A stretch of 64,000 bases of DNA from Escherichia coli. Its GTDB lineage: Bacteria > Pseudomonadota > Gammaproteobacteria > Enterobacterales > Enterobacteriaceae. Under the pieces are notes generated by a model. That model was not told the origin of the DNA, did not search any database, and worked only from the letters and a program-made list of their open reading frames with translations. This document shows positions 1 through 64,000 of the stretch, piece by piece (position 1 is the first letter of the stretch; each line of letters starts with the position of its first letter). The stretch lies in NCBI RefSeq assembly GCF_044324875.1, contig NZ_CP172186.1. The stretch is one strand, 5' to 3'. Both the position numbers and the translations under genes were made by a program.

Positions 1-2
1 TT

Positions 3-101
3 CGTAAGGCATGGAACCACCTTGGCGAAAAGGTGGTTCTTATGGATGAACCTCAGACAGCGCTGGTCCAGGCTATTGCACGCTTCAAAGCGGAGGAGTA
101 A
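3..101 (+). CDS. C-terminal end of upstream gene, probably actin-like segregation ATPase (StbA/ParM-type), partial
   Basis: Frame 3 reads ...GEKVVLMDEPQTALVQAIARFKAEE then stop at 99-101, 3 bp before the ParR-like gene; identity inferred from position only. Confidence 0.4.
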   Translation, partial: RKAWNHLGEKVVLMDEPQTALVQAIARFKAEE

Positions 102-104
102 TCG

Positions 105-497
105 ATGTACGACGGCGAAGAAAGGAAAAAACTTTCACTCTACCTTCACCCGGAGGACTCTGCCGATTGTCTTGCACTGGCTGAAATCGAAACTGTTCCC
201 CGGAAAAAACGGGGGGAGTTATATCGGCAGGCTTTGATAACCGGCCTGATAATGCATCAGCTTGATGAGAGAATTCCCGCCGTGTTAACCGCGCTATTCA
301 CCAGAGAACTGAATGCGGATGAGGTCATTAGTCAGATTGCCAGGATAACAGGCTGGAAACCCTCCTCCGGTGATTTAAAAGAGGTACTGAAGGCGTTGGG
401 AGGGCTTCAGAGTACAGTTTCACCAGAACTCTCTCAGGATGACGGTGAACAGGCCCGTCTGAAAGCGGCTAGGGTGAAGATGCAAAACCTAATCTAA
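105..497 (+). CDS. stbB: ParR/StbB-like partition adaptor protein
   Basis: 130 aa; core ...RGELYRQALITGLIMHQLDERIPAVLTALFTRELNADEV... resembles ParR of R1/StbB of R100 as recalled. Confidence 0.65.
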   Translation: MYDGEERKKLSLYLHPEDSADCLALAEIETVPRKKRGELYRQALITGLIMHQLDERIPAVLTALFTRELNADEVISQIARITGWKPSSGDLKEVLKALGGLQSTVSPELSQDDGEQARLKAARVKMQNLI

Positions 498-652
498 AAA
501 AGTCTCGCTCCGTGAAACCTGCAAAATTTCTCGGGGTGTGCGGCTTAATTTTTAGATTTCCGCGTTTCCCGTCATTTGAGTCAATGGAGTGCTGGTTGAC
601 AGCTCCCTGCTCTGAAGGACGGGGATTCCCACATATGCAGCCAGATTTCCGG

Positions 653-760
653 CTAGTGTGGTTTCAGACGTTGTTCGATTTCATTCTGTAGCGCCTGAAG
701 TGTGCCTGATTTGAGGTTTTTTGTGCTCTGGCGGTCGAAAAGAATTTCAATGCGGATCAT
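653..760 (-). CDS. micro-ORF (35 aa, MIRIEILFDRQSTKNLKSGTLQALQNEIEQRLKPH) immediately downstream of a LexA box; possibly a longer gene broken by an in-frame TAG
   Basis: ATG at 758-760 (minus) preceded by AAGGGAG Shine-Dalgarno; below the ORF-track length cutoff; 23 further sense codons follow the TAG. Confidence 0.3.
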   Translation of the reverse strand: MIRIEILFDRQSTKNLKSGTLQALQNEIEQRLKPH

Positions 761-781
761 GTTCTCATCTCCCTTTTATTT

Positions 782-801
782 TACTGTGTATATATACAGT
801 A
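782..801. promoter_or_regulatory. LexA (SOS) box
   Basis: TACTGTGTATATATACAGTA = CTGT-N8-ACAG palindrome, near-perfect match to the E. coli LexA operator consensus. Confidence 0.6.
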
Positions 802-1153
802 TTCTAATAACTGAATCCACACACAGTCAAATGTCATTGTTGTGACTAAAAAACGCTCAATTCTCTGAGAGTGTGGCTGTATGCCTGCTGTGGACTGCTG
901 TGTCCAGCTTATCCACAGCATTTTGTGCACGGTTCTGTGGACAAAATACCTGGTTACCCAGGCCGTGCCGGCACGTTAACCGGGCTGCATCCGATGCAAG
1001 TGTGTCGCTGTCGCCGGCCTTCTCACCCGGTCACGTTTCGTCGTTCCTCCTCCACGAGCTGCGGCTTCGGGGCCGCACCTGCATTCGTATGCGGTCGCCC
1101 GGTTACAGGTGCGGCACGGCCTGATGGAGGCCGCATGTGAGAGGAGAATTCCC

Positions 1154-2080
1154 ATGCCAAACTGGTGCTCAAATCGTATGTATTTTTCTGGTGAACCGGC
1201 ACAGATTGCTGAGATTAAACGACTGGCCAGCGGTGCAGTCACACCGTTTTATCGCCGCGCCACAAATGAAGGTATTCAGCTGTTTCTGGCCGGAAGTGCC
1301 GGACTTCTGCAGACCACTGAAGATGTGCGGTTTGAACCATGTCCCGGACTGACGGCTGCCGGACGTGGCGTTGTATCGCCGGAGAATATCGCGTTCACCC
1401 GCTGGCTGACATACCTGCAGGACGGTGTACTGCTGGATGAGCAAAACTGCCTGATGCTGCATGAACTCTGGCTGCAGAGCGGTACTGGACAGCGTCGCTG
1501 GGAAGGATTACCGGACGATGTCAGGGATACCATCACCGCACTTTTCACCGCAAAAAGAGGTGACTGGTGTGGCTTCTGGAGTAACGAAGATGTATCGGTG
1601 TGGTGGAACCGTCTGTGTGACAACGTACTGCCGGAAAAAACCATGCCGTTTGACCTGCTGACGGTTCTGCCCACCCGCCTGGATGTTGAAGTGAATGGCT
1701 TTAACGGTGGTGTTCTGAACGGTGTTCCTTCTGCATATCACTGGTATACGGAACGGTATGGCGTGAAGTGGCCTGTGGGGTATGAGGTGAATATCAGTAA
1801 TCAGGGAGACAACTTCATTAAGGTGGATTTCGACACGCCGTGGTGTCAGCCGGAAAGCGACGTTATTGCAGAATTAAGCCGCCGTTTCAGCTGCACGCTG
1901 GAGCACTGGTATGCCGAACAGGGCTGTGATTTCTGTGGCTGGCAGTTGTATGAGCGCGGAGAGCTCGTTGATGTGCTGTGGGGGGAACTGGAATGGTCTT
2001 CCCCGACAGATGACGATGAGCTGCCGGAAGTCACCGGACCTGCGTGGATAGTCGACAATGTGGCGCATTATGGCGGATGA
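1154..2080 (+). CDS. leading-region hypothetical protein (possibly DUF1281-like)
   Basis: 308 aa from MPNWCSNRMYFSGEP; GAGGAG Shine-Dalgarno 8 nt upstream; start chosen inside the 1109..2080 ORF. Confidence 0.6.
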   Translation: MPNWCSNRMYFSGEPAQIAEIKRLASGAVTPFYRRATNEGIQLFLAGSAGLLQTTEDVRFEPCPGLTAAGRGVVSPENIAFTRWLTYLQDGVLLDEQNCLMLHELWLQSGTGQRRWEGLPDDVRDTITALFTAKRGDWCGFWSNEDVSVWWNRLCDNVLPEKTMPFDLLTVLPTRLDVEVNGFNGGVLNGVPSAYHWYTERYGVKWPVGYEVNISNQGDNFIKVDFDTPWCQPESDVIAELSRRFSCTLEHWYAEQGCDFCGWQLYERGELVDVLWGELEWSSPTDDDELPEVTGPAWIVDNVAHYGG

Positions 2081-2462
2081 AGTATGACGGAGACGGGCGG
2101 GCAACTGCCCGTTTCTTTTCCGGTAAAGGATGTCGCCATGCTCCTCTTTTTACTGCGCCGGCTGACGCGGCGCGGCATAAACGCTGCCTGTGGTCAGTGT
2201 CCCGCGTCCGGTGGGCACGGGACGGGCGCTTTTACCGCTCCCGGCTGGCGTCGGTGACAGTGTACGCCAGCCTGTCGCCCTTTTCTGATGAACGCCCTTC
2301 AAGCCGCTTTCGCGGCATAACCTTGCCGTCAAACAGACGACGGCTGCGGTATTCCACGGTCGGCCTGACCCGTTACCGGACGCGGTGAACAGCCCACAGG
2401 CAGCGGGGAACGGGCACCACAGGGGTGCCCTCCCGGTGCCCCCTGTAAGAGAAGGAGCTGTT

Positions 2463-3146
2463 ATGTCCCGTTTTATCCTGGGTGACTGCGTGCGTGTTAT
2501 GGCCACGATTCCTGATAACGCCATTGATTTCATATTAACCGATCCGCCATATCTCGTCGGTTTCCGTGACCGTTCCGGGCGCACCATTGCCGGTGACGTT
2601 AATGATGACTGGCTGCAACCGGCCTGTAATGAGATGTACCGCGTACTCAAAAAAGACGCGCTGATGGTCAGCTTCTACGGCTGGCACCGTATTGACCGCT
2701 TTATGGCGGCCTGGAAACGCGCCGGATTCAGCGTGGTTGGCCACCTGGTCTTCACCAAAAACTACACATCCAAATCTGCGTATGTCGCGTACCGCCACGA
2801 ATGCGCTTACATCCTGGCAAAGGGCAGTCCGGCCCGGCCCCGTAACCCGCTGCCGGATGTGCTGGGCTGGAAATATTCGGGCAACCGCCATCACCCGACG
2901 GAAAAGCCCGTTACCAGCCTGCAACCGCTGATTGAGAGCTTCACACATCCGAACGCGATTGTGCTGGATCCGTTTGCAGGCAGCGGTTCAACCTGCGTGG
3001 CCGCCCTTCAGTCCGGACGCCGGTATATCGGTATCGAGCTGCTTGAACAGTATCACCGTGCCGGACAGCAACGACTGGCCGCCGTGCAACGGGCCATGCA
3101 GCAGGGGGCCGCGAATGATAACTGGTTTATGCCGGAGGCTGCGTAA
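2463..3146 (+). CDS. orphan DNA methyltransferase (amino-methyltransferase, DPPY motif)
   Basis: 227 aa; ...FILTDPPYLVGF... catalytic motif and ...LDPFAGSGST... AdoMet-binding motif; GAAGGAG RBS; no adjacent restriction gene. Confidence 0.85.
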   Translation: MSRFILGDCVRVMATIPDNAIDFILTDPPYLVGFRDRSGRTIAGDVNDDWLQPACNEMYRVLKKDALMVSFYGWHRIDRFMAAWKRAGFSVVGHLVFTKNYTSKSAYVAYRHECAYILAKGSPARPRNPLPDVLGWKYSGNRHHPTEKPVTSLQPLIESFTHPNAIVLDPFAGSGSTCVAALQSGRRYIGIELLEQYHRAGQQRLAAVQRAMQQGAANDNWFMPEAA

Positions 3147-3368
3147 ATGAACTATGCCGGACACGAAAAACTTCGCGCCGACGTGGCGGAGGTGGCCAAT
3201 GCCATGTGCGACCTGCGTACAACCATGAATGAGATGGAGCGGCGGTACAGCTTTAATGCTGACACCCTGCCGGAACGTCTGGTGCGTCAGACGTTGTTTC
3301 GCGCAAACCGCCTCCTGATGGAGGCATATACCGAAATTCTGGAACTGGATTCCTGCTTCAAAGATTGA
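3147..3368 (+). CDS. hypothetical small protein, translationally coupled to the methyltransferase
   Basis: 73 aa; start overlaps methyltransferase stop (TAAATG). Confidence 0.45.
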   Translation: MNYAGHEKLRADVAEVANAMCDLRTTMNEMERRYSFNADTLPERLVRQTLFRANRLLMEAYTEILELDSCFKD

Positions 3369-3381
3369 GAAGGAGACGAGA

Positions 3382-3816
3382 ATGTACGGAACATGCGAAA
3401 CGCTATGCCGGGCGCTGGCAGCAAAGTATCCGGGAGATACGCCGCTGATGCTGGTTATCTGGTCCCCGGAAGAAATTCAGGCCCTCGCTGACGGAATGGA
3501 TATTTCCCTGTCCGATCATGAAATCAGGACTGTCCTGGCGCGGCTGGCGGACATCCCGGAAGACCAGCGGACTGAGTCCGGTATTTCTTCCGGCGTGGCG
3601 ATGGAGATTATCAGCAACGTGAGCGAAAACCGCCAGGTGACCGTCCCGGCTGAACTGCTGGCGTCCCTGATTCAGACCGCCGAACAGGCACTGTGGAAAC
3701 GTGAATGGGCCGCCCGTGATTACGGCCTCGCCGTCCCGGAATGCGTCACCCGCCGTCAGGCGGTGGTTAATCAGGCCCGCATCCTGCTGAAAAACAACCC
3801 ACACGAAAACGACTGA
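3382..3816 (+). CDS. leading-region hypothetical protein (paralog of 5518..5937)
   Basis: 144 aa; shares length, acidic character and a VTVPA motif with the 5518 ORF. Confidence 0.6.
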   Translation: MYGTCETLCRALAAKYPGDTPLMLVIWSPEEIQALADGMDISLSDHEIRTVLARLADIPEDQRTESGISSGVAMEIISNVSENRQVTVPAELLASLIQTAEQALWKREWAARDYGLAVPECVTRRQAVVNQARILLKNNPHEND

Positions 3817-3860
3817 TGTTATCGCCGCCTTCGGGCGGCGATTCAGGGAGACCATGAATC

Positions 3861-4631
3861 ATGAACAAAACGCTGAATGCACTGGTTTGTCACCACGCCC
3901 GTAACCTGCTGCTGGCGCAGGGCTGGCCGGAAGAGACGGATGTTGACCAGCGTAACCCGAAGTATCCGGGCTGGATCAGCATTTATGTTCTGCTGGATGC
4001 GCCCCGGCTGGCGACGTTACTTATCAACCGTCACGGCGGCGTACTGCCGCCGCTCCTGGCCTCCGCCATTCACAAACTGACCGGAACCGGGGCGGAAGTT
4101 GTACTGTCCGGCAGTCAGTGGCAGTCGCTGCCGGTACTTCCGGCAGACGGAACGCAGGTGTCTTTCCCGTATGCCGGAGAATGGCTGACCGAAGACGAAA
4201 TCAGGGCAGTTCTTGATGCAGTGCGCGATGCGGTACGCAGTGTCAGTTGCCGGGTGACAGAAGATGCGCGGCGTATCAGGGCGGCGCTGACCACAACCGG
4301 TCAGACGTTGCTGACCCGCCAGACGCGGCGCTTTCGCCTGGTTGTGAAGGAAAGCGATCACCCCTGCTGGCTCGATGAAGACGACGAAAACCTGCCCGTG
4401 GTGCTCGATGCCATCCTGAACCGGGGCGCTCGTTTTTCTTCGGTGGAAATGTATCTGGTCAGTGAGTGTGTGGAGCATATCCTGTCCAGTGGGCTGGCCT
4501 GCGATGTGCTGCGTATACCGGATGAACCGCCCCGCCGGTGGTTTGACCGTGGTGTTCTGCGGGAGGTGGTCCGGGAAGCCCGGGCCGAAATCCGCAGCAT
4601 GGCGGATGCCCTGGCAAAAATCCGGAAATGA
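3861..4631 (+). CDS. leading-region hypothetical protein
   Basis: 256 aa ORF, same strand and codon style as neighbours. Confidence 0.6.
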
Positions 4632-4687
4632 TGACGCTGGCGGGGAAAAATCTCCGCCTTTTCCAGCCGGTCCCCGGAAAGAGCAAA

Positions 4688-5040
4688 AGGATGTCGCCGC
4701 AGGCTCCGCTTTACTCGGCCATGCGGGGCATGGCCTTGTGGGTTTTCAGTTATGTGGCCTCAGCGTCGTGTGCGGGCTGTGCCGTGCCTCCATCGTAGCC
4801 GGGCTTCTGCGGGCGGGTTGCAAGGTAAGGTGAACCGCTGCGGTCACCCGGTCCCTCCTTCCCGTCTGCCGTGATTTTCCGGTCGTTCACCCGCTCAGAT
4901 TTCGCGGTCTCACCCTCCAACTCCCGCCAGCCGTGTGCGTCAGGCTGCGGCTTCCCTTGCGCCCTTGCAACCCTGCAGGCCCGGCAAAGATGGAGGCACG
5001 GCACCGCCCGGTGTCGCGGAATATGTGAACAACGGAGGAA
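4688..5040 (+). promoter_or_regulatory. single-strand-promoter-like structured element, family A copy 1 (upstream of klcA)
   Basis: ~350-bp GC-rich element with long-range inverted repeats (TGCCGTGCCTCCATC ... GATGGAGGCACGGCA), near-identical to 16918..17275. Confidence 0.5.
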
Positions 5041-5045
5041 ATCCC

Positions 5046-5471
5046 ATGCAGTATGCGAAACCTGTCACCCTGAACGTTGAAGAGTGCGACCGCCTTTCTT
5101 TTCTGCCTTACCTGTTTGGCAACGATTTTCTGTATGCCGAGGCGTATGTGTACGCGCTGGCGCAAAAAATGATGCCGGAATATCAGGGAGGCTTCTGGCA
5201 TTTCATCCGCCTGCCGGACGGTGGCGGTTACATGATGCCGGATGGCGACCGTTTTCATCTGGTCAACGGTGAAAACTGGTTTGACCGCACTGTGAGTGCT
5301 GATGCCGCAGGCATCATTGTTACGTCTCTTGTGATTAACCGCCAGTTGTGGCTGTACCACGACAGCGGGGATGCGGGACTGACACACCTGTACCGGATGC
5401 GTGATGCGCAGTTGTGGCGTCACATCGAATTTCACCCCGAATGCAACGCGATTTACGCGGCACTGGACTGA
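5046..5471 (+). CDS. klcA: antirestriction protein KlcA/ArdB family
   Basis: 141 aa from MQYAKPVTLNVEECDRLSFLPYLFGNDFLYAEAYVYALAQ..., recalled KlcA/ArdB signature. Confidence 0.75.
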   Translation: MQYAKPVTLNVEECDRLSFLPYLFGNDFLYAEAYVYALAQKMMPEYQGGFWHFIRLPDGGGYMMPDGDRFHLVNGENWFDRTVSADAAGIIVTSLVINRQLWLYHDSGDAGLTHLYRMRDAQLWRHIEFHPECNAIYAALD

Positions 5472-5517
5472 TTAACGGACGGGGCGGCAATGCCGCCCCT
5501 GTAAAGGAGACGAGAAC

Positions 5518-5937
5518 ATGTACTGTACTGTTAAAGAAATTATCCGCGAAGTGCTGAATACAGACGTGCCGGACAGTGAATGTGTTTTTGCCGTGGTGCT
5601 GACCCGCGGGGATGTGCGCCACATAGCCCGGGACTGGAACCTGTCAGACGATGAGCTGGAAACCGTCATGCAGCGGCTGGACGATGCTTTTGTATATGGC
5701 GCATGTGACAGAGTTGTTTCCGATATTGTCAATGAACTGATGGAGGAAAAGCGCGTAAACCGTCTTGTAACAGTTCCTGCGGTGCTGCTGGAAAAAGTGA
5801 TGGTGATGGCTGGTAGTGAAATTTATCGCCTCCATGCTGTAGGGAGCGAGAACGGGGGCGACGGTGACGCATTTGTCAGGGAAGAACGTGAGATTATGCG
5901 GGTAATGCGTCAGGCGCTGGACGGGGAGAACGGGTAA
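5518..5937 (+). CDS. leading-region hypothetical protein (paralog of 3382..3816)
   Basis: 139 aa; RBS GGAGACGAG. Confidence 0.6.
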   Translation: MYCTVKEIIREVLNTDVPDSECVFAVVLTRGDVRHIARDWNLSDDELETVMQRLDDAFVYGACDRVVSDIVNELMEEKRVNRLVTVPAVLLEKVMVMAGSEIYRLHAVGSENGGDGDAFVREEREIMRVMRQALDGENG

Positions 5938-6128
5938 TGAATATCAGCACGGAAACCCGCGAAATTCTGCGTAATTACAGGGCCGTGATTAATGCGCGGC
6001 GTCGTGAAATGGGGCAGAAACCGCTCACCACCGCGCAGATTGTTGATGAAATCTGTGATTTTGTGGCGAATCAGCAGGCGGTTTTCCTCGGTGGTCACTA
6101 TATCCTTCAGGGCAGCAGGCACAGGTGA
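5937..6128 (+). CDS. hypothetical small protein
   Basis: 63 aa, start overlaps previous stop. Confidence 0.35.
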   Translation: MNISTETREILRNYRAVINARRREMGQKPLTTAQIVDEICDFVANQQAVFLGGHYILQGSRHR

Positions 6129-6289
6129 TACAGGGGCAGGCGGTGGAGGCCGCCTGTCAGCCCGCGCGAAAACCCCTGGCAGGCTGGCGCCTGCCGGAAG
6201 GGATGCGGGCCACGCTGGCGCGTCGCCCGTTACCCTTCCTGTTGGTGACAGGCGTTGTTTCAGGAAGTACCTGTTACAGACCTGTCGTT

Positions 6290-6875
6290 AAAGAACCTTC
6301 TTACACATGCGCCCCTTCGGCTCCCGGCTGCCTGGCGGCATCCGGTCGTCAGGCCCGACTCCGACAGGCAGCTGCTGGCGCACCCGCCAGTCTCCGCCGA
6401 ACCCGCTGGCGCGGTTTCGGGCTGTCGCTACGGTCCGATGCGTGAAAACCCGGGCTTGCAGCGACCGTTCCGGTCGCGCCGCCTCTGTCGCGCCGTGACC
6501 TGCGCTCCCTGCACACCTGACGGTGTGTGAGGAAACTGCGCCTGATGGCGCAGCAGTCCTCCCTCCTGCCGCCACCTCTGCGGCCTGTTTCCCGCTGTGG
6601 ACTTTCCGGGGGGCAGACGTAACCCCCTCCCGTTCCATCTGTCCAGGGTGAGATGCACCGGCCACAAAATTTTTAGCCATGAACCCGGCAAAAAATTTTG
6701 CGTCCGCCCCCGGACAGCTGCCCCGTGAGGCGGTAAACGGGCCCCCATCGGAAAGGTCCACTGCGGGGAGAAACCCCTGTGAAGTGGACGGCAGGAGGAG
6801 CTTTCGCTCCTCTGAAGGGGCACATGAACGTCCCGTCGCCGGTATCCGGTTTATCTCACATCTTTCAGTCAGGAG
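6290..6875 (+). promoter_or_regulatory. single-strand-promoter-like structured element, family B copy 1 (upstream of ssb)
   Basis: ~580-bp GC-rich repeat also found at 17935..18505 and, 3' part only, 20990..21380; contains CCACAAAA(C/T)TTTT...GCGTC(C/T)GCCCCCGGACA(G/A)CTGCCCCGTG core. Confidence 0.5.
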
Positions 6876-6881
6876 GTTCTT

Positions 6882-9800
6882 ATGAGTGCACGTGGTATCA
6901 ACAAGGTCATCCTCGTCGGGGTGCGCCGTTGAAGCGCGGTGTTTTATGGAGTGTTGCCTGAAAAGCAACATGGCTTAGTGGTATAGCCATTGCATACTGT
7001 GGTTAGCCTTGCTTGGTAACAGGCTCGGAGATCCTGAAAAGGAGAGGTGAACATAGCATCCACAGAAAAGGGTGGTGAATATGGAAATCGTTATAAGTAT
7101 CACCATTCAATGCAAGATGTATATGGATAAACTGGGTTTGTTGAAGTCGAGATCTATGTGGGAAACAGGAAACCAATAACGCAGAACGATTGAAGCGTTA
7201 TTCCCGTACTAGCACAAGAAATCCGTCCGACGTTGATTGTGACCACTCTAACGGGCCAGCTATTGATGAAATAGTTAAACGATCGAAAGACATCCTAAGT
7301 ACATCGCATCTCCACACCGTGAAACTACGGGACTACCTAAACTGGATTTATACCCAGCATGGTAGCGGAGTCTCCATAGTACTCAAGGTCGGCCTGTAAT
7401 GGGTTCCGGCAGTCCGCATTATACGGAAGCAGCAAAGGTATAAATCAACCGGAAGGAAGATGAAAGCCTCACAGTGCTGCGGGGAAGGGAGACAGTTGTT
7501 AGATACATCAATCTCTAAGAGGAGGGTTAGCCAATGCTGCCTGATGAACTTGAGAAAAGATTAGATGGAATTGAGGATGCTTCAAAAAAAGGGTATCCAG
7601 TACGTAATCTATACAAAATTGCGTGTGAGCCCGGACTGTGGCTGCAAGCCTACGTGAATATACGGGCCAATGCAGGTGCACTGACTCAAGGTGTATCAAC
7701 AGATACCATTGATGGCTTTTCTATCGAAAGAGCAGAGAAGCTGGCAAAAACATTGCGGAGTAGAGAATACGTAGCGAAACCTGTACGCAGAGTTCAGATC
7801 CCAAAAAAGGACGGAAAAACCAGACCGCTGGGGATTCCAGGTGGAGACGATAAACTGGCGCAAGAAGTAGCAAGAATTATTCTGGAAAGGGTTTATGAAC
7901 CAGTATTCTCTGAACACTCTCATGGATTCAGACCAAAACGTTCGTGTGAAACTGCGCTCAGATCTATTCGTCCAGTCTGGAACGGAGTTAAATGGATCGT
8001 GGATGTTGATATCAAAGGTTTCTTTGACAATATCCCCCACAAACTATTGCTGAATACACTGGCAGAGAAAATTAAGGATAAGAATTTCCTGAAATTAATC
8101 GAACAGTGGCTGAAGGCAGGATATGTGGACAATTGGAAATACCATCGCTCATATTCTGGCACGCCACAAGGTGGGATAATTTCTCCCTTACTGGCAAATA
8201 TATACCTCGACAAACTGGACCGTTTTGTAGAACAGAATTTAATTCCTGCATATACAAGCGGTACAAAACGAAGAGCGAATCCAGATATGAACAGGCTGGC
8301 CCATAAGATTCATAAACTACGAAAGAAAGTAGACGGTATGGCAACTGATTCTGAATCAGAAAAAGAAGCCATAAAGAAAGAAATTGAACGACTGCTTGAA
8401 GAAAAACGTTCTATACCATCTCAGGTCATGAACGATCCAAACTTCAGGCGTATGTACTATGTTCGATATGCTGATGACTTCGTAATCGGTGTCATCGGCT
8501 CGAAGAAAGATGCTGAACATATATCAAGACAGGTCAGAAACTTTATTACTACTTCACTGGGATTGGAAGTTAATGAAGCAAAGACCAGGATCCGCCATAT
8601 CTCAGAAGGAGTTAATTTTTTAGGCTATGAAATCAGACAGGCAGATGCAAAGAAATTGCTGAAGCAGAAAATGCAAGGGCGGCACGCTCTCCGGAGATCC
8701 ACCACAGGAATTGTGCAGCTCTTCGTTCCTGACAATATAGCCGCTAAATTTTGTCACCAAAAGAAATATGGCTGTTATGAGAATGTGAAGGCTGTACATC
8801 GTTCAAGTCTACAAAATCTCAGTGAAGCTGAAATTGTTCTGACTTTCAACGCGGAAATGCGCGGATTGGCGAACTACTACAGTCTGGCGCTGGACATGAA
8901 ATATAAATTATCAAAATTATATTTCATATGGCAAATAAGCCTTTTTAAGACCCTGGCGAATAAACGACGTAGTTCAGTGAATAAAGTCGCCAAATCGCTA
9001 CGGCAAAATAATGGAGATCTGGCTATTACCGTTCAGGCCAAAAATGGATCCCGAAAGATTGAGGTTTTCAAACTCAAACATGTCAATCGCAACCGAACAA
9101 CGATTGTCGATACGGAACCGAGAACCGCACATATCACAACCCGCACAACAGAGATCATGCGTCGATTAGGGGCAAGGATCTGCGAGTATTGTGCGAAGAC
9201 TGGGCGCTGCGAAGTACATCATGTCAGAAAGCTAAAAGACCTGAAGAAAGGTCGTAAGGCCGGATATAAACCCAGCTTGTGGCAACTAATGATGATCGCA
9301 CGCCGCCGGAAAACGATGATTTTGTGCGCAAGTTGCCACGACAAGTTACATAGCGGAAAACTACCCGATTTGAGACAGGAAAAGGGAAGAATACTCCTGC
9401 AACCACCTGTCTCAAGCGGGGATTCTGCTAAATGAGTTTATCCCCAATAAGCTAGCAATGGAGAGCCGTATGCACTGAAAGGTGCACGTACGGTTCGGAG
9501 GGGGGGTAACGGTGATCTAACTCAAGATAAGCAGGACATATTCGCCATTTATCTTGAAAGACCACACGTACCCTACCCTACCGTCTGGGCAATGATCCGG
9601 AAGTCTGTTACATCCCCAACGGGGGCGCAGTGGCAAACCTGCAGGTCGCCACGTCAGAAAGCTGGCGCGACAAACAGACGGGGGAGATGCGGGAGCAGAC
9701 GGAATGGCACCGCGTGGTGCTGTTCGGCAAGCTCGCGGAAGTGGCTGGTGAATATCTGCGCAAGGGCGCGCAGGTCTACATCGAGGGGCAACTCCGTACC

Positions 9801-10064
9801 CGTAGCTGGGAGGATAACGGTATCACCCGTTACGTCACTGAAATTCTTGTTAAGACCACGGGCACCATGCAGATGCTGGGGAGTGCACCACAGCAGAACG
9901 CTCAGGCGCAACCGAAGCCTCAGCAGAATGGGCAGCCACAGAGTGCTGACGCGACGAAAAAAGGTGGCGCGAAAACGAAAGGCCGTGGACGTAAGGCCGC
10001 GCAGCCGGAGCCTCAGCAGCCGTCTGAACCCGCGTATGACTTCGATGACGACATTCCGTTCTAA
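6882..10064 (+). CDS. ssb: plasmid single-stranded DNA-binding protein, split by a group II intron (exon 1 6882..6920, exon 2 9582..10064)
   Basis: Exon 1 [13 protein letters not shown]; exon 2 [35 protein letters not shown]...DDIPF; exons are in frame and together match the plasmid SSB N-terminus. Confidence 0.8.
7534..9435 (+). CDS. group II intron-encoded reverse transcriptase/maturase with HNH endonuclease domain
   Basis: 633 aa; RT motifs [31 protein letters not shown]; C-terminal CEYC...HHV...CASCHDKLH zinc/HNH motif. Confidence 0.9.
   Translation: MLPDELEKRLDGIEDASKKGYPVRNLYKIACEPGLWLQAYVNIRANAGALTQGVSTDTIDGFSIERAEKLAKTLRSREYVAKPVRRVQIPKKDGKTRPLGIPGGDDKLAQEVARIILERVYEPVFSEHSHGFRPKRSCETALRSIRPVWNGVKWIVDVDIKGFFDNIPHKLLLNTLAEKIKDKNFLKLIEQWLKAGYVDNWKYHRSYSGTPQGGIISPLLANIYLDKLDRFVEQNLIPAYTSGTKRRANPDMNRLAHKIHKLRKKVDGMATDSESEKEAIKKEIERLLEEKRSIPSQVMNDPNFRRMYYVRYADDFVIGVIGSKKDAEHISRQVRNFITTSLGLEVNEAKTRIRHISEGVNFLGYEIRQADAKKLLKQKMQGRHALRRSTTGIVQLFVPDNIAAKFCHQKKYGCYENVKAVHRSSLQNLSEAEIVLTFNAEMRGLANYYSLALDMKYKLSKLYFIWQISLFKTLANKRRSSVNKVAKSLRQNNGDLAITVQAKNGSRKIEVFKLKHVNRNRTTIVDTEPRTAHITTRTTEIMRRLGARICEYCAKTGRCEVHHVRKLKDLKKGRKAGYKPSLWQLMMIARRRKTMILCASCHDKLHSGKLPDLRQEKGRILLQPPVSSGDSAK
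9461..9494 (+). ncRNA. group II intron domain V (catalytic hairpin)
   Basis: 34-nt hairpin GAGCCGTATGCAC-TGAAAG-GTGCACGTACGGTTC matching the domain V pattern. Confidence 0.65.
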
Positions 10065-10119
10065 CGAAAGACAGTGACAACCGCCCCGTCCAGTGCGGGG
10101 CATCACCGGAGAGATGAGG

Positions 10120-10353
10120 ATGAGCGAATATTTCAGAATACTTCAGGGACTGCCTGACGGTCCTTTTACCCGCAAACATGCCGAAGCCGTTGCCGCACAG
10201 TACCGGAATGTCTTTATCGAGGATGATCAGGGAACGCATTTTCGCCTGGTTGTCCGCAATAACAGTGGCCTGGTCTGGCGTACCTGGAATTTTGAGGACG
10301 GTGCCGGGTACTGGATGAACCATGCCATCCGTGATTTCGGCATTCTTAAGTAA
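10120..10353 (+). CDS. hypothetical small protein
   Basis: 77 aa from [10 protein letters not shown] (internal start of 10093..10353 ORF) after GGAGA RBS. Confidence 0.45.
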
Positions 10354-10416
10354 GAGAGGTGCCGGACGGGAACGCGTCCGGCAGACATACAACCATCCCG
10401 GTCAAAGGAGAAATAT

Positions 10417-12375
10417 ATGTCAGTTACAGAGTCTAAGACAAAAACGGAGCGTAAATCCAGCCGTAAACCTGCAAAAACGCAGGAAACCGTCCTGTCAGCC
10501 CTGCTGGCGCAGACGGAGGAAGTGAGCGTGCCGCTGGCCTCGCTGATTAAATCACCGCTGAATGTGCGCACGGTGCCGTATTCTGCGGAGTCTGTCAGCG
10601 AACTGGCGGACTCCATTAAAGGTGTCGGCCTGTTACAGAATCTGGTTGTTCATGCCCTGCCAGGTGACCGTTACGGTGTCGCCGCAGGCGGTCGCCGACT
10701 GGCTGCACTCAACATGCTGGCAGAGCGTGGCATCCTTACGGCTGACTGGCCTGTACGCGTGAAGGTTATTCCGCAGGAGCTGGCGACTGCCGCATCAATG
10801 ACTGAAAACGGTCATCGTCGGGATATGCACCCTGCTGAACAGATCGCCGGATTCCGCGCAATGGCGCAGGAAGGCAAAACACCTGAGCAGACTGGCGACC
10901 TGCTGGGCTATTCACCCCGCCACGTCCAGCGAATGCTGAAACTGGCAGACCTTGCACCCGTCATCCTTGATGCGCTGGCAGAAGACCGCATCACCACCGA
11001 ACACTGTCAGGCGCTGGCGCTGGAGAACGACACCGCGCGTCAGGTGCAGGTGTTTGAAGCCGCCTGCCAGTCAGGATGGGGCGGTAAACCGGATGTGCGG
11101 GTTATCCGCAACCTGATTACCGAAAGTGAAGTGGCGGTGGCGGGGAACAGTAAATTCCGCTTCGTGGGGGCTGATGCCTTCTCGCCAGACGAACTGCGCA
11201 CCGATTTGTTCAGCGATGACGGGGACGGTTATGTCGACCGCGTGGCGCTCGATGCCGCCCTGCTGGAAAAACTCCAGGCTGTCGCTGAACACCTTCGGGA
11301 AGCCGAAGGCTGGGAATGGTGCGCCGGGCGCATGGAGCCTGTCGGTGAGTGCCGTGAGGATGCCGGAACATACCGCTGTCTGCCGGAGCCGGAAGCGGTG
11401 CTGACGGAGGCGGAATACGAACGCCTGAACGAACTGATGACGCGTTACGACGCGCTGGAAAACCAGTGTGAGGAATCCGACCTGCTGGAAGCAGAAATGA
11501 AGCTGATGCGCTGCATGGCGAAGGTCAGAGCGTGGACGCCGGAGATACGTGCCGGAAGCGGTGTGGTGGTGTCCTGGCGTTATGGCAACGTATGTGTCCA
11601 GCGTGGTGTGCAGTTGCGCAGTGAAGATGACGCGACTGACGACGCTGACCGCACGGAACAGGTGCAGGAGAAAGCGTCAGTGGAGGAAATCAGCCTGCCG
11701 TTGCTGACGAAAATGTCCTCAGAGCGCACGCTGGCAGTCCAGGCGGCACTCATGCAGCAGCCGGACAAATCCCTGACACTGCTGGCATGGACGCTCTGCC
11801 TGAATGTGTTTGGCAGCGGGGCGTACAGTAAACCAGCACAAATCAGCCTGGAATGTGAACATTATTCGCTGACCAGCGATGCGCCATCGGGGAAGGAAGG
11901 TGCCGCATTCATGGCGCTGATGGCAGAAAAATCCCGTCTTGCAGCCCTGCTGCCGGAGGGATGGTCACGGGACATGACGACATTCCTGTCCCTCAGTCAG
12001 GAGGTGCTGTTATCCCTGCTCAGTTTCTGCACCGCATGCAGCCTTAACGGTGTCCAGACCCGTGAGTGTGGTCACACGTCACGCAGTCCGCTTGACTCGC
12101 TGGAAATCGCTATCGGATTCCACATGCGCGACTGGTGGCAGCCGACAAAAGCAAACTTCTTCGGACACCTGAAAAAGCCACAAATTATCGCAGCCCTGAA
12201 TGAGGCCGGACTGTCCGGTGCCGCACGGGACGCGGAGAAGATGAAGAAAGGTGATGCGGCTGAACATGCAGAGCACCATATGAAAGACAACCGCTGGGTT
12301 CCAGGCTGGATGTGTGCACCACATCCACAGACAGATGCCACTGAACGCACCGATAACCTGACTGATGCCGCCTGA
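10417..12375 (+). CDS. ParB/Srx-like nuclease-domain protein (large leading-region ParB-like protein)
   Basis: 652 aa; N-terminal ParB-like box ...VPLASLIKSPLNVRTVPY...GLLQNLVVHAL...GGRRLAALNML... Confidence 0.75.
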   Translation: MSVTESKTKTERKSSRKPAKTQETVLSALLAQTEEVSVPLASLIKSPLNVRTVPYSAESVSELADSIKGVGLLQNLVVHALPGDRYGVAAGGRRLAALNMLAERGILTADWPVRVKVIPQELATAASMTENGHRRDMHPAEQIAGFRAMAQEGKTPEQTGDLLGYSPRHVQRMLKLADLAPVILDALAEDRITTEHCQALALENDTARQVQVFEAACQSGWGGKPDVRVIRNLITESEVAVAGNSKFRFVGADAFSPDELRTDLFSDDGDGYVDRVALDAALLEKLQAVAEHLREAEGWEWCAGRMEPVGECREDAGTYRCLPEPEAVLTEAEYERLNELMTRYDALENQCEESDLLEAEMKLMRCMAKVRAWTPEIRAGSGVVVSWRYGNVCVQRGVQLRSEDDATDDADRTEQVQEKASVEEISLPLLTKMSSERTLAVQAALMQQPDKSLTLLAWTLCLNVFGSGAYSKPAQISLECEHYSLTSDAPSGKEGAAFMALMAEKSRLAALLPEGWSRDMTTFLSLSQEVLLSLLSFCTACSLNGVQTRECGHTSRSPLDSLEIAIGFHMRDWWQPTKANFFGHLKKPQIIAALNEAGLSGAARDAEKMKKGDAAEHAEHHMKDNRWVPGWMCAPHPQTDATERTDNLTDAA

Positions 12376-12429
12376 TGAACAACCACACCGCCCCGCCGGA
12401 GACGGGGCGGCAGCAAGGGAGATACCGTG

Positions 12430-12864
12430 ATGAAAACTGAACTGACCCTGAATGCCCTGCAGTCCATGAACGCACAGGAATATGAAGATATCCGTGCTGC
12501 GGGAAGCGATATGCGCCGTAATCTCACTCACGAGGTGATGCGTGAAGTGGACGCACCGGCTAACTGGATGATGAATGGCGAGTATGGCAGTGAGTTCGGG
12601 GGCTTTTTCCCCGTCCAGGTTCGTTTCACGCCAGCCCACGAACGTTTCCACCTGGCATTATGTTCGCCGGGAGACGTCTCTCAGCTCTGGATGCTGGTTC
12701 TGGTGAGTGGTGGTGGACAGCCTTTCGCCGTCGTTCAGGTGCAACATATCTTCACGCCTGTCGCGATCAGTCACACGCTGGCGCTCGCCGCGACACTTGA
12801 TGCGCAGGGATACAGTGTTAACGACATCATTCATATTTTGATGGCAGAAGGAGGTCAGGCATGA
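12430..12864 (+). CDS. psiB: plasmid SOS inhibition protein PsiB
   Basis: 144 aa [27 protein letters not shown]...[32 protein letters not shown]...; near-identical to recalled PsiB. Confidence 0.9.
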
Positions 12865-13071
12865 GCGCATGCAAAATGGCATCTGAATCGATCGCAGTTT
12901 GGCATTCGAATCGATCATGATTTGGCATCCATCTCCGATCACAGTTTGGCATCACAATCGATCACGATTTGGCATGCTTCCGATCATTGATTGGCATCCT
13001 GCCAGTCACTCCGGGAATTAACTCTTTTCACCACAGTCTCCATTGCCGTGTTTAAACCAGTGGAGACGTCA

Positions 13072-14637
13072 ATGTCCAGAAAGAGAAAATCCAGGAGCAC
13101 TATGGAAACCTGTTTTAAGATCCTTCAGCTCAAGTTCGACAAGAAGCTGACTAACCGTTGTATCGGACTGACGTTACACATCAGCGCCTCAACCGTTTTT
13201 GAGGTTCTTGCCCGCTTCAAAGCCTCTTCTCTGTCATGGCCATTACCTGCTGATATATCCCATGACACGCTGGAGAAACTCATTTTTCCGCCCAAAGACA
13301 CCTTTGCATCAGAGCTTGTAATGCCTGACATGTTGTACTTCGATACGGAAATGAGAAAACCAGGTGTGACGCGGCAACTGTTGTGGATGGAATACAAGGC
13401 ACAGGCGGGTAACAAAGCGATGGGATACTCGCACTTCTGCCGTTGCTACCGGGAGTGGAAAAAAACGCGACGTCTCTCCATGCGCCAGGAGCATCGTGCC
13501 GGCGAAAAGCTTTTTATCGACTTCTGTGGTCCTACGGTTCCTGTTATTAATCCGGACACCGGTGAGATACGCCGCGTGGCAATCTTCGTGGCCGTAATGG
13601 GGGCGTCCAACTATACCTACGTTGAAGCGTGCGAAGGTCAGGACATGATGTCATGGTTAAATGCCCACAGCCGTTGCCTGACCTTCCTGGGCGGCGTACC
13701 GAAGCTGCTCATCCCCGATAACCTCAGAAGCGCAGTGAAAAAGGCCGATCGATATGAGCCTGTCATCAACGACAGTTATCAGGCACTGGCTGAGCACTAT
13801 GGCACGGTTATCATCCCGGCCCGACCACGCAAACCTAAAGATAAACCAAAAGCAGAAAACGGCGTCCTCATCGTTGAACGATGGCTTCTTGCCCGCATCC
13901 GTAATGAAACCTTCCACACGCTCAGGGCGCTGAATGCGCGCCTTAGGGAGTTACTGACAGACATGAATAACCGGCCAATGAAGGGGTACGGCAATCAAAC
14001 CCGTGCAGAACGCTTCCGCATACTGGATGCGCCAGCACTCTCTCCGCTGCCTCTGGCACCTTATGAATACACGGAATACAAAGCTGTGAAGGTTGGCCCT
14101 GACTACCACGTTGAATATGCCCGTCACTGGTACTCCGTTCCACACGAACTGGTCGGTCAGCGTCTGTCACTGAAGGCGGGGCAGTCGGTGGTACAGCTCT
14201 GGCACAAGGGGCAGTGTGTGGCGCAACATCCGCGCAGCACACATGAATATAAACACACAACCAATCCGCTTCACATGCCAGAGCGCCACCGGCAGCACGG
14301 GACATGGACACCGGAACGCCTGATCGAGCAGGGAAAACGTACGGGCCCGTCCACAGGCCGGGTGGTTGAATCCATGCTGAAGGCAAAACCCCATCCGGAA
14401 CTGGCTTATCGTGCAGTTCTGGGGCTGCTGGCACTTCAGAAAAAATACGGCCCGGAACGGCTGGAAAAGGCCTGTTACGTTGCCCTGCACTATAACGCCC
14501 CTGACAGACGCTTTATCGACAATCTGCTGCGTCACCATCGGGAGAACCTGGAGCTTCCATTATCCCGCCAGGGCGAACAACATCCGGCATATGCTTCAGA
14601 GCATGAAAACCTGCGTGGTCCGGGCTACTACCACTGA
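13072..14637 (+). CDS. istA: IS21-family transposase IstA
   Basis: ~521 aa, HTH N-terminus and DDE integrase core; start chosen at MSRKRKS after GGAGACG RBS. Confidence 0.85.
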   Translation: MSRKRKSRSTMETCFKILQLKFDKKLTNRCIGLTLHISASTVFEVLARFKASSLSWPLPADISHDTLEKLIFPPKDTFASELVMPDMLYFDTEMRKPGVTRQLLWMEYKAQAGNKAMGYSHFCRCYREWKKTRRLSMRQEHRAGEKLFIDFCGPTVPVINPDTGEIRRVAIFVAVMGASNYTYVEACEGQDMMSWLNAHSRCLTFLGGVPKLLIPDNLRSAVKKADRYEPVINDSYQALAEHYGTVIIPARPRKPKDKPKAENGVLIVERWLLARIRNETFHTLRALNARLRELLTDMNNRPMKGYGNQTRAERFRILDAPALSPLPLAPYEYTEYKAVKVGPDYHVEYARHWYSVPHELVGQRLSLKAGQSVVQLWHKGQCVAQHPRSTHEYKHTTNPLHMPERHRQHGTWTPERLIEQGKRTGPSTGRVVESMLKAKPHPELAYRAVLGLLALQKKYGPERLEKACYVALHYNAPDRRFIDNLLRHHRENLELPLSRQGEQHPAYASEHENLRGPGYYH

Positions 14638-14653
14638 CAGAAGGAACAACAGT

Positions 14654-15409
14654 ATGAGTGATAACCTGTTAAACAAACTGACCCAACTGAAACTCCCGGC
14701 GATGGCCGGGAGCCTGATACGGCAGCGGGAAACGCCTCAGACCTACGACGAACTGTCGTTCGAGGAAAGGCTGACGCTGCTGGTTGATGACGAGCTTCTG
14801 AGCAGGGAAAACAGCCGTGTGGCACGGTTGAGAAAAAATGCCGGCCTGAAATACCAGGCAACACCGGAAGGGCTGCGCTATCCGGCCTCAAGAGGTCTGC
14901 GGGCTGAACAGATGAGAGAACTGCTGAACGGCCACTACATAACCCACAGGAAAAACCTGCTGATAACCGGTCCGACAGGATGTGGCAAGAGCTGGATAGC
15001 CAATGCGCTGGGCGAACAGGCATGTCGACAGAAACACAGCGTCCGGTACTGTAGAACCGGGCGATTACTGGAACAACTGGCTCAGGGACGTGTTGATGGC
15101 AGCTGGCTGAAATATCTGAAACAGTTGCAAAAAATACAGGTTCTAATCCTGGACGATCTGGGGCTGGAACAGTTAAGTAACGCCCAGTGTAATGACCTTC
15201 TGGAGCTCATAGAGGATCGTTACGGACAAAGCAGCACGATAGTGGTAAGCCAGTTCCCGGTAGATAAATGGCATGGTCTGATGGAGAACCCAACAACAGC
15301 AGATGCCATCCTGGACAGACTGGTACATAACTCACACCGAGTGGTCCTTCAGGGAGAGTCACTGAGGAAAAATCCCCCGGTAGTGGAAAGCAGCGAAAAA
15401 ACGCGTTAA
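14654..15409 (+). CDS. istB: IS21-family helper ATPase IstB
   Basis: 251 aa; Walker A LLITGPTGCGKSW, Walker B ILILDDLG. Confidence 0.9.
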   Translation: MSDNLLNKLTQLKLPAMAGSLIRQRETPQTYDELSFEERLTLLVDDELLSRENSRVARLRKNAGLKYQATPEGLRYPASRGLRAEQMRELLNGHYITHRKNLLITGPTGCGKSWIANALGEQACRQKHSVRYCRTGRLLEQLAQGRVDGSWLKYLKQLQKIQVLILDDLGLEQLSNAQCNDLLELIEDRYGQSSTIVVSQFPVDKWHGLMENPTTADAILDRLVHNSHRVVLQGESLRKNPPVVESSEKTR

Positions 15410-15509
15410 AAAGCGGTAGAAAAAGTTAAGTTCCCGGTTGATCGAATGGATGCGAATCGCTGATCGGACTTCGATGCCAATCCGTGATCGAATAGAGCGG
15501 AATACGCAA

Positions 15510-16225
15510 GCGCACGTTCACGGGCACTGATCCCCCTCAGCGCAGAACAACAGGCCGCTATGCAGGCTGTGGCTGTCACCGAACAACGTCGTCGTCAGGG
15601 ACGCACACTTTCAGCATGGCCTTATGCCACCGCTTTCTTTCGCTGCCTGAATGGCAGTCGCCGGATTTCGCTGACCGATCTCCGCTTTTTTGCCCCTGCG
15701 CTGACGAAGGAGGAATTTCATGGCAACCGTCTCCTGTGGCTGGCTGCAGTGGACAAACTGATTGAAAGTTTTGGTGAAGTCTGTGTTCTTCCCCTGCCAT
15801 CCGATGCGGGGCATCGTTTGTTCCCGTCCGTTCCTTTTCGTGAAGGTGAGCGGCGTCGTCAGAAAACCACGCTGACAGAGCAGAAATACAGCCGCCAGCG
15901 GGAACGTGAGGCAGAACGACGGGAACGGGAATACCAGACATGTTTTGCTCAGGCGCAGATTGACCTTGCGTTTCATACTCCCGCCACGGTCGGAAGCTGG
16001 TTGTCCCGCTGGTCTGGTGTTGTTGAGGAGCATGATCTGGAAACGATTTTCTGGGGGTGGTGCGGGCGTTTTCCATCACTGTCATCATTTGACCGGTTTT
16101 TCTGGCAGGAGGAACCACTCTGGCGGTTGATTTTTGAAGCCGGTGAGGCCGGTCGTGGTGCACCGGTACAGGTACGTGCACTTGAGCAGTGGATGATCCC
16201 GAACAAGCTGGAGAACGTAATATGA
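15510..16225 (+). pseudogene. psiA: plasmid SOS inhibition protein PsiA, separated from its first three codons (12861..12869) by the IS21-family insertion
   Basis: Joining ATGAGCGCA to the sequence after the IS gives MSARSRALIPLSAEQQAAMQAVAVTEQRRRQGRTLSAWPY..., matching PsiA. Confidence 0.8.
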
Positions 16226-16818
16226 TGAAATCAGACGAAAAATACCAGGTTCCCGCGTGGATGCGACCTCTGTTGCCGTTGCTCTGCAACACCGGGGAGA
16301 ACGATCCGGAAGAACTGCTGAATGATACAGAAACCACTGCCAGTGCGAATGTTGTCCGTTATGTGCTGATAGTTGCTGTGCGGTCGCAGGTTGATCTGCT
16401 GCAGCTTCTGTACAGGAAAGGGCTGTTGCGCACAGAGATACCAGGTGGCTTTTCACCGGAAGAAGCGCAGGAACTCCTGGATAATCTGGTGCGCAGCCAT
16501 ATCAGCAGGGCGCTGTCGGGTGAGCGAATGGCAGCCCGTGACAGGAATGCCGATCTGGCCTGGATTCGACAGCAACTGGTCGATGCCGCCTGGTTTGTCC
16601 GTGCCACACTGGAAGCGCATGGGATGAGCGTCGGAAATGAGAGTCCCCCTGCTCAGCCGGAGACAATGCCGGACATACAGACACGGGAACTGGTGATGTT
16701 GATCAAGCGACTGGCATCATCGCTGAAAGCGGTGAAACCGGACAGTTGTGTGGTGCGTGAAGCGCAGGACTGGCTGCGCGACAGAAAACTTGTGAGCATC
16801 ACGGATGTTCTTCGGTGA
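16222..16818 (+). CDS. leading-region hypothetical protein
   Basis: 198 aa from MMKSDEKYQ; start overlaps psiA stop. Confidence 0.55.
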   Translation: MMKSDEKYQVPAWMRPLLPLLCNTGENDPEELLNDTETTASANVVRYVLIVAVRSQVDLLQLLYRKGLLRTEIPGGFSPEEAQELLDNLVRSHISRALSGERMAARDRNADLAWIRQQLVDAAWFVRATLEAHGMSVGNESPPAQPETMPDIQTRELVMLIKRLASSLKAVKPDSCVVREAQDWLRDRKLVSITDVLR

Positions 16819-16917
16819 ACCAGTGGAGGTATGCTTGAGGAGCAGGGACATGCCGGCCATGATCGTTTCGTTCCAGGGGTGGTCTGGAGATCATGCGGCG
16901 TGTCCTCTGCACTCGCC

Positions 16918-17275
16918 GGAATAAGGACGTCGCCGCCGGCTCCGCTTTTACCCGGCCATGCGGGGCATGGCCTTGTGGGTTTTCAGCTCTGTGGCCTCAG
17001 CGTCGTGTGCGGGCTGTGCCGTGCCTCCATCGTAGCCGGGCTTCTGCGGGCGGGATGCAAGGTAAGATGAACCGCTGCGGTCACCCGGTCCCTCCTTCCC
17101 GTCTGCCGTGATTTTCCGGTCGTTCACCCGCTCAGATTTCGCGGTCTCACCCTCCAACTCCCGTCAGCCGTGCGCGTCGGGCTGCGGCTTTCCTTGCGCC
17201 CTTGCATCCCTGCAGGCCCGGCAAAGATGGAGGCACGGCACCGCCCGGTGTCGCAGAACATGTGACTATGGAGGA
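16918..17275 (+). promoter_or_regulatory. single-strand-promoter-like structured element, family A copy 2 (upstream of ardA)
   Basis: Near-identical to 4688..5040. Confidence 0.5.
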
Positions 17276-17282
17276 TTCGGGA

Positions 17283-17783
17283 ATGTCTGTTGTTGCACCT
17301 GCTGTATACGTTGGAACCTGGCACAAATATAACTGCGGAAGCATCGCCGGCCGCTGGTTTGACCTGACCACGTTTGATGATGAACGCGATTTTTTCGCCG
17401 CCTGCCGTGCCCTTCACCAGGATGAAACCGATCCGGAACTGATGTTTCAGGATTATGAGGGTTTCCCGGGGAATATGGCCTCTGAATGTCATATCAACTG
17501 GGCCTGGGTTGAAGGCTTCCGCCGGGCACGGGATGAAGGCTGCGAAGAGGCTTATCGTCTCTGGGTGGATGATACCGGTGAGACGGATTTTGACAGCTTC
17601 CGCGATGCCTGGTGGGGCGAGGCTGACAGTGAGGAGGCTTTTGCGGTTGAGTTCGTCAGTGATACCGGCCTGCTGGCTGACGTGCCGGAGACGGTGGCGC
17701 TCTATTTTGACTATGAGGCGTATGCGCGGGATTTATTCCTGGACTCCTTCACCTTTATTGACGGTCATGTGTTCCGTCGGTGA
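17283..17783 (+). CDS. ardA: antirestriction protein ArdA
   Basis: 166 aa MSVVAPAVYVGTWHKYNCGSIAGRWFDLTTFDDE...; acidic DNA-mimic, matches recalled ArdA. Confidence 0.9.
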   Translation: MSVVAPAVYVGTWHKYNCGSIAGRWFDLTTFDDERDFFAACRALHQDETDPELMFQDYEGFPGNMASECHINWAWVEGFRRARDEGCEEAYRLWVDDTGETDFDSFRDAWWGEADSEEAFAVEFVSDTGLLADVPETVALYFDYEAYARDLFLDSFTFIDGHVFRR

Positions 17784-17934
17784 TTTACTCCCCCGCTCCG
17801 GCGGGGGTATGGCCTGCCGGGCCGCCGGAAAACCCTGGCAGGCTTACGCCTGCCTGAAATACAGGAGGGCCGCGCCTGCGGCGCTGCCCTTCCTGCCCGT
17901 CATGGTGTGAGGCATTTTTCTGTTTTGTCGTTTC

Positions 17935-18505
17935 TGTTGTTCTGATGCCCGGAGGCGGGGACACCCTTCGGCTCCCGGCTGCCTGGCGGCATCCGGTCGT
18001 CGGCCCGACTCCGACAGGCAGCTGCTGGCGCACCCGCCAGTCTCCGCCGAACCCGCTGGCGCGGTTTCGGGCTGCCGCTACGGTCCGATGTCTGAAAAAC
18101 CAGGCCTGCAGCGACCGTTCCGGTCGCGCCGCCCCTGTCGCGCCGGAAACGGCGCTCCCTGCACACCTGACGGTGTGTAAGGCCACTGCGCCTGATGGCG
18201 CAGTCAACCCTTCCGCCGCCACCCCTGCGGCCTGTTTCCCGCTGTGGACTTTCCGGGGGCTGAAGCGGCCACAACACGGGGCAGCCGTCCAGGGGAGAGA
18301 TGTACCAGCCACAAAACTTTTTGCCGCAGGCGTCAAAAACTTTTGCGTCTGCCCCCGGACAACTGCCCCGTGCCGTGGCAGTCGCTGCCCCATCGGAAAG
18401 GTCCACTGCGGGGAGAAACCCCGAAGAAGTGGACGGCAGAAGGGGCTTTCGCCCCTCCGGGGGAGCAACCGGTCGGCCCGGCGACCTGATTCAGCAGAAG
18501 GAGAC
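17935..18505 (+). promoter_or_regulatory. single-strand-promoter-like structured element, family B copy 2
   Basis: Near-identical to 6290..6875. Confidence 0.5.
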
Positions 18506-18511
18506 GTTTTC

Positions 18512-18946
18512 ATGACAGTCAGCAGCACGATTTCCGTTTTTTGCCGAGACGGGGTGTTCCGTACCGTTTACTGCCACCTGCACGGTGAGCCGACCTGGAA
18601 CGGTCGCATCCTGCATACCCACTATGCCACCGGTCAGCTGGCCGAAGCCCTGGTTGAACACGGAGATATCCGTTGCCTCGGTCCCCGTTGCGACAAACCC
18701 GCCGGGCATACGCTTCAGAACCCGGTGGACGGTGTGACGGCTTATTACGGACGTGACAGTGGTTTCCGGATGGACAGTGAGGCGCGTGAGTACCGTTCTT
18801 TCAGGGAGGCTATTGCCACTGAAAGCACTGAAGAGGTGCGCTTCCATTATGTGTTCATCGACGGCTACTGGAAGGTGATGTACCGCACGCCGGAAGGCTG
18901 GAAGATGAAAGCGCTCGCGCTGGCACTGCGTCGCTGTCCGGAATGA
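18512..18946 (+). CDS. hypothetical protein directly downstream of a family-B element
   Basis: 144 aa from MTVSSTISVFCRDG; GAAGGAGACG RBS; the long 17945..18946 ORF upstream of this start is the repeat element read in frame. Confidence 0.6.
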   Translation: MTVSSTISVFCRDGVFRTVYCHLHGEPTWNGRILHTHYATGQLAEALVEHGDIRCLGPRCDKPAGHTLQNPVDGVTAYYGRDSGFRMDSEAREYRSFREAIATESTEEVRFHYVFIDGYWKVMYRTPEGWKMKALALALRRCPE

Positions 18947-19037
18947 AAAAAAGCAGGGCGATAAACCCTGCCTCTCTCCGCCGCTGCTTCCCGGCCAGGA
19001 AGAGCGGCAGTCATCAACAACATAAGGAGAAATATTT

Positions 19038-19304
19038 GTGAGACCATCAATTATCTTCGCAACCGCCGAGTATGTAAAGCGTCTGCGTGAAGAGTGCCTG
19101 CGGGAGAATAAACCCCTGCACCGCCATACCCGCTTCAGACGTCAGGAGCTGGCACAGGATGAGATTAACCCGGACGTCCTGGCGATGAGCGGTCATATCG
19201 CCAGACGCTGCAGTGAGCAGAAGCGGGTGCGTATCCCCGCCATGAAAGTCAGCGAATGGGGCCACCTGCTCCGCGCGCTTGAAATTGAACGGGTCTGTCA
19301 CTGA
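19038..19304 (+). CDS. hypothetical small protein (GTG start)
   Basis: 88 aa; AAGGAGA RBS 8 nt upstream. Confidence 0.4.
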   Translation: MRPSIIFATAEYVKRLREECLRENKPLHRHTRFRRQELAQDEINPDVLAMSGHIARRCSEQKRVRIPAMKVSEWGHLLRALEIERVCH

Positions 19305-19368
19305 TTAACCCTTGCCGTCTGCCTGTGCAGGCGGCAGGATACGTTCAGACATCTCACCAGGAGGAACC

Positions 19369-20247
19369 GTGAGTAAGAAGAAAAACACCACAACGCCCAC
19401 GCCGCATGATGCCGCGTTCCGGTCGTTCCTGGCGAATCCCGACGTTGCCAGGGATTTTCTGGAGTTGCATCTTCCTGCGGAGTACCGGCAGTTGTGCGAC
19501 CTGTCCACCCTGAAGCTGGAACCCGCCACCTTTGTTGAGCCGGACCTGCATCAGTACGCCAGCGATATCCTCTGGAGTGTGAAAACCACCGGGGGTGAAG
19601 ACGGCTATGTTTATACGCTCATCGAGCACCAGAGCACCGAAAATCTGTACATGCCTTTTCGCATGTTACGTTACAGTGTGGCGGCGATGCAGAGACATCT
19701 GGAGCAGCACAAAACGTTGCCACTGGTCATTCCGGTGCTGTTCTATCACGGTGAGCGCAGCCCGTACCCGTACAGCATGAACTGGCTGGACTGTTTTGAG
19801 AATCCGGCACTTGCGGCTAAAATATACACAAAGCCGTTTCCGCTGGTTGATATCACTGTCGTTGATGACAATGAAATCATGAACCATCGCCGGATGGCCG
19901 CACTGACGCTGCTGATGAAGCATATCCGCCATCGTGACATGATGGAGCTGCTGGACAAACTCCCGCAGGTCATGGTGGAAATTTCAGACGAGCAGGTGCG
20001 TGTTCTGATTCATTACATCGTTAACGCAGGGGACACTGTATCACCGGAATTTATGCGGGCGCTGGCCGAGCGCCTGCCGCAGCATGAGGATAAACTGATG
20101 ACAATCGCAGAACGTCTTGAGCAGAAAGGTGCGCTTGAAAAAGCCCTGGCCATTGCGCGTCAGCTTCAGAAAATGGGGATGACACCTGAGCAGATTAAGC
20201 AGGCCACCGGACTTTCCGAAGCTGAACTGAAAAAAGTCATTCACTGA
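19369..20247 (+). CDS. rpn: Rpn-family (YhgA-like, PDDEXK) recombination-promoting nuclease
   Basis: 292 aa from GTG after AGGAGG RBS; ...TPTPHDAAFRSFLANPDVARDFLELHLP...DILWSVKT...YTLIEHQSTENLYMPFRMLRYSVAAM... typical Rpn N-terminal nuclease domain. Confidence 0.8.
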   Translation: MSKKKNTTTPTPHDAAFRSFLANPDVARDFLELHLPAEYRQLCDLSTLKLEPATFVEPDLHQYASDILWSVKTTGGEDGYVYTLIEHQSTENLYMPFRMLRYSVAAMQRHLEQHKTLPLVIPVLFYHGERSPYPYSMNWLDCFENPALAAKIYTKPFPLVDITVVDDNEIMNHRRMAALTLLMKHIRHRDMMELLDKLPQVMVEISDEQVRVLIHYIVNAGDTVSPEFMRALAERLPQHEDKLMTIAERLEQKGALEKALAIARQLQKMGMTPEQIKQATGLSEAELKKVIH

Positions 20248-20259
20248 TGAGAGCATCAC

Positions 20260-20285
20260 AGCCCGGCAAAATGCCGGGCTTTTTG
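20260..20285 (+). terminator. intrinsic terminator after rpn
   Basis: AGCCCGGCA-AAA-TGCCGGGCT followed by TTTT. Confidence 0.5.
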
Positions 20286-20308
20286 CCAGCAGGAGCAGAG
20301 CAAACAGC

Positions 20309-20527
20309 ATGACGATTGCAGAACGTCTTATACAGAAAGGTTTCGACGAGGGTTTTAAAGAAGGTTTTAAACAAGGTTTTAAACAAGGTTTTAAACAAGG
20401 AGCTCTTGAAGTGGCGCGGGAAATAGCCTGCCGGCTTCGGGATATAGGCTGGTCGCCGGAACGGATTCAGGAGGTCACGGGACTTTCCGGTGAAGAACTG
20501 AAAAAGCTGTTTCCTGATGAGCAGTAG
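20309..20527 (+). CDS. free-standing Rpn C-terminal-tail (RpnS-like) small protein with GFKQ repeats
   Basis: 72 aa MTIAERLIQKGFDEGFKEGFKQGFKQGFKQGALEVAREIACRLRDIGWSPERIQEVTGLSGEELKKLF; parallels the last ~50 aa of the upstream Rpn (MTIAERLEQKGALEKALAIARQLQKMGMTPEQIKQATGLSEAELKKVIH); AGGAG RBS. Confidence 0.65.
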   Translation: MTIAERLIQKGFDEGFKEGFKQGFKQGFKQGALEVAREIACRLRDIGWSPERIQEVTGLSGEELKKLFPDEQ

Positions 20528-20557
20528 CCTGGCATTCAGCCAGGCTGTGAATCACGC

Positions 20558-20809
20558 TCACACATCCTCTGCCGTTTCCCCCAGTTCATTTTCCAGTCGC
20601 CTGATGATATCTGCCTTACGCATCCCCTGCATGTGAGGCAGCAGGTCACGGACTGAAAGTGCCTGGGTGGTCCTCCAGACGGTGACGTCCACCTGTTCCG
20701 CATTTTCCCAGGCGTGCCATGTTCTCTGCGTCACGCCAAATTCTCTGGCCGCTTTTTCGCGTGACCAGAGCATGCTTTTTCGCCAGATTCGCAGTTCCCA
20801 TCCGGTCAT
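20558..20809 (-). CDS. putative helix-turn-helix regulator
   Basis: 83 aa; ...WSREKAAREFGVTQRTWHAWE... HTH-like segment; AAGGTG RBS. Confidence 0.5.
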   Translation of the reverse strand: MTGWELRIWRKSMLWSREKAAREFGVTQRTWHAWENAEQVDVTVWRTTQALSVRDLLPHMQGMRKADIIRRLENELGETAEDV

Positions 20810-20823
20810 AAAACACCTTTGAA

Positions 20824-20908
20824 AAAGTGAAAAAACTTCACTTTATTTTATCATCACAATTGCCAAATCAGCGCGATAAATAAGTGTAAAAAAGTGAAGA
20901 AATTTCAC
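20824..20908. promoter_or_regulatory. two palindromic operator-like sites AGTGAA-N5-TTCACT
   Basis: AAAGTGAAAAAACTTCACTTT at 20824..20844 and AAAGTGAAGAAATTTCACTTT at 20890..20910, upstream of the minus-strand HTH gene. Confidence 0.45.
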
Positions 20909-20989
20909 TTTTTTTGGTTGTAAATGTCGTGCGGTTTTCTCTGTTTTCACCTGTGCGGGAGTGGTGTGCCAGTGACCACCACATGCCAT

Positions 20990-21380
20990 TGTTGTGCCGT
21001 CGTTTTTCTTCAGTCGCGCCGGATGCGGCGCTCCCTGCACACCTTACGGTGTGTAAGGCCACTGCGCCTGATGGCGCAGCTGCCTCTGCCTGTCTGCCGC
21101 CGCACTGCGGCCTGTTCTCCGCAGACGGACTTTCCGGGGGTACATACACGACCACATCCCGTTTCAGTCGTCCAGGGGAGAGATGTACCAGCCACAAAAC
21201 TTTTTGCCGCAGGCGTCAAAAACTTTTGCGTCTGCCCCCGGACAACTGCCCCGTGACGTGGTGAGCGTCCCCCGTCGGAAAGGTCCACTGCGGGGAAATC
21301 CCCGAAGACCCGGACGGCAGAAGGAGCTTCGCTCCTCCGGGAAATGACCTGGCTGACCCGGCAGTCGTGACGATGAGGAG
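20990..21380 (+). promoter_or_regulatory. single-strand-promoter-like structured element, family B copy 3 (3' two-thirds only)
   Basis: Matches the 3' part of 6290..6875 and 17935..18505. Confidence 0.45.
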
Positions 21381-21385
21381 ACAAT

Positions 21386-22237
21386 GTGATGAATCAGACT
21401 TTACCCACTGCTGACCTGAATACTGCCGGCACGACAGATGTTATTCCGTCTGTGGCTATCGACCGCATCATCGCGCAGCGTAACGAAGGTATTGCACTGT
21501 TCATGCAGGCGATGGAATGCCTGGCGACAGCGCGCAGGATTCTGCTCGATGCTTCCGGTGACATTTTTCTCTACGGGTTTGAAGACTGCGTGACTGACTC
21601 CGTTCGATGCATGGATAAACCGGAAGAAGCGAAAAGGAATATCACCCGTCTTGCCGACCGGAAAATCTGGGACCGCCTGATGACAGATACGGGCATGTAC
21701 ACCTTCATGAGTTCATGCCAGCGTGATGAGTGGAACAGCCAGCTGATGAGCGACACCTGTCCTGAAATCACCCTGGACAATGTACTGGCAACATTCCGCC
21801 ATCTTAATGCCAGCAAGATGCAGACATTTGAACAGGGACTGATTGATGTCTACCGGAAATTGTCATGGGATTACAGAACCAATAATCCCTGCCGTCTGGG
21901 CAAGAAAATCATTATTGAAAACCTGCTGTACCGCTGGAGTAACGGGCGTGTGACGCTGGACTGCAGCAGACGGGAGGCACTGGATGACCTGGTACGTCCG
22001 TTTTATCTGCTGGAGGGGCGCAACGTTCCTGACTTCAGGAACAGCATCGGGGCGCAGTATGGTGAATTTCTCAGGAACGGCGACAATGTCGGTAAGTTGT
22101 TAGAAGGGGAATATTTTACGGTGCGTGGCTACCAGAAAGGGACCGTACACATTGTCTTTAAGCGTTCTGACCTTGTTGAAAAACTGAATGATATTATTGC
22201 ACGGCATTATCCTGGTGCATTGCCGCCACGAGTCTGA
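21386..22237 (+). CDS. hypothetical protein directly downstream of a family-B element
   Basis: 283 aa; GAGGAG RBS; hairpin plus T-run at 22248..22280 follows. Confidence 0.6.
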   Translation: MMNQTLPTADLNTAGTTDVIPSVAIDRIIAQRNEGIALFMQAMECLATARRILLDASGDIFLYGFEDCVTDSVRCMDKPEEAKRNITRLADRKIWDRLMTDTGMYTFMSSCQRDEWNSQLMSDTCPEITLDNVLATFRHLNASKMQTFEQGLIDVYRKLSWDYRTNNPCRLGKKIIIENLLYRWSNGRVTLDCSRREALDDLVRPFYLLEGRNVPDFRNSIGAQYGEFLRNGDNVGKLLEGEYFTVRGYQKGTVHIVFKRSDLVEKLNDIIARHYPGALPPRV

Positions 22238-22322
22238 TTAAACAGAAAAGCCCTGGTATTTATGCCGGGGCTTTTTTTTCTGTAATCATCATAATCTCAG
22301 AACACGATGTGACATTGTCACA

Positions 22323-22664
22323 TCAATTGTTGTTCATATCGATGCCATCTTTCCTGCCTGAATCTGTCTTTTTAGGTGCTGTTTTAGAGGAAGAACGGCG
22401 GGATGTTTTTTTCGATTCTGCTTCCCGAATAATGTCACGAAGTGCCTTCTCTCCTACTTCATACCCTGCATTTTTGAGCGTGTCACGAATATCTGCCAGT
22501 GTATAACCCTTTGTCCTTACCAGGACAATAATGTCATCACGAATGGCATCAAGAAAATCACGCAATGTTTTCCGTTGAGCGGTGAGATCTGGCAATTCCG
22601 ATAAAGCAGCTTTTGCCAGCTGGATGTCATCATCTGAGTAAAATTTTTTAGAAGCCATTGGCAC
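22323..22664 (-). CDS. hypothetical protein with basic C-terminal tail, divergent from oriT
   Basis: 113 aa; K/R/S-rich tail ...KKTSRRSSSKTAPKKTDSGRKDG. Confidence 0.5.
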   Translation of the reverse strand: MPMASKKFYSDDDIQLAKAALSELPDLTAQRKTLRDFLDAIRDDIIVLVRTKGYTLADIRDTLKNAGYEVGEKALRDIIREAESKKTSRRSSSKTAPKKTDSGRKDGIDMNNN

Positions 22665-22699
22665 TTTCTCTCCGTTTAATCTTGAAGCCTGATTTTATC

Positions 22700-22885
22700 A
22701 TCAAAAACTGACTCCTGGCAGGGCTGCGCCCTGCCTCTGCCGTCTGCATAAGACTATGATGCACAAAAATAACAGGCTATAATGGCATGAAAAACGGGAC
22801 AGGATGTGTAATCGTATAACCGCGCACGCACGGCTATACGATTACCACCTGGTCAGGGCTTAGCCCCGACACCCCGGTAAGGAGC
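22700..22885. other. oriT: origin of transfer (oriT) region upstream of nikA
   Basis: Intergenic region with inverted repeat GTAATCGTATA...TATACGATTAC (22810..22848) and hairpin GGCAGGGC-TGC-GCCCTGCC; location immediately 5' of nikA. Confidence 0.65.
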
Positions 22886-22890
22886 AGACC

Positions 22891-23223
22891 ATGAGTGAGA
22901 AGAAAACCCGAAGTGGCAGTGAGAAACGGCAAAAGAATGTCCTCATTGCTGTTCGTTTTTCACCAGAAGAGGCTGAGATTGTTAAAGAAAAGGCAGAAAA
23001 AAACGGACTGACAGTTTCAACTCTGATAAGAAAAACTGTGCTGGGAAAACAGATAAATGCCCGCATTGATGAAGATTTTTTGAAAGAGCTGATGCGTCTT
23101 GGTCGCCTGCAGAAGCATCTGTTTGTGGAAGGAAAACGCACGGGAGATAAAGAGTATGCAGAGGTTCTCGTTGCTATTACAGAACTTGCTAATACTCTGC
23201 GAAGAGATTTAATGGGACGCTGA
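22891..23223 (+). CDS. nikA: relaxosome accessory protein NikA (ribbon-helix-helix)
   Basis: 110 aa, size and position as in IncI1 oriT operon; NVLIAVRFSPEEAEIVKEKA... RHH-like. Confidence 0.8.
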   Translation: MSEKKTRSGSEKRQKNVLIAVRFSPEEAEIVKEKAEKNGLTVSTLIRKTVLGKQINARIDEDFLKELMRLGRLQKHLFVEGKRTGDKEYAEVLVAITELANTLRRDLMGR

Positions 23224-23234
23224 GATAATCGCTG

Positions 23235-25937
23235 ATGAATGCCATCATTCCGAAAAAAAGACGCGACGGAAAGTCTTCTTTTGAAGACCTGATTGCGTAC
23301 ACCTCAGTGCGGGATGATGTGCCGGAAGATGAACTCAGACCAGACACGGAAGTGAAAGGTGAGGTTCCGCACCGGAATCGCTTCAGACGTCTTGTTGATT
23401 ATGCAACACGTCTGCGTAATGAAAAATTTGTTTCCCTGATTGATGTGATGAAAGACGGCAGTCAGTGGGTGAATTTCTATGGTGTGACCTGCTTTCATAA
23501 CTGTTTGTCTCTTGAATCTGCGGCTGAAGAAATGCAGAAAGCAGCAGACCTTGCTTATTTTTCCAAAGATGATACAGATCCTGTTTTTCACTATATTCTC
23601 TCCTGGCCTGCGCACGAAAGTCCGCGTTCTGAGCAGCTTTTTGACTGTGTGCGTCACACCCTGAAATCCCTTGAGCTGTCAAAACATCAGTATGTGGCAG
23701 CCGTTCATACAGACACGGATAACCTGCATGTACATGTTGCAGTGAATCGTGTCCACCCTGAAACCGGCTATATCAATTGCCTTCCGTGGAGCCAGGAAAA
23801 ACTCAGCCGTGCATGTCGTGAACTTGAACTTAAGCACGGATTCGCGCCGGATAATGGCTGCTTTGTGCATGCACCCGGCAACCGTATTGTGCGCAAAACA
23901 GCGCTGGTACGTGAGCGCCGTAATGCCTGGCGACGCGGGAAAAAGCAGACGTTCAGGGAATATATTGCTCAGATGTCGATTGCCGGGCTGCGTGAAGAGC
24001 CTGCACAGGACTGGTTATCTTTGCATAAACGGCTGGCCAGCGATGGTCTGTATATCACGATGCAGGAAGGGGAACTGGTGGTGAAGGATGGCTGGGACAG
24101 AGCGCGGGAAGGTGTTGCACTCAGTTCGTTCGGACCGTCATGGACAGCTGAAAAACTGGGGCGGAAACTGGGGGAATATCAGCCTGTACCGACAGATATT
24201 TTCAGTCAGGTGGGGACACCCGGTCGTTATGATCCGGAAGCCATAAACGTTGATATCCGGCCGGAAAAAGTGGCAGAAACGGAGAGTCTGAAACAGTACG
24301 CCTGCCGTCACTTTGCTGAACGCTTACCGGCAATGGCGCGCAATGGTGAACTGAAAAGCTGCCTGGCTGTACACCGTACTCTGGCAGAGGCGGGATTATG
24401 GATGGGGATCCAGCACGGGCATCTGGTACTGCATGATGGATTTGATAAACAACAGACACCAGTACGTGCAGACAGTGTGTGGCCGTTGTTAACGCTGGAA
24501 AATATCAGAAAACTGAATGGCGGCTGGCAGTCTGTACCGAAGGATATTTTTACTCAGGTTGTACCACAAAGTCGCTTTAGTGGGCATCGAATGGATATGC
24601 ATCCGGTCAGTGATCATGAATGGCACAGAATGAGAACAGGGGCTGGCCCACAGGGGGCAATTAAGCGGGAGATTTTCTCTGACAAAGAGAGTCTGTGGGG
24701 ATATGCAGTCAGCCATTGTGCCCGTGATATTCAGTACATGATCTCTGAAGGGCGCTTTAGCTGGCAGAACTGCCATGAACTGTTTGCCCGCAGTGGACTG
24801 ATGTTACAGAAACTGCATCATGGTCTTGTGATTGTGGATGCGTTTAATCATGACCAGACACCGGTTAAAGCCAGCAGCATTCATCCGGATTTGACTTTGT
24901 CCAGAGCAGAGCCGCAGGCCGGGCCATTTGAAATTGCAGCGGCGGATATTTTCGATCGGGTGAAGCCTGAAAGCCGTTATAACCCTGATATGGCTGTCAG
25001 TGACAGTAAGGAACCCGGGTTTAAACGGGATCCTGAATTGCGCCGCCGTCGTCGTGAAACCCGTGCAGCTGCGCGGGAAGATTTGCGTGCGCGTTACCTT
25101 GCATGGAAGGAGCACTGGCGTAAACCCGATTTACGTTACGGCGAACGGTTACGGGAAGTTCATGCTGCCTGCCGCCGGCGCAAGGCGCATATCCGCGTAC
25201 AGTTCAGGGATCCGCAAGTGCGTAAGCTGCATTACCATATTGCGGAAGTGCAGCGAATGCAGGCGCTGATCAGGCTGAAGGAAAGCGTCAGGGAAGAGCG
25301 ACTGTCGCTGATGGCGGAAGGTAAGTGGTACCCGCTGTCTTACAGGCAGTGGGTGGAGCAGATGGCGGTTCAGGGGGATTCTGCTGCTGTATCTCAGTTA
25401 CGTGGATGGAATTATCGCGACAGAAGGAATGATGAGGTGCTTTTAACCACGCCTCAACGCTGTGTGGTTCTTTGTGAACCAGGCTCCACCCCGATTCACA
25501 GGGATATCGGTGGCATGGTGGCGACTTTGCAGCGTAATGGCAGTGTGCGTTTCCGTGATGCGACAACAGGAGAGTACGTCTGTACAGATTATGGTGATCG
25601 CGTTGTTTTCAGCAACAGTGCCGATAACAAAACACTGAAGAAAAGGATGGTCAGGGTGTCCAGTGTGCTTTTTGCAAGGGATCCCCGAATGGGGTTTGAG
25701 CCGGAAGGTCAGGATGCACAATTTAACCGTATGTTTGCTGATATGGTTGCGTGGAAAAACGTGCAGCGGGATGAGCGTAAGGGGCACTACAGGATAAGTC
25801 GTTCTGATGTTGATCAACTGAGGGTCAGTAGTGAAAAACGTTTTCGTGATTATCTTAAAGGGCGTGATACTGAATCACACACTTACCATCATGCAACGGA
25901 TGAAAATAAGTGGGAGCCGCCATCACCGGGGATGTAA
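23235..25937 (+). CDS. nikB: relaxase NikB (MOBP-type)
   Basis: 900 aa; N-terminal relaxase domain with HxDTDNLHVHVAVNRV histidine motif. Confidence 0.85.
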   Translation: MNAIIPKKRRDGKSSFEDLIAYTSVRDDVPEDELRPDTEVKGEVPHRNRFRRLVDYATRLRNEKFVSLIDVMKDGSQWVNFYGVTCFHNCLSLESAAEEMQKAADLAYFSKDDTDPVFHYILSWPAHESPRSEQLFDCVRHTLKSLELSKHQYVAAVHTDTDNLHVHVAVNRVHPETGYINCLPWSQEKLSRACRELELKHGFAPDNGCFVHAPGNRIVRKTALVRERRNAWRRGKKQTFREYIAQMSIAGLREEPAQDWLSLHKRLASDGLYITMQEGELVVKDGWDRAREGVALSSFGPSWTAEKLGRKLGEYQPVPTDIFSQVGTPGRYDPEAINVDIRPEKVAETESLKQYACRHFAERLPAMARNGELKSCLAVHRTLAEAGLWMGIQHGHLVLHDGFDKQQTPVRADSVWPLLTLENIRKLNGGWQSVPKDIFTQVVPQSRFSGHRMDMHPVSDHEWHRMRTGAGPQGAIKREIFSDKESLWGYAVSHCARDIQYMISEGRFSWQNCHELFARSGLMLQKLHHGLVIVDAFNHDQTPVKASSIHPDLTLSRAEPQAGPFEIAAADIFDRVKPESRYNPDMAVSDSKEPGFKRDPELRRRRRETRAAAREDLRARYLAWKEHWRKPDLRYGERLREVHAACRRRKAHIRVQFRDPQVRKLHYHIAEVQRMQALIRLKESVREERLSLMAEGKWYPLSYRQWVEQMAVQGDSAAVSQLRGWNYRDRRNDEVLLTTPQRCVVLCEPGSTPIHRDIGGMVATLQRNGSVRFRDATTGEYVCTDYGDRVVFSNSADNKTLKKRMVRVSSVLFARDPRMGFEPEGQDAQFNRMFADMVAWKNVQRDERKGHYRISRSDVDQLRVSSEKRFRDYLKGRDTESHTYHHATDENKWEPPSPGM

Positions 25938-26005
25938 AAATCATGTAGACAGGGTGATTAAATCACCGTAATGTGTCCTCGTTGTGTATACATTATGGGG
26001 GAGAT

Positions 26006-26254
26006 ATGCGAACACAGGTGACACTGCAAAAATGGGGCAACAGTATTGCTCTCCGGTTAACCGGAAATCTGAAAACCGTGCCGGGTTTTTCGGCAGGAGA
26101 TGTGGTTGATGTGGAAATCAGTGAGAAAGGATTGATCGTGGAAAAACCGGTGAGACCTCGTCTTACAGAGGCTGTATTGCTTGCGGGGCTGACGCCATTT
26201 TCCGCGCATGCAGATGAAGCTGCCACTCTTCTTGATAAGGAGAGTGAGTTCTGA
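26006..26254 (+). CDS. MazE/PemI-like antitoxin (AbrB/SpoVT fold)
   Basis: 82 aa MRTQVTLQKWGNSIALRL...; immediately precedes and overlaps the toxin gene. Confidence 0.7.
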   Translation: MRTQVTLQKWGNSIALRLTGNLKTVPGFSAGDVVDVEISEKGLIVEKPVRPRLTEAVLLAGLTPFSAHADEAATLLDKESEF

Positions 26255-26598
26255 TGTTTGTTCCAAAGCGTGGTGATATTTGCTGGCTTGATTTTGAACC
26301 CCAAAAAGGAAAAGAAATTGGCAAATATCGTCCGGCATTAATCCTGTCCCATGAGCAATATAATCGTTTAACAGGGCTTGTCATATGCTGCCCTGTCAGT
26401 ACGAGTATCCGGGGCGCTCCAACAGAGGTTCCTGTTACTAATCTCGATGCACCAAGTGTGGTGGCCACAACGCTCATACAGACACTTGACTGGCGGCAAA
26501 GGCAAGTGCGTTTAATTACGGAAGCAGAAGAGGGCGTATTTGATGAGGTGCTTGAGAGAGTGATCACTCTGATTGGTGGTGAACATTTACTGAAGTGA
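26254..26598 (+). CDS. MazF/PemK-family endoribonuclease toxin
   Basis: 114 aa ...KRGDICWLDFEPQKGKEIGKYRPALILS...GLVICCPVSTS... PemK-like. Confidence 0.75.
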   Translation: MFVPKRGDICWLDFEPQKGKEIGKYRPALILSHEQYNRLTGLVICCPVSTSIRGAPTEVPVTNLDAPSVVATTLIQTLDWRQRQVRLITEAEEGVFDEVLERVITLIGGEHLLK

Positions 26599-26600
26599 AG

Positions 26601-26854
26601 GAGCCTGTTTAAGATTCTGTGTAAATGCCTTTCTCAGAAGTGACCGTCCAGGCGGTCACCGAACTCGATAATAAAGCGGCTCATTGCCATTCGCCAGTCC
26701 TTCAACGGCATCGTCCATTTCCGGGACGCAGACTGGATTGCCAGCCACACCACTTTTTTCACCGAGTCGTCTGTCGGGAACACTTTACGCTTTTTGATCG
26801 CATGGCGGATCACGCTGTTTAGCGACTCGATGGCATTCGTCGTATAGATCACTT
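26601..26854 (-). mobile_element. IS256-family element, right-end fragment with transposase C-terminus
   Basis: 72-aa ORF 26634..26852 ...TNAIESLNSVIRHAIKKRKVFPTDDSVKKVVWLAIQ... typical IS256-family Tnp C-terminus. Confidence 0.7.
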
Positions 26855-28144
26855 TGAACCGCCCCGGAAATCCTGGAGACTAAACTTCCTGAGAAAGATG
26901 TAAACAGGATGACTAAAAATACTCGTTTTTCCCCCGAAGTCCGTCAACGGGCAGTTCGTATGGTTCTGGAAAGCCAGGGCGAATATGACTCACAATGGGC
27001 GGCAATTTGTTCCATTGCTCCAAAGATTGGCTGTACGCCAGAGACCCTGCGTGTCTGGGTTCGCCAGCATGAGCGGGATACCGGGGGCGGTGATGGTGGG
27101 CTCACCACCGCTGAACGTCAGCGTCTGAAAGAGCTGGAACGCGAAAATCGTGAACTGCGCCGCAGTAACGATATCCTTCGCCAGGCTTCCGCTTATTTTG
27201 CGAAGGCGGAGTTCGACCGCCTCTGGAAAAAATAATGCCACTGCTGGATAAGCTGCGTGAGCTGCAGTGAGCTGCATATTGCCCCGTCAACGTATTACCA
27301 CTGTCAGCAACAGCAGCATCATCCTGATAAACGCAGCGCCCGTGCGCAGCGTGATGACTGGCTGAAGAAAGAGATACAGCGCGTATACGATGAAAATCAC
27401 CAGGTGTACGGTGTGCGTAAAGTCTGGCGTCAGTTGTTACGGGAAGGTATCAGAGTGGCCAGATGCACTGTGACACGTCTTATGGCGGTTATGGGTTTTG
27501 CCGGTGTTCTCCGGGGTAAAAAGGTCCGCATTACCGTCAGCCGGAAAGCCGTTGCCGCAGGCGACCGCGTAAACCGTCATTTCGTGGCAGAACGTCCTGA
27601 CCAGCTGTGGGTGGCTGATTTTACTTACGTCAGCACATGGCAGGGCTTTGTTTATGTGGCGTTCATCATTGATGTGTTTGCCGGATACATCGTGGGATGG
27701 CGGGTCTCCTCGTCCATGGAAACGACATTCGTGCTGGATGCACTGGAGCAGGCGTTGTGGGCCCGTCGTCCGTCTGGCACCATCCATCACAGCGATAAAG
27801 GCTCTCAGTATGTATCGCTGGCCTACACGCAGCGGCTTAAGGAAGTCGGATTACTGGCATCAACAGGGAGCACAGGCGACTCGTATGACAACGCGATGGC
27901 GGAGAGCATCAATGGTCTTTACAAGGCGGAGGTAATACACCGTAAGAGCTGGAAAAACCGGACAGAAGTGGAGCTGGCTACACTCACGTGGGTGGACTGG
28001 TATAACAATCGACGATTGCTGGAAAGGCTGGGCCATACTCCCCCGGCAGAAGCAGAAAAAGCTTATTATGCTTCCATCGGAAACAATGATCTGGCAGCCT
28101 GAGTTCACAGACAAAACATTCTCCAGGAAACCCGGGGCGGTTCA
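26855..28144 (+). mobile_element. IS629/IS1203-like IS3-family element, copy A (small internal deletion, frameshifted orfB)
   Basis: Ends TGAACCGCCCCGG...CCCGGGGCGGTTCA; orfA 26909..27235, orfB remnant 27257..28102; ~20 bp missing at orfA/orfB junction relative to copy C. Confidence 0.85.
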
Positions 28145-28603
28145 GTTTTGCCATTCTACAACCTGCTCCATCACGGCATCGGTAACCTTTGATATCAGTG
28201 CCGGTGAAACATCTGCGTCATACAGTTCTTTGAACGCAGCGGCTATCTCACGGGTGGTCATCCCTTTGGCATACAACGAGAGGATCTGGTTATCCATCCC
28301 GGTAATACGGGTCTGATTTTTCTTTACCAGTTGTGGTTCGAAGGTACCGTCACGATCGCGCGGAGTACGCAGTTCCAGTGGACCGTCGCCTGTGATAACG
28401 GTCTTTGTGGAATAACCGTTGCGGGAGTTAGCTCCTGGTCTGGACTGATTTTTCTCATACCCAAGATGGTGTGTCATCTCTGCATTGAGAGCGGCTTCAA
28501 CGCTGAGCTTTTTCAGCAGCCGATCAAACTGACTGAGGTCTTCAGGGGTTTTGAGGTTTTTGGCCAGTTCGTTAGCCAGAGCCTGTAACTGTTTTTCGTC
28601 CAT
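28142..28603 (-). pseudogene. IS256-family transposase, N-terminal 153 aa (interrupted by IS629 copy A)
   Basis: MDEKQLQALANELAKNLKTPEDLSQFDRLLKKLSVEAALNAEMTHHLGYEKNQ...; middle ~175 codons absent. Confidence 0.75.
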
Positions 28604-28689
28604 AAATTAACCTTCATTTGATGCTGGATTGAACATATCAAAATCAGGCAATTACACAAATCTATGTACAGGCTCTTCCGCTGGCTGGC

Positions 28690-28935
28690 TCACCTGCGTC
28701 GCGCCGGCTGCCAGGTAAACGTGTTCTCTGCGGCACGATACGCTTTTGTTCGTTGAGCCTTTGCGGTTCTCGCTTTGCGCTCTGCCCGAATCATTCTCAA
28801 AACTTTTACACGCACTTTTCTCTTAACTTCCCGTGGCAGTTCATCCCTGCCGGACAACTTTAACTGTGCAGCCTGTGCGGCATAAGCATCGTTGATACGC
28901 TTACGTTCTGCTTCCGTCAGTTTCATCCAAGACAT
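28690..28935 (-). CDS. hypothetical highly basic small protein (cargo of the IS256-bounded insertion)
   Basis: 81 aa; strong AGGAGGA RBS 5 nt upstream of ATG. Confidence 0.45.
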   Translation of the reverse strand: MSWMKLTEAERKRINDAYAAQAAQLKLSGRDELPREVKRKVRVKVLRMIRAERKARTAKAQRTKAYRAAENTFTWQPARRR

Positions 28936-29073
28936 AATTCCTCCTGGTGACTTATCCGTGTTATGTCTTTAATCTGTATCCCCTTCGTTGCTATGCCTCC
29001 GGGATATCAGGTATTACCTTTCGAAGAATTTTATAAAAAACCACCTGTGCAGAGGGAAAGAGTGGATTTGCCC

Positions 29074-29979
29074 CTATATTTCCAGACATCTGTTATCACT
29101 TAACCCATTACAGGCCCGCTGCCGCAGATATTCCCGTGGCGAGCGATAACCCAACGCACTATGCGGATGCCATTCGTTATAATGCTCGAACGCCTCTGCA
29201 AGGTTCTTTGCTGCCGTTAACCCGTCTGGTTTGGGCATGACACTGATGTAGTCACGCTTTATCGTTTTCACGAAGCTCTCTGCTATGCCGTTACTCTCCG
29301 GACTCCGCACCGCCGTGTTCTTCGGTTCAAGCCCCAACATCCGGGCAAACTGCCGTGTTTCATTAGCCCGGTAGCATGAACCATTATCCGTCAGCCACTC
29401 TACTGGAGACGCCGGAAGCTCGTTGCCGAAGCGGCGTTCCACCGCTCCCAGCATGACGTCCTGTACTGTTTCACTGTTGAAGCCGCCCGTAGTGACCGCC
29501 CAGTGCAGTGCCTCACGGTCACAGCAGTCCAGCGCGAACGTGACTCGCAGTTTTTCTCCGTTATCACAGCGGAACTCGAACCCGTCAGAGCACCATCGCT
29601 GATTACTTTCTTTCACAGCCACTCTGCCGGTATGTGCCCGTTTCGATGGCGGTACAGCGGTTTTTCGCTCAAGCAACAGCGCATTCTGGCGCATGATCCG
29701 GTAAATACGTTTGGCATTGATCGCAGGCATACCATCAAGTTCTGTTTGTCTGCGAAGCAGCGCCCATACCCGACGATAACCATATGTGGGTAGCTCTCCG
29801 ATAACATGGTGTATACGGCGAAGCACATCCGTATCATCCGTGTGACGGCTGCGGCGGCCGTCCTTCCAGTCATCGGCTCGTCTGAGAATGACGTGCAACT
29901 GCGCACGCGACACCCGGAGACAACGGCTGACGAAGCTTACTCCCCATCCCCGGGCAATAAGGGCGCGTGCGCTATCCAC
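29074..29979 (-). CDS. insD: IS2 InsD (OrfB transposase)
   Basis: 301 aa DDE transposase ...[26 protein letters not shown]... Confidence 0.9.
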
Positions 29980-30347
29980 TTTTTTGCTCGCCCATATTCA
30001 ACGGCTTCTTTAAGGAGTTCATTTTCCATCGTTTTTTTGCCGAGCAGACGCTGGAGTTCTTTAATCTGCTTCATGGCGGCAGCAAGTTCAGAGGCAGGAA
30101 CGATCTGTTCTCCGGCAGCCACAGCAGTAAGACTTCCCTCCTGGTATTGCTTACGCCAGAGAAATAGCTGGCTGGCTGCCACACCATGTTGCCGGGCAAC
30201 AAGGGAGACCGTCATTCCCGGTTCAAAGCTCTGCTGAACGATAGCGATCTTTTCCTGTGTAGTACGCCGTCTGCGTTTCTCCGGCCCTAAGACATCAATC
30301 ATCTGTTCTCCAATGACTAGTCTAAAAACTAGTATTAAGACTATCAC
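29937..30347 (-). CDS. insC: IS2 InsC (OrfA)
   Basis: [53 protein letters not shown]... Confidence 0.9.
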
Positions 30348-30394
30348 TTATTTAAGTGATATTGGTTGTCTGGAGATTCAGGGGGCCAGTCTAA

Positions 30395-31981
30395 AGAGTA
30401 AGGAACTTACTGATTCATTTAATATTATTATCCATCAATAACTGAGCATACAAAAAAATAACAAAACTCTGACACAGATACAACCAGCTCTCTCTATATC
30501 AGACTGACATTCTTCTCAAAAAGAGGCGTGTTCTGGAACACGGAACAGAAGCAATGAACATTGTAGACAGAAACACACTCTGTTTTTTACACGAGGATAT
30601 ATGTCGGGAAAATCAGGCAGAAGAAATTAAAGGACTTTGTGCATACAAAGGGAAAGCGCGTTTCCGGTGCACCATATTAGATATTATCCCTGCTACAAAC
30701 ACCAGAGACGCGCTCATAACTCTTCTAGCGTAAAATATCCTTTCAGGCAAGGAAAAGGTCGTGATACAGAATCACGACCTTAATTTTATCGAAAACACGG
30801 ATTTTAGTATGCACATGACTGTACTCCTCAGGAGTACAGGGAAATCATAATCAGTAACAAAAACACCCGGCAACAAAAATTTAACGCGTTTACGCTATTT
30901 TTGTGACAAATATTGCAAATATGGAATCACTGTATTTTTACTGCAACAAAATCTGGTTGATCCACAGGCGGATCCGGGGTAAAAAATTATCCGGAATGTT
31001 TCTGCGTGGTGTGGTAAAACCTCTAGCCGGATTGCCTTTGCAGCAACGCAGGAACATTCCATCCTTTATCAGTACTCCTGACGCTGTAAAGACCTGGCTG
31101 ATGCAGACAGGACTGCTGATATCGAATCAAAGCTTTCTCATTTTTTCGCGTACACAAAATAAAACAAATCAGGCAATTCCTTACACTCCCCCTCTAAAAT
31201 TGAGGGTTTTTTTTTACCATATAAATTACTTGCACAGCTTTTAAAAAAATTGCAAATCTTTACTGTAGTGTCGGGCTTCATGTAGCTCAACAGGGCATGG
31301 ACTAAAAAGAAGTAAACCCATCTTTTATCTCCCTGATATGGGGGTCTTTGTGGCATAAAGAATTCCTTGAATTATTATTTTGATCATATCAACATGAAAA
31401 GAATAATACTCTGACTTTTGATTTCCAGTGCCAGATATAAAATCAAATTCACTGTAAATATCACATAATGATATCTGGCTGCCCCCAGTCACTTCCTGTA
31501 TTCAGCCACACATATAAGCCCCCTGAATTTCCTTGTGGTTTTTATGTGATAAAAACCACAAGGAAACGATGGTTGAAATAATATTTAAAATGTGAAAGAT
31601 ATCACCCGTAGAATTTTTCAATCCGACACTCCATAGAATGGACCTTTAAGATTTAATCCTCATCATGTATGAGGATTTTTTTTCTGGCAGACAAAAATAT
31701 CTTTTCAGCAATCCCTGTTCAGTTCCGGTTCTGGTGACTCTGGAAGAGGTATTGTTACACGCTATAACCTGCCGGAATGACTCAGGTCCGTTCATCTCTG
31801 ATACCATTAAAAGAAGCATTAAGCACATTCTGAGCGCCTCTTACAGAAGAAGCGGAACGCGTTCCTGGCTCCTGTTGCATAATCTTACTAACCCCATGGT
31901 TTTCTTGACTGCCAGAAACGCGCCCACAGTTTTTTTAGCCTGTCTCCGGTTCCTTGTCTAGAATACTGTTGATTTTTTGTT
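30395..31981. other. AT-rich non-coding segment with three plus-strand intrinsic terminators and a 13-bp-arm palindrome
   Basis: No convincing ORF; hairpin+T-run at ~30760..30790, ~31188..31218, ~31663..31693; palindrome CCTTGTGGTTTTT-ATGTGAT-AAAAACCACAAGG ~31530..31565. Confidence 0.5.
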
Positions 31982-33163
31982 TGAACCGCCCCGGGTTTCC
32001 TGGAGAGTGTTTTATCTGTGAACTCAGGCTGCCAGATCATCGTTTCCGATGGAAGCATAATAAGCTTTTTCTGCTTCTGCCGGTGGGATATGGCCCAGCC
32101 TTTCCAGCAATCGTCGATTGTTATACCAGTCCACCCACGTGAGTGTGGCCAGCTCCACTTCTGTCCGGTTTTTCCAGCTCTTACGGTGTATTACCTCCGC
32201 TTTGTAAAGGCCATTGATGCTCTCCGCCATCGCGTTGTCATACGAGTCACCAGTACTTCCTGTTGATGCCAGTAATCCGGCTTCCTTAAGCCGCTGTGTG
32301 TAGGCCAGCGATACATACTGAGAACCTTTATCACTGTGATGGACTGTGCCGGACGGTCGACGGGCCCATAACGCCTGCTCCAGAGCATCCAGCACGAATG
32401 TCGTTTCCATAGACGATGAGACCCGCCACCCCACGATGTATCCGGCAAACACATCAATGATGAACGCCACATAGACGACCCCCTGCCATGTGCTGACGTA
32501 AGTAAAATCAGCCACCCACAACTGGTCAGGACGTTCTGCCACAAACTGACGGTTTACGCGGTCGCCTGCGGCAACGGCTTTCCGGCTGACGGTAGTGCGG
32601 ACCTTTTTACCCCGGAGAACACCGGCAAGTCCCATAACCGCCATGAGGCGCGCCACTGTACATCTGGCTACCCTGATTCCTTCCCGTAACAACTGACGCC
32701 AGACTTTACGCACACCGTATACCTGATGATTCCCATCGTATACGCGCAGTATCTCTTTCTTCAGCCAGTCATCGCGCTGCGCACGGGCACTGCGTTTATA
32801 AGGATGATGTCGCTGTTGCTGACAGTGGTAATACGTTGACGGGGCAATATGTAGTTCACTGCATACCGGTCCGACCCCGTACAGCTTACGCAGCTTATCC
32901 AGCAGTGGCATCACTTTTTCCAGAGGCGGTCGAACTCCGCCTTCGCAAAATAAGCGGAAGCCTGGCGAAGGATATCGTTACTGCGGCGCAGTTCACGATT
33001 TTCACGTTCCAGCTCTTTCAGACGCTGACGTTCAGCGGTGGTGAGCCCGCCATCACCGCCTCCGGTATCCCGCTCATGCTGGCGTACCCAGACACGCAGG
33101 GTCTCTGGCGTACAGCCAATCTTTGGAGCAATGGAACAAATTGCCGCCCACTGTGAGTCATAT
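31982..33163 (-). mobile_element. IS629/IS1203-like element, copy B, 5'-truncated
   Basis: orfB 32024..32914 intact; orfA loses its first ~30 codons at the junction with the IS66-family element. Confidence 0.8.
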
Positions 33164-33193
33164 GTAAGCGACTCGTCAGAACCGTATTGATAT

Positions 33194-34765
33194 TTACTGA
33201 GAGCTCAGATCAACTTTCCAGGGCAACAGATCGCGTACCCGGTTTGCCGGCCAGTCCTGGATATGTTCAATGACGTAACGCAGCCACTTTTCTGGCTCCA
33301 CATTGTTCAGACGGCATGTGCCGATCAGCGAGTACAACACCGCCGCATGTTCACCACCGCTGTCGGAACCCGCGAACATCCAGTTTTTCCGGCCTACGGC
33401 CACTCCCCGTAAGGCGTTCTCTGCGATGTTGTTGTCGATTTCCACCCAGCCATTACTGCAGTACACGTTCAGTGCATCCCACTGTTTCAGCAGGTATGCG
33501 AACGCTTTTGCCGTATCTGAGTGACGCGACAGTGTTTTCATCTGTTGCTGTATCCAGTCATACAGTGACTGCATCAGTGGCGCGGCTCTGGCTTTTCTTG
33601 CCGCCAGACGCTGTTCTGCTGAACAGCCCCGGACCTCTGCCTCGATGGCATACAGTTCACCGATACGCTGCAGGGCTTCCGTGGTGATGTAGGTGGGCGC
33701 TCTTGCATGCACATCGTGGATTTTTCTCCGGGCATGAGCCATACACGCGGCTTCCGTTATTCTGCCGGATTCGTATAACGCCCGGTAACCACCGTAAGCA
33801 TCGGCCTGAAGCACACCGCTGTAACCGGCCAGGTGATTTTGTGGATGGATACCTTTCCGGTCCGGACTGTACGCGAACCAGACCGCCGGGGGCATCTGTG
33901 AACCGGCGTTACGGTCATCACGGACGTAGACCCACAGCCGGGCTGTCCGGGTTTTACCGCTGCCCGGCTCCTGGACCGGGACGGGGATATCATCAGCATG
34001 GACTTTACCGGGCATCAGCACATACTGGCGCAGGACGTCATACAGCGGCTCCAGCAGTTCAGCAACAGCACCTGTCCAGCGCCCCAGTGTGGCACGGCTC
34101 AGCTCCACTCCCTGACGACGGTATATTTCTGACTGGCGGTATAACGGCAGATGGTCTGCATATTTCCCGGTGACAACATGGGCCAGAAGCCCCGCTCCGG
34201 CATAACTGCGTGCAATGGGTTTTGAAGGTACTGGTGCCTGCACGATATGGTCGCACCGGCAACAGGCCTGTTTCGGACGTTGTGTTTCGATAACCTTAAA
34301 GGCGCTGCTGATAAGCTCCAGTTGCTCTGACACATCACATCCCAGAGAACTGAGTTCACCACCACAGGCAGGACAGCATTCCTCTTCCGGCCGGATAACC
34401 CGGGTTTCACGGGGAAGTGAGGCCGGTAACGGTTTACGGGCTGAAGACTGGCGCAGGGCGGATGGCAGTACCGGGTCATATTGCTCACCCAGCGTTTCCG
34501 CCATTTCTTCCTGAAGTGCGCTGATTCGCTCCTGTGCTTCCTGTATCTGCCGTTCGGTTTTTGCACGAAGTTTTTCTGAGCTTTTACCGAACTGCATACG
34601 TTGCAGTTTCGCAACCAGCGCCTTCAGCCGGTTGATTTCGGAAGCATAAGCCGCCACCCGCTGTGAGAGCAGGCGGTTGTATTCAGCCATCTGGCGGATG
34701 GTGTCCTGTTGCGTCTGCAACAGTGCCCGCAGGCGGGCGTTCTCATGAGCAAGTGAGGTGTCCAT
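33194..34765 (-). CDS. IS66-family transposase (TnpC)
   Basis: 523 aa with leucine-zipper N-terminus and CPACGG zinc motif, typical IS66 TnpC. Confidence 0.85.
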
Positions 34766-34784
34766 ATCCTCACTTTACAACGGG

Positions 34785-35132
34785 TTATATGCGGATTCCA
34801 GCGCGTTCCGTTCGTTTCGGGTGCTTCCAGTTGATACCTTCAAGAAGCATGGATAACTGAGCCGGAGTAAGGTGCACCTTGCCGTCACGGGTGACTGGCC
34901 AGACGAAGCGGCCCCGCTCCAGGCGTTTGGTGAAGAGGCACAGTCCGTCACTGTCAGCCCACAACACTTTTATCTGGTCACCCCGGCGTCCGCGGAAGAT
35001 GAACAGGTGTCCGGAGAACGGGTCATCCTTCAGGACGTTCTGAACTTTTGATGCCAGGCCGTTAAAGCCATTTCGCATATCGGTGATACCTGCAACCAGC
35101 CAGATACGCGAACCTGCAGGGAGAGATATCAT
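34785..35132 (-). CDS. IS66-family TnpB (orf2)
   Basis: 115 aa MISLPAGSRIWLVAGITDMRNGFNGLA... Confidence 0.85.
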   Translation of the reverse strand: MISLPAGSRIWLVAGITDMRNGFNGLASKVQNVLKDDPFSGHLFIFRGRRGDQIKVLWADSDGLCLFTKRLERGRFVWPVTRDGKVHLTPAQLSMLLEGINWKHPKRTERAGIRI

Positions 35133-35809
35133 CAGTGGCTGCTCCCTTTTATTTCGCGGATAAGTGTCTGTAATAACGCCGGCGTCAGTTTACCTTTAAG
35201 CCTGAGAGTTCCGGCCGGCAGAACCAGCTCACAACACAGACTGTCGGACGGTGTATTTATCTGCTCTGGTTCCTGTGCGGGGGCCGGGATTTTATTATCC
35301 GGCTCCGGCGTTAACGTCACGGGAAGCAGTGCCGGCATATTTTTTCCGGAAGGCAGCAGGCCACCTTTCCGGTATTGATGGCGCCAGTTGAAGAGCAGGT
35401 TATCGTTGATTCCGTTTTCCCGGGCGATCTGCGCCACACAGGCTCCGGGCTGCAGTGACTGCTCCACTAAGGCGATTTTAAACTCATAAGGGAAGTTGGG
35501 CCGCCGGGGACGTTTTTTTACCACGGGGGCTTCGGATATAACGGTGCTTTCAGGACGTACGACTGGTACCGTGGAAAATTGTCCGTAAAGGCAGGCATCA
35601 AGTTCCTGCTCCGACATGCCTGCGGGCAAAGGCCACGAAAGGCCAGCTCTCCGAAAGCGCACGAACATACTACAAACTGTTGATTTTGGTACACCCAGGC
35701 GACGCCCGGCCACAACCCGGGGTAAATGTTCTTCAAAGTGAAGACGTAAAGCTTCAGTGATCCAGGTCCGGTGTTTCATACGATAGTGTCCATTAAAAAT
35801 GATGGACAT
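35132..35809 (-). CDS. IS66-family orf1 (TnpA-like HTH protein); start uncertain
   Basis: First ORF of the three-gene IS66 arrangement. Confidence 0.7.
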   Translation of the reverse strand: MSIIFNGHYRMKHRTWITEALRLHFEEHLPRVVAGRRLGVPKSTVCSMFVRFRRAGLSWPLPAGMSEQELDACLYGQFSTVPVVRPESTVISEAPVVKKRPRRPNFPYEFKIALVEQSLQPGACVAQIARENGINDNLLFNWRHQYRKGGLLPSGKNMPALLPVTLTPEPDNKIPAPAQEPEQINTPSDSLCCELVLPAGTLRLKGKLTPALLQTLIREIKGSSH

Positions 35810-35855
35810 TATTTTTGTAGAGCCGGAGGAAACAGACCAGACGGTTTAAATGAGC

Positions 35856-36042
35856 CGGTTACTTCCCGACAGACGACTCGGTGAAAAAAGTGGTGTGGCT
35901 GGCAATCCAGTCTGCGTCCCGGAAATGGACGATGCCGTTGAAGGACTGGCGAATGGCAATGAGCCGCTTTATTATCGAGTTCGGTGACCGCCTGGACGGT
36001 CACTTCTGAGAAAGGCATTTACACAGAATCTTAAACAGGCTC
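35856..36042 (+). mobile_element. IS256-family element, second right-end fragment (inverted relative to 26601..26854)
   Basis: Reverse complement of 26601..~26785 including transposase 3' end. Confidence 0.7.
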
Positions 36043-36086
36043 AAGTGAAGCTAAGCACACAATCAATTCAGGTCTTTGACATCCTC

Positions 36087-36151
36087 CATCTTAACTTCCA
36101 AAGGGTACTCCCGCCGACATAAGGCGGGAGTACCCTTTGGAAGTTAAGATG
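36087..36151. repeat. perfect 29-bp inverted repeat with 7-bp loop
   Basis: CATCTTAACTTCCAAAGGGTACTCCCGCC-GACATAA-GGCGGGAGTACCCTTTGGAAGTTAAGATG; flanked by 13-bp direct repeats TTGACATCCTCCA at 36076 and 36254. Confidence 0.6.
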
Positions 36152-36296
36152 GAAAACCGACATAAGAACCCTCTGTTATCCTGAAACTCTTATATTTATA
36201 TAACTTGTGAAGGCGTTATGCACACAACCAATCTTCGCAAAGTCGGCGTCTCGTTGACATCCTCCACGCCCTGACGAATGTGGAGGAATGTCAATA

Positions 36297-38570
36297 TTAA
36301 TGTCCGGGCCACTCCTGTTGTTCAGTGACGTGATGTGATATTTCTTCTTTAGCTGTAGCCTCATTCTGGAGGTTTGAAGTAAATATACGCTCCATTGTTT
36401 GTGCAACCGATGGTGGCATTTTTTCTTCCACACGTTCCTCTTCCGGACAACTCTGTGTGATATAGCATACGTGCCGTTCTTCCCGGGATGTGGTATTGAT
36501 GATGTGAACTGCCTTGTTCCACAGGCTGTTTCCCCGGGCAGAGATATCTGTATCATATTGCGGAAGCAGATCCAGCGATGTTTGTGTTTCGTTAAGCTGC
36601 TTCTGGAAGGTATCGATGATACGGTAAGGCTCTGTACGGTTTTTACGACGTTTACGGGATGGTTTTGCTGTCAGTACACCAATAATGCTGCTGACATGCT
36701 CCGGTGTGGGAAAACGGCGCTGCACTGTCCTGGGGACGAGACGGCGGAGACGCTCCAGGCGGGGGGCTTCAACGGAAATATAGCGGTTGATGACCACCGG
36801 ATCACTGTCGCAACTTTTCTCGCTGTCCGGAATATACACAGAGGCTGACGGCACCACATCCCCCTGGAAAACGGTAAAGAACTCACCGGCATTCAGTCTG
36901 ATCAAATCCTGCACGTCGATTTTGCTTTCCATCTGGATGGTGATCTGGTTACCGTCCACCCAGGACTCACCCATCACACCATCGTGGCGCTGCAGGCTGC
37001 CCATTCTGGCCCGAGCCTCTTCACCGGCGGCATTTTTCACCGTTCTTGCCGTTTTGTCGTCACTGACAATGCGTCCGGCGAATTTGGTGCCGGCGTTCTG
37101 CATCAGTGTGGCGGTGTTGGTGGCGGAGGTCTGCCCTTCAATTCGCTCCTGATCCTGCGCCATCATTATCAGGGAAAACTCCAGTGAACGTACCTGGGTG
37201 GCCTCCACAGCAATGCGGTCTGTGTAGTAGGCACCGACTTCGTCAAGGATACAGATATAGGGGAAGCGGCCTTTGTATTTTTTTACTTCCAGGGTCTGTG
37301 CGTCTGTGCCTTCCAGGCGGTAGCCCAGGTCACGGGCGAGGATCATGCTCTGCTGGGTGATGAACATACGACCGAGTGCCGACGTGGTATGGGCTGATGT
37401 GTCCAGTGCGGGGATCATCACAATCAGAATTCGGTCGCTGTGGATACTGTCGCGAATATCGATGTCGCCGGCATCTGCCGCAAAGACGTCCCCGAAGGTT
37501 TCGGCAAAGGTTGTGAATGTTTCCGAGAACTGACCGGAGAGATAAGCATGCTGTTTACGGGGCTCCTCAGTCCAGGCTGACGGCGTTCTCACCAGTGACA
37601 TATCGAATCCCGGAACGTCCTGCAGGTAATTTCTCAGTGGTGCGATGGCTTCTTCCGGCCACTGGTCATCAAGCCCACGGCAATAGAGTTTTGCCATACC
37701 TTCCAGCGTCATATGCTCCCGTAACATCTGCAGGGACATGGTTTTTCTTTCCCGGACGCACCAGAATTTTGTGCCAAAGACCAGGGCTTTGTTCATGGCT
37801 ATCGCCCGTGACTGCCATTCACCCCCCTGAACGTTCTGGGGAAGCATGGACTGCATGGTTTCGGCGGTGAAGGCTTCGGTGCTGAATGCGAACGGGTTCC
37901 AGGTGTTTGACTGTGGGCGGGATTTTTCGCCGCTCTGAATGATTTCACTGCGGGATTTTCCGCCGTTCATGAAGTTGATGACCTCGATATCATCCTCCCG
38001 GCCAAAACGTCGGGAGAGATACCAGATTGTCCTCGTGGTATCGTTCTGTGCCTTTCCGTCAACAAAGGTAAAGCCTCTTCCCCAGCAGAGAGGGTTGAGC
38101 AGCCAGGCAAAGGTGGTTTCTGTTTTACCGCCACCGGTGGTGGAAAAAAATATGATATGCCGGGTGAGGTCATCCATGCTCAGCCAGAGCTCACGACCGA
38201 TATCGTTGATACGGCGGTAACCGACATAAAAAATCCCCCGTGCGGGGGATGTTTCATCTGCTTCATACTGAAACAGGGTGGGCCAGAAGCTGAAGAGGCT
38301 TCGCCTGACCTTTCTGTCCTGGGAGGGGTCATCAAGGCTGAGCGTCATGGGCATACGCAGGGGGCATCGCCAGCGTTGCAGCGTGAATATCACGGAGGTG
38401 ACCAGGGTGAACAGCAGACAGACAGGAAGGGCCAGTGGCCATATCAGGGCCGTAATGATACTGCCGGCCAGACACAGACCAATGATGTTCAGGTTGTGCA
38501 GTGCATTCCACAGCGGGTTTCCCCAGGCCGTGCGGTGTATGAGGTCAGGATTAACGTGATGCTGGCTCAT
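36297..38570 (-). CDS. trbC: TrbC, conjugative coupling-type ATPase (N-terminal membrane segments, Walker A)
   Basis: 757 aa; ...FFSTTGGGKTET... Walker A; size/order as IncI1 trbABC. Confidence 0.8.
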   Translation of the reverse strand: MSQHHVNPDLIHRTAWGNPLWNALHNLNIIGLCLAGSIITALIWPLALPVCLLFTLVTSVIFTLQRWRCPLRMPMTLSLDDPSQDRKVRRSLFSFWPTLFQYEADETSPARGIFYVGYRRINDIGRELWLSMDDLTRHIIFFSTTGGGKTETTFAWLLNPLCWGRGFTFVDGKAQNDTTRTIWYLSRRFGREDDIEVINFMNGGKSRSEIIQSGEKSRPQSNTWNPFAFSTEAFTAETMQSMLPQNVQGGEWQSRAIAMNKALVFGTKFWCVRERKTMSLQMLREHMTLEGMAKLYCRGLDDQWPEEAIAPLRNYLQDVPGFDMSLVRTPSAWTEEPRKQHAYLSGQFSETFTTFAETFGDVFAADAGDIDIRDSIHSDRILIVMIPALDTSAHTTSALGRMFITQQSMILARDLGYRLEGTDAQTLEVKKYKGRFPYICILDEVGAYYTDRIAVEATQVRSLEFSLIMMAQDQERIEGQTSATNTATLMQNAGTKFAGRIVSDDKTARTVKNAAGEEARARMGSLQRHDGVMGESWVDGNQITIQMESKIDVQDLIRLNAGEFFTVFQGDVVPSASVYIPDSEKSCDSDPVVINRYISVEAPRLERLRRLVPRTVQRRFPTPEHVSSIIGVLTAKPSRKRRKNRTEPYRIIDTFQKQLNETQTSLDLLPQYDTDISARGNSLWNKAVHIINTTSREERHVCYITQSCPEEERVEEKMPPSVAQTMERIFTSNLQNEATAKEEISHHVTEQQEWPGH

Positions 38571-39669
38571 TGTGATTATCCTCGGTATCTGTGGCTTTCA
38601 GGAACAGGCTGACGGTAGTGGCGTCTTTCAGGATGCCGGACGGCAGGTGCCAGCCGGTATCGGATAACACCCATGGGGTACCGCCAAAACCGAACTGGCG
38701 GAAAGCCTGGTTATTGACATCGATGGCAGCACGAGCAGCGGTCAGACACTTTTCATCCGGTGCAGCCGGTGCATCGCCGGTGGGTGCCATACCACCGTCT
38801 GCGGAATACAGCTGATGCCATCCGGTCGCCCGTTTTTGTGCGTCCGGTTCACACAGCAGTGGCGCAGTCCGGTTTGTGCTGGCCTCTCCGCCGATTACGG
38901 AGACCGGATAAATCACCACGCTGAATTCCCGGGCCAGTTGCTTAAGCGCGGGCTCCAGAAGACGGCAGTTGATGCATGCGGGGTCAAGGAAGGCGTAGAG
39001 TGTGCGTTCATGACCAGTGGAGAGATTAATGGTGAACATACCCCGGTCCGCGTTGCGTTTAAGTACAGTGGCCAGATTACGGCGGGCTTCAGCGACCAGA
39101 GTATTTTTGTCTGCTGTTATCGCCGGGGTAGCGGATGTCTCCTGCATTTCCTGTGATGCCGGGTGAACGATTTCATTTTTCGTCTCTGACGGGGCTACTG
39201 ACCGGACAATTTCCTTGTCGATGTGTAATGGTGCTGTTTCTGTTACGGATTCTGTGACAGGTACCCTGAGAGGGGAATCGCTGTCCGGTTTCAGTAAAAT
39301 ATATCCGGCTGTTACCGCTGTCAGAAGTGCCAGCACTAATCCTGCACCGTATATCAGCCCTCTCATGAAGCTGGTTTTCCGGGCAGGAAGTTCTGCATAT
39401 GCCGCGCTCAGACAGCTGTCAATCGCGGAGAGCATTCTGCCGATGTGATGTCCGGGACGTTCAGTATCAACGGTATCAACAAGCAGTGTTTCGGTTATTT
39501 CACGAAAAGGGGTGCTGAAGGACAGGTGCATCAGCCTGTTATTACGGTTAATCAGTGCGCCCAGTTCTGTAACCGGCAGGATGGCAATAACCTCCTGACC
39601 ACCGTCAGGGTACAGGGCGGTCAGGGACAGGTGTTTATTGTTCAGTGTTGCAGTGTAGCGGATGGTCAT
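38551..39669 (-). CDS. trbB: TrbB, thioredoxin-fold (DsbC-like) conjugation protein
   Basis: 372 aa; C-x-x-C motif PACINCRLL. Confidence 0.75.
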   Translation of the reverse strand: MTIRYTATLNNKHLSLTALYPDGGQEVIAILPVTELGALINRNNRLMHLSFSTPFREITETLLVDTVDTERPGHHIGRMLSAIDSCLSAAYAELPARKTSFMRGLIYGAGLVLALLTAVTAGYILLKPDSDSPLRVPVTESVTETAPLHIDKEIVRSVAPSETKNEIVHPASQEMQETSATPAITADKNTLVAEARRNLATVLKRNADRGMFTINLSTGHERTLYAFLDPACINCRLLEPALKQLAREFSVVIYPVSVIGGEASTNRTAPLLCEPDAQKRATGWHQLYSADGGMAPTGDAPAAPDEKCLTAARAAIDVNNQAFRQFGFGGTPWVLSDTGWHLPSGILKDATTVSLFLKATDTEDNHNEPASR

Positions 39670-40982
39670 TGTGCTTTTTCCTTGTCGGCGGGATGCTGTT
39701 TTTCGGTGGTTTCGGTGGTTTCGGTGGTTTCGGTGGTTTCGGTGGTTTCGGTGGTTTCGGTGGTTTCACCAGTGTCAGTGTCTTCGTCGTTATCATGGCG
39801 GCGGGGTATCACGTCATCCGTGAGTGACCAGCGGGTCCTGATCTGACGTTTACGATCGCGATCTGGCTGAGGTTCGTCCCATATCAGGCCCAGCCCCAGC
39901 ATGTCCCGTCGAAGCCCTTCAATGGCCTCTTCCACACAGGGTTCCGGGCAGGGGAGGCCGAGACGGCTGGCTTCATTTTCTGCCCGGGCAACGGCCACCA
40001 CGCCGGCCCCTTCGATGAAGCCTTTTGTGGTGTTTGCCCGGTGAAGGGCATAGAAGAGCGTCCGGTCAACGCCCTTGAGCCACAGCCAGTTCGGAGGCGT
40101 CAGGCGCAAATCATGTGCGTAAAGCCAGACCAGACCGCTGCGAACGTAACGGTGCTGCCTGAGCCACTTTTGTGCGCCTTCTGTTTTGATGACCCGGATA
40201 AAGGCGTTTCTGGCCAGTGAATACACCGGCGTGCTGAAACGCCCCTGGTCCCGTTTACTTTTGAGCCTGCAGGAGAGATTGAGGTTGTTCATCAGGGCTA
40301 CCGCTGCTTTCCGGTCACCGAGGAAGAACTGCAGGCCAAAGATGGCAAAGAGCGCTTTTTCATGTGGGGCCATGTCTTTCCAGCTGGTCAGTGGTTGCCC
40401 CAGTTGCGCCATGAAGCACTGGCGTGTGGACGCAACATCGAGCTGCATGTTGCGGATAAGGTTGTTCTGCTCCACAAAGGCTTCGGGGGTTAGTGCGACA
40501 CGGCGCTCGGGACGTTTTTGTCCGTGGAAGAGTCTGTTGTTGTCTCCGTCAGCCAGAACGGGGGCGATCGCCGGTGACAGAGCTGAAAAAATATGGGGCA
40601 GTGTGTGGATATTCAGTGGCCTGCGGGTAAAACGGGGCTGGGCCGGATGGTGAAACCACATCCACAGAAAGCCGAATGTCATGGGAAGCAGAATCAGCCA
40701 GAGGATCCCCACTGTCCGGGACATAACATCCAGCCACTGGCTGAAAGTGATGGTTGCCGCGTTGTTAGCAGTGATGGCCAGCAGGTTGTAACGGGGGACG
40801 GCAAAGTTGTGAAAGGGCCCCCAGTCAATCATGCCCCACAGTGTGTGCAGGATCAGGCAGGAGGCGAAGACGATTTCAGGTAAAAAGCGCCAGATGATAA
40901 TCGCAAAGAGCAGGCATATGGCACCGACGATATACCATATAGCCATTGGATCTTCGGCGGCAGACGTCTGTTGGTAAGACAC
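39666..40982 (-). CDS. trbA: TrbA conjugation protein with C-terminal TET repeat
   Basis: 438 aa, N-terminal membrane segments; ends ...TGETTETTETTETTETTETTETTEKQH... Confidence 0.75.
   Translation of the reverse strand: MSYQQTSAAEDPMAIWYIVGAICLLFAIIIWRFLPEIVFASCLILHTLWGMIDWGPFHNFAVPRYNLLAITANNAATITFSQWLDVMSRTVGILWLILLPMTFGFLWMWFHHPAQPRFTRRPLNIHTLPHIFSALSPAIAPVLADGDNNRLFHGQKRPERRVALTPEAFVEQNNLIRNMQLDVASTRQCFMAQLGQPLTSWKDMAPHEKALFAIFGLQFFLGDRKAAVALMNNLNLSCRLKSKRDQGRFSTPVYSLARNAFIRVIKTEGAQKWLRQHRYVRSGLVWLYAHDLRLTPPNWLWLKGVDRTLFYALHRANTTKGFIEGAGVVAVARAENEASRLGLPCPEPCVEEAIEGLRRDMLGLGLIWDEPQPDRDRKRQIRTRWSLTDDVIPRRHDNDEDTDTGETTETTETTETTETTETTETTEKQHPADKEKAQ
39700..39770. repeat. tandem 9-bp repeat (GGTTTCGGT x ~7) inside trbA
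   Basis: Visible tandem array; encodes the TET repeat on the minus strand. Confidence 0.8.
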
Positions 40983-41438
40983 GGGGATTCCTCCATAGAT
41001 GAATGGATAAATTTCGGGATTAAGTCGGGTGGCATGAATGCGAATCAGCGCCGGTAATAACCGGACAGGAATGAATTCAACAGGACATTTTTACAGAGAA
41101 GAGCGAACGGCAGAAGGTGGTGGGAGACAGGTACAAAAAAACCGACTGGTGAGGCCGGTTTTTTTGCGATTCCGGGGTGGAGTTGGTGGCTCTGACCGGA
41201 GGAAGTCTCTTTTCAGCTAACAATGAGAGAGCTGTTGTGACAGGCAATGTAAGAGTAAGCAGCAGTGATTTCCTCCATTGACGGAGAAACGGATGATTAA
41301 CCTGTTAATCATCGTTCTCAGGGCGGTTGTTGCTGTGGCTAACGCAGTGATAGCTCTCCGGGAACTGGTTGACTGATAATCCCGGAAACGTACTTAAGGG
41401 CAGAGGGTCACCTCCTTCTGCCCTTTAACAAAATATGC

Positions 41439-41615
41439 TCAGGTTAAAAATCGAAAACCTTCCTGCACTTCCTGTGCCTGTTCCCGTGAGCCAAACATGA
41501 GCCGGCTTTTACCCGGAACTCCCCAGGAAATATATTCTACATCCACCCACCATTTTCCGTATTCTTCATACGGTCCGGATATCACTTTAGTGACAAATGC
41601 ATCAATCAGGTTCAT
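41439..41615 (-). CDS. hypothetical small protein (58 aa) not in the ORF track
   Basis: MNLIDAFVTKVISGPYEEYGKWWVDVEYISWGVPGKSRLMFGSREQAQEVQEGFRFLT; GAAAGGTG RBS; IS21-family copy 2 lies ~70 bp upstream. Confidence 0.3.
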   Translation of the reverse strand: MNLIDAFVTKVISGPYEEYGKWWVDVEYISWGVPGKSRLMFGSREQAQEVQEGFRFLT

Positions 41616-41785
41616 TTTTACACCTTTCTGTTATTCTGCTTATTACGACCAGCAGACAGCAAATATTAAAAATAACGCGGCGGTAATGCGTATTCCGCTC
41701 TATTCGATCACGGATTGGCATCGAAGTCCGATCAGCGATTCGCATCCATTCGATCAACCGGGAACTTAACTTTTTCTACCGCTTT

Positions 41786-42541
41786 TTAACGCGTTTTTTC
41801 GCTGCTTTCCACTACCGGGGGATTTTTCCTCAGTGACTCTCCCTGAAGGACCACTCGGTGTGAGTTATGTACCAGTCTGTCCAGGATGGCATCTGCTGTT
41901 GTTGGGTTCTCCATCAGACCATGCCATTTATCTACCGGGAACTGGCTTACCACTATCGTGCTGCTTTGTCCGTAACGATCCTCTATGAGCTCCAGAAGGT
42001 CATTACACTGGGCGTTACTTAACTGTTCCAGCCCCAGATCGTCCAGGATTAGAACCTGTATTTTTTGCAACTGTTTCAGATATTTCAGCCAGCTGCCATC
42101 AACACGTCCCTGAGCCAGTTGTTCCAGTAATCGCCCGGTTCTACAGTACCGGACGCTGTGTTTCTGTCGACATGCCTGTTCGCCCAGCGCATTGGCTATC
42201 CAGCTCTTGCCACATCCTGTCGGACCGGTTATCAGCAGGTTTTTCCTGTGGGTTATGTAGTGGCCGTTCAGCAGTTCTCTCATCTGTTCAGCCCGCAGAC
42301 CTCTTGAGGCCGGATAGCGCAGCCCTTCCGGTGTTGCCTGGTATTTCAGGCCGGCATTTTTTCTCAACCGTGCCACACGGCTGTTTTCCCTGCTCAGAAG
42401 CTCGTCATCAACCAGCAGCGTCAGCCTTTCCTCGAACGACAGTTCGTCGTAGGTCTGAGGCGTTTCCCGCTGCCGTATCAGGCTCCCGGCCATCGCCGGG
42501 AGTTTCAGTTGGGTCAGTTTGTTTAACAGGTTATCACTCAT
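41786..42541 (-). CDS. istB: IS21-family IstB (copy 2)
   Basis: Protein identical to copy 1 IstB. Confidence 0.9.
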   Translation of the reverse strand: MSDNLLNKLTQLKLPAMAGSLIRQRETPQTYDELSFEERLTLLVDDELLSRENSRVARLRKNAGLKYQATPEGLRYPASRGLRAEQMRELLNGHYITHRKNLLITGPTGCGKSWIANALGEQACRQKHSVRYCRTGRLLEQLAQGRVDGSWLKYLKQLQKIQVLILDDLGLEQLSNAQCNDLLELIEDRYGQSSTIVVSQFPVDKWHGLMENPTTADAILDRLVHNSHRVVLQGESLRKNPPVVESSEKTR

Positions 42542-42557
42542 ACTGTTGTTCCTTCTG

Positions 42558-44123
42558 TCAGTGGTAGTAGCCCGGACCACGCAGGTTTTCATGCTCTGAA
42601 GCATATGCCGGATGTTGTTCGCCCTGGCGGGATAATGGAAGCTCCAGGTTCTCCCGATGGTGACGCAGCAGATTGTCGATAAAGCGTCTGTCAGGGGCGT
42701 TATAGTGCAGGGCAACGTAACAGGCCTTTTCCAGCCGTTCCGGGCCGTATTTTTTCTGAAGTGCCAGCAGCCCCAGAACTGCACGATAAGCCAGTTCCGG
42801 ATGGGGTTTTGCCTTCAGCATGGATTCAACCACCCGGCCTGTGGACGGGCCCGTACGTTTTCCCTGCTCGATCAGGCGTTCCGGTGTCCATGTCCCGTGC
42901 TGCCGGTGGCGCTCTGGCATGTGAAGCGGATTGGTTGTGTGTTTATATTCATGTGTGCTGCGCGGATGTTGCGCCACACACTGCCCCTTGTGCCAGAGCT
43001 GTACCACCGACTGCCCCGCCTTCAGTGACAGACGCTGACCGACCAGTTCGTGTGGAACGGAGTACCAGTGACGGGCATATTCAACGTGGTAGTCAGGGCC
43101 AACCTTCACAGCTTTGTATTCCGTGTATTCATAAGGTGCCAGAGGCAGCGGAGAGAGTGCTGGCGCATCCAGTATGCGGAAGCGTTCTGCACGGGTTTGA
43201 TTGCCGTACCCCTTCATTGGCCGGTTATTCATGTCTGTCAGTAACTCCCTAAGGCGCGCATTCAGCGCCCTGAGCGTGTGGAAGGTTTCATTACGGATGC
43301 GGGCAAGAAGCCATCGTTCAACGATGAGGACGCCGTTTTCTGCTTTTGGTTTATCTTTAGGTTTGCGTGGTCGGGCCGGGATGATAACCGTGCCATAGTG
43401 CTCAGCCAGTGCCTGATAACTGTCGTTGATGACAGGCTCATATCGATCGGCCTTTTTCACTGCGCTTCTGAGGTTATCGGGGATGAGCAGCTTCGGTACG
43501 CCGCCCAGGAAGGTCAGGCAACGGCTGTGGGCATTTAACCATGACATCATGTCCTGACCTTCGCACGCTTCAACGTAGGTATAGTTGGACGCCCCCATTA
43601 CGGCCACGAAGATTGCCACGCGGCGTATCTCACCGGTGTCCGGATTAATAACAGGAACCGTAGGACCACAGAAGTCGATAAAAAGCTTTTCGCCGGCACG
43701 ATGCTCCTGGCGCATGGAGAGACGTCGCGTTTTTTTCCACTCCCGGTAGCAACGGCAGAAGTGCGAGTATCCCATCGCTTTGTTACCCGCCTGTGCCTTG
43801 TATTCCATCCACAACAGTTGCCGCGTCACACCTGGTTTTCTCATTTCCGTATCGAAGTACAACATGTCAGGCATTACAAGCTCTGATGCAAAGGTGTCTT
43901 TGGGCGGAAAAATGAGTTTCTCCAGCGTGTCATGGGATATATCAGCAGGTAATGGCCATGACAGAGAAGAGGCTTTGAAGCGGGCAAGAACCTCAAAAAC
44001 GGTTGAGGCGCTGATGTGTAACGTCAGTCCGATACAACGGTTAGTCAGCTTCTTGTCGAACTTGAGCTGAAGGATCTTAAAACAGGTTTCCATAGTGCTC
44101 CTGGATTTTCTCTTTCTGGACAT
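42558..44123 (-). CDS. istA: IS21-family IstA (copy 2)
   Basis: Protein identical to copy 1 IstA. Confidence 0.85.
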   Translation of the reverse strand: MSRKRKSRSTMETCFKILQLKFDKKLTNRCIGLTLHISASTVFEVLARFKASSLSWPLPADISHDTLEKLIFPPKDTFASELVMPDMLYFDTEMRKPGVTRQLLWMEYKAQAGNKAMGYSHFCRCYREWKKTRRLSMRQEHRAGEKLFIDFCGPTVPVINPDTGEIRRVAIFVAVMGASNYTYVEACEGQDMMSWLNAHSRCLTFLGGVPKLLIPDNLRSAVKKADRYEPVINDSYQALAEHYGTVIIPARPRKPKDKPKAENGVLIVERWLLARIRNETFHTLRALNARLRELLTDMNNRPMKGYGNQTRAERFRILDAPALSPLPLAPYEYTEYKAVKVGPDYHVEYARHWYSVPHELVGQRLSLKAGQSVVQLWHKGQCVAQHPRSTHEYKHTTNPLHMPERHRQHGTWTPERLIEQGKRTGPSTGRVVESMLKAKPHPELAYRAVLGLLALQKKYGPERLEKACYVALHYNAPDRRFIDNLLRHHRENLELPLSRQGEQHPAYASEHENLRGPGYYH

Positions 44124-44408
44124 TGACGTCTCCACTGGTTTAAACACGGCAATGGAGACTGTGGTGAAAAGAGTTAATTCCCGGAGTGACTGGCAGGATG
44201 CCAATCAATGATCGGAAGCATGCCAAATCGTGATCGATTGTGATGCCAAACTGTGATCGGAGATGGATGCCAAATCATGATCGATTCGAATGCCAAACTG
44301 CGATCGATTCAGATGCCATTTTGCAGGTAAAAATGGCAATTTTTTTCATGCTGTATTTTTGCCATTTATTTTCTTTGAAATGGTTTTTTTCTTCATATCA
44401 GCAAATAA

Positions 44409-44876
44409 TTATTTCTTATTCTGTTTTCTCCAGGTCCATGGTGGTACCGGATTTTTATCTGCCCATAATCCCCGCTTCAGGGCGCGGGCATCACGCTGGA
44501 GCGGCGGGAGAGTATAGTCATTATTGTAGTCCGGGTACACCCAGGCAGCGCCGTTACGGACCTGCCAGCGATTTGCTTCTGTGCCGTCAGCGGTATAGAC
44601 CCGGCCGAGAATACGGCCATACCTGTCTGTCTGCGCGTATTGCACGGTTACGGGCTTTCCGGCCACCAGGTCCTTCAGCTGAGTGGCTGACCAGCGTCCA
44701 AAGGGCTGTTTCTTTTCCGGTGCATCAATATTAGCCAGACGGACCCTGACAGGCTTTTTGTCCTGTAATATTTCCAGCGTATCACCATCAAGAACGCGGA
44801 TGACGTGCCCCTGAATCTGTGCGGCACAGAGAGAAGCGGAAAAAATAATGGTGAGTGAAAAGATATATTTTATCAT
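44409..44876 (-). CDS. nuc: secreted thermonuclease-type (SNase-like) endonuclease
   Basis: 155 aa, signal peptide MIKYIFSLTIIFSASLCAA, ...RVLDGDTLEI...RVRLANIDAPE... SNase motifs. Confidence 0.8.
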   Translation of the reverse strand: MIKYIFSLTIIFSASLCAAQIQGHVIRVLDGDTLEILQDKKPVRVRLANIDAPEKKQPFGRWSATQLKDLVAGKPVTVQYAQTDRYGRILGRVYTADGTEANRWQVRNGAAWVYPDYNNDYTLPPLQRDARALKRGLWADKNPVPPWTWRKQNKK

Positions 44877-44978
44877 TTCATCGTCTCCTTTTTATTTATG
44901 AAAACAGGTGCAATTAATATTGCGAAATAATAACGTTCAGGTGTGTTTTTTTTGGCAGTGTGATACTTCACGCAGGGC

Positions 44979-45659
44979 ATGAATTCCAGTACGCTGATAT
45001 CCGTGATGATACGGCAACAGATATCCGGTGACGGTATGCAGGAACATATTGATTATCAGATTGAGAAATATCAGTTCAGGGCCAGGAATGAGTCACCGCG
45101 ACTGATGCGCCAGTGGGAAGATGTCATGCGTGAATGCCGTGATACCGGAGCAGGAGCCAGGGAGCGGCTGCGGATTGCCTTACTTAATGTTGATTATGTG
45201 ACCAGTTTTGAACTGCCGTTTCGTCTGCTGTTAACCCGGACACCGCAGATGATTGACAGCGTGCGGCGGGAATGGCAGCTCAGCCAGAAAAAAGTCGTAT
45301 TCAATGAGCGGCAGCGGGGATGTGTATACAGTCTGCAGAATGACTTATCCGGCGTGCCGGATAGCTTCAGTTACAGTCTTGCGACGCGAATACGGCGGGT
45401 GGACAGCTATGGCATGACGACGCGTTGTTTCACTGATATAGCCGGGCAGGTTAAAGCCCCGACAGCACGGCTGAAACTGGCGCTGGAAAGCGGGTTAATT
45501 GTCACCGCGCTGGATGGTCTGTTCTGGCTTGGTATTCAGCGTATTGCCGCAGATGTGCAGCGGCTGCGTCAGTCCGGAATGACAATCATCACCCGGGATG
45601 TTGAGGTCTCAGACTCGCTGACCGGAACCACACGGGTTGTTTCCGGGTACAGACTTTGA
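44979..45659 (+). CDS. hypothetical protein; start uncertain
   Basis: 226-aa ORF. Confidence 0.5.
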   Translation: MNSSTLISVMIRQQISGDGMQEHIDYQIEKYQFRARNESPRLMRQWEDVMRECRDTGAGARERLRIALLNVDYVTSFELPFRLLLTRTPQMIDSVRREWQLSQKKVVFNERQRGCVYSLQNDLSGVPDSFSYSLATRIRRVDSYGMTTRCFTDIAGQVKAPTARLKLALESGLIVTALDGLFWLGIQRIAADVQRLRQSGMTIITRDVEVSDSLTGTTRVVSGYRL

Positions 45660-45860
45660 TTTATGCAACAAAGTATCGCAGCGTCGAATATGAGCTATGG
45701 CCAGATTTTTGTTAATCGTGGTTGTTGCAACATGTAAGGCGAATGACCACACTATTCTGGTACGCTCGTAATCACGCTGAAATTCTGCTTCCTGTCCTGC
45801 CGTGATGAGTTCCGACCAGGACATACGGCGAAGTGTATGTCTGTCAGTAATATCCGTCAT
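45609..45860 (-). CDS. hypothetical small protein
   Basis: 83 aa, start overlaps previous stop. Confidence 0.4.
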   Translation of the reverse strand: MTDITDRHTLRRMSWSELITAGQEAEFQRDYERTRIVWSFALHVATTTINKNLAIAHIRRCDTLLHKSKSVPGNNPCGSGQRV

Positions 45861-46072
45861 GAGCTCTCAGCCTCCTCCTTCGTATTTCCGTCAGAAACAC
45901 AAACGCCCCGCAGAGAAAATTCGCCAACATTCTCCTTTTTAATGGCGCGCAATGCATCGCGGCAGGCCCGTTCGGTATGAAAGGCCTGGCTGTGCACCGC
46001 CAGTGTGGGCTGACGGGCATCACCGGAAGAGACATTAAAGGGCGATGAAAGCCAGAAAATCAGTAGCCACAT
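45857..46072 (-). CDS. hypothetical small exported protein
   Basis: 71 aa, hydrophobic N-terminus MWLLIFWLSSPF. Confidence 0.45.
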   Translation of the reverse strand: MWLLIFWLSSPFNVSSGDARQPTLAVHSQAFHTERACRDALRAIKKENVGEFSLRGVCVSDGNTKEEAESS

Positions 46073-46075
46073 GCG

Positions 46076-46459
46076 TCACACCTCGTCCTTTTTATGCGGG
46101 TATCTGGACAGAATATTGAGCGCCTGTAATGGCGCTTCATGCATTTCACGGATACAACGGGCATCGGTGATATTTTCCCGGTAATGTGTGGTTTCCAGCA
46201 TCATATGATGCATATGGAGCATCCGGGCCAGGGCTGCGCGGAGTTCTTCAATATGTTGTTCATGGGAATGCTGGCGGGGCTGTATCCGGCAGAGAGGGAT
46301 AACCTCCACATCATCCGGGTGCGCGCGAAGCCACGCGTCAGTGACTGCAATGTCGTCAGTGTAAAACCATGTGCCGGATGTCCCGTTGGCCAGAAAACGC
46401 ATTTTCCAGGCTTCTGGGGTGGCGGTTGTGTTGTTATCTTTCATGGTGCCACCACTCAT
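46076..46459 (-). CDS. hypothetical protein
   Basis: 127 aa. Confidence 0.5.
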   Translation of the reverse strand: MSGGTMKDNNTTATPEAWKMRFLANGTSGTWFYTDDIAVTDAWLRAHPDDVEVIPLCRIQPRQHSHEQHIEELRAALARMLHMHHMMLETTHYRENITDARCIREMHEAPLQALNILSRYPHKKDEV

Positions 46460-46647
46460 TCAACAGGCTTAATGCTGTCCAGGCGCAGTCTGCTCAGACT
46501 GTCGTGGCTGCCACAGCGGCGTCCAGTGCTTTTGCTGTAGCACTCCTGCCCCCTGATACACCATGCCGTTGGCGTTTCGTAGAGGCTGACACGTCGGGTT
46601 TTATCTTTAATGATGAGAAGCCCGGTGTGAGTTTTTGTCTTTTTCAT
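46456..46647 (-). CDS. hypothetical small protein (first ORF of a four-ORF overlapping minus-strand string)
   Basis: 63 aa; stop overlaps next start. Confidence 0.35.
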   Translation of the reverse strand: MKKTKTHTGLLIIKDKTRRVSLYETPTAWCIRGQECYSKSTGRRCGSHDSLSRLRLDSIKPVE

Positions 46648-46991
46648 CGGTGGGGTACAAACGCAGAAATTTTGTTGTCATTACATCATCAGTTTTAGCC
46701 TGCAGAGACGCTGAAAAATCAGCGTTTTCAGACCCTGTTCAGGTTAGTGAATATTCTTGCCTGGCCTTTCGGCAATATCAATCCCCTGATGTGTGCACAC
46801 GTAGTCACTTTCCGGCTTTATTTCTGTCCCTGACACAAAATACGTGGTGGCATGAAAAGGATTGTGGCGGACAGGAAAACGATTAGAATAGCGGCGGGCG
46901 CTTGAGGCTGTATGCCGAAAGCGTTTTGTGGACGGCATGTAGCAGAAAGCCCCAGGCGATTTTTTTATCAATCAACCCAGGGCCCACTGTA

Positions 46992-47195
46992 ATGCCTAGA
47001 CAACATTATAGTAGCCCGATGACGGCCGAAAGGCAATGGAGGGGCTGCGATGCCACAACGAACGTTTTTAATGATGTTAATCGTCGTCTGTGTGACGATA
47101 CTGTGTTTTGTCTGGATGGTGAGGGATTCGCTTTGCGGATTTCGTATCGAGCAGGGAAATACGGTGCTTGTGGCAACGTTAGCCTACGAAGTTAA
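46992..47195 (+). CDS. pndC: possible PndC (mok-like overlapping reading frame); start uncertain
   Basis: Alternate frame overlapping almost all of pndA, as in hok/mok-type loci. Confidence 0.35.
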   Translation: MPRQHYSSPMTAERQWRGCDATTNVFNDVNRRLCDDTVFCLDGEGFALRISYRAGKYGACGNVSLRS

Positions 47196-47202
47196 ACGTT
47201 AA
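47050..47202 (+). CDS. pndA: Hok/Gef-family post-segregational killing toxin PndA
   Basis: 50 aa MPQRTFLMMLIVVCVTILCFVWMVRDSLCGFRIEQGNTVLVATLAYEVKR; below ORF-track cutoff, read directly. Confidence 0.8.
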   Translation: MPQRTFLMMLIVVCVTILCFVWMVRDSLCGFRIEQGNTVLVATLAYEVKR

Positions 47203-47339
47203 CGGGCAACACGGCGGTAGAGAATCTGCCGCCGGATTGTTGCGAAGGCTGACCTCAATGCGCCTTGTTTGTCTTTTTTACCGGACGACTGCTGGTTGCT
47301 GCTGTCCGGCAGCTATTATTTTTTCCGTCCTGTGCGTCA

Positions 47340-47555
47340 TCAATTATGACAGTCGCTCTCATTTAGTTGTCTCTGGTTAGATGTATTATTATATATTTTC
47401 GGGGTAATTCGATAAAAGTTATCCACTTCAGCACCAGACTGAATGATATATGCAATAAGATCTAAACGATGAATCTCGTATCGTGTACGTAACTCCATTA
47501 TTTCACGCCATGGAGTACCATGTCGTGCTGGAAAATTGCTGCGGGATTCAGACAT
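47340..47555 (-). CDS. hypothetical small protein in AT-rich spacer
   Basis: 71-aa ORF only. Confidence 0.25.
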   Translation of the reverse strand: MSESRSNFPARHGTPWREIMELRTRYEIHRLDLIAYIIQSGAEVDNFYRITPKIYNNTSNQRQLNESDCHN

Positions 47556-47759
47556 GATTTTATCTTTATGTTTTCTAGGTACTGCCTTGAGTGTGTGGAT
47601 ATGATAATTATTTATAATGATATTGTTATCTTTTATAGATAACTGATATGCAGAATTGTATTGATTTTGTCTACAGTGGGCAAGACAGTGCTAAGAATTT
47701 GTGGGGAAAACATAGAGACTCCATGCTGCGTCCTGAGATAGACGGCAGACAGGCATTCT

Positions 47760-47800
47760 GCCTGAAAAGAAAAAGCCGGTTCAGAGAAAACCGGCTGACG
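47760..47800 (-). terminator. intrinsic terminator after excA
   Basis: Minus-strand hairpin AGCCGGTTTTCTCTGAACCGGCT followed by T-run. Confidence 0.5.
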
Positions 47801-47828
47801 GATTATCGTCTAACAGTTGATAGCTACC

Positions 47829-48476
47829 TCAAAATACTTCTGCAACAGGAACACCGGCAACTTTTTCCCACTCTTTAACCCGATACCGGATCATCTGTGG
47901 GAAACGTTCCTTGTACTCATATCCACGTGCAGCCATGGTGTGCATGGTGTTGGCCAGCGTCCTTGCTGAGATGCCGGAGATCTCAAGAGGAATCATCGGC
48001 AGACTCACATAGGTGGTGTGGATTTCCAGCTTGCCGTCCTCAGCAACCGTGCGGGTAAAGTTGTGAATATCCAGACCAATCACATCCATCACATTGTTTG
48101 GATAAATACGCACATACAGCATGGTGCCGTTTTTAATGTCGATCCCGAAATAACAACTCTTCGAGAATGACAGTTGCTCATAATCGCTGGTCGGCGCAAA
48201 GGGACTGCTTTCTTTTATCTGCTGAACAACCTGCTGGACTTTCTTTTTCTTCGCCCTGGTTCTTAGATATAGCCAGAGTAATGGGAGGATAATCAGCGTT
48301 GAACATCCATATGTTATCATATAGATATTAGGGGAGGAGTATCTGGCGTAGCTAATACTTAATGTACCTAATATTGCATATATTAATAGGAATGGTATTC
48401 CAATAATAAAATAAGCATTGCGGATCAGGTAATAATATGCCCACCAGGAAGGATATCTGTTTTTTGTTGTACTCAT
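47829..48476 (-). CDS. excA: entry-exclusion inner-membrane protein ExcA
   Basis: 215 aa, membrane-embedded N-terminal half, position after traY as in IncI1. Confidence 0.7.
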   Translation of the reverse strand: MSTTKNRYPSWWAYYYLIRNAYFIIGIPFLLIYAILGTLSISYARYSSPNIYMITYGCSTLIILPLLWLYLRTRAKKKKVQQVVQQIKESSPFAPTSDYEQLSFSKSCYFGIDIKNGTMLYVRIYPNNVMDVIGLDIHNFTRTVAEDGKLEIHTTYVSLPMIPLEISGISARTLANTMHTMAARGYEYKERFPQMIRYRVKEWEKVAGVPVAEVF

Positions 48477-48563
48477 AATAAACCTCCATATTCACCTGAA
48501 TGTATTTTAATCTCTTCAGGTGAATATGGCAATGGTATTTTAGTGGTTTTTCGATATTTTCAT

Positions 48564-50723
48564 TTATTGTTTTATTCCGTCTTTATCATCTCTATTAATA
48601 TTTTTCAGTTTTTCTTCACGAACGCCAGGTGTTCTGCGCATATTGGTATTACCTCCGGCAATAATATCTTTGACGGATGAAACCATATTCCCCAGCATAT
48701 TAACACCGTCACGTCCGCCCAGAAAATTAATCACATGGTCAGGCAGATAAGCCTGAAGCGCAAAAACGGCCGCAACCAGCGTGGTACAGACTCGGGCATA
48801 AATCAGCAAAAATCCTGCCATGCTGAATAGCCCCGTCAGGGAGTCTGTCTGTACATTGGCCAGTGCAGCTCCAAACAACGAATTTAGAATGGTTCCGGCA
48901 GCAATGATAGCGACTGACGCAAAGAAGAACCCGAATACCATCAGCAGCGGTCTGATCATGCTGTCTATCAGGTAGATGTAACCGTAAGCGGCCCGGCTTC
49001 CCCGGTCCTGGCTTGTTCCCAGGTGGGTGGCCGCCCAGAGGGGGCCAGCAGCACATCCAATCAGCACGCTGACTATCCAGTTACCAATGCCGGTCATCCA
49101 GAAGATAAACGGAATAAACGGCAGGTAAATGGATAACGAAAAGCCGGCACAGAACAGCAAAAACAGCAGGAAGTAGAGCGGTGGAGCGGCTGCTTCCATA
49201 AAAGCCTTTGCAGCCTCAGGTAAGCCCGTAACGGTATTAACCAGCCGACCAAAAATGGAGTTGCTGCCGGCAGTCGAAAGCACCCTGACTGTGGTATAAC
49301 CCGCCCAGATGCTTTCAGTAATGCCCATAGTGTAATCACCGATATTTTTCATTTTTATCAGTGGGTTTAGTTGGTCAGTGGTTGTGCCGGTTTTTGTAAA
49401 GATTGTTGCTACATTATTTGTAAGTTCTACTCCAGGAATTGAACTTAAAATAGCACTTTGCGGATCGTTACTGCCTGCGCTGTTATATTCATTTGCTGAT
49501 TTTAATGTTCCCAGTGCAGGAGTATACGTTGAGTTCTGTAGCTGTGCCTGGTAAGCCCCCTTGACTTCCTTCAGGAACTCCGTATCCCCGGCTTCGCCCA
49601 GTGACGAGACGCCACTCACAGTAGGAGCGCGGTTGGCCAGGTCTTCCAGTCGCTGGTTGGCGGTGGCAAAGGTCTGGTACCAGGCGCCCAGGGCAACCCA
49701 GCCGTAGGTGGTCAGGTAGGATTTCAGCTGCTCCCTGCGCTCAGTTTCTGCGTTATCTGCCGGCAACGCCTTCTGCACCGTTTCTTCATACCGGTTGGCA
49801 GCCTGCTGAATACGGCTTTCAATATCCGGCAGGTTGCCGTTACCCGTGTCGCGTCGGGTCCGGTACGCTGACACAAATTCCTGCGCCGCGCTGTCCAGGT
49901 CACGGAGCATGGTATCCATGGCGGAGCGCTGTGCCGTCAGAACCCCCTGATATTCCGTTTCAATGAAGGGATTGAAAAAATGGGCCAGCGCGGACTGCTT
50001 GTTACTGCCGTTTCCTTTCACGGAGAGACTCACACTCCCGCAGGTGGCGCTGCCATTTGAGACGGTGACGGTATATCTGCCATTCTCTGTCCGTGAGGAT
50101 TCGCTCATGGGCGGCGTTGATGAACGTGCGGTACGGTTAAAGTCATCGAGGCCCGTATTCATGGCGTGTTTGCACAGTTCCATCTCCAGTATTCCCCGTG
50201 CTGCCGTGCGGGTGGAGACATGTACTGGCTGTACGGTCATTGAATAGCCTTCAGCGATGTTTTCTGCCGCTGTCTGAACCATGATATTGGCGGAACCGAT
50301 GCCCATGATGGATGCGCCCCACAGCATGACCAGTTGTGCCAGACTCCAGCCGGAAGCGGTGGGCACAATCATCATAAAACCGCTCACAATACTGAGCATT
50401 CCGACGACGTCCCGTCCGTTGTTAAAGACATTGCCCTGGTGTCCCGTGCGGACAGCATGACGGATACCAATAAACAGAAACCAGACTATCCCCATCGTGG
50501 CGATAATTGCGTTAAACACCATGAACAGGTTGCCAATGATGGTGTTGCTGCTGGCTGTCAGGGGATTTGTGACCACATCACCAAAAATGGTGACCAGTGC
50601 CTGGCGCGACAGGTCATCCGGATTGGTGGCGGCACTCACAATGTCCTGATAGGTGACGAAAGCCTGTGCAGGTACGGCAGCCAGCGCCAGACCTGCACTC
50701 AGTGCTCTGGGTATGATTTTCAC
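48564..50723 (-). CDS. traY: TraY polytopic membrane protein (IncI1 transfer)
   Basis: 719 aa, multiple hydrophobic segments; order traU-V-W-X-Y-excA. Confidence 0.75.
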   Translation of the reverse strand: MKIIPRALSAGLALAAVPAQAFVTYQDIVSAATNPDDLSRQALVTIFGDVVTNPLTASSNTIIGNLFMVFNAIIATMGIVWFLFIGIRHAVRTGHQGNVFNNGRDVVGMLSIVSGFMMIVPTASGWSLAQLVMLWGASIMGIGSANIMVQTAAENIAEGYSMTVQPVHVSTRTAARGILEMELCKHAMNTGLDDFNRTARSSTPPMSESSRTENGRYTVTVSNGSATCGSVSLSVKGNGSNKQSALAHFFNPFIETEYQGVLTAQRSAMDTMLRDLDSAAQEFVSAYRTRRDTGNGNLPDIESRIQQAANRYEETVQKALPADNAETERREQLKSYLTTYGWVALGAWYQTFATANQRLEDLANRAPTVSGVSSLGEAGDTEFLKEVKGAYQAQLQNSTYTPALGTLKSANEYNSAGSNDPQSAILSSIPGVELTNNVATIFTKTGTTTDQLNPLIKMKNIGDYTMGITESIWAGYTTVRVLSTAGSNSIFGRLVNTVTGLPEAAKAFMEAAAPPLYFLLFLLFCAGFSLSIYLPFIPFIFWMTGIGNWIVSVLIGCAAGPLWAATHLGTSQDRGSRAAYGYIYLIDSMIRPLLMVFGFFFASVAIIAAGTILNSLFGAALANVQTDSLTGLFSMAGFLLIYARVCTTLVAAVFALQAYLPDHVINFLGGRDGVNMLGNMVSSVKDIIAGGNTNMRRTPGVREEKLKNINRDDKDGIKQ

Positions 50724-50797
50724 GGTAACTCCGGAACCGAAGGGGATGCCCGGGCATCAGCCCCCGGAATGAGGAAAAGAAATTGCAGACCGGACGG

Positions 50798-51367
50798 TCA
50801 GTACTGCCGGTGGGTAATGGCCAGCCATGTGGCCTGTTTCCAGCCGTGCCGGGCCTGCAGGTAATCGGGGAAGGTGCCCTGTTCGTCCTCGCTGACCCGC
50901 CGTTCATTCAGCTGCCAGAGGCGGTATGACGCAATCAGGGCTTTTGAGGCACACAGTGCTGCAATGGTGCTCATCAGTAACAGGCAGACCAGGATACGTA
51001 TCAGGGTGATGACCGGCAGTGCGGTGGCCGCAAGGGCCATACCACACAGCAGAAGTACCGGTATCATCATCAGCCAGAATCCTGTCCGCCAGAACATCCT
51101 GCGACGTCGCAGACGCCGGTCCAGTTCGTCGACCGTCAGTCCGCTGGCCCTGACCGCTTCCTCCCAGGTCATACAGACCGGACTCTCCGGTTGCCGGTCG
51201 GGCATGAGGCGCTTCAGGCGCGTTTTATGCTGGTCCAGCATATGGCGGCAGCTGCGCAGCATCCAGCGGGTTTCTGCCAGTGGTGCGAACAGATTTATCC
51301 CTATATCACCGATGCGGCGGAGACGGGGGGCCGGTTTTTTTTCGTCGATGCTGTTGTCGTCTTTCAT
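50798..51367 (-). CDS. traX: TraX
   Basis: 189 aa membrane protein, synteny. Confidence 0.65.
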   Translation of the reverse strand: MKDDNSIDEKKPAPRLRRIGDIGINLFAPLAETRWMLRSCRHMLDQHKTRLKRLMPDRQPESPVCMTWEEAVRASGLTVDELDRRLRRRRMFWRTGFWLMMIPVLLLCGMALAATALPVITLIRILVCLLLMSTIAALCASKALIASYRLWQLNERRVSEDEQGTFPDYLQARHGWKQATWLAITHRQY

Positions 51368-52569
51368 CTTACGCTCCCCTGGCTCATGGCCTGTGACAGT
51401 TCGCCAAGGCGCTGTCCGTAATACTGCCGTGCGGCCAGCGCAAGTTGCTGCCCGGCGATAACGTTACCCTGACGAATCTGCTCTTTCAGGTCGTTCATCT
51501 GCCAGTTCAGCAGGGCGGTGGTGCGCAGCAGTTCACGGAGAAGGTTATCGCCTTCCATGCCCTGCAGATCCTGCTGCCAGTCGGTGTTTGCATAGCGTCT
51601 GCCGGCTTCAAAGGCCTCAAACTCCCGCTGGCTCATGTGACCACGGGTGCGGGCCTCTGATGATGCGGTCCGGTCAAAATATGCCGCAGCGGATGGTGAC
51701 TGCAGGGCTTCAGTCAGCGCTCCACGGGTGGCCTCATTAGGGGTGCTGTCAGCTATCAGTGACAGTTGCGGATGAGAGGCGGCATCGATGATGCCGTTGT
51801 ATTCATTCTGCAGGCCCACATACGTGCGCCCGGTCTGTGTTCCCACTTCACCTTTCCCCGGGGCACGACCCGCTGACGGTCTGGCGGTGTTTTTCATGTA
51901 AGCCGTGGCAGCATCAATCTGTTTCTGATCCCAGGTGAGGGCGGCAGGGGTATCTGCTGTGCCTGCACCCTGATAGAGCGATCGCACCTGGCTGTCTCCG
52001 CCCGGCAGCTCGCCCACGGCAGGGCAGACATCGGTTCCGCCAAAGCGGGCATATTCAGCTTCCGTGCAGTAACCGGCATGAATGCCTGCACTGTCATATG
52101 CCTCGCGGGTTGGTGAGTCTGCTGCCCGGGAGAGACGTTCACGGATGAGTTTACTGCTGACGCCTCCTCCCTGACTCAGACGTGCAGCCGCAGACGCTGC
52201 TGCACGGCGACTTTCAGCTGCAACTCCGGAGGCGGATTCACTGCAGATGGAGTCCGGCACGCTGAAGCTCTTCCGGGCTTCCTCAAGCCGGCGGGTTTCA
52301 TTACTGAATATCATCTGCTGACGGGTGGCCTGCCCATCCTGTGCGATGACAGAGGCCAGCTTCTCTGAACTCTGGTTGATGGCTGTGCCGGTGGCTGTCT
52401 GCATACGGACCATCTCTGCCATCACGCCCTGAATGGCGGCCAGCTCCGGCATGATTTGTGTGGTGACAGGCTGGCTGGCCACTACGGTCACAGAATAGGC
52501 GTGGGTGGACGGGATAACCGCACAGCCTACCAGGAGTGCAAGCAGTGTGGTTGCTGGTTGTCTTTGCAT
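51364..52569 (-). CDS. traW: TraW lipoprotein
   Basis: Start set at MQRQPATTLLALLVGCAV (lipobox LVGC); the longer upstream extension is less likely. Confidence 0.7.
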   Translation of the reverse strand: MQRQPATTLLALLVGCAVIPSTHAYSVTVVASQPVTTQIMPELAAIQGVMAEMVRMQTATGTAINQSSEKLASVIAQDGQATRQQMIFSNETRRLEEARKSFSVPDSICSESASGVAAESRRAAASAAARLSQGGGVSSKLIRERLSRAADSPTREAYDSAGIHAGYCTEAEYARFGGTDVCPAVGELPGGDSQVRSLYQGAGTADTPAALTWDQKQIDAATAYMKNTARPSAGRAPGKGEVGTQTGRTYVGLQNEYNGIIDAASHPQLSLIADSTPNEATRGALTEALQSPSAAAYFDRTASSEARTRGHMSQREFEAFEAGRRYANTDWQQDLQGMEGDNLLRELLRTTALLNWQMNDLKEQIRQGNVIAGQQLALAARQYYGQRLGELSQAMSQGSVR

Positions 52570-53147
52570 TCTTTTTTCTCCGTTTTCAGGGGATACAGGA
52601 TGTCTGGTACGCGGTGACTGTGTGATTCCGGCAGCGGAGCCAGCGGGAAACACTGGAAGCGGCGCGTGATCCATCCCTGACGGTTACGGTTATCGATGAG
52701 CGTGAAGGTACGACGCTTCACGCGTTTCAGTGTCGGGGTGTCGCTTTCCATGACCGGCCAGTCTCCGGCTGTGAGTGCCGGTGTGCCGGGGACATCCGGC
52801 CACAGCCAGGTGTTGTCAGACATCAGCGCCGTGAGAGGCGAGGGCAGAAGCCAGTGAATGACATGCTGTATATCAAAAGGCGGTCGCTCCGGCACGTTAA
52901 CCTGCCAGGTGGCCGTTGTTATCAGCGTGCCTGTCTCTCCGGGCAGGGCCAGGCGAATACCACTCATCTCCCCGTCAGCCCGTCTGTCACTGGCAAAAAT
53001 GACCCGGGGATTGGGGGACGGTCGCAGTGTGAAGCAGGCGGACGGCAGGGTGAAGCTGAAACTGTCACCGTCCACGCGCAGCGTTTTCAGGAAGACCTGT
53101 CCCCGTGCAGGACGCCGGCAGCGGGGAGTGATGTGTATGCTGTACAT
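52527..53147 (-). CDS. traV: TraV
   Basis: 206 aa, synteny. Confidence 0.65.
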   Translation of the reverse strand: MYSIHITPRCRRPARGQVFLKTLRVDGDSFSFTLPSACFTLRPSPNPRVIFASDRRADGEMSGIRLALPGETGTLITTATWQVNVPERPPFDIQHVIHWLLPSPLTALMSDNTWLWPDVPGTPALTAGDWPVMESDTPTLKRVKRRTFTLIDNRNRQGWITRRFQCFPLAPLPESHSHRVPDILYPLKTEKKECKDNQQPHCLHSW

Positions 53148-56100
53148 CAGAGGTGATATCCCTGCTTACGGATGAGTTCCGCAGCCAGATCATGGATGAC
53201 GTTTTCACTGTCATGTGTACGGGCGCGGTGTTCTATCAGTGAGGTGGCTGAACCACGGGGAAAGTTTTCTGCCAGGATCTGGCGTGCCCGCAGTGACCCG
53301 AGCTCCTGCGTCAGCGCACGTCTCAGGGCGCTGTCTTTGGGTGAGGAATTCAGAGCCCACAGCTCCAGTGGACCGAGAGTGAATTTCAGGATCCGGGCCA
53401 GCGTACCGTTTTTTACACGGAACACAGCCAGTACCGGGACACCGCTGCCATCCGGTGCAGCCCCTTCCGGCATTTTCAGAAAGCGCCGCAGGGTGACTTC
53501 AGGGACACCAAAATTATCCCGCAGAAACGGAATTTCGTCAGGGCGGTAACGCAGCAACCAGAGGGTGTTGGCGGATTTGAGAACTGCCGGTGGATAGTCC
53601 TGCAGTAGCTGGGTGCTCAGCACTGTGCGTATCCCGAACTTACGCTGCTCCAGCTCCTGGGTGTCCAGGGCTTCCCAGATGAAGTTGATCCCTTTTGCAT
53701 TGTGCAGTTCGTCATAGACTTTGGTCTTGACCTCCTGATCAAGCTGTTCAATGCGGCGGAAAATCACCTCATGGTAGCGTGGGTCGAGATTTTTCCGTAT
53801 TTCCTCCTGATACTGCGGCAGGACAAAATCCCCGCCGGCGATTTGTCCTGCCAGCAGGTACATGATGCCGGTGCGCAGACGCCCGGCAGGTGTCTTGTCA
53901 CCGGCCACATTGTTCAGATCAACGGCCACAACGCGGGTGTCGGGGCTGAGCATAAACCGGGTACAGCCGGACATCATCGGGTAGTCACTGTGTCCCTGAT
54001 CGAGGGCACGGCGGATGTAGTCCAGTAACAATTCTGCTGAGTTATCGCGCTGAACTGTGCCGAACACATCCCGGATGGATGGCTGTCCCAGCAGGGCGGA
54101 CATTTCAGCCAGCAGGGGCATGGCCTGGTAGTGTGCCCGCTGGGCTGCGGGGATATTGCCAGCCATATGCAGCATGTCCCTGATTTCAAACCAGGTGGCA
54201 GCATTCCACCATCCAGAGTCATGTTGTTCTGCGATGCCACTCTCTTCCAGGGCGAGATCCACAAGGGGCTCTGTTCCTGCACGGTACAGTCTGGGGTTGT
54301 TTTCGCCATACTCCCTGAAGGCCAGATCCACCAGGTTGCTTATGATTTGCCGGGTGTCACCGGGATTACAGGGCTGACCGGTGCCGGTATCCACGCACAG
54401 TGCGCAGAGTACAGATACCATGAAGTTCTTTTCCGGGGTGGCGGGTTTTTTAGCACCGTACATCACATCAAACAGGTTACGGGTGTGTTCCGGATCATTG
54501 CTCAGAATGATCCCCACGGCTTCGTCCTTTCTCTGCTCCGGCAGGCTGTCACGGATAAGCTGTACCAGTCCCTGTGCACTGAATCCCTTGTCGATATAGG
54601 CAATGAAAGGCAGGTTCTTCTGGGCTGAGGCTATCTGGATCTCCGACAGTGCGTTGATGAGTACCGATTTGCCCAGACCGGGTGCGCCGGGCGTCAGTTC
54701 CGTGTGCTTGTTCTGTTGTGACGATGCCAGTGCGACCTCCCATGCAGAGCCGTCCTCGGTGTGCATCATCAGATTTCCCTGTCCCCGCCAGACAGAGCCT
54801 GCCCTGTTCAGGGGAAACAGGGAAAGGGCGTGTGAAAGGGGCGGGTAAAGGGGGATCGGGCCGGAGCTGTGGGAGGCTGCCAGAACCGTGTTCACCCAGG
54901 CACGTCTCGGATCACCGAAGGTGGTGGTGGTGCCGCATACCCCCCAGCCTTCCAGCGCAGATTTCAGGAGAGCCTGGTTACGGGTACAGACTTCCCGGCT
55001 GTTTCCCCATGTGGTGGCAACAATGGTCATGATACAGACCGGATCATGTTTGTTGATGTCATTCAGCATCATCACCGAGTCATACATGGGCCGGAGAGGG
55101 GAAATAAAGCTGCTGTAGGTTAGCAGGGTTTTCTTGACTCCAAGCGCCTTCATGCCGCCGGGCATCAGATCCATCCGGATACGCCAGGGGATTGCGCGGG
55201 GCACATCCCTGACCAGCTGGTTGAATGTCCGCAGATTCTGGGGTGGCAGGGTAATGGCGACCATACCGTGCCAGAGGTCACCGGCCTTTATCAGGCTGCC
55301 GTGTGTTTCAGGCTGTGTGGTGAATAACTGCAGATTCAGCGACGGTGCGTGGAATACAGAGGTATCCTCGCCCTGTCGCCAGCCGGCAGGACGGGCATCT
55401 TCAGGCAGATGAGGCTGCCATACTGCAGGTGTGCTGTTGCGCTCCAGTTGACGGCGGATTTCCCGTCCCACTTCATGAATATCCATCAGGCGAACCAGCA
55501 GACCATCAGAATCATGTGTCAGGGCCTGCTCCAGCGTGTCCAGAAAGGCGTCATGCCGTATTTTGAGTGCGGAAAGTGTCCAGCGCCATGGATCCTGCGC
55601 AAATCGGGCTGGCGGAGCGTGTTCAGCGAGTTTCCTGATACGGGTCTGGTGGTCCTTGCGATCGGTCCGGCTCAGCAGTTCTTCAGAGCTCCAGACGGTC
55701 AGCCAGCAGCGTTCCCGGACAAGCCAGGGGGTGAGGGTGGTGACTTTTTCATCCAGAACGTCCTGAAGCAGGATCCCCGTACGTGCGATGGATTTTCGCT
55801 GGGGTAAGAGCATGGCTTCGATTTCATCCCTTCCACGCTCCGGATCGCGTTCGAAAACAAAACTGATTTTGTGACCGGTGTTTTTATAGGCAGTGTTCAT
55901 TCGCTCTGCCAGCGCTGTAATCAGTGATTCCAGTGTGCCGGGGGCTGTCAGGTCCGGGTTTTCATCCATTTCTTTCAGGGCACCGCTGATTTCAAAGACG
56001 GAAAGGTAATACCCCTGTTTTGTGGTGGCAATGTAGGGGGCTTTCAGCCAGGGGCGGCGTTCGCGGTCCTGTTGGTCCAGACCGATGACGGTGTGCAGAT

Positions 56101-56203
56101 CACAGTAATCGGGGAAGAATGCGGAAACGGAATACCGTGACAGGGTACTGATACAGTCTTCAATGGCAAAAATAATGCGGTTGATATTCATGGCATGGAG
56201 CAC
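53147..56203 (-). CDS. traU: TraU, large ATPase of the IncI1/Dot-Icm-type secretion system
   Basis: 1018 aa; Walker A ...GAPGLGKSV... Confidence 0.8.
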   Translation of the reverse strand: MLHAMNINRIIFAIEDCISTLSRYSVSAFFPDYCDLHTVIGLDQQDRERRPWLKAPYIATTKQGYYLSVFEISGALKEMDENPDLTAPGTLESLITALAERMNTAYKNTGHKISFVFERDPERGRDEIEAMLLPQRKSIARTGILLQDVLDEKVTTLTPWLVRERCWLTVWSSEELLSRTDRKDHQTRIRKLAEHAPPARFAQDPWRWTLSALKIRHDAFLDTLEQALTHDSDGLLVRLMDIHEVGREIRRQLERNSTPAVWQPHLPEDARPAGWRQGEDTSVFHAPSLNLQLFTTQPETHGSLIKAGDLWHGMVAITLPPQNLRTFNQLVRDVPRAIPWRIRMDLMPGGMKALGVKKTLLTYSSFISPLRPMYDSVMMLNDINKHDPVCIMTIVATTWGNSREVCTRNQALLKSALEGWGVCGTTTTFGDPRRAWVNTVLAASHSSGPIPLYPPLSHALSLFPLNRAGSVWRGQGNLMMHTEDGSAWEVALASSQQNKHTELTPGAPGLGKSVLINALSEIQIASAQKNLPFIAYIDKGFSAQGLVQLIRDSLPEQRKDEAVGIILSNDPEHTRNLFDVMYGAKKPATPEKNFMVSVLCALCVDTGTGQPCNPGDTRQIISNLVDLAFREYGENNPRLYRAGTEPLVDLALEESGIAEQHDSGWWNAATWFEIRDMLHMAGNIPAAQRAHYQAMPLLAEMSALLGQPSIRDVFGTVQRDNSAELLLDYIRRALDQGHSDYPMMSGCTRFMLSPDTRVVAVDLNNVAGDKTPAGRLRTGIMYLLAGQIAGGDFVLPQYQEEIRKNLDPRYHEVIFRRIEQLDQEVKTKVYDELHNAKGINFIWEALDTQELEQRKFGIRTVLSTQLLQDYPPAVLKSANTLWLLRYRPDEIPFLRDNFGVPEVTLRRFLKMPEGAAPDGSGVPVLAVFRVKNGTLARILKFTLGPLELWALNSSPKDSALRRALTQELGSLRARQILAENFPRGSATSLIEHRARTHDSENVIHDLAAELIRKQGYHL

Positions 56204-56526
56204 TCCGGTAAGGATGAATCATCACGGTCTGATATTTTTTGATGCCACAGCAGGGGATGTGGCATGAAAAAACAGCAGAGGAAATAAATAATCTGTTGAG
56301 GGACAGGTGCGTATTTCTGTGTGATTACAGTAAATAATAAAAATGTAATAAGGTGGAAACACGCTGTCAGCTTAGTGAATTTACAGGCGGATAAGTGATT
56401 TTATTAATATGTACAACAATAGATTTTCTTCTTTTATTTTGTATAAATACCGGTGGGACATAAAAGAAACGGAGACTGCAGAGACAGAGATGAAGGGGTT
56501 CTACGCCGGAACCGCCGAAATTTCCG

Positions 56527-56769
56527 TTACCCTAGTTTTAGGCCGGCGACCAACTCATCTAAATCAATAATTTCATTACTGTTTTGAAAGGTATAATGGC
56601 CGTTCAGTAAAATGTGTTGCCAGGCCACCGGTGATATCCGAGTTAGAGCATCAATGCCTTTAGTATTGCCTTCCGCTTCCAGTCGCTCTAGTAATCGTGA
56701 CAGGATCGCTGAGTTGTAGTAGATGATTGCATTGGAAATTAACCGACCACATTGGTTGCTGATTTCCAA
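56527..56769 (-). pseudogene. tnpA: Tn3-family transposase TnpA, C-terminal fragment ending inside the IR
   Basis: ...ISPVAWQHILLNGHYTF... typical Tn3-family TnpA C-terminus. Confidence 0.75.
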
Positions 56770-56842
56770 TGCAATGTCATTTTTTCCTGTTAATTCCTTC
56801 TTTCCACCTACTTTGGCTATTGCAGCACGTAACTGGTGGTAG

Positions 56843-57120
<278 letters not shown>

Positions 57121-57148
57121 TAAACTCCCTGAGAAAGAGGTAAACAGA

Positions 57149-57475
57149 ATGACTAAAAATACTCGTTTTTCCCCCGAAGTCCGTCAGAGGGCGATTCGTA
57201 TGGTTCTGGAAAGTCAGGGCGAATATGACTCACAGTGGGCGGCAATTTGTTCCATTGCCCCAAAGATTGGCTGTACACCGGAGACTCTGCGTGTCTGGGT
57301 ACGCCAGCATGAGCGGGATACCGGAGGCGGTGATGGCGGGCTCACCACCGCTGAACGTCAGCGTCTGAAAGAGCTGGAACGTGAAAATCGTGAACTGCGC
57401 CGCAGTAACGATATCCTTCGCCAGGCTTCCGCTTATTTTGCGAAGGCGGAGTTCGACCGCCTCTGGAAAAAGTGA
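57149..57475 (+). CDS. IS629 OrfA
   Basis: 108 aa [41 protein letters not shown]... Confidence 0.9.
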
Positions 57476-58362
57476 TGCCACTGCTGGATAAGCTGCGTAA
57501 GCTGTACGGGGTCGGACCGGTATGCAGTGAACTACATATTGCCCCGTCAACGTATTACCACTGTCAGCAACAGCGACATCATCCTGATAAACGCAGTGCC
57601 CGTGCGCAGCGCGATGACTGGCTGAAGAAAGAGATACTGCGCGTATACGATGGGAATCATCAGGTATACGGTGTGCGTAAAGTCTGGCGTCAGTTGTTAC
57701 GGGAAGGAATCAGGGTAGCCAGATGTACAGTGGCGCGCCTCATGGCGGTTATGGGACTTGCCGGTGTTCTCCGGGGTAAAAAGGTCCGCACTACCGTCAG
57801 CCGGAAAGCCGTTGCCGCAGGCGACCGCGTAAACCGTCAGTTTGTGGCAGAACGTCCTGACCAGTTGTGGGTGGCTGATTTTACTTACGTCAGCACATGG
57901 CAGGGGGTCGTCTATGTGGCGTTCATCATTGATGTGTTTGCCGGATACATCGTGGGGTGGCGGGTCTCATCGTCTATGGAAACGACATTCGTGCTGGATG
58001 CTCTGGAGCAGGCGTTATGGGCCCGTCGACCGTCCGGCACAGTCCATCACAGTGATAAAGGTTCTCAGTATGTATCGCTGGCCTACACACAGCGGCTTAA
58101 GGAAGCCGGATTACTGGCATCAACAGGAAGTACTGGTGACTCGTATGACAACGCGATGGCGGAGAGCATCAATGGCCTTTACAAAGCGGAGGTAATACAC
58201 CGTAAGAGCTGGAAAAACCGGACAGAAGTGGAGCTGGCCACACTCACGTGGGTGGACTGGTATAACAATCGACGATTGCTGGAAAGGCTGGGCCATATCC
58301 CACCGGCAGAAGCAGAAAAAGCTTATTATGCTTCCATCGGAAACGATGATCTGGCAGCCTGA
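57472..58362 (+). CDS. IS629 OrfB (DDE transposase)
   Basis: 296 aa; ...[13 protein letters not shown]...[10 protein letters not shown]...[15 protein letters not shown]... Confidence 0.9.
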
Positions 58363-58425
58363 GTTCACAGATAAAACACTCTCCAGGAAACCCGGGGCGG
58401 TTCAAAACGTCAGCCACATCACAAA

Positions 58426-60271
58426 ATGGTAGCTGTTCATAGAATCGCGTCTCTTTTGCCTTATTACGATTGACAACGGGTTTATGCCAAGTCAGCTTCT
58501 GCGTTTCTCTATCGTATATCACATGCTTCAACTTTCCCTGTTTTAGCTCGCGGTTGAATGCTTTCCATTGTCGATGCAGTTCAGACTCCAACTTCTTTAG
58601 TTGTGTTTTGATCGGCTTGTGCAAAAATGGGATATTCATTTCAGCCAGCACCGTCGCCTTTTTTCCTTCTGGTACCAGTTCATCAGAAAGATGACGATGA
58701 CGGAGACTGTTATTGAGGTGGAATTCACCTGCCTGAAAGCGTTTTCTAATCTGTCGGTAGAGCCAGAACTCATAGCGCCCAGCATTCAGTCCAATGACTT
58801 CGCCACTCTCATCAAACTCTAGCAAATACGGGCGTAATCGTTTGGGTAATGTTCCCTTTGGGCATTCTGTTAGTGGTCGCTGCGAAAGCGTCTGCTTTTT
58901 ACTGAATACCACCTTAAGCCAGTTCATGGCTTTTACCCACGGACTATCGCTGACTACACTGTTGAGGTCGAGCGACAGAAATAATGGTCGAAGGTGACGC
59001 CGGATTAATCCGGTCATACCATCGACAGCTTGCCACTGTAATGCCAGTTTGCTGACGGGTTTTACGCTCATACGCTGAGCGGTGGTTTGCAGTGTCTCCC
59101 GTGGCATAATCTTCCACGCTCTACGGCGCACTTCGCCAAAGGTGGTAAAGTCTGAGACACTATCATCAACATAAAGAGACAGCAGTCGTCCGATCTTAGG
59201 CGTTTCACGCCGGTGTTTTTCTTGAACGTCAACCAGAAGCTGCTTAGCTACACGGCGACTCTCATCCTCGATCTTTTTCAAATGGAAAAACATGGCTTCC
59301 ACCAAGTTATCGCTGAACTGACGATAACGAACCCATGCATAACACAGCAGATAAAGACGCGCCTGCTCGGGTTTCAGTTGACGCAGATCGTAAACGGTAT
59401 AGAAATTTGCCAGACTCGCGTAGTACAACAGGTTTTGCTGAGAAATATTCAGTGTAGGTAAAATATTGCAGGCTTTATGGTGCAGTGCTTCCAAAATGGT
59501 TCGTTTTTCCCTTTCTTGGGTCATCTGTCGCCATCCGAAGTCTCGGGCATCTTGCCTGAGAATGGCAAGGCGGGAAAGAGTTTCATCGCGTTCAATCAGC
59601 TTGTTCAAATGAGCAATAGTCGCGTCATCGAGTTGTTCCGTTAAAATATGTCCTAATCTTTGTCTTTCATTAGAAAGGACTTTGCTGACTAGCTCTTGAA
59701 GTGTGGTATAGCCGGGTCTGATAATTTTGTTCTCGTTGAGCCAGATAATTAGCTCTGTGGCAACAAATCCGGGAGTGATATCGCGGTGAACAATATGGAC
59801 AGCTTGTTGTTCAACCAATGAAGACAATGCTGAGGACCATGGACGATAATTATACAATTTGAATATTTTTTCTCGCTGAGCATAGCGTTCATATTTAGAG
59901 GGCGATTGAAGTGGAATTGACTCTCCAGGAAAATAACGACTCAGGATAAAGTTGCAGTCGTCCAAGACATCATGCCAATTGAAATGAAAAAACAGACTTT
60001 TAGCTTTAAAGTAAGCAATCTGCAGAATGCAACAAAGCTGCGCATGAAGCCCTTTTCGACTGTTGACTAACGCTAACTCCGATTCATCCAGAACCAAAAA
60101 CTCTAATTGTTGTGCATCATCGAAATCAGGGAGGCCATAGAGAGCTTCTTGTTCAGCATTACTTAATACCGCTAGTCGTTCACTTTTACCAGCGGCTTTA
60201 CCACCACTTACCATCTTGCCCCCCGAAATTAATGTCCGTAAGAGGATCGTTAAGCGGACAGTAATAACCAC
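58426..60271 (-). pseudogene. tnpA: Tn3-family TnpA, N-terminal portion (truncated by IS insertions)
   Basis: ~615 aa of TnpA-like sequence; the ORF-track protein 58244..60271 reads on into IS629. Confidence 0.7.
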
Positions 60272-60362
60272 TTTTATAATCCGCCTATTTATTAGGCTGA
60301 CGTTGTCTCATATAACTGGTACGATATCAATCTCTTTTATCCCCCCTTAAACGTACATTAAT

Positions 60363-60938
60363 ATGACTGGAATCAAGATTGGCTATGCTCGTTGCTCCAC
60401 AGACCAACAAGACCTAACTGCCCAGATAGATGCGCTGATAAATCTAGGCATTTCCACTGACAGGATCTATACAGACAAAGGACTGACTGGTTCAAACCGA
60501 CAGAGGCCGGGCCTAGAACAGGCGCTTGCAGCGGTTCGAGAGGGAGATACGCTAGTTGTTCCAAAACTAGATCGTTTAGCCCGTTCAGTACCTGATGCAA
60601 GAGGTATTGCTGATATCCTACAAGCTCGAGGAGCGAAACTCGCTCTAGGGGACAGTATCTATGATCCAACAGACCCGATGGGGAAAATGTTCTTCAATAT
60701 TCTTGCTACTTTTGCAGAGTTTGAAGGAGACCTTATTCGACTACGAACTAAAGAGGGGATGGCTGTTGCCCGTTCAAAGGGAAAATTGAAAGGAAAACAG
60801 CCTAAATTATCTGAAAAACAACAAAAAGAACTATGCCGTATGCGTGATACTGGCCAGTACTCTATCAGCGATCTAGCGGAACTATTTACCGTCTCGCGTG
60901 CAACGGTTTATCGAACACTTTCACGAGGACAAAAATGA
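60363..60938 (+). CDS. tnpR: Tn3-family resolvase (serine recombinase) TnpR
   Basis: 191 aa; MTGIKIGYARCSTDQQDLTAQ... catalytic Ser region, C-terminal HTH; divergent from tnpA with ~90-bp res-like spacer. Confidence 0.9.
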   Translation: MTGIKIGYARCSTDQQDLTAQIDALINLGISTDRIYTDKGLTGSNRQRPGLEQALAAVREGDTLVVPKLDRLARSVPDARGIADILQARGAKLALGDSIYDPTDPMGKMFFNILATFAEFEGDLIRLRTKEGMAVARSKGKLKGKQPKLSEKQQKELCRMRDTGQYSISDLAELFTVSRATVYRTLSRGQK

Positions 60939-61149
60939 CCGATTTAACTACACAGCAACATCTAGTAAAAATTGTCCATGATTATGCCTGCCCTCAAAAG
61001 GGTCATGGACAGTCCATCAAAGGTTCAAATGGATTACATCTGCATTCAATACCCAGATTACTTCCGCTTTGCTAAATGGATAGAACGGTTGGCGTAGGGT
61101 ATTGTTGATGGTGTAATTAAAGTTCCTAAAGATCATTAAAATATCAGAT

Positions 61150-61188
61150 CGGAAATTTAGGCGGTTCCGGCGTAGAACCCAGAACCCC
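61150..61188. repeat. internal degenerate copy of the Tn3-family terminal IR
   Basis: CGGAAATTTAGGCGGTTCCGGCGTAGAACCCAGAACCCC: same orientation as the right IR, with one substitution and a 7-bp duplication. Confidence 0.65.
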
Positions 61189-61197
61189 TTATCCGAA

Positions 61198-62061
61198 TTA
61201 TTGTTCAGTTAACTTCATTTCGACAAGTAAAGGTAAATGATCTGAGACAGATGCATATGGCTTACTTTCAGGGGTCGCTCTATCTGACGGTTTAGGAATA
61301 TATACATCTTTAATGTCCCATTTTTGAGCATTTGATGTAAGTATATAATCAATTTTCCTGTCTGGATTCCATGATGGTGCCGTGTACTTCAATTCCTTAT
61401 CAGTGTCATTGAACCATGCTGTTAAATCCAAGTACTCTGTTGATTGAGGTGGTAAATTAAGATCACCCACTATAATTGGAAGTGCATTTTTAAACTGCCA
61501 AGAAGAGAATTTTGTTTGAAGAGTTCTTACTTGCTCTGCTCGTAATGGCTGCGTAGTGAAGTCCAAATGAGTAGTTACTAACATAACAGGCGCAGGATAA
61601 TTAGGGACATCAACTTCTACAGCACAGGCCGCTCTTTGCTCCGCACCTTTGATGTTAGGTAGTTCCATCCTTTTACTCAATTTCAAATCATACTTAGACA
61701 GTACTGCTGTACCATATTCCCCACCATCATGATCTATAGCCTTGCAGAAGTAATAATTCATTCCCAACTTATTAGCTATATACTCTGCTTGATTGACTGG
61801 GTTAGAACCCTCTTTACTAAAGTTCTTACCAGAACGCCTAGTCATGTTATCAACTTCTTGCAGTCCAATAATATCAACATTCATTTTACGAATTGCTTCT
61901 ACAATGGCATCAGTACTCCCCATTCTAGAGGCCATTATGTTATATGACCCAACACGAATACTATCGGTATCTGCTGGACCATCCATGAGGCGATCAGAAG
62001 CTAAAGTTGAAGAGGAAAGAACTATAAACCCTATAACCGCAGCAATGCTTGTTAATTTCAT
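61198..62061 (-). CDS. secreted endonuclease/exonuclease/phosphatase (EEP, DNase I-like fold) family protein
   Basis: 287 aa; signal peptide MKLTSIAAVIGFIVLSSSTLA; ...VGSYNIM...IIGLQEVD...TTHLD...VGDLN...SDHLPL... EEP motifs; visibly AT-rich gene. Confidence 0.7.
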   Translation of the reverse strand: MKLTSIAAVIGFIVLSSSTLASDRLMDGPADTDSIRVGSYNIMASRMGSTDAIVEAIRKMNVDIIGLQEVDNMTRRSGKNFSKEGSNPVNQAEYIANKLGMNYYFCKAIDHDGGEYGTAVLSKYDLKLSKRMELPNIKGAEQRAACAVEVDVPNYPAPVMLVTTHLDFTTQPLRAEQVRTLQTKFSSWQFKNALPIIVGDLNLPPQSTEYLDLTAWFNDTDKELKYTAPSWNPDRKIDYILTSNAQKWDIKDVYIPKPSDRATPESKPYASVSDHLPLLVEMKLTEQ

Positions 62062-62067
62062 TTGGAT

Positions 62068-62389
62068 TTGCCCCTATATTTCCAGATACCTGTTATCACT
62101 TAACCCATTACTGGCTTGCTGCCGTAGATATTCCCGTGGCGAGCGATAACCCAGTGCACTATGCGGATGCCATTCGTTATAATGCTCGAACGCCTCTGCA
62201 AGGTTCTTTGCTGCCGTTAACCCGTCTGGTTTGGGCATGACACTGATGTAGTCACGCTTTATCGTTTTCACGAAGCTCTCTGCTATGCCGTTACTCTCCG
62301 GACTCCGCACCGCCGTGCTCTTCGGTTCAAGCCCCAACATCCGGGCAAACTGCCGTGTTTCATTAGCCCGGTAGCATGAACCATTATCC
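62068..62389 (-). mobile_element. IS2 3'-end fragment
   Basis: IS2 right terminus TGGATTTGCCCCTATATTTCCAG and InsD C-terminal ~104 codons. Confidence 0.8.
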
Positions 62390-62936
62390 GTCATCCATAT
62401 CACCACGTCAAAGGGTGACAGCAGGCTCATAAGACGCCCCAGCGTCGCCATCGTGCGTTCACAGAATACGTGCGCAACAACCGTCTTCCGGAGCCTGTCA
62501 TACGCGTAAAACAGCCAGCGCTGGCGCGATTTAGCCCCGACATAGCCCCACTGTTCGTCCATTTCCGCGCAGACGATGACGTCACTGCCCGGCTGTATGC
62601 GCGAGGTTACCGACTGCGGCCTGAGTTTTTTAAGTGACGTAAAATCGTGTTGAGGCCAACGCCCATAATGCGGGCAGTTGCCCGGCATCCAACGCCATTC
62701 ATGGCCATATCAATGATTTTCTGGTGCGTACCGGGTTGAGAAGCGGTGTAAGTGAACTGCAGTTGCCATGTTTTACGGCAGTGAGAGCAGAGATAGCGCT
62801 GATGTCCGGCGGTGCTTTTGCCGTTACGCACCACCCCGTCAGTAGCTGAACAGGAGGGACAGCTGATAGAAACAGAAGCCACTGGAGCACCTCAAAAACA
62901 CCATCATACACTAAATCAGTAAGTTGGCAGCATCAC
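62390..62936 (-). mobile_element. IS1 5' fragment (insA plus start of insB) fused to the IS2 fragment
   Basis: InsA 62607..62882 [39 protein letters not shown]...; InsB N-terminus reads in frame into IS2 InsD; IS1 terminus ...GGCAGCATCACC. Confidence 0.8.
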
Positions 62937-63228
62937 CCGCGAATTATTAAATAAATACCATGGGCTCTCTCGTATTAGCCAAAAATTAAGGCAAAAAGGC
63001 TCGAGACCTTAGTAATAGAACAAGAGCTTGAAGATACCGATGTCAATTGGTTTGAGACGTGCCTTAAAGCAAAAGAAAAAAGTTTGGCAGCAGCTTCCCC
63101 CAAAATCAGAGTTAGAAAACAAAGATGATTCGTGACCTTCTATATTAAGGTCACTCGTTATCAATGATATTAGAGTGCATAAGCAAATAGAAAGAACATA
63201 CCAGTCAATTACTTATACTTTCTTTGAC

Positions 63229-63678
63229 TCAATGTCGGAAATTTCGGCGGTTCCGGCGTAGAACCCCATGAAGTTGTTTTCTCCGTTTCCTTAATGAAAA
63301 TTCAGCCAGAGGCGCAGCAGGATGATTATGTAGTGCACTTAATGCCCTGTTGAACTGAAGTATTCCGGCAATATCCATCCATGAGAGATATTTATCGACG
63401 CTCACTGTGACGGTGATGCAGTCATGGGTACGGGATTTTTCATGAATTTCTGCAGCCAGAAAGAGCAGCCAGCCGCCGTTAAATGCCGGGTGGCGGAGAA
63501 TGAACCGGGCAATCTCTTTTTCAACTCCATCAGGCGGAATATCGTCCGTCAGTGTCCGGATAATAAAGTGCCGGAATGCATCAGCGGTGAACTGATATGC
63601 GGCAGAGAGGGTATCCATTTTTGTTCCTCTGTAAGTTGAGAGGGCCGGCAGAACGTCACCGGCACCGGTGTGTGTCAC
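63229..63678 (-). CDS. hypothetical backbone protein whose 3' end is displaced by the Tn3-family insertion
   Basis: ORF reads from backbone across the IR outer boundary (63267) and terminates inside the IR. Confidence 0.4.
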   Translation of the reverse strand: MTHTGAGDVLPALSTYRGTKMDTLSAAYQFTADAFRHFIIRTLTDDIPPDGVEKEIARFILRHPAFNGGWLLFLAAEIHEKSRTHDCITVTVSVDKYLSWMDIAGILQFNRALSALHNHPAAPLAEFSLRKRRKQLHGVLRRNRRNFRH

Positions 63679-63974
63679 ATGACGTACTTTTTGTCAGGAA
63701 ACGAATCCGGCAGCAGGATAAGCGCCACACCGTCCATTTTCTCCCGCAACATTTGACGCTGTGCCGGCGGCCAGCGGCGCAGTGCATCAGCAAAATCCGC
63801 CGGACGCCAGGTGCGAAATTTCTCCTCAACGGCCAGGCGGTTCTGTACCAGGGCATTCAGTACGGCCCGTCCCTGTCTGACTCGCTTACGCTCATCGCTG
63901 AAAATTTCCTTCAGTGCCCGTGCATTGAGAGCAACTACCGAGGCCGGATGCAAATCAGGGAGCCAGACCATCAC
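63675..63974 (-). CDS. hypothetical backbone protein
   Basis: 99-aa ORF ending 4 bp before the next start; may continue beyond the window. Confidence 0.4.
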   Translation of the reverse strand: MMVWLPDLHPASVVALNARALKEIFSDERKRVRQGRAVLNALVQNRLAVEEKFRTWRPADFADALRRWPPAQRQMLREKMDGVALILLPDSFPDKKYVM

Positions 63975-64000
63975 CCCCTGTGCGGCAGCGTAGCCGTTCA

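Follow-up and report, generated by a model that had tools for sequence, protein, structure and literature searches.

A ParB-like gene in the leading region of an IncK2/Z-type plasmid is a probable orthologue of YfjB/HerB of the F plasmid

What does a large ParB-like protein do when its gene lies among the early conjugation genes of a plasmid? The question is raised by an open reading frame for 652 aa at 10417..12375 (+ strand) of a 64,000-nucleotide stretch of DNA from Escherichia coli, hereafter the window. An earlier note, made from the sequence alone, had placed this gene between ssb and psiB, and our ORF list together with Pfam and NCBIfam searches found the placement to be exact. The second exon of ssb, encoding a plasmid SSB (9582..10064, + strand; Pfam SSB, NF010292), and a DUF905 gene (10093..10353, + strand; Pfam DUF905, E = 4.1e-33) precede it, and psiB, the conjugation SOS inhibitor gene (12427..12864, + strand; Pfam PsiB, E = 8.8e-57; NF010255, 265 bits), follows. 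The DUF905 gene, called yfjA in F and ykfF in IncI plasmids, carries the same label in the annotations of F and of the reference plasmid pLH50-c-A. The 652-aa gene, for which we use the name herB, starts with an ATG that has a ribosome-binding site (AAGGAG) 7 nt on its 5' side. Because this ATG is the first start codon past an in-frame stop, the gene has no upstream extension. Profile matches, with psiA found past an IS21-family element, give the order ssb-DUF905-herB-psiB-psiA, a leading-region operon. Searching the + strand from ssb to psiB (ssb, DUF905, herB, psiB) for terminators returned nothing beyond weak matches to the consensus, at 6922 and 10143. Two antirestriction genes are found in the same neighbourhood as ssb, psiB and herB.

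The best plasmid hit of the window by BLAST was pLH50-c-A (NZ_CP100501), which is typed IncK2/Z, MOBP and MPF_I and is 99.9-99.99% identical to the window over positions 1..27032, with two differences in that interval, both of them insertions. The window is that of an IncK2/Z-type plasmid. Its nikA and the relaxase gene nikB occupy 22891..25937 (+ strand; Pfam NikA-like and Relaxase/TraI_middle). Assuming the transfer direction of IncI1, we take oriT to lie just left of nikA, at about 22.7-22.9 kb, and the region to its left to be the leading region, with genes presumably read from the transferred strand in the direction of oriT, as in plasmids of the IncI type. Upstream of ssb, BLAST against F and alignment with its Frpo1 and Frpo2 revealed an Frpo/ssi-type single-strand promoter region (6313..6812, + strand), the core of which (6441..6513) is near-identical to both F Frpo1 and Frpo2. 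The - strand of 6340-6640 has a predicted fold of -80.3 kcal/mol (z = -3.6 vs shuffled controls). A hairpin is thus predicted on the transferred (-) strand, from which transcription would run rightwards into ssb-herB-psiB. Related copies of this promoter region were detected by BLAST within the window at about 17964-18457 and 21013-21341, which fits the three ssi-driven operons described on IncI plasmids (Benz and Hall 2023, PMC10104558).

Compared with YfjB of the F plasmid (yfjB, NC_002483 59538..61496), the window protein has the same length and aligns without gaps, with 615 of 652 residues identical (94%); the 37 substitutions are relatively more frequent in D3, the third of the four domains described below. 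The same gene has been given several names: yfjB on F (Couturier et al. 2023, PMC9849209), parB2 on pED208 (PMC8406263), yfhA on IncI ESBL plasmids (PMC10104558), yubM in UniProt and, since a preprint of July 2026, herB (PMC13370423). We consider it likely that the window ORF and F-plasmid YfjB/HerB are orthologues, the former on an IncK2/Z (I-complex) backbone, and that the full model of HerB function applies to the window protein. The gene and its family have already been described and are not new. The remaining doubt concerns the mechanism, given a single preprint and host-dependent effects, and not the identity of the gene. At ≥90% nucleotide identity, herB is present in at least 5000 plasmid records, most of them conjugative and from Escherichia, Salmonella, Klebsiella and Shigella, and its usual database label is 'ParB/RepB/Spo0J family partition protein'.

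The domain content of the protein was examined with Pfam and NCBIfam. ParB_N covers residues 41-131 (30.8 bits vs a cutoff of 26.3) and HTH_ParB residues 136-222 (34 bits vs 22.6), while TIGR00180 (parB_part) scores 61 bits, just over its cutoff of 58.45. No Pfam family matched residues 236-652 even at E<=10, nor did any NCBIfam model. The ParB-type N-terminus proposed in the earlier note is therefore borne out, and the unrecognised part amounts to about 420 aa and not to about 500. The domain search that the note had suggested for the C-terminal part returned nothing in Pfam or NCBIfam and no PDB relative, in agreement with the preprint, in which D3 and D4 are described as new domains of a homodimeric protein (PMC13370423). 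With the limits given there, HerB consists of a CTP-binding ParB N-domain (D1, ~24-136), an HTH domain (D2, 137-235), D3 (238-417) and a dimerisation domain (D4, 418-636) followed by a flexible tail. Judged by its sequence, the window protein has this D1-D4 architecture, which the preprint uses to define the family (at least 80% of each domain covered). CTP-binding box II (GGRRLAA at 91-97, including R94) and box III (E130-N131) are intact, so that CTP binding is predicted, and the HTH residues R168, R172 and K175 are present as well. All five residues mutated in the preprint (R94, E130, R168, R172, K175) are thus kept here.

An AlphaFold2 model built with a homologue alignment (pLDDT 90.5, pTM 0.73) showed domain breaks at about 235 and 410-420; the stretches of low confidence were 410-420, the D3/D4 linker, and 469-475, a loop. 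D4 is confidently folded in the model, and its role in dimerisation is predicted. Foldseek matches in the PDB reached only residue ~220. The best were Noc, ParB of Myxococcus, Bacillus and Caulobacter (several of them nucleotide-bound), Spo0J and KorB of RK2; sulfiredoxin appeared with just E = 0.02, far below ParB, Noc and KorB. Sequence and fold searches found no HerB entry in PDB copies dated up to April 2026.

To describe the breadth of the family, D3-D4 (residues 236-652) was searched by itself against 1.84 billion cluster representatives (50% identity) from public genomes and metagenomes. There were 2127 matching protein clusters at E<=1e-3, of which 1054 stayed at E<=1e-10. This is far above the 429 plasmid and phage homologues that the preprint counted, under criteria that differ from ours (PMC13370423). 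Full-length matches were 600-720 aa long with the module beginning at about residue 205-270, the same architecture as HerB. Across 82 aligned full-length homologues (27-56% identity), G91, R94, N131, Q209, L264, W627 and P629 never vary, and E130 is kept in 81 of the 82; R168 is variable, and positions 172 and 175 are mostly basic. D3 and D4 are about as conserved as D1 and D2 in this alignment. Ten distant homologues gave N-terminal NCBIfam matches only, as did the query, and the D3-D4 module is without a curated model in Pfam or NCBIfam. A full-length family of unknown function in PHROGs, phrog_7783, matches HerB. Few phage records hold a homologue, among them three cyanophages and two gut contigs; the preprint likewise reports three cyanophage homologues (PMC13370423). 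Two distant homologues sit on contigs of 2-3 kb, too short for gene context. Another, on a Pseudomonas plasmid, is an orphan about 9 kb from a relaxase gene, and that plasmid has its own parA and small parB elsewhere. Relative to F, dN/dS was 0.14 for the whole gene, with 0.07 in D1-D2, 0.27 in D3 and 0.11 in D4. Since the whole-gene value is this low, herB is intact and under purifying selection in the window plasmid.

The function of HerB has been approached through its orthologues. YfjB-sfGFP was undetectable in donors and was seen in transconjugants before the plasmid turned double-stranded; the yfjB operon of F is driven by the single-strand promoter Frpo2, and leading-gene expression is transient, with a shut-off explained by the single-strand promoter becoming duplex (Couturier et al. 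2023, PMC9849209). By analogy with F, herB would be silent in donors, and the hairpin promoter of the entering single strand would switch it on within minutes. ParB2 of pED208 is translocated through the T4SS into recipients, and deleting it left both transfer and the SOS response to mating unchanged (Al Mamun et al. 2021, PMC8406263). The structural and cellular work comes from the preprint (PMC13370423). It reports structures of D1-D2 bound to CTPγS and Mg (crystal, 2.6 Å) and of a new dimerisation core in D4 (cryo-EM, 3.6 Å), as well as nucleoid-associated foci that require D4, the HTH residues R168/R172/K175 and the CTP residues R94/E130 and that form even without F. Extrapolating from F, the protein would dimerise through D4, bind CTP and DNA with its two ParB-like arms, and assemble as a CTP-dependent clamp visible as foci on the recipient nucleoid.

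In the same preprint, ChIP-seq in transconjugants gave 156 chromosomal peaks without a consensus and none on F, and RNA-seq found 505 genes repressed and 361 induced (PMC13370423). Deletion of herB left transfer frequency unchanged and raised the acquisition cost by ~10%, and the herB-deleted plasmid fell progressively in multi-cycle competition. If the window allele behaves alike, HerB would occupy some 156 chromosomal regions that share no parS-like consensus, would leave the plasmid unbound, would shift several hundred host genes (central carbon and redox metabolism, ribosome hibernation factors) and would lower the transient acquisition cost, giving the plasmid an advantage over repeated transfer cycles. 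We infer that this mechanism carries over to the window locus, since all residues tested in F are the same in the window protein. The best-supported function is that of a transient, CTP-dependent ParB-like clamp on the recipient chromosome. The functional model rests on one mid-2026 preprint, with most of the omics done under ectopic expression, and the reprogramming could partly be an overexpression effect. The fitness effect of the F orthologue is small (~10%). Two IncI ESBL plasmids, nearer to the window backbone than F is, acquired parallel loss-of-function mutations in the ssi3 operon, and deletion of yfhA raised the transfer rate in one host strain and changed nothing in another (Benz and Hall 2023, PMC10104558). 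From this last result, the benefit of HerB depends on the host and the protein can be a liability.

Other readings of the gene were weighed against this one. Its database label would make HerB a true centromere-binding partition ParB of a type Ia ParABS system, and the ParB N-domain and HTH expected of such a protein are there, with ParB_N and HTH_ParB above their cutoffs and TIGR00180 just over its own. However, no parA lies beside herB among the window ORFs or in pLH50-c-A, the neighbours being ssb, DUF905 and psiB, so that the cognate parA in the operon is lacking. The short C-terminal dimerisation domain of ParB is lacking too, its place being taken by the 417 aa of D3-D4. The plasmid has its own modules elsewhere: in pLH50-c-A, a ParA/small-protein pair and a ParM/stability-protein pair are located 8-10 kb upstream of herB, and the last gene of the ParM pair is the Plasmid_stab_B gene (Pfam) at 105..497 of the window. 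Canonical parS was not above chance, with one match carrying 3 mismatches vs 2.0 expected, in a search that a divergent site would escape. In F, moreover, the gene is off in established donors (PMC9849209) and plasmid positioning is unchanged in the yfjB deletion (PMC13370423). The earlier note had thought a role in partition unlikely, given the position of the gene; the missing parA and the separate upstream modules of the reference plasmid uphold that view, and we regard the partition reading as close to refuted, with a very slight chance of being right.

The same note had called the N-terminal part a ParB/Srx-like nuclease domain and had found a role in processing or protecting incoming DNA plausible; HerB would then be a nuclease or NTPase of this fold, acting as an anti-defence or DNA-repair helper. 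Some ParB/Srx-fold proteins are indeed nucleases, and herB is found among ssb, psiB and two antirestriction genes. That the pED208 orthologue crosses the T4SS into recipients (PMC8406263) is in keeping with such a role. Yet the N-domain is of the CTP-binding ParB type, with GGRRLAA and E130-N131 adjoining an HTH_ParB domain and with nucleotide-bound ParB, Noc and KorB as its nearest structures. The F orthologue was crystallised with bound CTPγS (PMC13370423), sulfiredoxin reached only E = 0.02 in the fold search, and PADLOC gave no match. Deleting the gene leaves both transfer frequency and SOS induction unchanged (PMC8406263, PMC13370423), and the target that experiments support is the recipient chromosome and not the incoming plasmid. 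Neither part of the note's proposal is supported, and we hold a nuclease or protective function to be quite improbable. A Nature paper of 2024 on anti-defence and a 2026 preprint on delayed complementary-strand synthesis are both silent on HerB; ParB figures in them just as a tool or in the references. HerB could also be a plasmid-directed regulator like KorB, a clamp on the incoming plasmid that silences or times plasmid genes, with host effects being secondary. D1-D2 resemble KorB of RK2 (8qa8/8qa9, E about 1e-7 to 1e-6), the deletion of yfhA raised IncI plasmid transfer in one host (PMC10104558), and the leading genes are expressed transiently (PMC9849209). Against it, F itself was not enriched in ChIP-seq of transconjugants and was not needed for foci (PMC13370423), and promoter conversion to duplex DNA already accounts for the shut-off of the leading genes (PMC9849209). 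Beside herB there is no partner gene resembling those of KorA or IncC, and a local inverted-repeat search found no inverted repeats or operator flanking it. This reading seems improbable to us, and a clamp directed at the recipient chromosome remains the preferred one.

The two insertions that distinguish the window from pLH50-c-A both fall in the herB operon. A group II intron of 2661 bp (6921..9581, + strand), sense to the operon, interrupts ssb after the first 38 nt (exon 1, 6883..6920, + strand), which read ATGAGTGCACGTGGTATCAACAAGGTCATCCTCGTCGG and are followed by GTGCG, the 5' end of the intron. Against the intact ssb of pLH50-c-A, the break lies at L001 11165/11166. Rfam RF00029 (domain V/VI) matches 9461..9581 (67.4 bits), its last position coinciding with the 3' boundary of the intron, and the intron-encoded protein ORF (7534..9435) has RVT_1, Intron_maturas2 and HNH domains. 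Residues 2-144 of exon 2 match positions 31-175 of NF010292, so that the N-terminus is absent from this exon. The intron junction in ssb was found in 124 plasmid records, which indicates that the lineage persists. The second insertion is an IS21-family element (istA, istB) of 2639 bp (12870..15508, + strand; Pfam rve, Mu-transpos_C_2 and IstB_IS21) at the overlap of the psiB stop and the psiA start. Comparison with pLH50-c-A revealed a 6-bp target duplication (AGCGCA), and a 100% identical copy of the element lies inverted at 41687..44325. The body of psiA, mapped from pLH50-c-A (15509..16225, + strand), is severed by the element from its start codon and from psiB; the ORF that begins at the internal ATG at 15560 matches positions 19-236 of the PsiA profile.

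With 2.66 kb of intron between the promoter and herB, expression of herB is probably delayed or lowered, and the intron in ssb together with the IS element at psiB/psiA may alter or reduce it. One could go further and propose that the insertions are not neutral, that synthesis of the reverse transcriptase/maturase in the zygote suits retrohoming, that the intron lowers the dose of HerB and PsiB while the IS element uncouples psiA, and that the whole amounts to a natural counterpart of the host-specific tuning by loss of function that experimental evolution produced in the ssi3/yfhA operon (PMC10104558). We think this rather unlikely; were it true, each new host would produce the intron's reverse transcriptase/maturase within the first minutes of receiving the plasmid, when the timing favours retrohoming. 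Mobile elements have entered the ssb-herB-psiB operon repeatedly. Both the intron and the IS element have hit an operon known for disruptive mutations (Benz and Hall 2023, PMC10104558).

For the window, the main result is the right label for herB. The annotation 'partition protein' is widespread and misleading for this gene, and HerB-type proteins are encoded on thousands of resistance plasmids. HerB is apparently the first leading-region factor shown to act on host physiology and not on host defences.

How, then, does HerB compare with known systems? With chromosomal ParB/Spo0J (1vz0, 6sdk, 7bm8) it shares the CTP-binding N-domain with its GxxRxxA and EN motifs, followed by an HTH domain. It differs in having no ParA partner beside it, no canonical parS above chance and, it seems, no segregation role, in being made only transiently after conjugation, and in carrying D3-D4 (417 aa, without a PDB relative) where those proteins have a C-terminal dimerisation domain of ~70 aa. 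KorB of RK2 (8qa8/8qa9) and Noc (7nfu, 7ol9) are likewise ParB-fold CTP switches put to uses other than segregation. KorB, however, represses transcription with KorA at specific operators of its own plasmid, whereas HerB is reported to bind many regions of the host chromosome without a consensus, and Noc binds the membrane as well as specific NBS sites on the chromosome, in contrast to HerB, for which no consensus is reported. The ParB of PRTRC systems (TIGR03734) and the PRK13832 proteins resemble HerB in being ParB-like, long (555-578 aa) and encoded on mobile elements, and their N-terminal 160-200 residues align with HerB. TIGR03734 scored 74.5 bits on HerB vs a cutoff of 278.6, over profile positions 6-163 of 555 only, and PRK13832 ('plasmid partitioning protein') scored 40.6 vs 640; membership of HerB in either family was rejected on these scores, which lie far below the cutoffs and come from the ParB part only. 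The comparison with HerB/YfjB of F sets a backbone of IncF with MOBF/MPF_F against one of IncK2/Z with MOBP/MPF_I. In the window, the operon is also broken up by the group II intron within ssb and, between psiB and psiA, by the IS21-family element. The two plasmids nevertheless share the ssb-DUF905-herB-psiB-psiA operon and, upstream of it, an Frpo-type single-strand promoter.

Among 82 homologues of HerB (27-56% identity), the most conserved stretch of D4, the dimerisation domain, corresponds to herB residues 610-629 (about 12244..12303 in the window). This stretch carries the motif KMKK..AA..AE....RW.P, in which W627 and P629 do not vary at all, and K610 and A618 hardly vary. A conserved basic patch has been reported in the D4 sub-domain containing these residues (PMC13370423), and candidate partners of the motif include DNA, the coupling protein of the T4SS and some factor of the host. 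HerB homologues were also found in phage-labelled records. The PHROG family phrog_7783, a full-length family with no assigned function, matches HerB residues 37-644 (E = 2.6e-254), and MT836029.1, an unannotated human-gut contig named 'Bacteriophage sp.', encodes a homologue at 9414..11288 with 31% identity over 94% of the protein. Such records may correspond to phage-plasmids or to misclassified plasmid contigs.

The intercistronic gaps on either side of herB each contain a GC-rich hairpin (10357..10392 and 12386..12412), with the sequences CCGGACG...CGTCCGG and CCGCCCCGCCGGAGACGGGGCGG. Neither is followed by a T-tract on the + strand, and both are candidate structures that may stabilise or process the transcript. 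Further downstream, a 2,639-bp IS21-family element (istA/istB) at 12870..15508 lies at the psiB/psiA overlap with a 6-bp duplication (AGCGCA), separating psiA from its own start codon. A second copy lies at 41687..44325 in inverted orientation. Because the two copies are identical (100%), recent transposition of this element is suggested, and the 26-kb segment between them could undergo inversion. The next ORF after psiA (16189..16818, 209 aa) overlaps the psiA end and is probably the final gene of the early operon to which psiA belongs. Pfam and NCBIfam searches with this ORF returned no match, and it is annotated as hypothetical in the near-identical reference plasmid pLH50-c-A (NZ_CP100501).

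The plasmid ssb gene is also interrupted, being split after 38 nt (exons 6883..6920 and 9582..10064) by a group II intron (6921..9581) that lies in sense orientation relative to ssb and contains an RT-maturase-HNH ORF (7534..9435). An identical exon-intron junction was found in 124 plasmid records from E. coli and Salmonella. The intron is located immediately 3' of a Frpo-like single-strand promoter.

Two types of repeats were observed in front of leading-region genes. A 354-bp direct repeat (4687..5039 and 16923..17275), with approximately 95% identity to its pLH50-c-A copies, is present once ahead of each of two antirestriction genes, an Antirestrict/KlcA-like gene (4935..5471) and ardA (17202..17783), and could represent a second type of early or single-strand promoter element. 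The other type, the Frpo/ssi-type region, occurs as three related copies (6313..6812, 17964..18457, and 21013..21341), one heading each + strand gene block of the leading region. The core of the copy at 6313..6812 is near-identical to Frpo1 and Frpo2 of the F plasmid.

Follow-up and report, generated by a model that had tools for sequence, protein, structure and literature searches.

An ISSso4 insertion after the third codon of psiA on an IncK2/Z plasmid of Escherichia coli

Organization of the psiB–psiA locus

The psiB–psiA (plasmid SOS inhibition) locus is known from F, R6-5, ColIb-P9 and the I-complex plasmids. We analysed a window of 64,000 nucleotides of E. coli contig NZ_CP172186.1 (assembly GCF_044324875.1), which belongs to a conjugative IncK2/Z (I-complex) plasmid with psiA in its leading region. 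The features of the locus are listed in Table 1. A first-pass annotation had described psiA as split after its third codon by an IS21-family element, and psiB as intact and overlapping the psiA start; both descriptions hold. The psiA start, ATGAGCGCA (12861–12869, ATG-AGC-GCA), lies directly 3' of psiB and shares bases with the psiB stop codon TGA (12862–12864), giving an ATGA stop/start overlap (12861–12864) that is also present in the annotated relative described below. It is followed by 2,639 bp of ISSso4, a common insertion sequence of Shigella and E. coli, and then by the rest of the gene. The full-length profile match makes the psiB product a member of the PsiB family, and it is predicted to inhibit SOS induction. 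PsiB is a RecA-binding SOS inhibitor, and inhibition of RecA activation and SOS is known for the PsiB proteins of F and pED208 (PMC8406263). Downstream, orf198 had no Pfam or NCBIfam match, and its PHROG matches were solely of unknown function.

Table 1. Features of the interrupted psiB–psiA locus (positions in the window)
Feature	Position	Strand	Evidence or remark
psiB, intact, 144 aa	12430..12864	+	Pfam PF06290 PsiB, 191.2 bits, profile 1–139/139
psiA 5' fragment, start codon and codons 2–3 (Met-Ser-Ala)	12861..12869	+	same ATG as annotated psiA start in pLH50-c-A
19-aa junk ORF opened by psiA start, stops within IS left end	12861..12920	+	translation
Target-site duplication AGCGCA, left copy	12864..12869		single copy at pLH50-c-A empty site
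ISSso4 (IS21 family), complete, 2,639 bp	12870..15508	+	100% full-length matches annotated IS21/ISSso4 family
IS left end: TG terminus followed by five direct repeats of ~23 bp, possible sites of IstA binding	12870..12998	+	repeat spacing 22–24 nt
istA, transposase, 521 aa	13072..14637	+	NCBIfam NF033546 IS21 family transposase, 284.6 bits (cutoff 160)
istB, helper ATPase, 251 aa	14654..15409	+	Pfam PF01695, 205.7 bits; NCBIfam NF038214, 257.8 bits (cutoff 200)
IS right end: two repeat motifs, CA terminus	15449..15508	+	repeat search
Target-site duplication AGCGCA, right copy	15509..15514		sequence and empty-site comparison
psiA remainder, codons 4–239 and stop	15515..16225	+	no secondary mutations
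Sole ORF left for PsiA, 221 aa from Met19	15560..16225	+	SD duplex −2.5 kcal/mol
orf198, hypothetical	16222..16818	+	start overlaps psiA stop (ATGA); hypothetical protein in pLH50-c-A too
Second ISSso4, 100% identical copy, 5-bp duplication GGTAA	41687..44325	−	also missing from pLH50-c-A

The inserted element

The element begins TGCAAAATGG and finishes GAATACGCA; these imperfect terminal inverted repeats have the 5'-TG...CA-3' ends of the IS21 family, and the left-end repeats stand in inverse orientation to the right-end motifs. IstA is a DDE transposase of the IS21 type and IstB an AAA+ helper ATPase; istB lies on the same strand as istA, its start 17 nt past the istA stop. In Pfam, IstA matched Mu-transpos_C_2 (72.1 bits) and, slightly below the cutoff of 32.6, rve (32.1 bits). 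IS21-family elements make short target-site duplications of 4–8 bp, and the 6 bp duplicated at psiA fall within this range. The element matched 506 plasmid records (339 at an identity of at least 99%), many of the copies being 100% identical over the full 2,639 bp and located at unrelated sites; in itself it does not differ from annotated ISSso4. Ten copies that we examined had identical ends, each with its own target duplication of 4–7 bp. Since the same ends recur at unrelated sites, the boundaries of the element are fixed independently of the window. The same length of 2,639 bp is given for ISSso4 in the inventory of pMUB-MIN6-1 (PMC8703133), a plasmid that also matches the window element; on ISSso4 biology or the psiA::ISSso4 allele, the literature yielded inventory mentions only. 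IS21-family elements transpose through a tandem or circular (IS)2 junction; the window contains no tandem junction of this kind. A target-site preference was considered, and the eleven ISSso4 insertion sites gave no consensus; AGCGCA resembles both the terminal ACGCA of the IS and ATGAGCA, the duplication at another copy, and these likenesses were taken as chance.

The empty site in an intact relative

The closest intact psiB–psiA copy was found on pLH50-c-A (NZ_CP100501.1, IncK2/Z), whose annotated psiA spans 720 nt and begins 4 nt ahead of the psiB stop. The two plasmids are nearly identical and share the order ssb-DUF905-parB-like-psiB-psiA-orf198-ardA, the ATGA overlaps and an identical psiB; they differ in that psiA of the window is interrupted and its ssb contains a group II intron. 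The first-pass annotation had pointed to an AGCGCA direct repeat flanking the IS and proposed comparison with a relative free of it. This comparison bore the repeat out: pLH50-c-A carries a single AGCGCA, and its alignment to the window consists of two collinear blocks that overlap by exactly 6 bp (12026–12031 of the pLH50-c-A locus extract), so that the duplication is seen directly. Excision of the IS together with one AGCGCA repeat restores a PsiA of 239 aa that was matched at 100% in tblastn, and the rejoined sequence is 100% identical to pLH50-c-A over 742 bp. The arrangement of AGCGCA and IS did not arise by chance.

Assemblies classically go wrong where one replicon carries two identical IS copies, and a repeat-resolution error could in principle have misplaced a copy into psiA. 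This explanation is largely refuted, and we give it almost no weight: the 6-bp duplication at psiA is perfect and differs from the 5-bp duplication at the other copy, and a Logan short-read contig (run ERR14764776) independently joins the IS right end to AGCGCA and psiA, being identical to the window over 15481–16976.

That contig was the one further occurrence of a junction. No record spanning either psiA::ISSso4 junction was present among 72,556 PLSDB plasmids, the allele was absent from 5,426 RefSeq complete E. coli genomes, and the exact left junction was absent from the JGI metagenomes and GTDB genomes. The allele is private; carriers would be recognizable by the 33-mer GGTCAGGCATGAGCGCATGCAAAATGGCATCTG. 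psiA was intact in 4,182 of 4,279 matching plasmids (about 98%). Natural psiA lesions elsewhere comprised two deletion fusions, two frameshifted products and one N-terminally substituted product.

The N-terminal segment of PsiA

A canonical PsiA start downstream of the insertion point would have refuted the first-pass annotation, but this is not the case. Residues 1–18 of PsiA are conserved in 20 homologues (identity down to 54%), with M1, P10, A17 and A18 invariant and residues 8–12, 17 and 18 invariant or nearly so, and this conservation across the family places the canonical start upstream of the insertion. Consistently, rejoined PsiA matched Pfam PF06952 (139.6 bits) over profile positions 3–236 of 237; as split in the window, only residues 19–239 remain as an ORF. 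The product starting at Met19 scored 125.4 bits, its match beginning at profile position 19. No relative of PsiA with a solved structure was found by profile search of the PDB, and an AlphaFold2 model from the 20-sequence alignment had a mean pLDDT of 68, with only 36–60 over residues 1–120; this is too low to judge whether residues 1–18 are integral to the fold, and the model was set aside.

Predicted consequences for expression

The native psiA Shine–Dalgarno (SD) sequence, AAGGAGGT, is strong (SD duplex −12.4 kcal/mol), and lies inside psiB upstream of the ATG. Ribosomes would still load there and would then translate the 19-aa ORF, terminating within the left end of the IS. At the right end of the IS all three frames are closed; the psiA frame has its last stop, TGA, at 15485–15487, and between it and Met19 at 15560 this frame contains no ATG, GTG or TTG. 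The proposal in the first-pass annotation that PsiA could come only from an IS-internal or an internal start is thus narrowed to the internal Met19, the IS offering no in-frame start.

The same annotation held that the operon is uncoupled. Translational coupling is indeed lost, whereas transcription probably reads through, as the IS is co-oriented with the operon and contains no recognizable terminator: a consensus scan found no + strand terminator-like site inside it. The only such sites, at 15792–15816, lie within psiA in a stretch identical in intact pLH50-c-A. Nor did a consensus scan of 12300–16300 show any sigma-70-like promoter on the + strand, including outward or hybrid promoters at the IS right end. 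A hybrid promoter at the left end was considered and rejected on direct reading (a −10-like TGCAAAAT, no matching −35 box in the flank).

It could be argued that psiA is knocked down, the term used in the first-pass annotation. In this case read-through from the Frpo/ssb-psiB operon and istAB would supply mRNA, and a functional PsiA lacking residues 1–18 would start at Met19 or GTG22. The probable read-through, the intact 221-aa ORF free of secondary mutations and a weak AGG 5 nt ahead of Met19 are in keeping with this. However, pairing at Met19 is worth only −2.5 kcal/mol against −12.4 kcal/mol at the native site, the segment that would be missing contains the (near-)invariant residues 8–12, 17 and 18, and position 19 is W or L rather than Met in most homologues. 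In addition, about 150 untranslated nt ahead of Met19 make Rho-dependent polarity likely. We therefore regard a functional knock-down as unlikely. The weak SD of Met19 argues for knockout rather than knock-down as the better term, and PsiA would effectively be knocked out; a little truncated PsiA, initiated at Met19 or dependent on read-through, is possible.

No second psiA or psiB copy that might compensate was found within the window. Because the orf198 start overlaps the psiA stop (ATGA), orf198 is likely coupled translationally to psiA and collaterally affected, its translation probably being lowered too. psiB, its ribosome binding site and everything upstream are unaltered by the insertion. 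The view that the SOS-inhibition locus is otherwise intact applies to psiB but needs qualification for the upstream ssb, which is interrupted by a group II intron (6921–9581). The intron has the same sense as ssb and is common, with 122 PLSDB plasmids carrying it, so that it is presumably spliced out.

Mobile elements on the plasmid

Besides the two copies of ISSso4, the window plasmid has gained one element each of the IS66 and IS3 families, together with the ssb intron. The psiA insertion is ordinary IS activity, and it is recent, as judged from the two identical IS copies, flanks at least 99.9% identical to pLH50-c-A and the unmutated psiA remainder. An independent ISSso4 insertion at the psiA–orf198 locus was found in Logan contig SRR7414835_110, in the same orientation and with 5 mismatches. 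It also lies at an ATGA gene junction, in this case that of the psiA stop and orf198 start, with a 5-bp ATATG duplication, and leaves PsiA full-length with 40 additional IS-encoded residues. All three leading-region insertions of ISSso4 seen (the window, SRR7414835_110 and p8R-3, beside an antirestriction gene) are co-oriented with the genes encoded on the T-strand.

Discussion

We consider it very probable that a recent, simple transposition of ISSso4 into psiA, with loss of full-length PsiA and no effect on psiB, accounts for the locus. A complete element encoding IstA and IstB would have transposed into codons 2–3 of psiA, a staggered cut duplicating AGCGCA. Full-length PsiA would no longer be made; the last in-frame start, Met19, has no usable SD, and its product would lack the conserved N-terminal segment.

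Alternatively, inactivation may have been adaptive, with loss of PsiA or orf198 selected, for example if PsiA counteracts PsiB or SSB or is costly to the host. The independent insertion at the psiA stop and orf198 start, the other natural psiA lesions (deletion fusions, frameshifts and one N-terminally substituted product) and a significant reduction of mating SOS upon psiA deletion in pED208 (PMC8406263) are compatible with such selection. However, the exact allele is missing from every large collection searched and so gives no indication of spreading, nearly all matching plasmids have an intact psiA, and several further mobile elements were gained at unrelated sites, which fits random IS activity. 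We find this explanation improbable.

Simple transposition, the reading that we favour, makes the insertion evidence that ISSso4 is still active on an IncK2/Z plasmid of the poultry type. It opens no new mechanism, and its importance as an ordinary insertional knockout is small. The allele could act as a lineage marker for the plasmid, and it is natural psiA-null, psiB-positive material for the role of PsiA in I-complex plasmids. A more speculative thought comes from the IS and the ssb intron being co-directional within the operon that is expressed on T-strand entry. Transcription from a single-strand (Frpo/ssi-type) promoter might then express istA and istB in a burst in each new host. Such a 'zygotic induction' of transposition before the plasmid is double-stranded would turn the leading region into a launch pad from which the IS spreads, and the shared orientation of the three leading-region insertions would fit it; we think it quite unlikely to be true.

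The SOS phenotype implied by the first-pass annotation is doubtful. In pED208, deletion of psiA did not raise mating-induced SOS, which was slightly but statistically significantly lower, and only psiB and ssb mattered (PMC8406263). On this ground we would expect no SOS phenotype from the loss of psiA here, by extrapolation from one F-like plasmid to the I-complex. Against a complete lack of phenotype, the retention of psiA in more than 4,000 plasmids implies that the gene is selected for something. The engineered pED208 deletion (Al Mamun et al. 2021, PMC8406263) resembles the window allele in that PsiA is lost and psiB is kept. However, it is a clean deletion on an F-like plasmid, whereas the window allele adds a co-oriented IS of 2.6 kb to an I-complex plasmid, with possible polarity on orf198.

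Insertion point in psiA

The window aligns collinearly, at an identity of at least 99.7%, with pLH50-c-A (NZ_CP100501.1), an IncK2/Z plasmid of E. coli from Swiss poultry faeces. At psiA, two alignment blocks share exactly 6 bp of pLH50-c-A (12026-12031, AGCGCA), and the window carries 2,639 extra bases. psiA reads ATG-AGC-GCA (12861-12869) and then switches into IS sequence (TGCAAAATGGCATC); the IS ends with GAATACGCA at 15508, where psiA resumes as AGCGCA-CGT-TCA-CGG without any further mutation. Removal of 12870-15508 and one AGCGCA restored a 720-nt ORF, whose 239-aa protein matched Pfam PsiA over profile positions 3-236 of 237 (139.6 bits), and the rejoined 742-bp site was 100% identical to pLH50-c-A. 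There, RefSeq annotates a 720-nt "plasmid SOS inhibition protein A" whose start precedes the psiB stop by 4 nt. The block overlap and the identity of the rejoined site therefore establish the 6-bp duplication and the insertion point as fact rather than pattern matching. The first-pass annotation, in which an IS21-family element flanked by AGCGCA splits psiA and leaves psiB intact and overlapping the psiA start, was thus correct: psiB is the same sequence as in pLH50-c-A, and its stop TGA (12862-12864) is overlapped by the psiA ATG at 12861, upstream of which lies the near-perfect Shine-Dalgarno sequence AAGGAGGT.

The split would be illusory if canonical PsiA started downstream of the insertion. 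This is not the case: among 20 aligned full-length homologues (54-99% identity), M1, P10, A17 and A18 are invariant, L8, V9, L11 and S12 nearly so, and position 19 is mostly W or L, not M. Without residues 1-18, the Pfam score fell to 125.4 bits, the truncated ORF aligning from profile position 19.

Features of the psiA locus, with repeats and mobile elements of the window
Feature	Position	Strand	Description
Repeat family A	4687-5039, 16923-17275		Non-coding; upstream of leading-region genes
Repeat family B	6313-6812, 17964-18457, 21013-21341		Non-coding; upstream of leading-region genes
Group II intron, 2,661 bp	6921-9581	+	Interrupts ssb (ATG 6882) after codon 13; not in pLH50-c-A
psiB	12430-12864	+	Intact 144-aa ORF; Pfam PsiB, full profile, 191.2 bits
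istA	13072-14637	+	NCBIfam "IS21 family transposase", 284.6 bits (cutoff 160)
istB	14654-15409	+	PF01695, 205.7 bits; NF038214, 257.8 bits (cutoff 200)
orf198	16222-16818	+	Start overlaps psiA stop by ATGA; completes a psiB-psiA-orf198 chain of overlapping genes
IS66-family element, 2.7 kb	~33164-35862	-	Three ORFs (225, 115 and 523 aa), TnpA/TnpB/TnpC-like in order; placed in the family from these ORFs, not by profile search; not at this site in pLH50-c-A
Second ISSso4	41687-44325	-	100% identical to psiA copy; own 5-bp GGTAA duplication; not in pLH50-c-A
IS3-family element, 1.3 kb	~57095-58397	+	OrfA 108 aa, OrfB 296 aa; not at this site in pLH50-c-A

Identity of the inserted element

The 2,639-bp insert has two genes, istA and istB, which are oriented like psiB and psiA. 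Its termini are TG...CA, and its subterminal direct repeats of ~23 bp (five left, two right) form two mutually inverted sets. In PLSDB, 506 records matched, 339 of them at 99% or more, annotated as IS21 or ISSso4 family; full-length 100% matches occurred at many unrelated plasmid positions. ISSso4 is given as a 2,639-bp element of pMUB-MIN6-1 (PMC8703133), and the record of that plasmid is among the matches. Ten copies, two from the window and eight from other plasmids, had common ends, and each was flanked by a separate direct target duplication (4-7 bp); a target-site consensus was not evident among them. Judged by these ends and duplications, the element in psiA is a complete ISSso4.

Residual expression of the interrupted locus

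From the psiA start, the reading frame now runs for only 19 aa (12861-12920) before it stops inside the left end of the IS. None of the three frames is open at the right end, and ATG, GTG and TTG are all absent from the psiA frame between its last stop (TGA, 15485) and Met19 (15560); istB is in the psiA frame by chance, with three stops between them. Predicted anti-Shine-Dalgarno pairing was -12.4 kcal/mol at the native start versus -2.5 kcal/mol at Met19. Full-length PsiA therefore cannot be made, and PsiA without residues 1-18 is unlikely to be produced at a substantial level. Of the two origins previously proposed for residual PsiA, an internal start survives as Met19 but an in-frame start within the IS does not, and the supposed knock-down is better called a knockout.

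Consensus scans found no terminator-like site on the + strand of the IS and no sigma-70-like promoter on the + strand of 12300-16300. Transcription from upstream probably reads through the element. What the insertion removes is translational coupling, so the operon is uncoupled in translation but probably not in transcription. Translation of orf198 probably depended on that of psiA and, because of the ATGA overlap, is likely to be reduced now. ardA, further downstream, is preceded by a repeated element of its own (16923-17275) and should be unaffected. orf198, an uncharacterised, conserved leading-region gene, matched no family in Pfam or NCBIfam; only its C-terminus matched PHROGs of unknown function (phrog_660, 4.2e-09).

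Repeats of two families, whose members are 86-95% identical, precede leading-region genes, ssb and ardA among them. On the T-strand (minus strand), the copy preceding ssb (6313-6812) folds into a long imperfect hairpin (~240 nt; z = -9.9 versus shuffles), as expected for the Frpo/ssi single-strand promoters, from which leading-region genes encoded by the T-strand are expressed early (PMC11541004; 10.64898/2026.01.09.698686). The repeats are probably promoters of this type. It is conceivable, though improbable, that the co-oriented transposase genes would then be transcribed at entry into every new host.

Other mobile elements and distribution of the allele

The SOS-inhibition locus had been called otherwise intact; this holds for psiB but not for ssb upstream. 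The intron in ssb begins GTGCG, encodes a 633-aa RT/maturase (TIGR04416, 310.7 bits) and matches Rfam RF00029 (domain V/VI) at 9461-9581, up to the exact insertion boundary; its removal restores a 173-aa SSB. With 122 PLSDB plasmids spanning the same ssb-intron junction, this is a recurrent homing site. The second ISSso4 is intergenic, adjoining a thermonuclease-family gene, and the ~26-kb segment between the two inverted copies could invert. The IS66-family element adjoins an IS3-family copy. The extra IS3-family element has a counterpart of 99.5% identity at another position in pLH50-c-A; at the site of the extra element, the alignment blocks overlap by 9 bp of that plasmid. The unmutated psiA remainder, the identity of psiB to that of pLH50-c-A and the several other elements gained point to a recent insertion in a lineage with active mobile elements.

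No PLSDB record and none of 5,426 complete E. coli genomes spanned either psiA junction, and the exact 33-nt left junction was absent from JGI metagenome contigs and GTDB representative genomes. The allele is private. Two short Logan contigs have a gene call for the 221-aa Met19 product. One of them, a 1,496-nt contig of run ERR14764776 that is identical to window 15481-16976, begins 28 nt within the IS right end and crosses AGCGCA into psiA; the junction is therefore real in public reads, which disfavours misassembly.

psiA was contiguous in 4,182 of 4,279 matching plasmids (~98%); lesions do occur, as a minority. Logan contig SRR7414835_110 carries an independent ISSso4 (4175-6813; five mismatches to the window copy, same orientation) precisely where psiA stops and orf198 starts; the target duplication is ATATG, and PsiA is lengthened by 40 IS-encoded residues; an IS605-type OrfB/TnpB gene follows at the expected place of orf198. 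In P0011 (79 contigs, Salmonella enterica) a ParB-like protein is fused in-frame to PsiA and psiB is deleted; in P0039 the partner is a DNA methylase. These fusions, which keep the C-terminal ~73% and ~56% of PsiA, respectively, imply deletions removing psiB entirely in some circulating plasmids. Database proteins P0084 and P0090 are frameshifted PsiA. In CP070395.1, an E. coli plasmid from chicken meat, the psiA region (57510-58252) is 99.9% identical with a 1-bp length difference and no annotated psiA CDS; it is probably a frameshifted pseudogene.

Expected consequence

No PsiA relatives were found in the PDB, and an AlphaFold2 model was unreliable across the N-terminal half. The searchable literature offers only one direct genetic test, the pED208 study (Al Mamun et al. 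2021, PMC8406263). Deletion of psiB or ssb raised mating-induced SOS; deletion of psiA gave no rise and a small significant drop, and SOS was not suppressed by translocated PsiA. The study also refers back to the original recA441 assays, where expression of psiB alone was inhibitory for SOS. Both genes are still called SOS inhibitors in a 2026 NAR paper, which names psiB as the one that functions independently (PMC12826799). Because the psiA deletion in pED208 did not raise mating-induced SOS, derepression in recipients would not be expected from the insertion. Neither the IS nor the gene is new: psiA::ISSso4 is an ordinary insertional knockout, recent and private, for which no SOS phenotype is predicted.

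What the first reader, a model, noticed from the sequence alone, without database searches (positions are those of the whole stretch)
18512..19304. Unknown 144-aa and 88-aa genes positioned like ardA behind a single-strand promoter copy
The 144-aa ORF (MTVSSTISVFCRDGVFRTVYCHLHGEPTWNG...) starts 7 bp after family-B copy 2, exactly where ssb sits relative to copy 1. It has an excellent RBS and no similarity I can recognise. It and the following 88-aa GTG-start ORF are prime anti-defence candidates by position (anti-restriction, anti-CRISPR or anti-SOS type).
Basis: inference. Interest (0 to 1): 0.65.

Follow-up and report, generated by a model that had tools for sequence, protein, structure and literature searches.

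The report
Uncharacterised early genes ygcA and ygdA
Two real but functionally unknown plasmid genes sit directly behind a promoter that fires from incoming single-stranded DNA; the larger one belongs to a big phage and plasmid protein family with no known function or solved structure, and public databases misname it "PndC".

Summary
Window 18512-18946 (144 aa) and 19038-19304 (88 aa) are genuine genes. Both have AAGGAG ribosome-binding sites 8 nt upstream and dN/dS of 0.15-0.22. They are called ygcA and ygdA in IncI-type annotation. They lie in the leading region of an IncK2/Z (I-complex) E. coli plasmid, directly downstream of an Frpo/ssi-type single-strand promoter copy that is homologous to both F-plasmid Frpo regions.

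The "post-segregation killing protein PndC" label is an annotation error. YgdA is a basic protein found only on enterobacterial plasmids, with no detectable relatives.

The anti-defence reading is plausible by position, phage distribution and ArdC neighbours. It is unproven, and no target can be named.

The parts
17960..18490 (+). Frpo/ssi class-1 single-strand promoter element (copy 2). It functions on the transferred minus strand and transcription runs rightward into ygcA.
   Evidence: Repeat family with copies before ssb and before the DUF4942 gene. 70-85% identical to both F-plasmid Frpo regions. Minus-strand ssDNA fold -182.9 kcal/mol, z = -11.2. No sigma-70-type dsDNA promoter found on the + strand between ardA and ygcA.
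18498..18503 (+). Ribosome-binding site AAGGAG of ygcA, 8 nt before the ATG
   Evidence: Read directly from the sequence.
18512..18946 (+). ygcA, 144 aa (WP_000218850.1). Member of a large uncharacterised phage/plasmid family and misnamed PndC in some records.
18953..19010 (+). Two stem-loops in the ygcA-ygdA spacer, with no U-tract after them
   Evidence: RNA fold -33.2 kcal/mol, z = -3.7. Both stems are kept in the divergent allele, with paired changes in the second stem.
19024..19029 (+). Ribosome-binding site AAGGAG of ygdA, 8 nt before the GTG
   Evidence: Read directly from the sequence.
19038..19304 (+). ygdA, 88 aa, GTG start (WP_001247862.1). Basic protein (pI 9.9) with conserved N- and C-terminal strand-helix modules and a variable linker.
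19369..20247 (+). Rpn-family recombination-promoting nuclease (ygdB), next gene in the same direction. It probably shares the transcription unit.
   Evidence: TIGR01784 E = 2e-49 and RpnA model E = 6e-99; annotation.
20309..20527 (+). 72-aa ORF resembling the Rpn C-terminal domain, possibly a free-standing RpnS-like antitoxin
   Evidence: TIGR01784 positions 223-273, E = 2e-5. A faint HTH_Rpn_C hit on the equivalent ORF in L005.

Best explanation
ygcA and ygdA are the first two cistrons of an early 'zygotic' operon (ygcA-ygdA-rpn-small Rpn-C-like ORF). During conjugation the minus strand of this window enters the recipient first, starting from oriT next to nikA.

**Shown.**
- The Frpo/ssi-type element at 17960-18490 is strongly structured as single-stranded DNA and is homologous to the F-plasmid Frpo elements.
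- Both genes are intact, have strong ribosome-binding sites and are under purifying selection.
- YgcA is a compact alpha/beta protein. Its family of 130-160-residue stand-alone proteins is spread through phages, plasmids and integrative elements.
- The family shares a near-invariant polar set: T3, S5, H22, D24, Y26, S54, H66, R81, D82, R83.

**Inferred.**
- The folded element recruits host RNA polymerase and drives a burst of transcription before the complementary strand is made.
- The conserved polar set forms an active site or ligand pocket.
- YgcA acts on a host factor, most probably a component or signal of an immune system, to help the incoming element establish.
- The window allele has replaced seven of the conserved positions yet remains under selection, so it has probably shifted specificity or works by binding rather than catalysis.
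- YgdA is a small basic, probably oligomeric and nucleic-acid-binding partner or regulator that is specific to I-complex plasmids.

The target is unknown.
For: **Plasmid type and leading-region layout.**
- The window is 100% identical over the 1,601-base query (17800-19400), and 99.8-100% over each stretch shared with the fetched 17.6-kb locus, to an IncK2/Z MOBP/MPF_I plasmid.
- The gene order is ssb-psiB-psiA-ardA-ygcA-ygdA-rpn-DUF4942-nikA-nikB.

**Promoter element.**
- It is homologous to F Frpo and strongly structured as ssDNA.
- In the IncI1 plasmid pESBL, the three ssi/Frpo-type class-1 promoters drive the strongest early induction in transconjugants, with transcription starts mapped by 5' RACE (PMC12672017).

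**Real genes.** dN/dS is 0.15-0.22.

**Family size and phage distribution.**
- 1,836 clusters at E <= 1e-3.
- phrog_1987 and phrog_23089 at E about 1e-20.
- Homologues in jumbo phages, KVP40-like vibriophages and T4-like cyanophages.
- At least 580 IMG/VR contigs.

**Structure.** AlphaFold pLDDT is 96.6 and pTM 0.90.

**Conserved polar set and allele-specific changes.**

**Cassette behaviour.** Identity to another I-complex plasmid drops from about 95-100% in the ~900 bp either side of the gene (89-100% over the wider flanks) to 43-64% exactly across ygcA.

**Anti-restriction neighbours.** A 43%-identical homologue lies beside two ArdC-type genes.

**Published enrichment.** A 2,203-member family labelled 'PndC', at median position 7 from oriT and T-strand oriented, is significantly enriched in leading regions (PMC11541004 Supplementary Table 1).
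Against: **No functional evidence.**
- There is no experimental or homology-based link to any defence system.
- No match was found to PADLOC, Pfam, NCBIfam or any solved anti-defence structure.

**Not a known mimic type.** YgcA is not acidic like known DNA mimics.

**No conserved partner.**
- Across 80 viral loci the commonest neighbour family occurs in 12 loci.
- The neighbours are ordinary phage genes.

**Divergent allele.** The window allele lacks T3, D24, Y26, S54, R83 and E85 of the family consensus, so a family-level activity may not apply to it.

**Ambiguous neighbour.** The adjacent Rpn nuclease belongs to a family described as an anti-phage toxin-antitoxin system (bioRxiv 10.1101/2023.05.02.539157). 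That fits a defence or competition role as well as an anti-defence one.

**Untested here.** Early transcription of these particular genes was not tested, and the pESBL paper's text does not name them.
Confidence: 0.45

Rival explanations
1. YgcA is PndC, the Mok-like leader reading frame of the pnd (Hok/Sok-type) post-segregational killing system, as many GenBank and UniProt records say.
For: The name 'post-segregation killing protein PndC' is attached to this protein in NCBI, UniRef and AFDB entries and in many plasmid records. The same name appears on family 23 of PMC11541004 Supplementary Table 1.
Against: - The only Sok-type antisense RNA in the window is at 46896-47052 (RF01794, 125.6 bits).
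- There, a 50-aa Hok-family toxin ORF lies at 47050-47202 with an overlapping leader frame at 46902-47195. This is 28 kb from ygcA.
- Nothing Hok- or Sok-like lies near 18.5 kb.
- YgcA is a 144-aa globular protein with hundreds of phage homologues and no toxin gene overlapping it.
- RefSeq's own annotation calls it 'hypothetical protein'.
Confidence: 0.02
2. The operon serves plasmid DNA processing rather than counter-defence. In this reading YgcA and YgdA assist the Rpn nuclease, or help strand conversion, recombination or circularisation of the incoming strand.
For: - The genes are co-directional and closely spaced with rpn (64-bp gap).
- The order ygcA-ygdA-rpn is kept in all I-complex loci examined.
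- YgdA is basic (pI 9.9), as expected for a nucleic-acid binder.
- Other early leading-region genes (ssb, the ParB-like gene) act on DNA.
Against: - Outside I-complex plasmids, YgcA homologues are never next to Rpn genes.
- F plasmid has the same promoter type but neither gene, so they are not needed for generic strand processing.
- No nucleic-acid-enzyme fold was detected.
Confidence: 0.2
3. The genes act in defence or inter-element competition rather than anti-defence, for example exclusion of phages or rival plasmids in the new host. The phage homologues would then serve superinfection exclusion.
For: - The adjacent Rpn family is reported as a toxic anti-phage system held in check by small C-terminal-domain proteins.
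- A free-standing Rpn-C-like ORF follows rpn here.
- Allelic cassette replacement is also typical of defence genes.
Against: - There is no PADLOC match.
- The family is mostly found in lytic-type large phages within arrays of small co-directional accessory genes.
- Expression from a transient ssDNA promoter suits a function needed only at entry.
Confidence: 0.15
4. YgdA alone is a small DNA-binding regulator, for example a ribbon-helix-helix-like repressor. It would shut off or tune the early operon or rpn once the plasmid is double-stranded, with no direct action on the host.
For: - It is basic and 88 aa long.
- The model shows strand-helix, then helix, then strand-helix. The N-terminal 26 and C-terminal 32 residues are invariant, and the linker is variable and tolerates frameshifts.
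- It is restricted to one plasmid lineage, as operon-specific regulators often are.
Against: - No Pfam match even at E <= 10.
- No PDB sequence match.
- No operator-like repeat was looked for or found.
Confidence: 0.25

Closest known systems
Frpo (plasmid F) and ssi1-3 (ColIb-P9/pESBL) class-1 single-strand promoters with their zygotically induced operons (ssb-psiB and others)
   Same: - Same repeat family by sequence.
- Same strongly structured ssDNA.
- Same placement immediately upstream of co-directional leading-region genes, with the transferred strand as template.
   Different: - The cargo differs. F's second Frpo drives a 95-aa protein and a DUF932 protein, and F has no YgcA or YgdA.
- Here the cargo is ygcA-ygdA-rpn.
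ArdA, KlcA/ArdB and ArdC anti-restriction proteins of leading regions
   Same: - Early-expressed small leading-region proteins.
- ardA lies immediately upstream of the promoter element.
- A distant YgcA homologue lies among ArdC genes.
   Different: - No sequence, profile or fold similarity.
- YgcA is neutral (pI 7.05), not a polyanionic DNA mimic (ArdA pI 4.13).
- It has no metalloprotease or ssDNA-binding domain.
PHROG families 1987 and 23089 (phage proteins of unknown function)
   Same: YgcA matches both over residues 1-126 at E = 1e-20 and 6e-20. Homologues include GAP32_348 and S-PM2p016.
   Different: - The plasmid allele has diverged at seven of the family's most conserved positions.
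- phrog_23089 members carry a C-terminal extension of about 100 residues that is absent here.
Small phage anti-defence enzymes and signal sponges (Acb1, Tad1/Tad2, Acb2, AcrIII-1)
   Same: Comparable size, stand-alone genes in accessory arrays, and a conserved polar/aromatic residue set. These points rest on my own knowledge of those families.
   Different: - No 2H (HxT/S) motif is present.
- Only one family member gave a non-significant Acb3 hit (E = 0.05).
PndC/Mok leader peptide of the pnd/Hok-Sok system
   Same: Only the database name.
   Different: The true pnd locus is at 46.9-47.2 kb in this window. YgcA has no overlapping toxin frame or antisense RNA.

Membership tests
Frpo/ssi class-1 ssDNA-promoter-driven leading-region operon | Located in the leading region next to oriT, with genes oriented so that the transferred strand is the template | tested here: met
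   The order ardA-ygcA-ygdA-rpn-DUF4942-(oriT)-nikA-nikB is all on the + strand. This matches the T-strand orientation ('strand 1') of the same families in PMC11541004 Supplementary Table 1.
Frpo/ssi class-1 ssDNA-promoter-driven leading-region operon | Upstream element homologous to the F-plasmid Frpo | tested here: met
   blastn of 17900-18511 against F 50-68 kb gave 84-85% identity over 68-70 nt and 70-73% over 142-146 nt, to both F regions upstream of ssb and of the second leading operon.
Frpo/ssi class-1 ssDNA-promoter-driven leading-region operon | The transferred strand folds into a long imperfect hairpin that rebuilds -35 and -10 boxes | tested here: inconclusive
   A long hairpin is strongly supported (-182.9 kcal/mol, z = -11.2). 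The -35 and -10 hexamers and the transcription start were not mapped.
Frpo/ssi class-1 ssDNA-promoter-driven leading-region operon | Transient transcription in the recipient before complementary-strand synthesis | not testable with these tools
   Reported for ssi1-3 of the IncI1 plasmid pESBL by RNA-seq and 5' RACE (PMC12672017). Not measured for this plasmid.
PndC (Mok-like leader of the pnd Hok/Sok-type system) | Reading frame overlapping the pndA toxin gene and adjacent to the PndB/Sok antisense RNA | tested here: not met
   The Sok model hit is at 46896-47052 only. The Hok-type 50-aa ORF and its overlapping frame are at 46902-47202. Nothing comparable lies at 18.5-19.3 kb.
ArdA/Ocr-type DNA-mimic anti-restriction proteins | Profile match to the ArdA family, strongly acidic surface and DNA-mimic fold | tested here: not met
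   [not shown]
Anti-defence proteins with solved structures (anti-CRISPRs, sponges, Acb1-type enzymes) | Significant sequence or fold similarity to a solved member | tested here: not met
   [not shown]
PHROG 1987 / 23089 (uncharacterised phage protein family) | Significant profile match over most of the protein | tested here: met
   E = 1.2e-20 (residues 1-126 against profile 1-118 of 128) and E = 5.7e-20. Supported by phmmer and Foldseek on AFDB (TM 0.8-0.95 to uncharacterised proteins).
Ribbon-helix-helix DNA-binding proteins (considered for YgdA) | Profile match to an RHH family, or a strand-helix-helix fold match | tested here: not met
   [not shown]
Known anti-phage defence system components (PADLOC) | Match to a defence-system protein model | tested here: not met
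   Zero families for both proteins at E <= 0.1.

The most novel reading that the evidence does not exclude
YgcA would define a new anti-defence family, shared by phages and plasmids, with a fold that has not been solved. It would be either a small enzyme or a ligand-binding protein built around the conserved T3/S5/H22/D24/H66/R81/D82 cluster. Plasmid alleles would have been swapped and remodelled in an arms race with host immunity. YgdA would be a lineage-specific second inhibitor or partner. The family would have been overlooked because it carries the wrong name 'PndC' and was therefore counted as toxin-antitoxin related.
Probability: 0.35. Interest if true: 0.75.

Novelty: new member of a known kind. 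Interest (0 to 1): 0.55.

Why it matters
I-complex plasmids (IncI1, IncK, IncB/O, IncZ) are major carriers of ESBL and AmpC resistance genes in E. coli and Salmonella from poultry and people. ygcA is present in 2,016 of 72,556 PLSDB plasmids.

It is one of the few genes placed directly behind the strongest class of entry-phase promoters, yet it has no known function, no Pfam family and no solved structure. Its relatives are found in hundreds of phage genomes.

If it neutralises a host immune system, it would add a new inhibitor family common to phages and plasmids. It could also help explain the host range of these resistance plasmids.

There is a practical point as well. The 'PndC' label should be removed, because it sends automated surveys down the wrong path. 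One published survey appears to have filed this family under toxin-antitoxin genes for that reason.

Tried and rejected
**Database searches with no result.**
- Pfam, NCBIfam and PADLOC gave nothing for either protein.
- PDB sequence and profile searches gave nothing significant.

**Fold searches.**
- Foldseek against AFDB returned only uncharacterised proteins and the 'PndC' entries.

**Domain fusions.** Among 26 longer family members there was one WYL_2 fusion and one gp32-like fusion, and nothing recurrent.

**Neighbourhood analysis.**
- Across 80 IMG/VR loci (2,635 ORFs clustered) there is no conserved partner. The commonest neighbour family is in 12 of 80 loci, and the neighbours are ordinary phage genes.
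- A possible link to NAD+ salvage came up: NMNAT, PnuC or NAMPT genes lie within 6 kb in GAP32-like, KVP40-like and one metagenomic phage. It did not hold up, because only 4 of the 80 viral loci, representing two lineages, have such genes within 10 kb. I rejected it as a conserved association.
- SprT-like and Metallophos neighbours recur in a few contexts but were not found in the 80 loci by tblastn.

**Other checks.**
- There are no paralogues of YgdA or YgcA elsewhere in the window or in the F leading region.
- Literature searches for the accession number, the gene names and the PHROG numbers found nothing.
- I could not work out which family in PMC11541004 Supplementary Table 1 holds YgdA. 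The name appears only inside family 1 alongside YdaB and YdfB. That family may consist of ORFs embedded in the Frpo repeats, but I did not verify this.
- The first attempt to scan viral contigs with the 67-sequence alignment failed for lack of a sufficiently conserved stretch.
Full report
**Where the window comes from.** Over the 1,601-base query (17800-19400) the window is 100% identical to E. coli plasmid pLH50-c-A. That plasmid is typed IncK2/Z, MOBP relaxase, MPF_I, conjugative. Over the fetched 17.6-kb locus the two are 99.8-100% identical in each aligned stretch and differ by two insertions. The first is a 2.66-kb group II intron inside ssb. The second is a 2.64-kb IS21-family element at the psiB/psiA junction. 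The gene order is the classic I-complex leading region, read towards oriT:
- klcA-like gene, ssb, DUF905 gene, ParB-like gene, psiB, psiA, ygaA
- ardA (17283-17783)
- the two genes in question
- an Rpn nuclease, a small Rpn-C-like ORF, an HTH gene on the other strand and a DUF4942 gene
- then nikA and nikB

One IncI-gamma/K1 record uses R64-style names. In it the 144-aa gene is ygcA, the 88-aa gene is ygdA and the Rpn gene is ygdB.

**Checking the observation.**
- The ORFs are exactly as described. ygcA runs from 18512 to 18946, with AAGGAG 8 nt before the ATG. ygdA runs from 19038 to 19304, with a GTG start and AAGGAG 8 nt before it.
- The ygcA frame stays open upstream through the repeat (17945-18946). 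The 18512 start is nevertheless the right one, because the family's conserved N-terminus begins at that methionine.
- Both are genuine coding genes. Against a 94%-identical allele and a 54%-identical allele, ygcA has dN/dS of 0.16 and 0.15. ygdA has 0.16 and 0.22.
- The upstream repeat is real, with three copies before ssb, ygcA and the DUF4942 gene.
- Copy 2 aligns to both Frpo-bearing regions of plasmid F.
- Its transferred (minus) strand folds as ssDNA far better than any shuffle, at -182.9 kcal/mol and z = -11.2.
- A simple scan finds no sigma-70-type duplex promoter on the + strand between ardA and ygcA.
By my repeat boundaries the ygcA ATG is 29 bp past the last repeat similarity, and the ssb ATG is 44 bp past the equivalent point.
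- ardA sits behind a different repeat (16947-17246, 97% identical to 4710-5009). This corresponds to the 'class 2' ssDNA promoters described for pESBL (PMC12672017).

**Published context.**
- In the IncI1 plasmid pESBL, donor-depleted RNA-seq showed six leading-region operons induced up to about 500-fold within 15 minutes. Three of them lie behind ssi1-3, which are Frpo-like 'class 1' elements and the strongest class. Transcription starts were confirmed by 5' RACE (PMC12672017). The main text does not name ygcA or ygdA.
- Samuel et al. (PMC11541004) showed that leading regions are hotspots for anti-defence genes and that a third of the 100 largest leading-region families are uncharacterised.
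- Their Supplementary Table 1 lists family 23. It has 2,203 members, median position 7 from oriT, T-strand orientation and FDR-adjusted p of 0. [quoted passage not shown]
- By size, position and name this is almost certainly YgcA. The family would therefore have been counted among toxin-antitoxin genes rather than among the unknowns. I could not fetch the representative accession to prove this.

**The PndC name is wrong.** Many records call this protein PndC. From established knowledge of the pnd system of R483 and R16, PndC is the Mok-like leader frame that overlaps the pndA toxin gene and is controlled by the PndB antisense RNA. The window's only Sok-type RNA is at 46896-47052. Beside it are a 50-aa Hok-type ORF at 47050-47202 and an overlapping frame at 46902-47195. 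This locus is 28 kb away from ygcA. RefSeq calls YgcA 'hypothetical protein'.

**What YgcA is.**
- It has no Pfam, NCBIfam or PADLOC match.
- It matches two PHROG families of unknown function at E about 1e-20.
- A full phmmer scan of 1.84 billion representatives found 1,836 clusters at E <= 1e-3.
- tblastn finds homologues in GAP32-like jumbo phages, KVP40-like vibriophages, T4-like cyanophages and CcrColossus, all annotated hypothetical.
- Foldseek against AFDB returns uncharacterised proteins from Proteobacteria, Firmicutes, Actinobacteria, Cyanobacteria, Planctomycetes, candidate phyla and an archaeon.
- Among plasmids the gene is confined to Escherichia, Salmonella, Shigella and Klebsiella I-complex-type replicons. 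It occurs in 2,016 PLSDB records, all at least 60% identical. F has no copy.

**Structure and conserved residues.**
- With a 67-sequence alignment AlphaFold gives pLDDT 96.6 and pTM 0.90. The topology is a beta-hairpin, two helices, a strand, a long loop, short helices, a three-stranded C-terminal sheet and a final helix.
- In 208 distant full-length members the following are each at least 89% conserved: M1, T3, S5, I7, Y20, H22, D24, G25, Y26, G31, L34, Y38, G51, S54, L56, H66, Y79, R81, D82, R83, G84, Y113 and W120.
- Most of the polar ones lie at strand ends or in loops. T3/S5 and H22/D24 sit on paired strands of the first hairpin. This pattern suggests an active site or ligand pocket. That is an inference, because I could not inspect the coordinates.

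**The plasmid allele is an outlier.**
- The window protein carries T3V, R4S, D24H, Y26E, S54R, R83S and E85F. The V3/H24/E26 combination is unique among 209 sequences.
- The S54/R83 to R54/S83 swap occurs only in the two plasmid alleles. This hints that the two positions touch each other.
- It keeps S5, H22, H66, R81 and D82.
- The protein is neutral (pI 7.05), unlike ArdA (pI 4.13), so it is not a DNA mimic.

**Cassette behaviour.**
- Aligned to another I-complex plasmid contig (L002), identity is about 95-100% in the ~900 bp either side of the gene. Over the wider flanks it is 89-100%, apart from a 68% bin at 20100 and an 87% bin at 20300 in the rpn-3'/Rpn-C region. It falls to 43-64% across 18500-18900 and partly recovers to 78-82% up to about 19030.
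- YgcA is 54% identical between the two plasmids, while YgdA is 98% identical.
- The alternative allele keeps T3, D24 and Y26, so it is closer to the family consensus.
- Intermediate alleles at 80-89% identity also exist.
- Such localised replacement is typical of genes engaged with variable host or competitor functions. It does not say which.

**Genomic context elsewhere.**
- A 43%-identical Salmonella homologue lies in a run of co-directional genes that includes two ArdC-type (ArdcN plus metalloprotease) genes, one of them fused to a CbtA toxin domain.
- Other homologues sit in long arrays of small co-directional phage genes of unknown function.
- Unbiased clustering of 2,635 ORFs from 80 viral loci found no partner present in more than 12 loci. 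Nearly all neighbours are on the same strand, and the annotated neighbours are ordinary phage genes.
- NAD+-salvage genes lie within 6 kb in three phage lineages. Only 4 of the 80 loci show this, so I do not treat it as a functional link.

**What YgdA is.**
- It is an 88-aa basic protein (pI 9.9) known only from enterobacterial plasmids. The search found 59 clusters, essentially all close relatives.
- Residues 1-26 and 57-88 are invariant. The middle is variable, and in some variants it is frameshifted and then restored. This fits a flexible linker between two conserved modules.
- AlphaFold (pLDDT 68.5) predicts strand-helix, a disordered stretch, a helix, then strand-helix.
- The 91-nt spacer before it carries two stem-loops that are conserved, with paired changes, in the divergent allele. 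They lack a U-tract.
- A nucleic-acid-binding or regulatory role is a reasonable guess, but only a guess.

**Most likely mechanism.**
- Shown: position, promoter homology, ssDNA structure, coding status, family membership, fold confidence, residue conservation and cassette exchange.
- Inferred: the operon is transcribed from the incoming strand in the recipient. YgcA uses its conserved pocket to bind or modify a host factor, most probably immunity-related. The plasmid allele has changed specificity or become a binder. YgdA is a lineage-specific partner or regulator.
- Alternatives I cannot exclude are a DNA-processing role together with Rpn and a defence or competition role. The Rpn family is reported as an anti-phage toxin-antitoxin system with small C-terminal-domain antitoxins (bioRxiv 10.1101/2023.05.02.539157). 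A 72-aa Rpn-C-like ORF follows rpn here.

**Verdict.**
- The anti-defence interpretation is plausible and somewhat strengthened, but unproven.
- In kind, this is another uncharacterised early gene pair behind a known type of ssDNA promoter, so I rate it a new member of a known kind.
- Several things raise its interest. The YgcA family is large and mostly carried by phages. It has no Pfam entry or solved structure. It has a clear conserved residue signature. It shows allelic cassette behaviour on clinically important plasmids. A wrong name has probably kept it out of candidate lists.

Noticed in passing
window 6882-10064: The plasmid ssb gene (ATG 6882) is interrupted after codon 13 by a 2,661-bp group II intron at 6921-9581. 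The intron carries a 633-aa reverse-transcriptase/maturase ORF (7534-9435) and an Rfam group II catalytic-domain hit (9461-9581). The rest of ssb resumes in the frame ending at 10064.
   Followed up: partly
window 12870-15508: A 2,639-bp IS21-family element (istA 12991-14637, istB ending at 15409) is inserted at the psiB stop/psiA start junction, relative to pLH50-c-A. This cuts psiA off from its start and from the ssb-psiB transcript.
   Followed up: partly
window 20309-20527: A 72-aa ORF just after the Rpn nuclease gene (19369-20247) matches only the C-terminal part of Rpn proteins (TIGR01784 positions 223-273). It could be a free-standing equivalent of the intragenic RpnS antitoxins described for chromosomal Rpn systems.
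   Followed up: no
window 4710-5009 and 16947-17246: A second 300-nt repeat family (97% identical copies) lies upstream of the klcA-like gene and of ardA. It matches the description of the 'class 2' ssDNA promoters of pESBL.
   Followed up: no
window 18953-19010: Two stem-loops lie in the ygcA-ygdA spacer (z = -3.7). They are preserved in the divergent allele with paired base changes in the second stem, and no U-tract follows, so they are not a classical terminator. Their function is unknown.
   Followed up: partly
window 17785-18528 (minus strand); L001 7986-8594: RefSeq annotates a 202-aa minus-strand 'hypothetical protein' lying entirely inside the GC-rich Frpo repeat. Long ORFs in several frames run through all three repeat copies and are probably spurious. 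The largest 'family 1' (YdaB/YdfB/YgdA names, 4,739 members) in PMC11541004 Supplementary Table 1 may consist of such repeat-embedded ORFs. This was not verified.
   Followed up: no
window 46896-47202: This is the true pnd/Hok-Sok-type locus of the plasmid. It has a Sok-family RNA (RF01794, 125.6 bits) and a 50-aa Hok-type toxin ORF with an overlapping leader frame. It is the locus to which the PndC name properly belongs.
   Followed up: partly
L016 6592-8336; L021 1-2103; L023 1-1758; L039 4904-6860: NAD+-salvage genes (NMNAT, PnuC, NAMPT) lie within 2-6 kb of YgcA homologues in GAP32-like, KVP40-like and two metagenomic phages. Only 4 of 80 sampled viral loci show this, so it is probably co-residence in accessory regions of large phages.
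   Followed up: yes

Follow-up and report, generated by a model that had tools for sequence, protein, structure and literature searches.

The window analysed here, a stretch of 64,000 nucleotides of Escherichia coli contig NZ_CP172186.1, contains a 2.9-kb module delimited by two copies of an ssi/Frpo-like element. Element a (18137..18378) comprises the direct repeats D1/D2 and lies 5' of a string of genes in the order orf144-orf88-rpn-small gene. Its repeats are 93-96% identical to a second copy, element b (21013..21261, likewise with direct repeats), which is located 5' of a gene annotated as DUF4942 (21386-22237) and closes the module. The complement of the + strand at 18090-18420, folded as single-stranded DNA, yields -121.8 kcal/mol (z = -12.9), and by inference from PMC12672017 elements a and b may act as class-1 ssDNA promoters. 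The gene string begins with a conserved hypothetical gene of 143-144 aa (18515..18946, + strand; WP_001297820.1 in a near-identical plasmid), for which neither NCBIfam nor PADLOC gave a match, followed by a conserved hypothetical open reading frame of 88 aa (19038..19304, + strand) that is annotated in the near-identical plasmid. The 3' part of the latter falls in the 300 bp used as native promoter region in the RpnP2 study discussed below (gBlock AO591). Convergent to the small gene is a helix-turn-helix gene of 83 aa (20558..20809, - strand; ygeA in pN583), a constant neighbour of the module that is annotated in almost all related plasmids.

Upstream of the module are found ssb, a ParB-like gene, psiA and an ArdA-like gene, and nikA/nikB follow 2.4 kb downstream, all on the + strand. 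The module is therefore placed in the leading region of the plasmid, as had been proposed in an earlier note on this window: it lies between ArdA/psiA and oriT, in the orientation in which the transferred strand serves as template. Element a is located about 1 kb 5' of rpn, and two genes, rpn and a terminator lie between this element and the small gene.

The gene rpnL (19369..20247, + strand) encodes a full-length Rpn nuclease of 292 aa (YhgA-like, PD-(D/E)XK), as assigned by PF04754, TIGR01784 and matches to published primers. Its reading frame starts with GTG at 19369, with GGAGG 6 nt 5' of the start codon. PF04754 (YhgA-like; Transposase_31/YhgA-like domain) covers aa 11-207 with E = 1.9e-78 in Pfam, and with the NCBIfam model TIGR01784 (Rpn family) the protein reaches 168.7 bits, where the cutoff is 52.1. 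PADLOC holds no Rpn model, and its single match is the candidate 'putative invertase' PDLC01084 (E = 6e-7). The positions that were changed in the published active-site mutant RpnP2LS+M, according to gBlock AO730 and the legend of Fig. S8 (PMC10400941), correspond to D14, D66, E86 and Q88, and all four are kept in the Rpn of the window. For RpnA, RpnB and RpnP2 the same paper reports nuclease activity and toxicity in the absence of RpnS. The window rpnL is an allele at the plasmid RpnP2 locus, with a tail of type A and zero repeats.

The same reading frame contains a predicted RpnS antitoxin, marked by an in-frame internal Met, preceded by a Shine-Dalgarno sequence, where the C-terminal three-helix domain begins. 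This intragenic rpnS (20098..20247, + strand) corresponds to a 49-aa tail in the rpnL frame from M244, beginning MTIAERLEQKG. M244 aligns to Met1 of the crystallised RpnA-S (PDB 7TH0; E = 1.5e-4), and a putative Shine-Dalgarno sequence, GAGGA, is located at 20086-20090, 8 nt 5' of the M244 codon. A consensus scan found a promoter-like site inside rpn (TTGAGA-16-TAAAAT, 19796..19823, + strand, 10/12 matches), a candidate internal promoter that could serve rpnS and, by read-through, also the small gene. Internal promoters within rpn genes are shown in Fig. 1A of PMC10400941.

The genes rpn and small gene are separated by a spacer of 61 nt that harbors a terminator hairpin and an AGGAG motif. The hairpin is of the intrinsic-terminator type (20260..20285, + strand): RNA folding predicts AGCCCGGCA-AAA-UGCCGGGCU followed by UUUU, with a G+C-rich stem of 9 bp (20260-20280) located 3' of the rpn stop codon, and the 68-nt intergenic RNA gives -26.3 kcal/mol with z = -3.9. 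A simple automatic terminator scan did not call the hairpin at 20260-20280, because the stem takes up one U of the run, and folding was used instead. The AGGAG ribosome-binding site of the small gene (20291..20295, + strand) lies 13 nt 5' of the ATG at 20309. The hairpin is present in every related locus, and the spacer sequence CAGCAGGAGCAGAGCAAACAGC is conserved between loci. We note that the position of the small gene behind a terminator and the long Shine-Dalgarno spacing count against its expression.

The small gene itself (20309..20527, + strand) encodes a protein of 72 aa with a tail of type C. Residues 1-67 align to aa 244-290 of the Rpn with 43% identity (BLASTP, E = 6e-12), the alignment being interrupted by one gap of 20 aa that corresponds to a block of repeats. 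The small gene thus begins at the residue equivalent to the internal-start Met of the Rpn. The C-terminal positions 223-273 of the NCBIfam model TIGR01784 match the 72-aa protein with E = 2.3e-5, and precomputed Pfam data assign the domain PF27070 (HTH_Rpn_C) to close variants of the protein as well as to Rpn tails. A Pfam-A scan of the 72 aa gave no significant match, and DUF4351 was not among the matches; membership in the rpnSs class is therefore based on the pairwise alignment, TIGR01784 and PF27070. Judged by these matches, the small gene is a gene of the known rpnSs class, a separately encoded homologue of the RpnS domain found at the Rpn C-terminus, as the earlier note had supposed.

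Several other matches to the 72-aa protein were discarded. The best Pfam-A match, Yae1_N (0.0048), is caused by the GF-rich repeat; the NCBIfam FliH matches cover residues 8-35, that is, the repeat block; and the top matches of a PDB sequence search (IcmE/DotG and designed repeat proteins) consist of many weak stretches and are repeat-driven or compositional. RpnA-S was not reached by this PDB search. An AF2 model of the protein is all-helical (H3-26, 32-45, 50-57, 61-67) and of only moderate confidence (pLDDT 66.8). Its top fold match in the PDB is RpnA-S (7TH0, probability 0.75), with a non-significant E-value of 1.4; all fold matches of the model have E>1, and the sub-significant ones are mostly helix-turn-helix DNA-binding domains. 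Reading the pair as a split pseudogene, named in the earlier note as the case that would speak against it, is rejected, since the upstream rpn is complete and retains a tail of its own.

The repeat block consists of five 12-bp units (20339..20398, + strand) coding for GFDE GFKE GFKQ GFKQ GFKQ. These GF(D/K)(E/Q) units occupy codons 11-30 of the small gene, and Tandem Repeats Finder reports a period of 12 with 4.2 copies and 97% matches at 20351-20400. The block begins at residue 11, and its copy number varies from 0 to 6 among plasmids. More than 100 intact variants of the 72-aa protein were found, with length differences in multiples of 4 aa. The gene content given in the earlier note, namely a 292-aa Rpn with its MTIAERLEQKG tail, an intrinsic terminator, and a 72-aa gene with its own ribosome-binding site and a 4-aa expansion on a 12-bp DNA repeat, is thereby recovered throughout.

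The same note was wrong in suggesting that the arrangement had not been described. Free-standing rpnSs genes 3' of rpn, on chromosomes as well as plasmids, are described by Zhong et al. 2023 (PNAS; PMC10400941), together with variable 4-aa repeats. The repeats start 8-20 residues after the Met, and their number varies between strains, RpnSs proteins included. The described pairs rpnE-ypaA (rpnESs) and rpnC-rpnCSs share with the window a complete rpn with an internal RpnS start, followed by a separate gene for a copy of the tail, and strain-variable repeats of 4 aa (12 bp) early in helix 1. YpaA is synthesised, as detected by SPA tag. Also described is the loss of rpnSs genes in this class, either through deletion or through their joining to the N-terminal domain; a fusion of this kind is seen in one of the loci compared below. 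A difference is that RpnCSs and RpnESs each cluster with the RpnS of the gene just upstream, implying that they arose by local duplication, whereas the type-C protein of the window does not: it has 43% identity to the resident tail and another repeat unit, and occurs behind tails A, B and D. Such clustering is an observation reported on RpnCSs and RpnESs rather than a stated definition of the class. Searching the literature for subsequent studies of plasmid-borne RpnSs yielded none.

Stand-alone RpnS-like genes with DUF4351 (PF14261) or HTH_Rpn_C (PF27070) are, like the 72-aa protein, small free-standing Rpn C-terminal domains; those with DUF4351 differ in that this domain did not match the 72-aa protein in the Pfam-A scan. 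An analogy for the repeats, taken from PMC10400941, is provided by the TAEL repeats in HsdS of EcoR124I and EcoR124II, where the number of 4-aa repeats in a helical spacer alters specificity. There the repeat sets the spacing of DNA recognition, whereas the repeat of the window is proposed to set the pairing of protein tails.

Another close published system is RpnP2LS of an ECOR13 plasmid, which derives from the same locus. Its 5' flank and start agree exactly with those of the window, and its N-terminal domain is near-identical; the primers AO739 and AO737, used for deletion and cloning, match the window exactly at 19329 and 19369. Near-identity of the RpnP2 gBlock to the window extends to about codon 186; beyond this point the two diverge, such that the ECOR13 RpnP2 carries a tail of type B with IQQG repeats and the window allele a tail of type A without repeats. 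The ECOR13 locus also has the downstream small gene, because the primer and the gBlock end inside it: the gBlock includes only 101 bp downstream and ends at window position 20327-20348, corresponding to codon 13 of the small gene. According to PMC10400941, the toxicity of RpnP2L is counteracted by RpnP2S as antitoxin, and together they protect against T-even phages; RpnP2LS causes no growth defect relative to the vector control and confers phage defence. Since constructs cut at codon 13 are non-toxic and phage-protective, RpnP2 does not need the small gene as an antitoxin.

For a survey of the pair, tails were typed and repeats counted in a comparison set of 36 related loci. The last downstream gene always has a tail of type C with 0-6 repeats, except in one locus (L013) that has no free gene, and the Rpn tails upstream of the C gene are of type A (0-6 repeats), B or D. 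Only one of the 16 distinct combinations of Rpn-tail and small-gene repeats found in the 36 loci has equal numbers, and the repeat numbers of the two genes are uncoupled (Spearman rho -0.24, p = 0.37 for the 16 combinations). Two loci have a deviating architecture. Locus L017 consists of an RpnL with tail B, a free A tail and a free C tail, each with a hairpin and spacer of its own, so that the hairpin occurs again between the stacked tail genes. In L013 (ygdB of pN583) tail C is fused to the nuclease. Fusion alleles of this kind were found in 1 of about 60 sampled plasmids.

Of the 35 sampled loci with a complete rpn gene, 34 retain the start codon, the spacer and the entire reading frame of the small gene, and the sole exception is the in-frame fusion, not a product of decay. 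Computed over 15 alleles that are few, non-independent and recombining, pN/pS of the small gene is 0.23, with most segregating sites synonymous, compared to 0.46 for the Rpn N-domain. DNA of the small gene was found in 1340 of 5426 complete E. coli genomes (25%), and the rpn/small-gene pair in 2037 PLSDB plasmids. The hosts of the conserved type-C gene are plasmids of the IncI complex as well as some IncF and IncHI2 plasmids. A library-wide search with the repeat-less C tail returned 41 proteins, none of them a full-length Rpn (about 300 aa) with a tail of type C; on a nuclease, this tail was seen only in the rare plasmid fusion allele.

We consider the locus to be, with fair probability, a plasmid rpnP-type Rpn toxin-antitoxin and phage-defence gene together with a non-cognate, maintained RpnS-family cassette that takes part in modular exchange of tails. 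From homology, population structure, recombinant alleles and selection as observed, we infer a scheme that extends to expression, binding specificity and role. The small gene would be a heterologous type-C tail cassette that is kept intact by purifying selection behind rpn alleles with tails A, B or D. Tail modules have common ends, namely ATGACnATTGCAGAACGTCTT at the start and the terminator hairpin and spacer at the end, so that unequal or homologous recombination between them is possible. By such events a former tail could remain 3' of rpn as a gene of its own, several tails could accumulate in a row, or a free tail could be rejoined to the nuclease. In addition, slippage in the 12-bp repeat would make helix 1 longer or shorter, separately for every copy.

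The resident RpnL would be restrained by its own RpnS. The 72-aa protein would most likely be made at a low level, by read-through of the terminator or from the internal promoter, and may represent an 'orphan' RpnS, non-cognate to the resident RpnL and able to pair with type-C tails only, acting as a standby tail, in immunity against type-C Rpn proteins, or both. Its presumed non-cognate status derives from other proteins, namely one RpnC experiment with an extra repeat and the cross-tests of RpnA and RpnB.

Two familiar concepts offer a comparison. In silent-cassette variation the expressed gene can acquire, by recombination, a variable domain from a spare, promoter-distal copy, and an orphan antitoxin is a free antitoxin without a cognate toxin in cis. 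The likeness to such systems is an analogy only, and fusion alleles are rare at loci of the window type. We know of no dedicated recombinase or programmed switching at rpn tail loci. Against the role of a standby cassette counts the single fusion in about 60 sampled plasmids, and such a role may not explain the strong conservation.

Other explanations have to be weighed against an exchangeable, non-cognate cassette. The suggestion of the earlier note that the small gene is a dedicated antitoxin is weakened by the published constructs: RpnP2LS cut at codon 13, and hence without an intact small gene, is non-toxic and defends, and neither tail type nor repeat number follows the resident Rpn. A second, cognate antitoxin that binds the resident RpnL tail and adds dose, early after transfer or where the internal start is poorly used, is therefore unlikely, even though the gene is kept directly 3' of rpn in thousands of plasmids and RpnESs/YpaA beside rpnE provides a precedent for a synthesised second copy. 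Tail C and the resident tail are near-identical in the first 11 residues (MTIAERL.QKG at the start of helix 1) and in the C-terminal TGLS..ELKK, so that some cross-binding is possible. Outside the repeats, however, identity is 43%, the repeat unit differs, five repeats stand against zero, and the same C tail is found behind A, B and D with uncoupled repeat numbers. In the reported tests one extra repeat in RpnC abolished inhibition, and RpnA-S failed to block RpnB-L (PMC10400941).

The same tail specificity of RpnS in the published tests bears on a possible decoy, that is, a free tail expressed early in the recipient that neutralises the Rpn of the recipient or of resident plasmids. Leading regions are rich in anti-defence genes (PMC11541004), ssDNA promoters drive a strong early induction of the genes behind them (PMC12672017), and the module is located in the leading region with the transferred strand as template, 3' of an ssi/Frpo-like hairpin. 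But apart from the rare plasmid fusion the 41 proteins matching the C tail include no full-length C-tailed Rpn as a target, RpnA-S in the PDB is detectably matched by the resident tail but not by the C tail, the terminator separates the small gene from upstream transcription, and 'rpn' does not occur in the main text of either leading-region paper. We regard anti-defence of this kind as very unlikely.

That the small gene is a non-functional by-product, a short leftover tail of a past replacement hitch-hiking with the module, is highly improbable given its pN/pS of 0.23 with mostly synonymous segregating sites, its start codon, spacer and frame kept in 34 of 35 loci and in over 100 protein variants, and an exception that is an in-frame fusion. 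Stacked and fused alleles do indicate that recombination leaves tails behind or brings them in, and the weak ribosome-binding-site spacing, the upstream terminator and a published defence phenotype that is independent of the small gene would fit this account. Hardly any weight is given to a small helix-turn-helix DNA-binding regulator of rpn or of neighbouring leading-region genes that does not act on the RpnL protein. The domain name HTH_Rpn_C, the sub-significant fold matches and the relatedness of RpnS to helix-turn-helix motifs noted from HHpred by Zhong et al. (PMC10400941) point in this direction, but the fold matches all have E>1 on a model of moderate confidence, and the portions of that paper used here report no DNA binding by RpnS.

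The arrangement requires no new category: the locus belongs to the RpnL/RpnS/RpnSs system of 2023 and is the RpnP2 locus that was used there for phage defence, with the small gene cut off in the constructs that define RpnP2. The decoupled tail types and repeat numbers, together with the stacked and fused alleles, provide a testable picture of Rpn tail diversification. It is conceivable, though doubtful, that the type-C orphan RpnS has long been kept for a job of its own, either trans-immunity against type-C Rpn proteins in recipients or rival plasmids, or service as a standby cassette through which the plasmid's defence nuclease could exchange the tail that determines its specificity. In that case the rpn locus would constitute, within the leading region, a small system of variation by cassettes and go beyond the local duplicates that cluster with their own gene in Zhong et al. 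(PMC10400941). An orphan tail that gave cross-immunity or acted at plasmid entry would link Rpn defence to plasmid establishment. The small gene is mostly labelled 'hypothetical' in annotations, and its start is often mis-called.

The rpn gene of the window (19369-20247, + strand, GTG start) encodes a protein of 292 aa. Its residues 11-207 match the Pfam family PF04754 (YhgA-like, 'Transposase_31', E = 1.9e-78), and the entire protein scores 168.7 bits against TIGR01784, the NCBIfam Rpn-family model (cutoff 52.1). At the sequence level, the residues D14, D66, E86 and Q88 are all kept, the positions changed in the active-site mutant of RpnP2, the plasmid Rpn system of strain ECOR13 (Zhong et al. 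2023, PMC10400941 and supplement). The tail starts at M244 (MTIAERLEQKG...), with a GAGGA 8 nt upstream; this residue pairs with Met1 of E. coli RpnA-S, for which a crystal structure exists (PDB 7TH0, alignment E = 1.5e-4). Downstream of the rpn stop codon, a 9-bp G+C-rich hairpin followed by UUUU (intergenic RNA fold -26.3 kcal/mol, z = -3.9) and an AGGAG (20291-20295, +) precede the small gene, which starts with ATG at 20309 (20309-20527, +) and encodes 72 aa. Residues 1-67 of the small protein align with Rpn 244-290 (BLASTP, 43% identity, E = 6e-12) with a single gap of 20 aa, namely the repeat block, which corresponds to an array of dodecamers at 20351-20400 (Tandem Repeats Finder; period 12 bp, 4.2 copies, 97% matches). 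The final 50 positions of TIGR01784 also match the small protein (E = 2.3e-5), and the Pfam domain PF27070 (HTH_Rpn_C) is precomputed on near-identical database variants. The Rpn gene, tail, hairpin, ribosome-binding site, 72-aa reading frame and repeats described in the earlier note are each present, and the homology it claimed between the small protein and the Rpn C-terminus is not a product of chance. An AlphaFold2 model from a 35-sequence alignment (pLDDT 66.8, moderate confidence only) is all-helical, with a first helix of 24 residues that includes the repeats and then three short helices; its best PDB match in Foldseek is RpnA-S (7TH0), but with E = 1.4, so that the model is consistent with the RpnS fold and no proof of it.

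Public annotations of the small gene vary. Some recent RefSeq records name it 'RpnC/YadD family protein'. Numerous calls of 85 or 89 aa (P0005-P0012 and other public variants), beginning MRTTKPGKMPGFF..., use an upstream ATG and read across the terminator hairpin (window 20246-20308); these are probably mis-called starts. In the variants P0076, P0033 and P0105, read-through or a frameshift has produced a fusion. The PADLOC model PDLC01084 ('putative invertase', 90 positions) matches residues 3-40 of the small protein (20309-20524, E = 6.4e-7) and may be another RpnS-like small protein concealed in a candidate defence system.

Rpn proteins have been described as toxin-antitoxin systems encoded by genes within genes, in which the toxic nuclease RpnL is kept in check by RpnS, whose translation begins at an internal start (Zhong et al. 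2023, PNAS, PMC10400941). According to the same source, RpnS is a three-helix bundle that dimerizes via its long first helix. Separately encoded tail copies (RpnSs) are reported there as well: rpnESs (ypaA) behind rpnE, and rpnCSs behind rpnC, with tagged RpnESs detected as protein and 4-aa repeats present also in RpnSs proteins. An rpnSs gene can be lost, the authors add, when it is deleted or becomes fused to the N-terminal domain of rpn (PMC10400941). The statement of the earlier note that no such arrangement had been described is therefore incorrect. As judged from its sequence, the window system works like the RpnL/RpnS/RpnSs family and belongs to it; all sequence-level defining features that were tested are present. 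RpnCSs and RpnESs cluster with the tail of their own gene, whereas the small gene of the window does not; this clustering is reported for the two published proteins and is not stated as a definition of the class (PMC10400941).

The locus itself has also been studied. We compared the window with the oligonucleotides listed in the preprint supplement (PMC10327210). Two primers match exactly: AO739, for the deletion of rpnP2 in ECOR13, at 19329, and AO737, for cloning, at 19369. The RpnP2 gBlock AO714 agrees almost completely with the window until about codon 186 and diverges thereafter. Judged by these matches, the published RpnP2 and the window rpn are one locus. Both reverse primers, AO619 and AO738, finish with CTTATACAGAAAGGTTTCGACG, which lies at window 20327-20348 (small-gene codons 7-13), where the gBlock with '101 bp downstream' ends as well. 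All published RpnP2LS constructs were built with these primers and this gBlock. It follows that the ECOR13 plasmid carries the same downstream gene, and that this gene is truncated in all published RpnP2LS constructs; the RpnP2 toxicity and phage-defence experiments were hence made with a truncated downstream tail gene. RpnP2LS constructs are reported as non-toxic and protective against T-even phages, with RpnP2L toxic only upon loss of the intragenic RpnP2S (PMC10400941), so the small gene is dispensable for the restraint of RpnP2 and for the defence phenotype. The arrangement being already described, the small gene adds no more than a new heterologous member to the RpnSs class. What interest is left lies in an uncharacterised and very common gene, whose decoupling from the nuclease poses a clear experimental question.

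The 1.3-kb pair occurs in 2037 PLSDB plasmids, for the most part conjugative, of Escherichia, Salmonella, Shigella and Klebsiella, with match lengths that vary by multiples of 12. The DNA of the small gene is found in 1340 of 5426 complete E. coli genomes (1429 plasmid and 15 chromosomal places). Reading the tails of 36 loci distinguishes at least three types on the nuclease: type A (QKG-[RQEG][RMEG]n-ALEKALAIA..., 0-6 repeats, zero in the window), type B (QEG-[IQQG]n-ALQKAREIA..., the RpnP2 type, which departs from A after about codon 186) and the mosaic type D (IQKG/IQQG repeats and RMEEKQDIA). Type C, the tail of the small gene (QKG-FDEG-[FK(E/Q/K)G]n-ALEVAREIACRL...LFPDEQ, 0-6 repeats, five in the window), is the last downstream gene at every typed locus that has one. 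Across 16 distinct combinations of Rpn tail, its repeat number and the repeat number of the small gene, the two numbers show no correlation (Spearman rho -0.24, p = 0.37) and coincide in only one. Between close relatives, a single repeat may be gained or lost in either gene with no change in its partner (e.g. L002 and L003, L023 and L024); L011 and L012 have the same Rpn tail, and their small genes contain 4 and 1 repeats, respectively. The small gene varies through slippage of dodecamers. In L001 (9010-9228), from a 99.8%-identical group of ETEC plasmids, the small gene differs from window 20309-20527 only within the repeat block, where unit 2 is GFKQ instead of GFKE, which suggests ongoing homogenisation among the dodecamers.

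The small gene also shares in the recombination that stacks, removes or fuses tails. Locus L017 (GCA_022812185.1, JAIPXM010000116.1) consists of RpnL with a type-B tail, a free type-A gene (1381-1542, 53 aa) and a type-C gene (1601-1795, 64 aa); its unit boundaries carry the common hairpin GCCCGGCA(A/G)AATGCCGGGC and the spacer CAGCAGG(A/G)GCAGA, and every unit opens with ATGAC(n)ATTGCAGAACGTCTT. In L013 (pN583, LC567079.1, 'ygdB', 310-1233) the reading frame runs from the nuclease domain through the junction MTIAERL into a type-C tail, without a separate small gene. Such fusions make up roughly one in 60 of the plasmids in a spread sample. A search with a repeat-less C-tail query among 1.84 billion representative proteins gave 41 matches; no full-length Rpn of some 300 aa that ends in a C-type tail is among them, and the longer matches are fragments whose tails resemble type A. 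Tail C therefore exists almost only as a free gene.

With respect to function, RpnS action is reported to need matching tails: a single repeat suffices to break inhibition, and an extra repeat in RpnC-S or RpnC-L abolishes it unless present in both partners (PMC10400941). RpnP2 is moreover described as fully under the control of its intragenic RpnS (PMC10400941). By analogy, the 72-aa protein, with five repeats and 43% identity, probably does not serve as the actual antitoxin of the resident RpnL, which has zero repeats, and a second, cognate antitoxin is an unlikely role for the small gene. We rather read it as a putative non-cognate 'orphan' tail cassette. It would be weakly expressed, by read-through of the hairpin or from a promoter-like site within rpn (19796-19823), and could serve as a standby for exchange and/or provide immunity to a type-C Rpn.

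We consider it improbable that the small gene is a leading-region decoy against the Rpn of a recipient, and give slightly less credence to a neutral remnant. A decaying remnant is at odds with a pN/pS of 0.23 (15 distinct alleles, 52 non-repeat codons; a small sample, in which recombination inflates non-independent comparisons), with segregating sites mostly synonymous, and with more than 100 intact variants in the public collection, whose lengths of 60-76 aa vary in steps of four residues. The pN/pS of the Rpn N-domain at the same loci is 0.46. The small gene is a maintained member of the RpnS family. A role as HTH regulator is very improbable.

The backbone of the window is that of an IncI-type plasmid (MOBP/MPF_I). 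Upstream of the module are genes for a DNA methyltransferase (2385-3143), ssb (9630-10061), a ParB-like protein (10417-12372), psiA (15560-16222) and an ArdA-like anti-restriction protein (17202-17780), all on the + strand; downstream follow a DUF4942 gene, nikA (22891) and nikB (23235). Judging by nikA and nikB, oriT and the small gene are about 2.4 kb apart, and the module belongs to the leading region, where the earlier note had placed it. Two copies of a ~250-bp element (18137-18378 and 21013-21261, 93-96% identical) flank the module, and the strand complementary to the + strand forms, as ssDNA, a very stable long hairpin (z = -12.9). Class-1 single-strand promoters (ssi/Frpo) have been described for IncI1 and F plasmids (PMC12672017), and this predicted fold is as expected for this class. 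Bracketed by the two copies is a 2.9-kb module that looks like a single insertable unit of the leading region; it comprises orf144, orf88, rpn, the small gene and, in convergent orientation, a helix-turn-helix gene. The latter gene (20558-20809, - strand, 83 aa) converges on the small gene, opposite to the usual leading-region orientation, and is kept in almost every related plasmid; a family search gave no match beyond a weak one to PADLOC mad1 (E = 0.0028). Also within the leading region, the stretch from the methyltransferase to ssb holds a group II intron reverse transcriptase/maturase (7534-9432, TIGR04416, E = 1.3e-92). An IS21-family element (istA 548 aa, istB 332 aa) is present in two inverted copies (12991-15409 and 41786-44204), the first of which is located directly 5' of psiA and may split it from its usual upstream partner. 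The window further contains an IS66 transposase (33194-34762) and a Tn3 transposase fragment (58244-60268).
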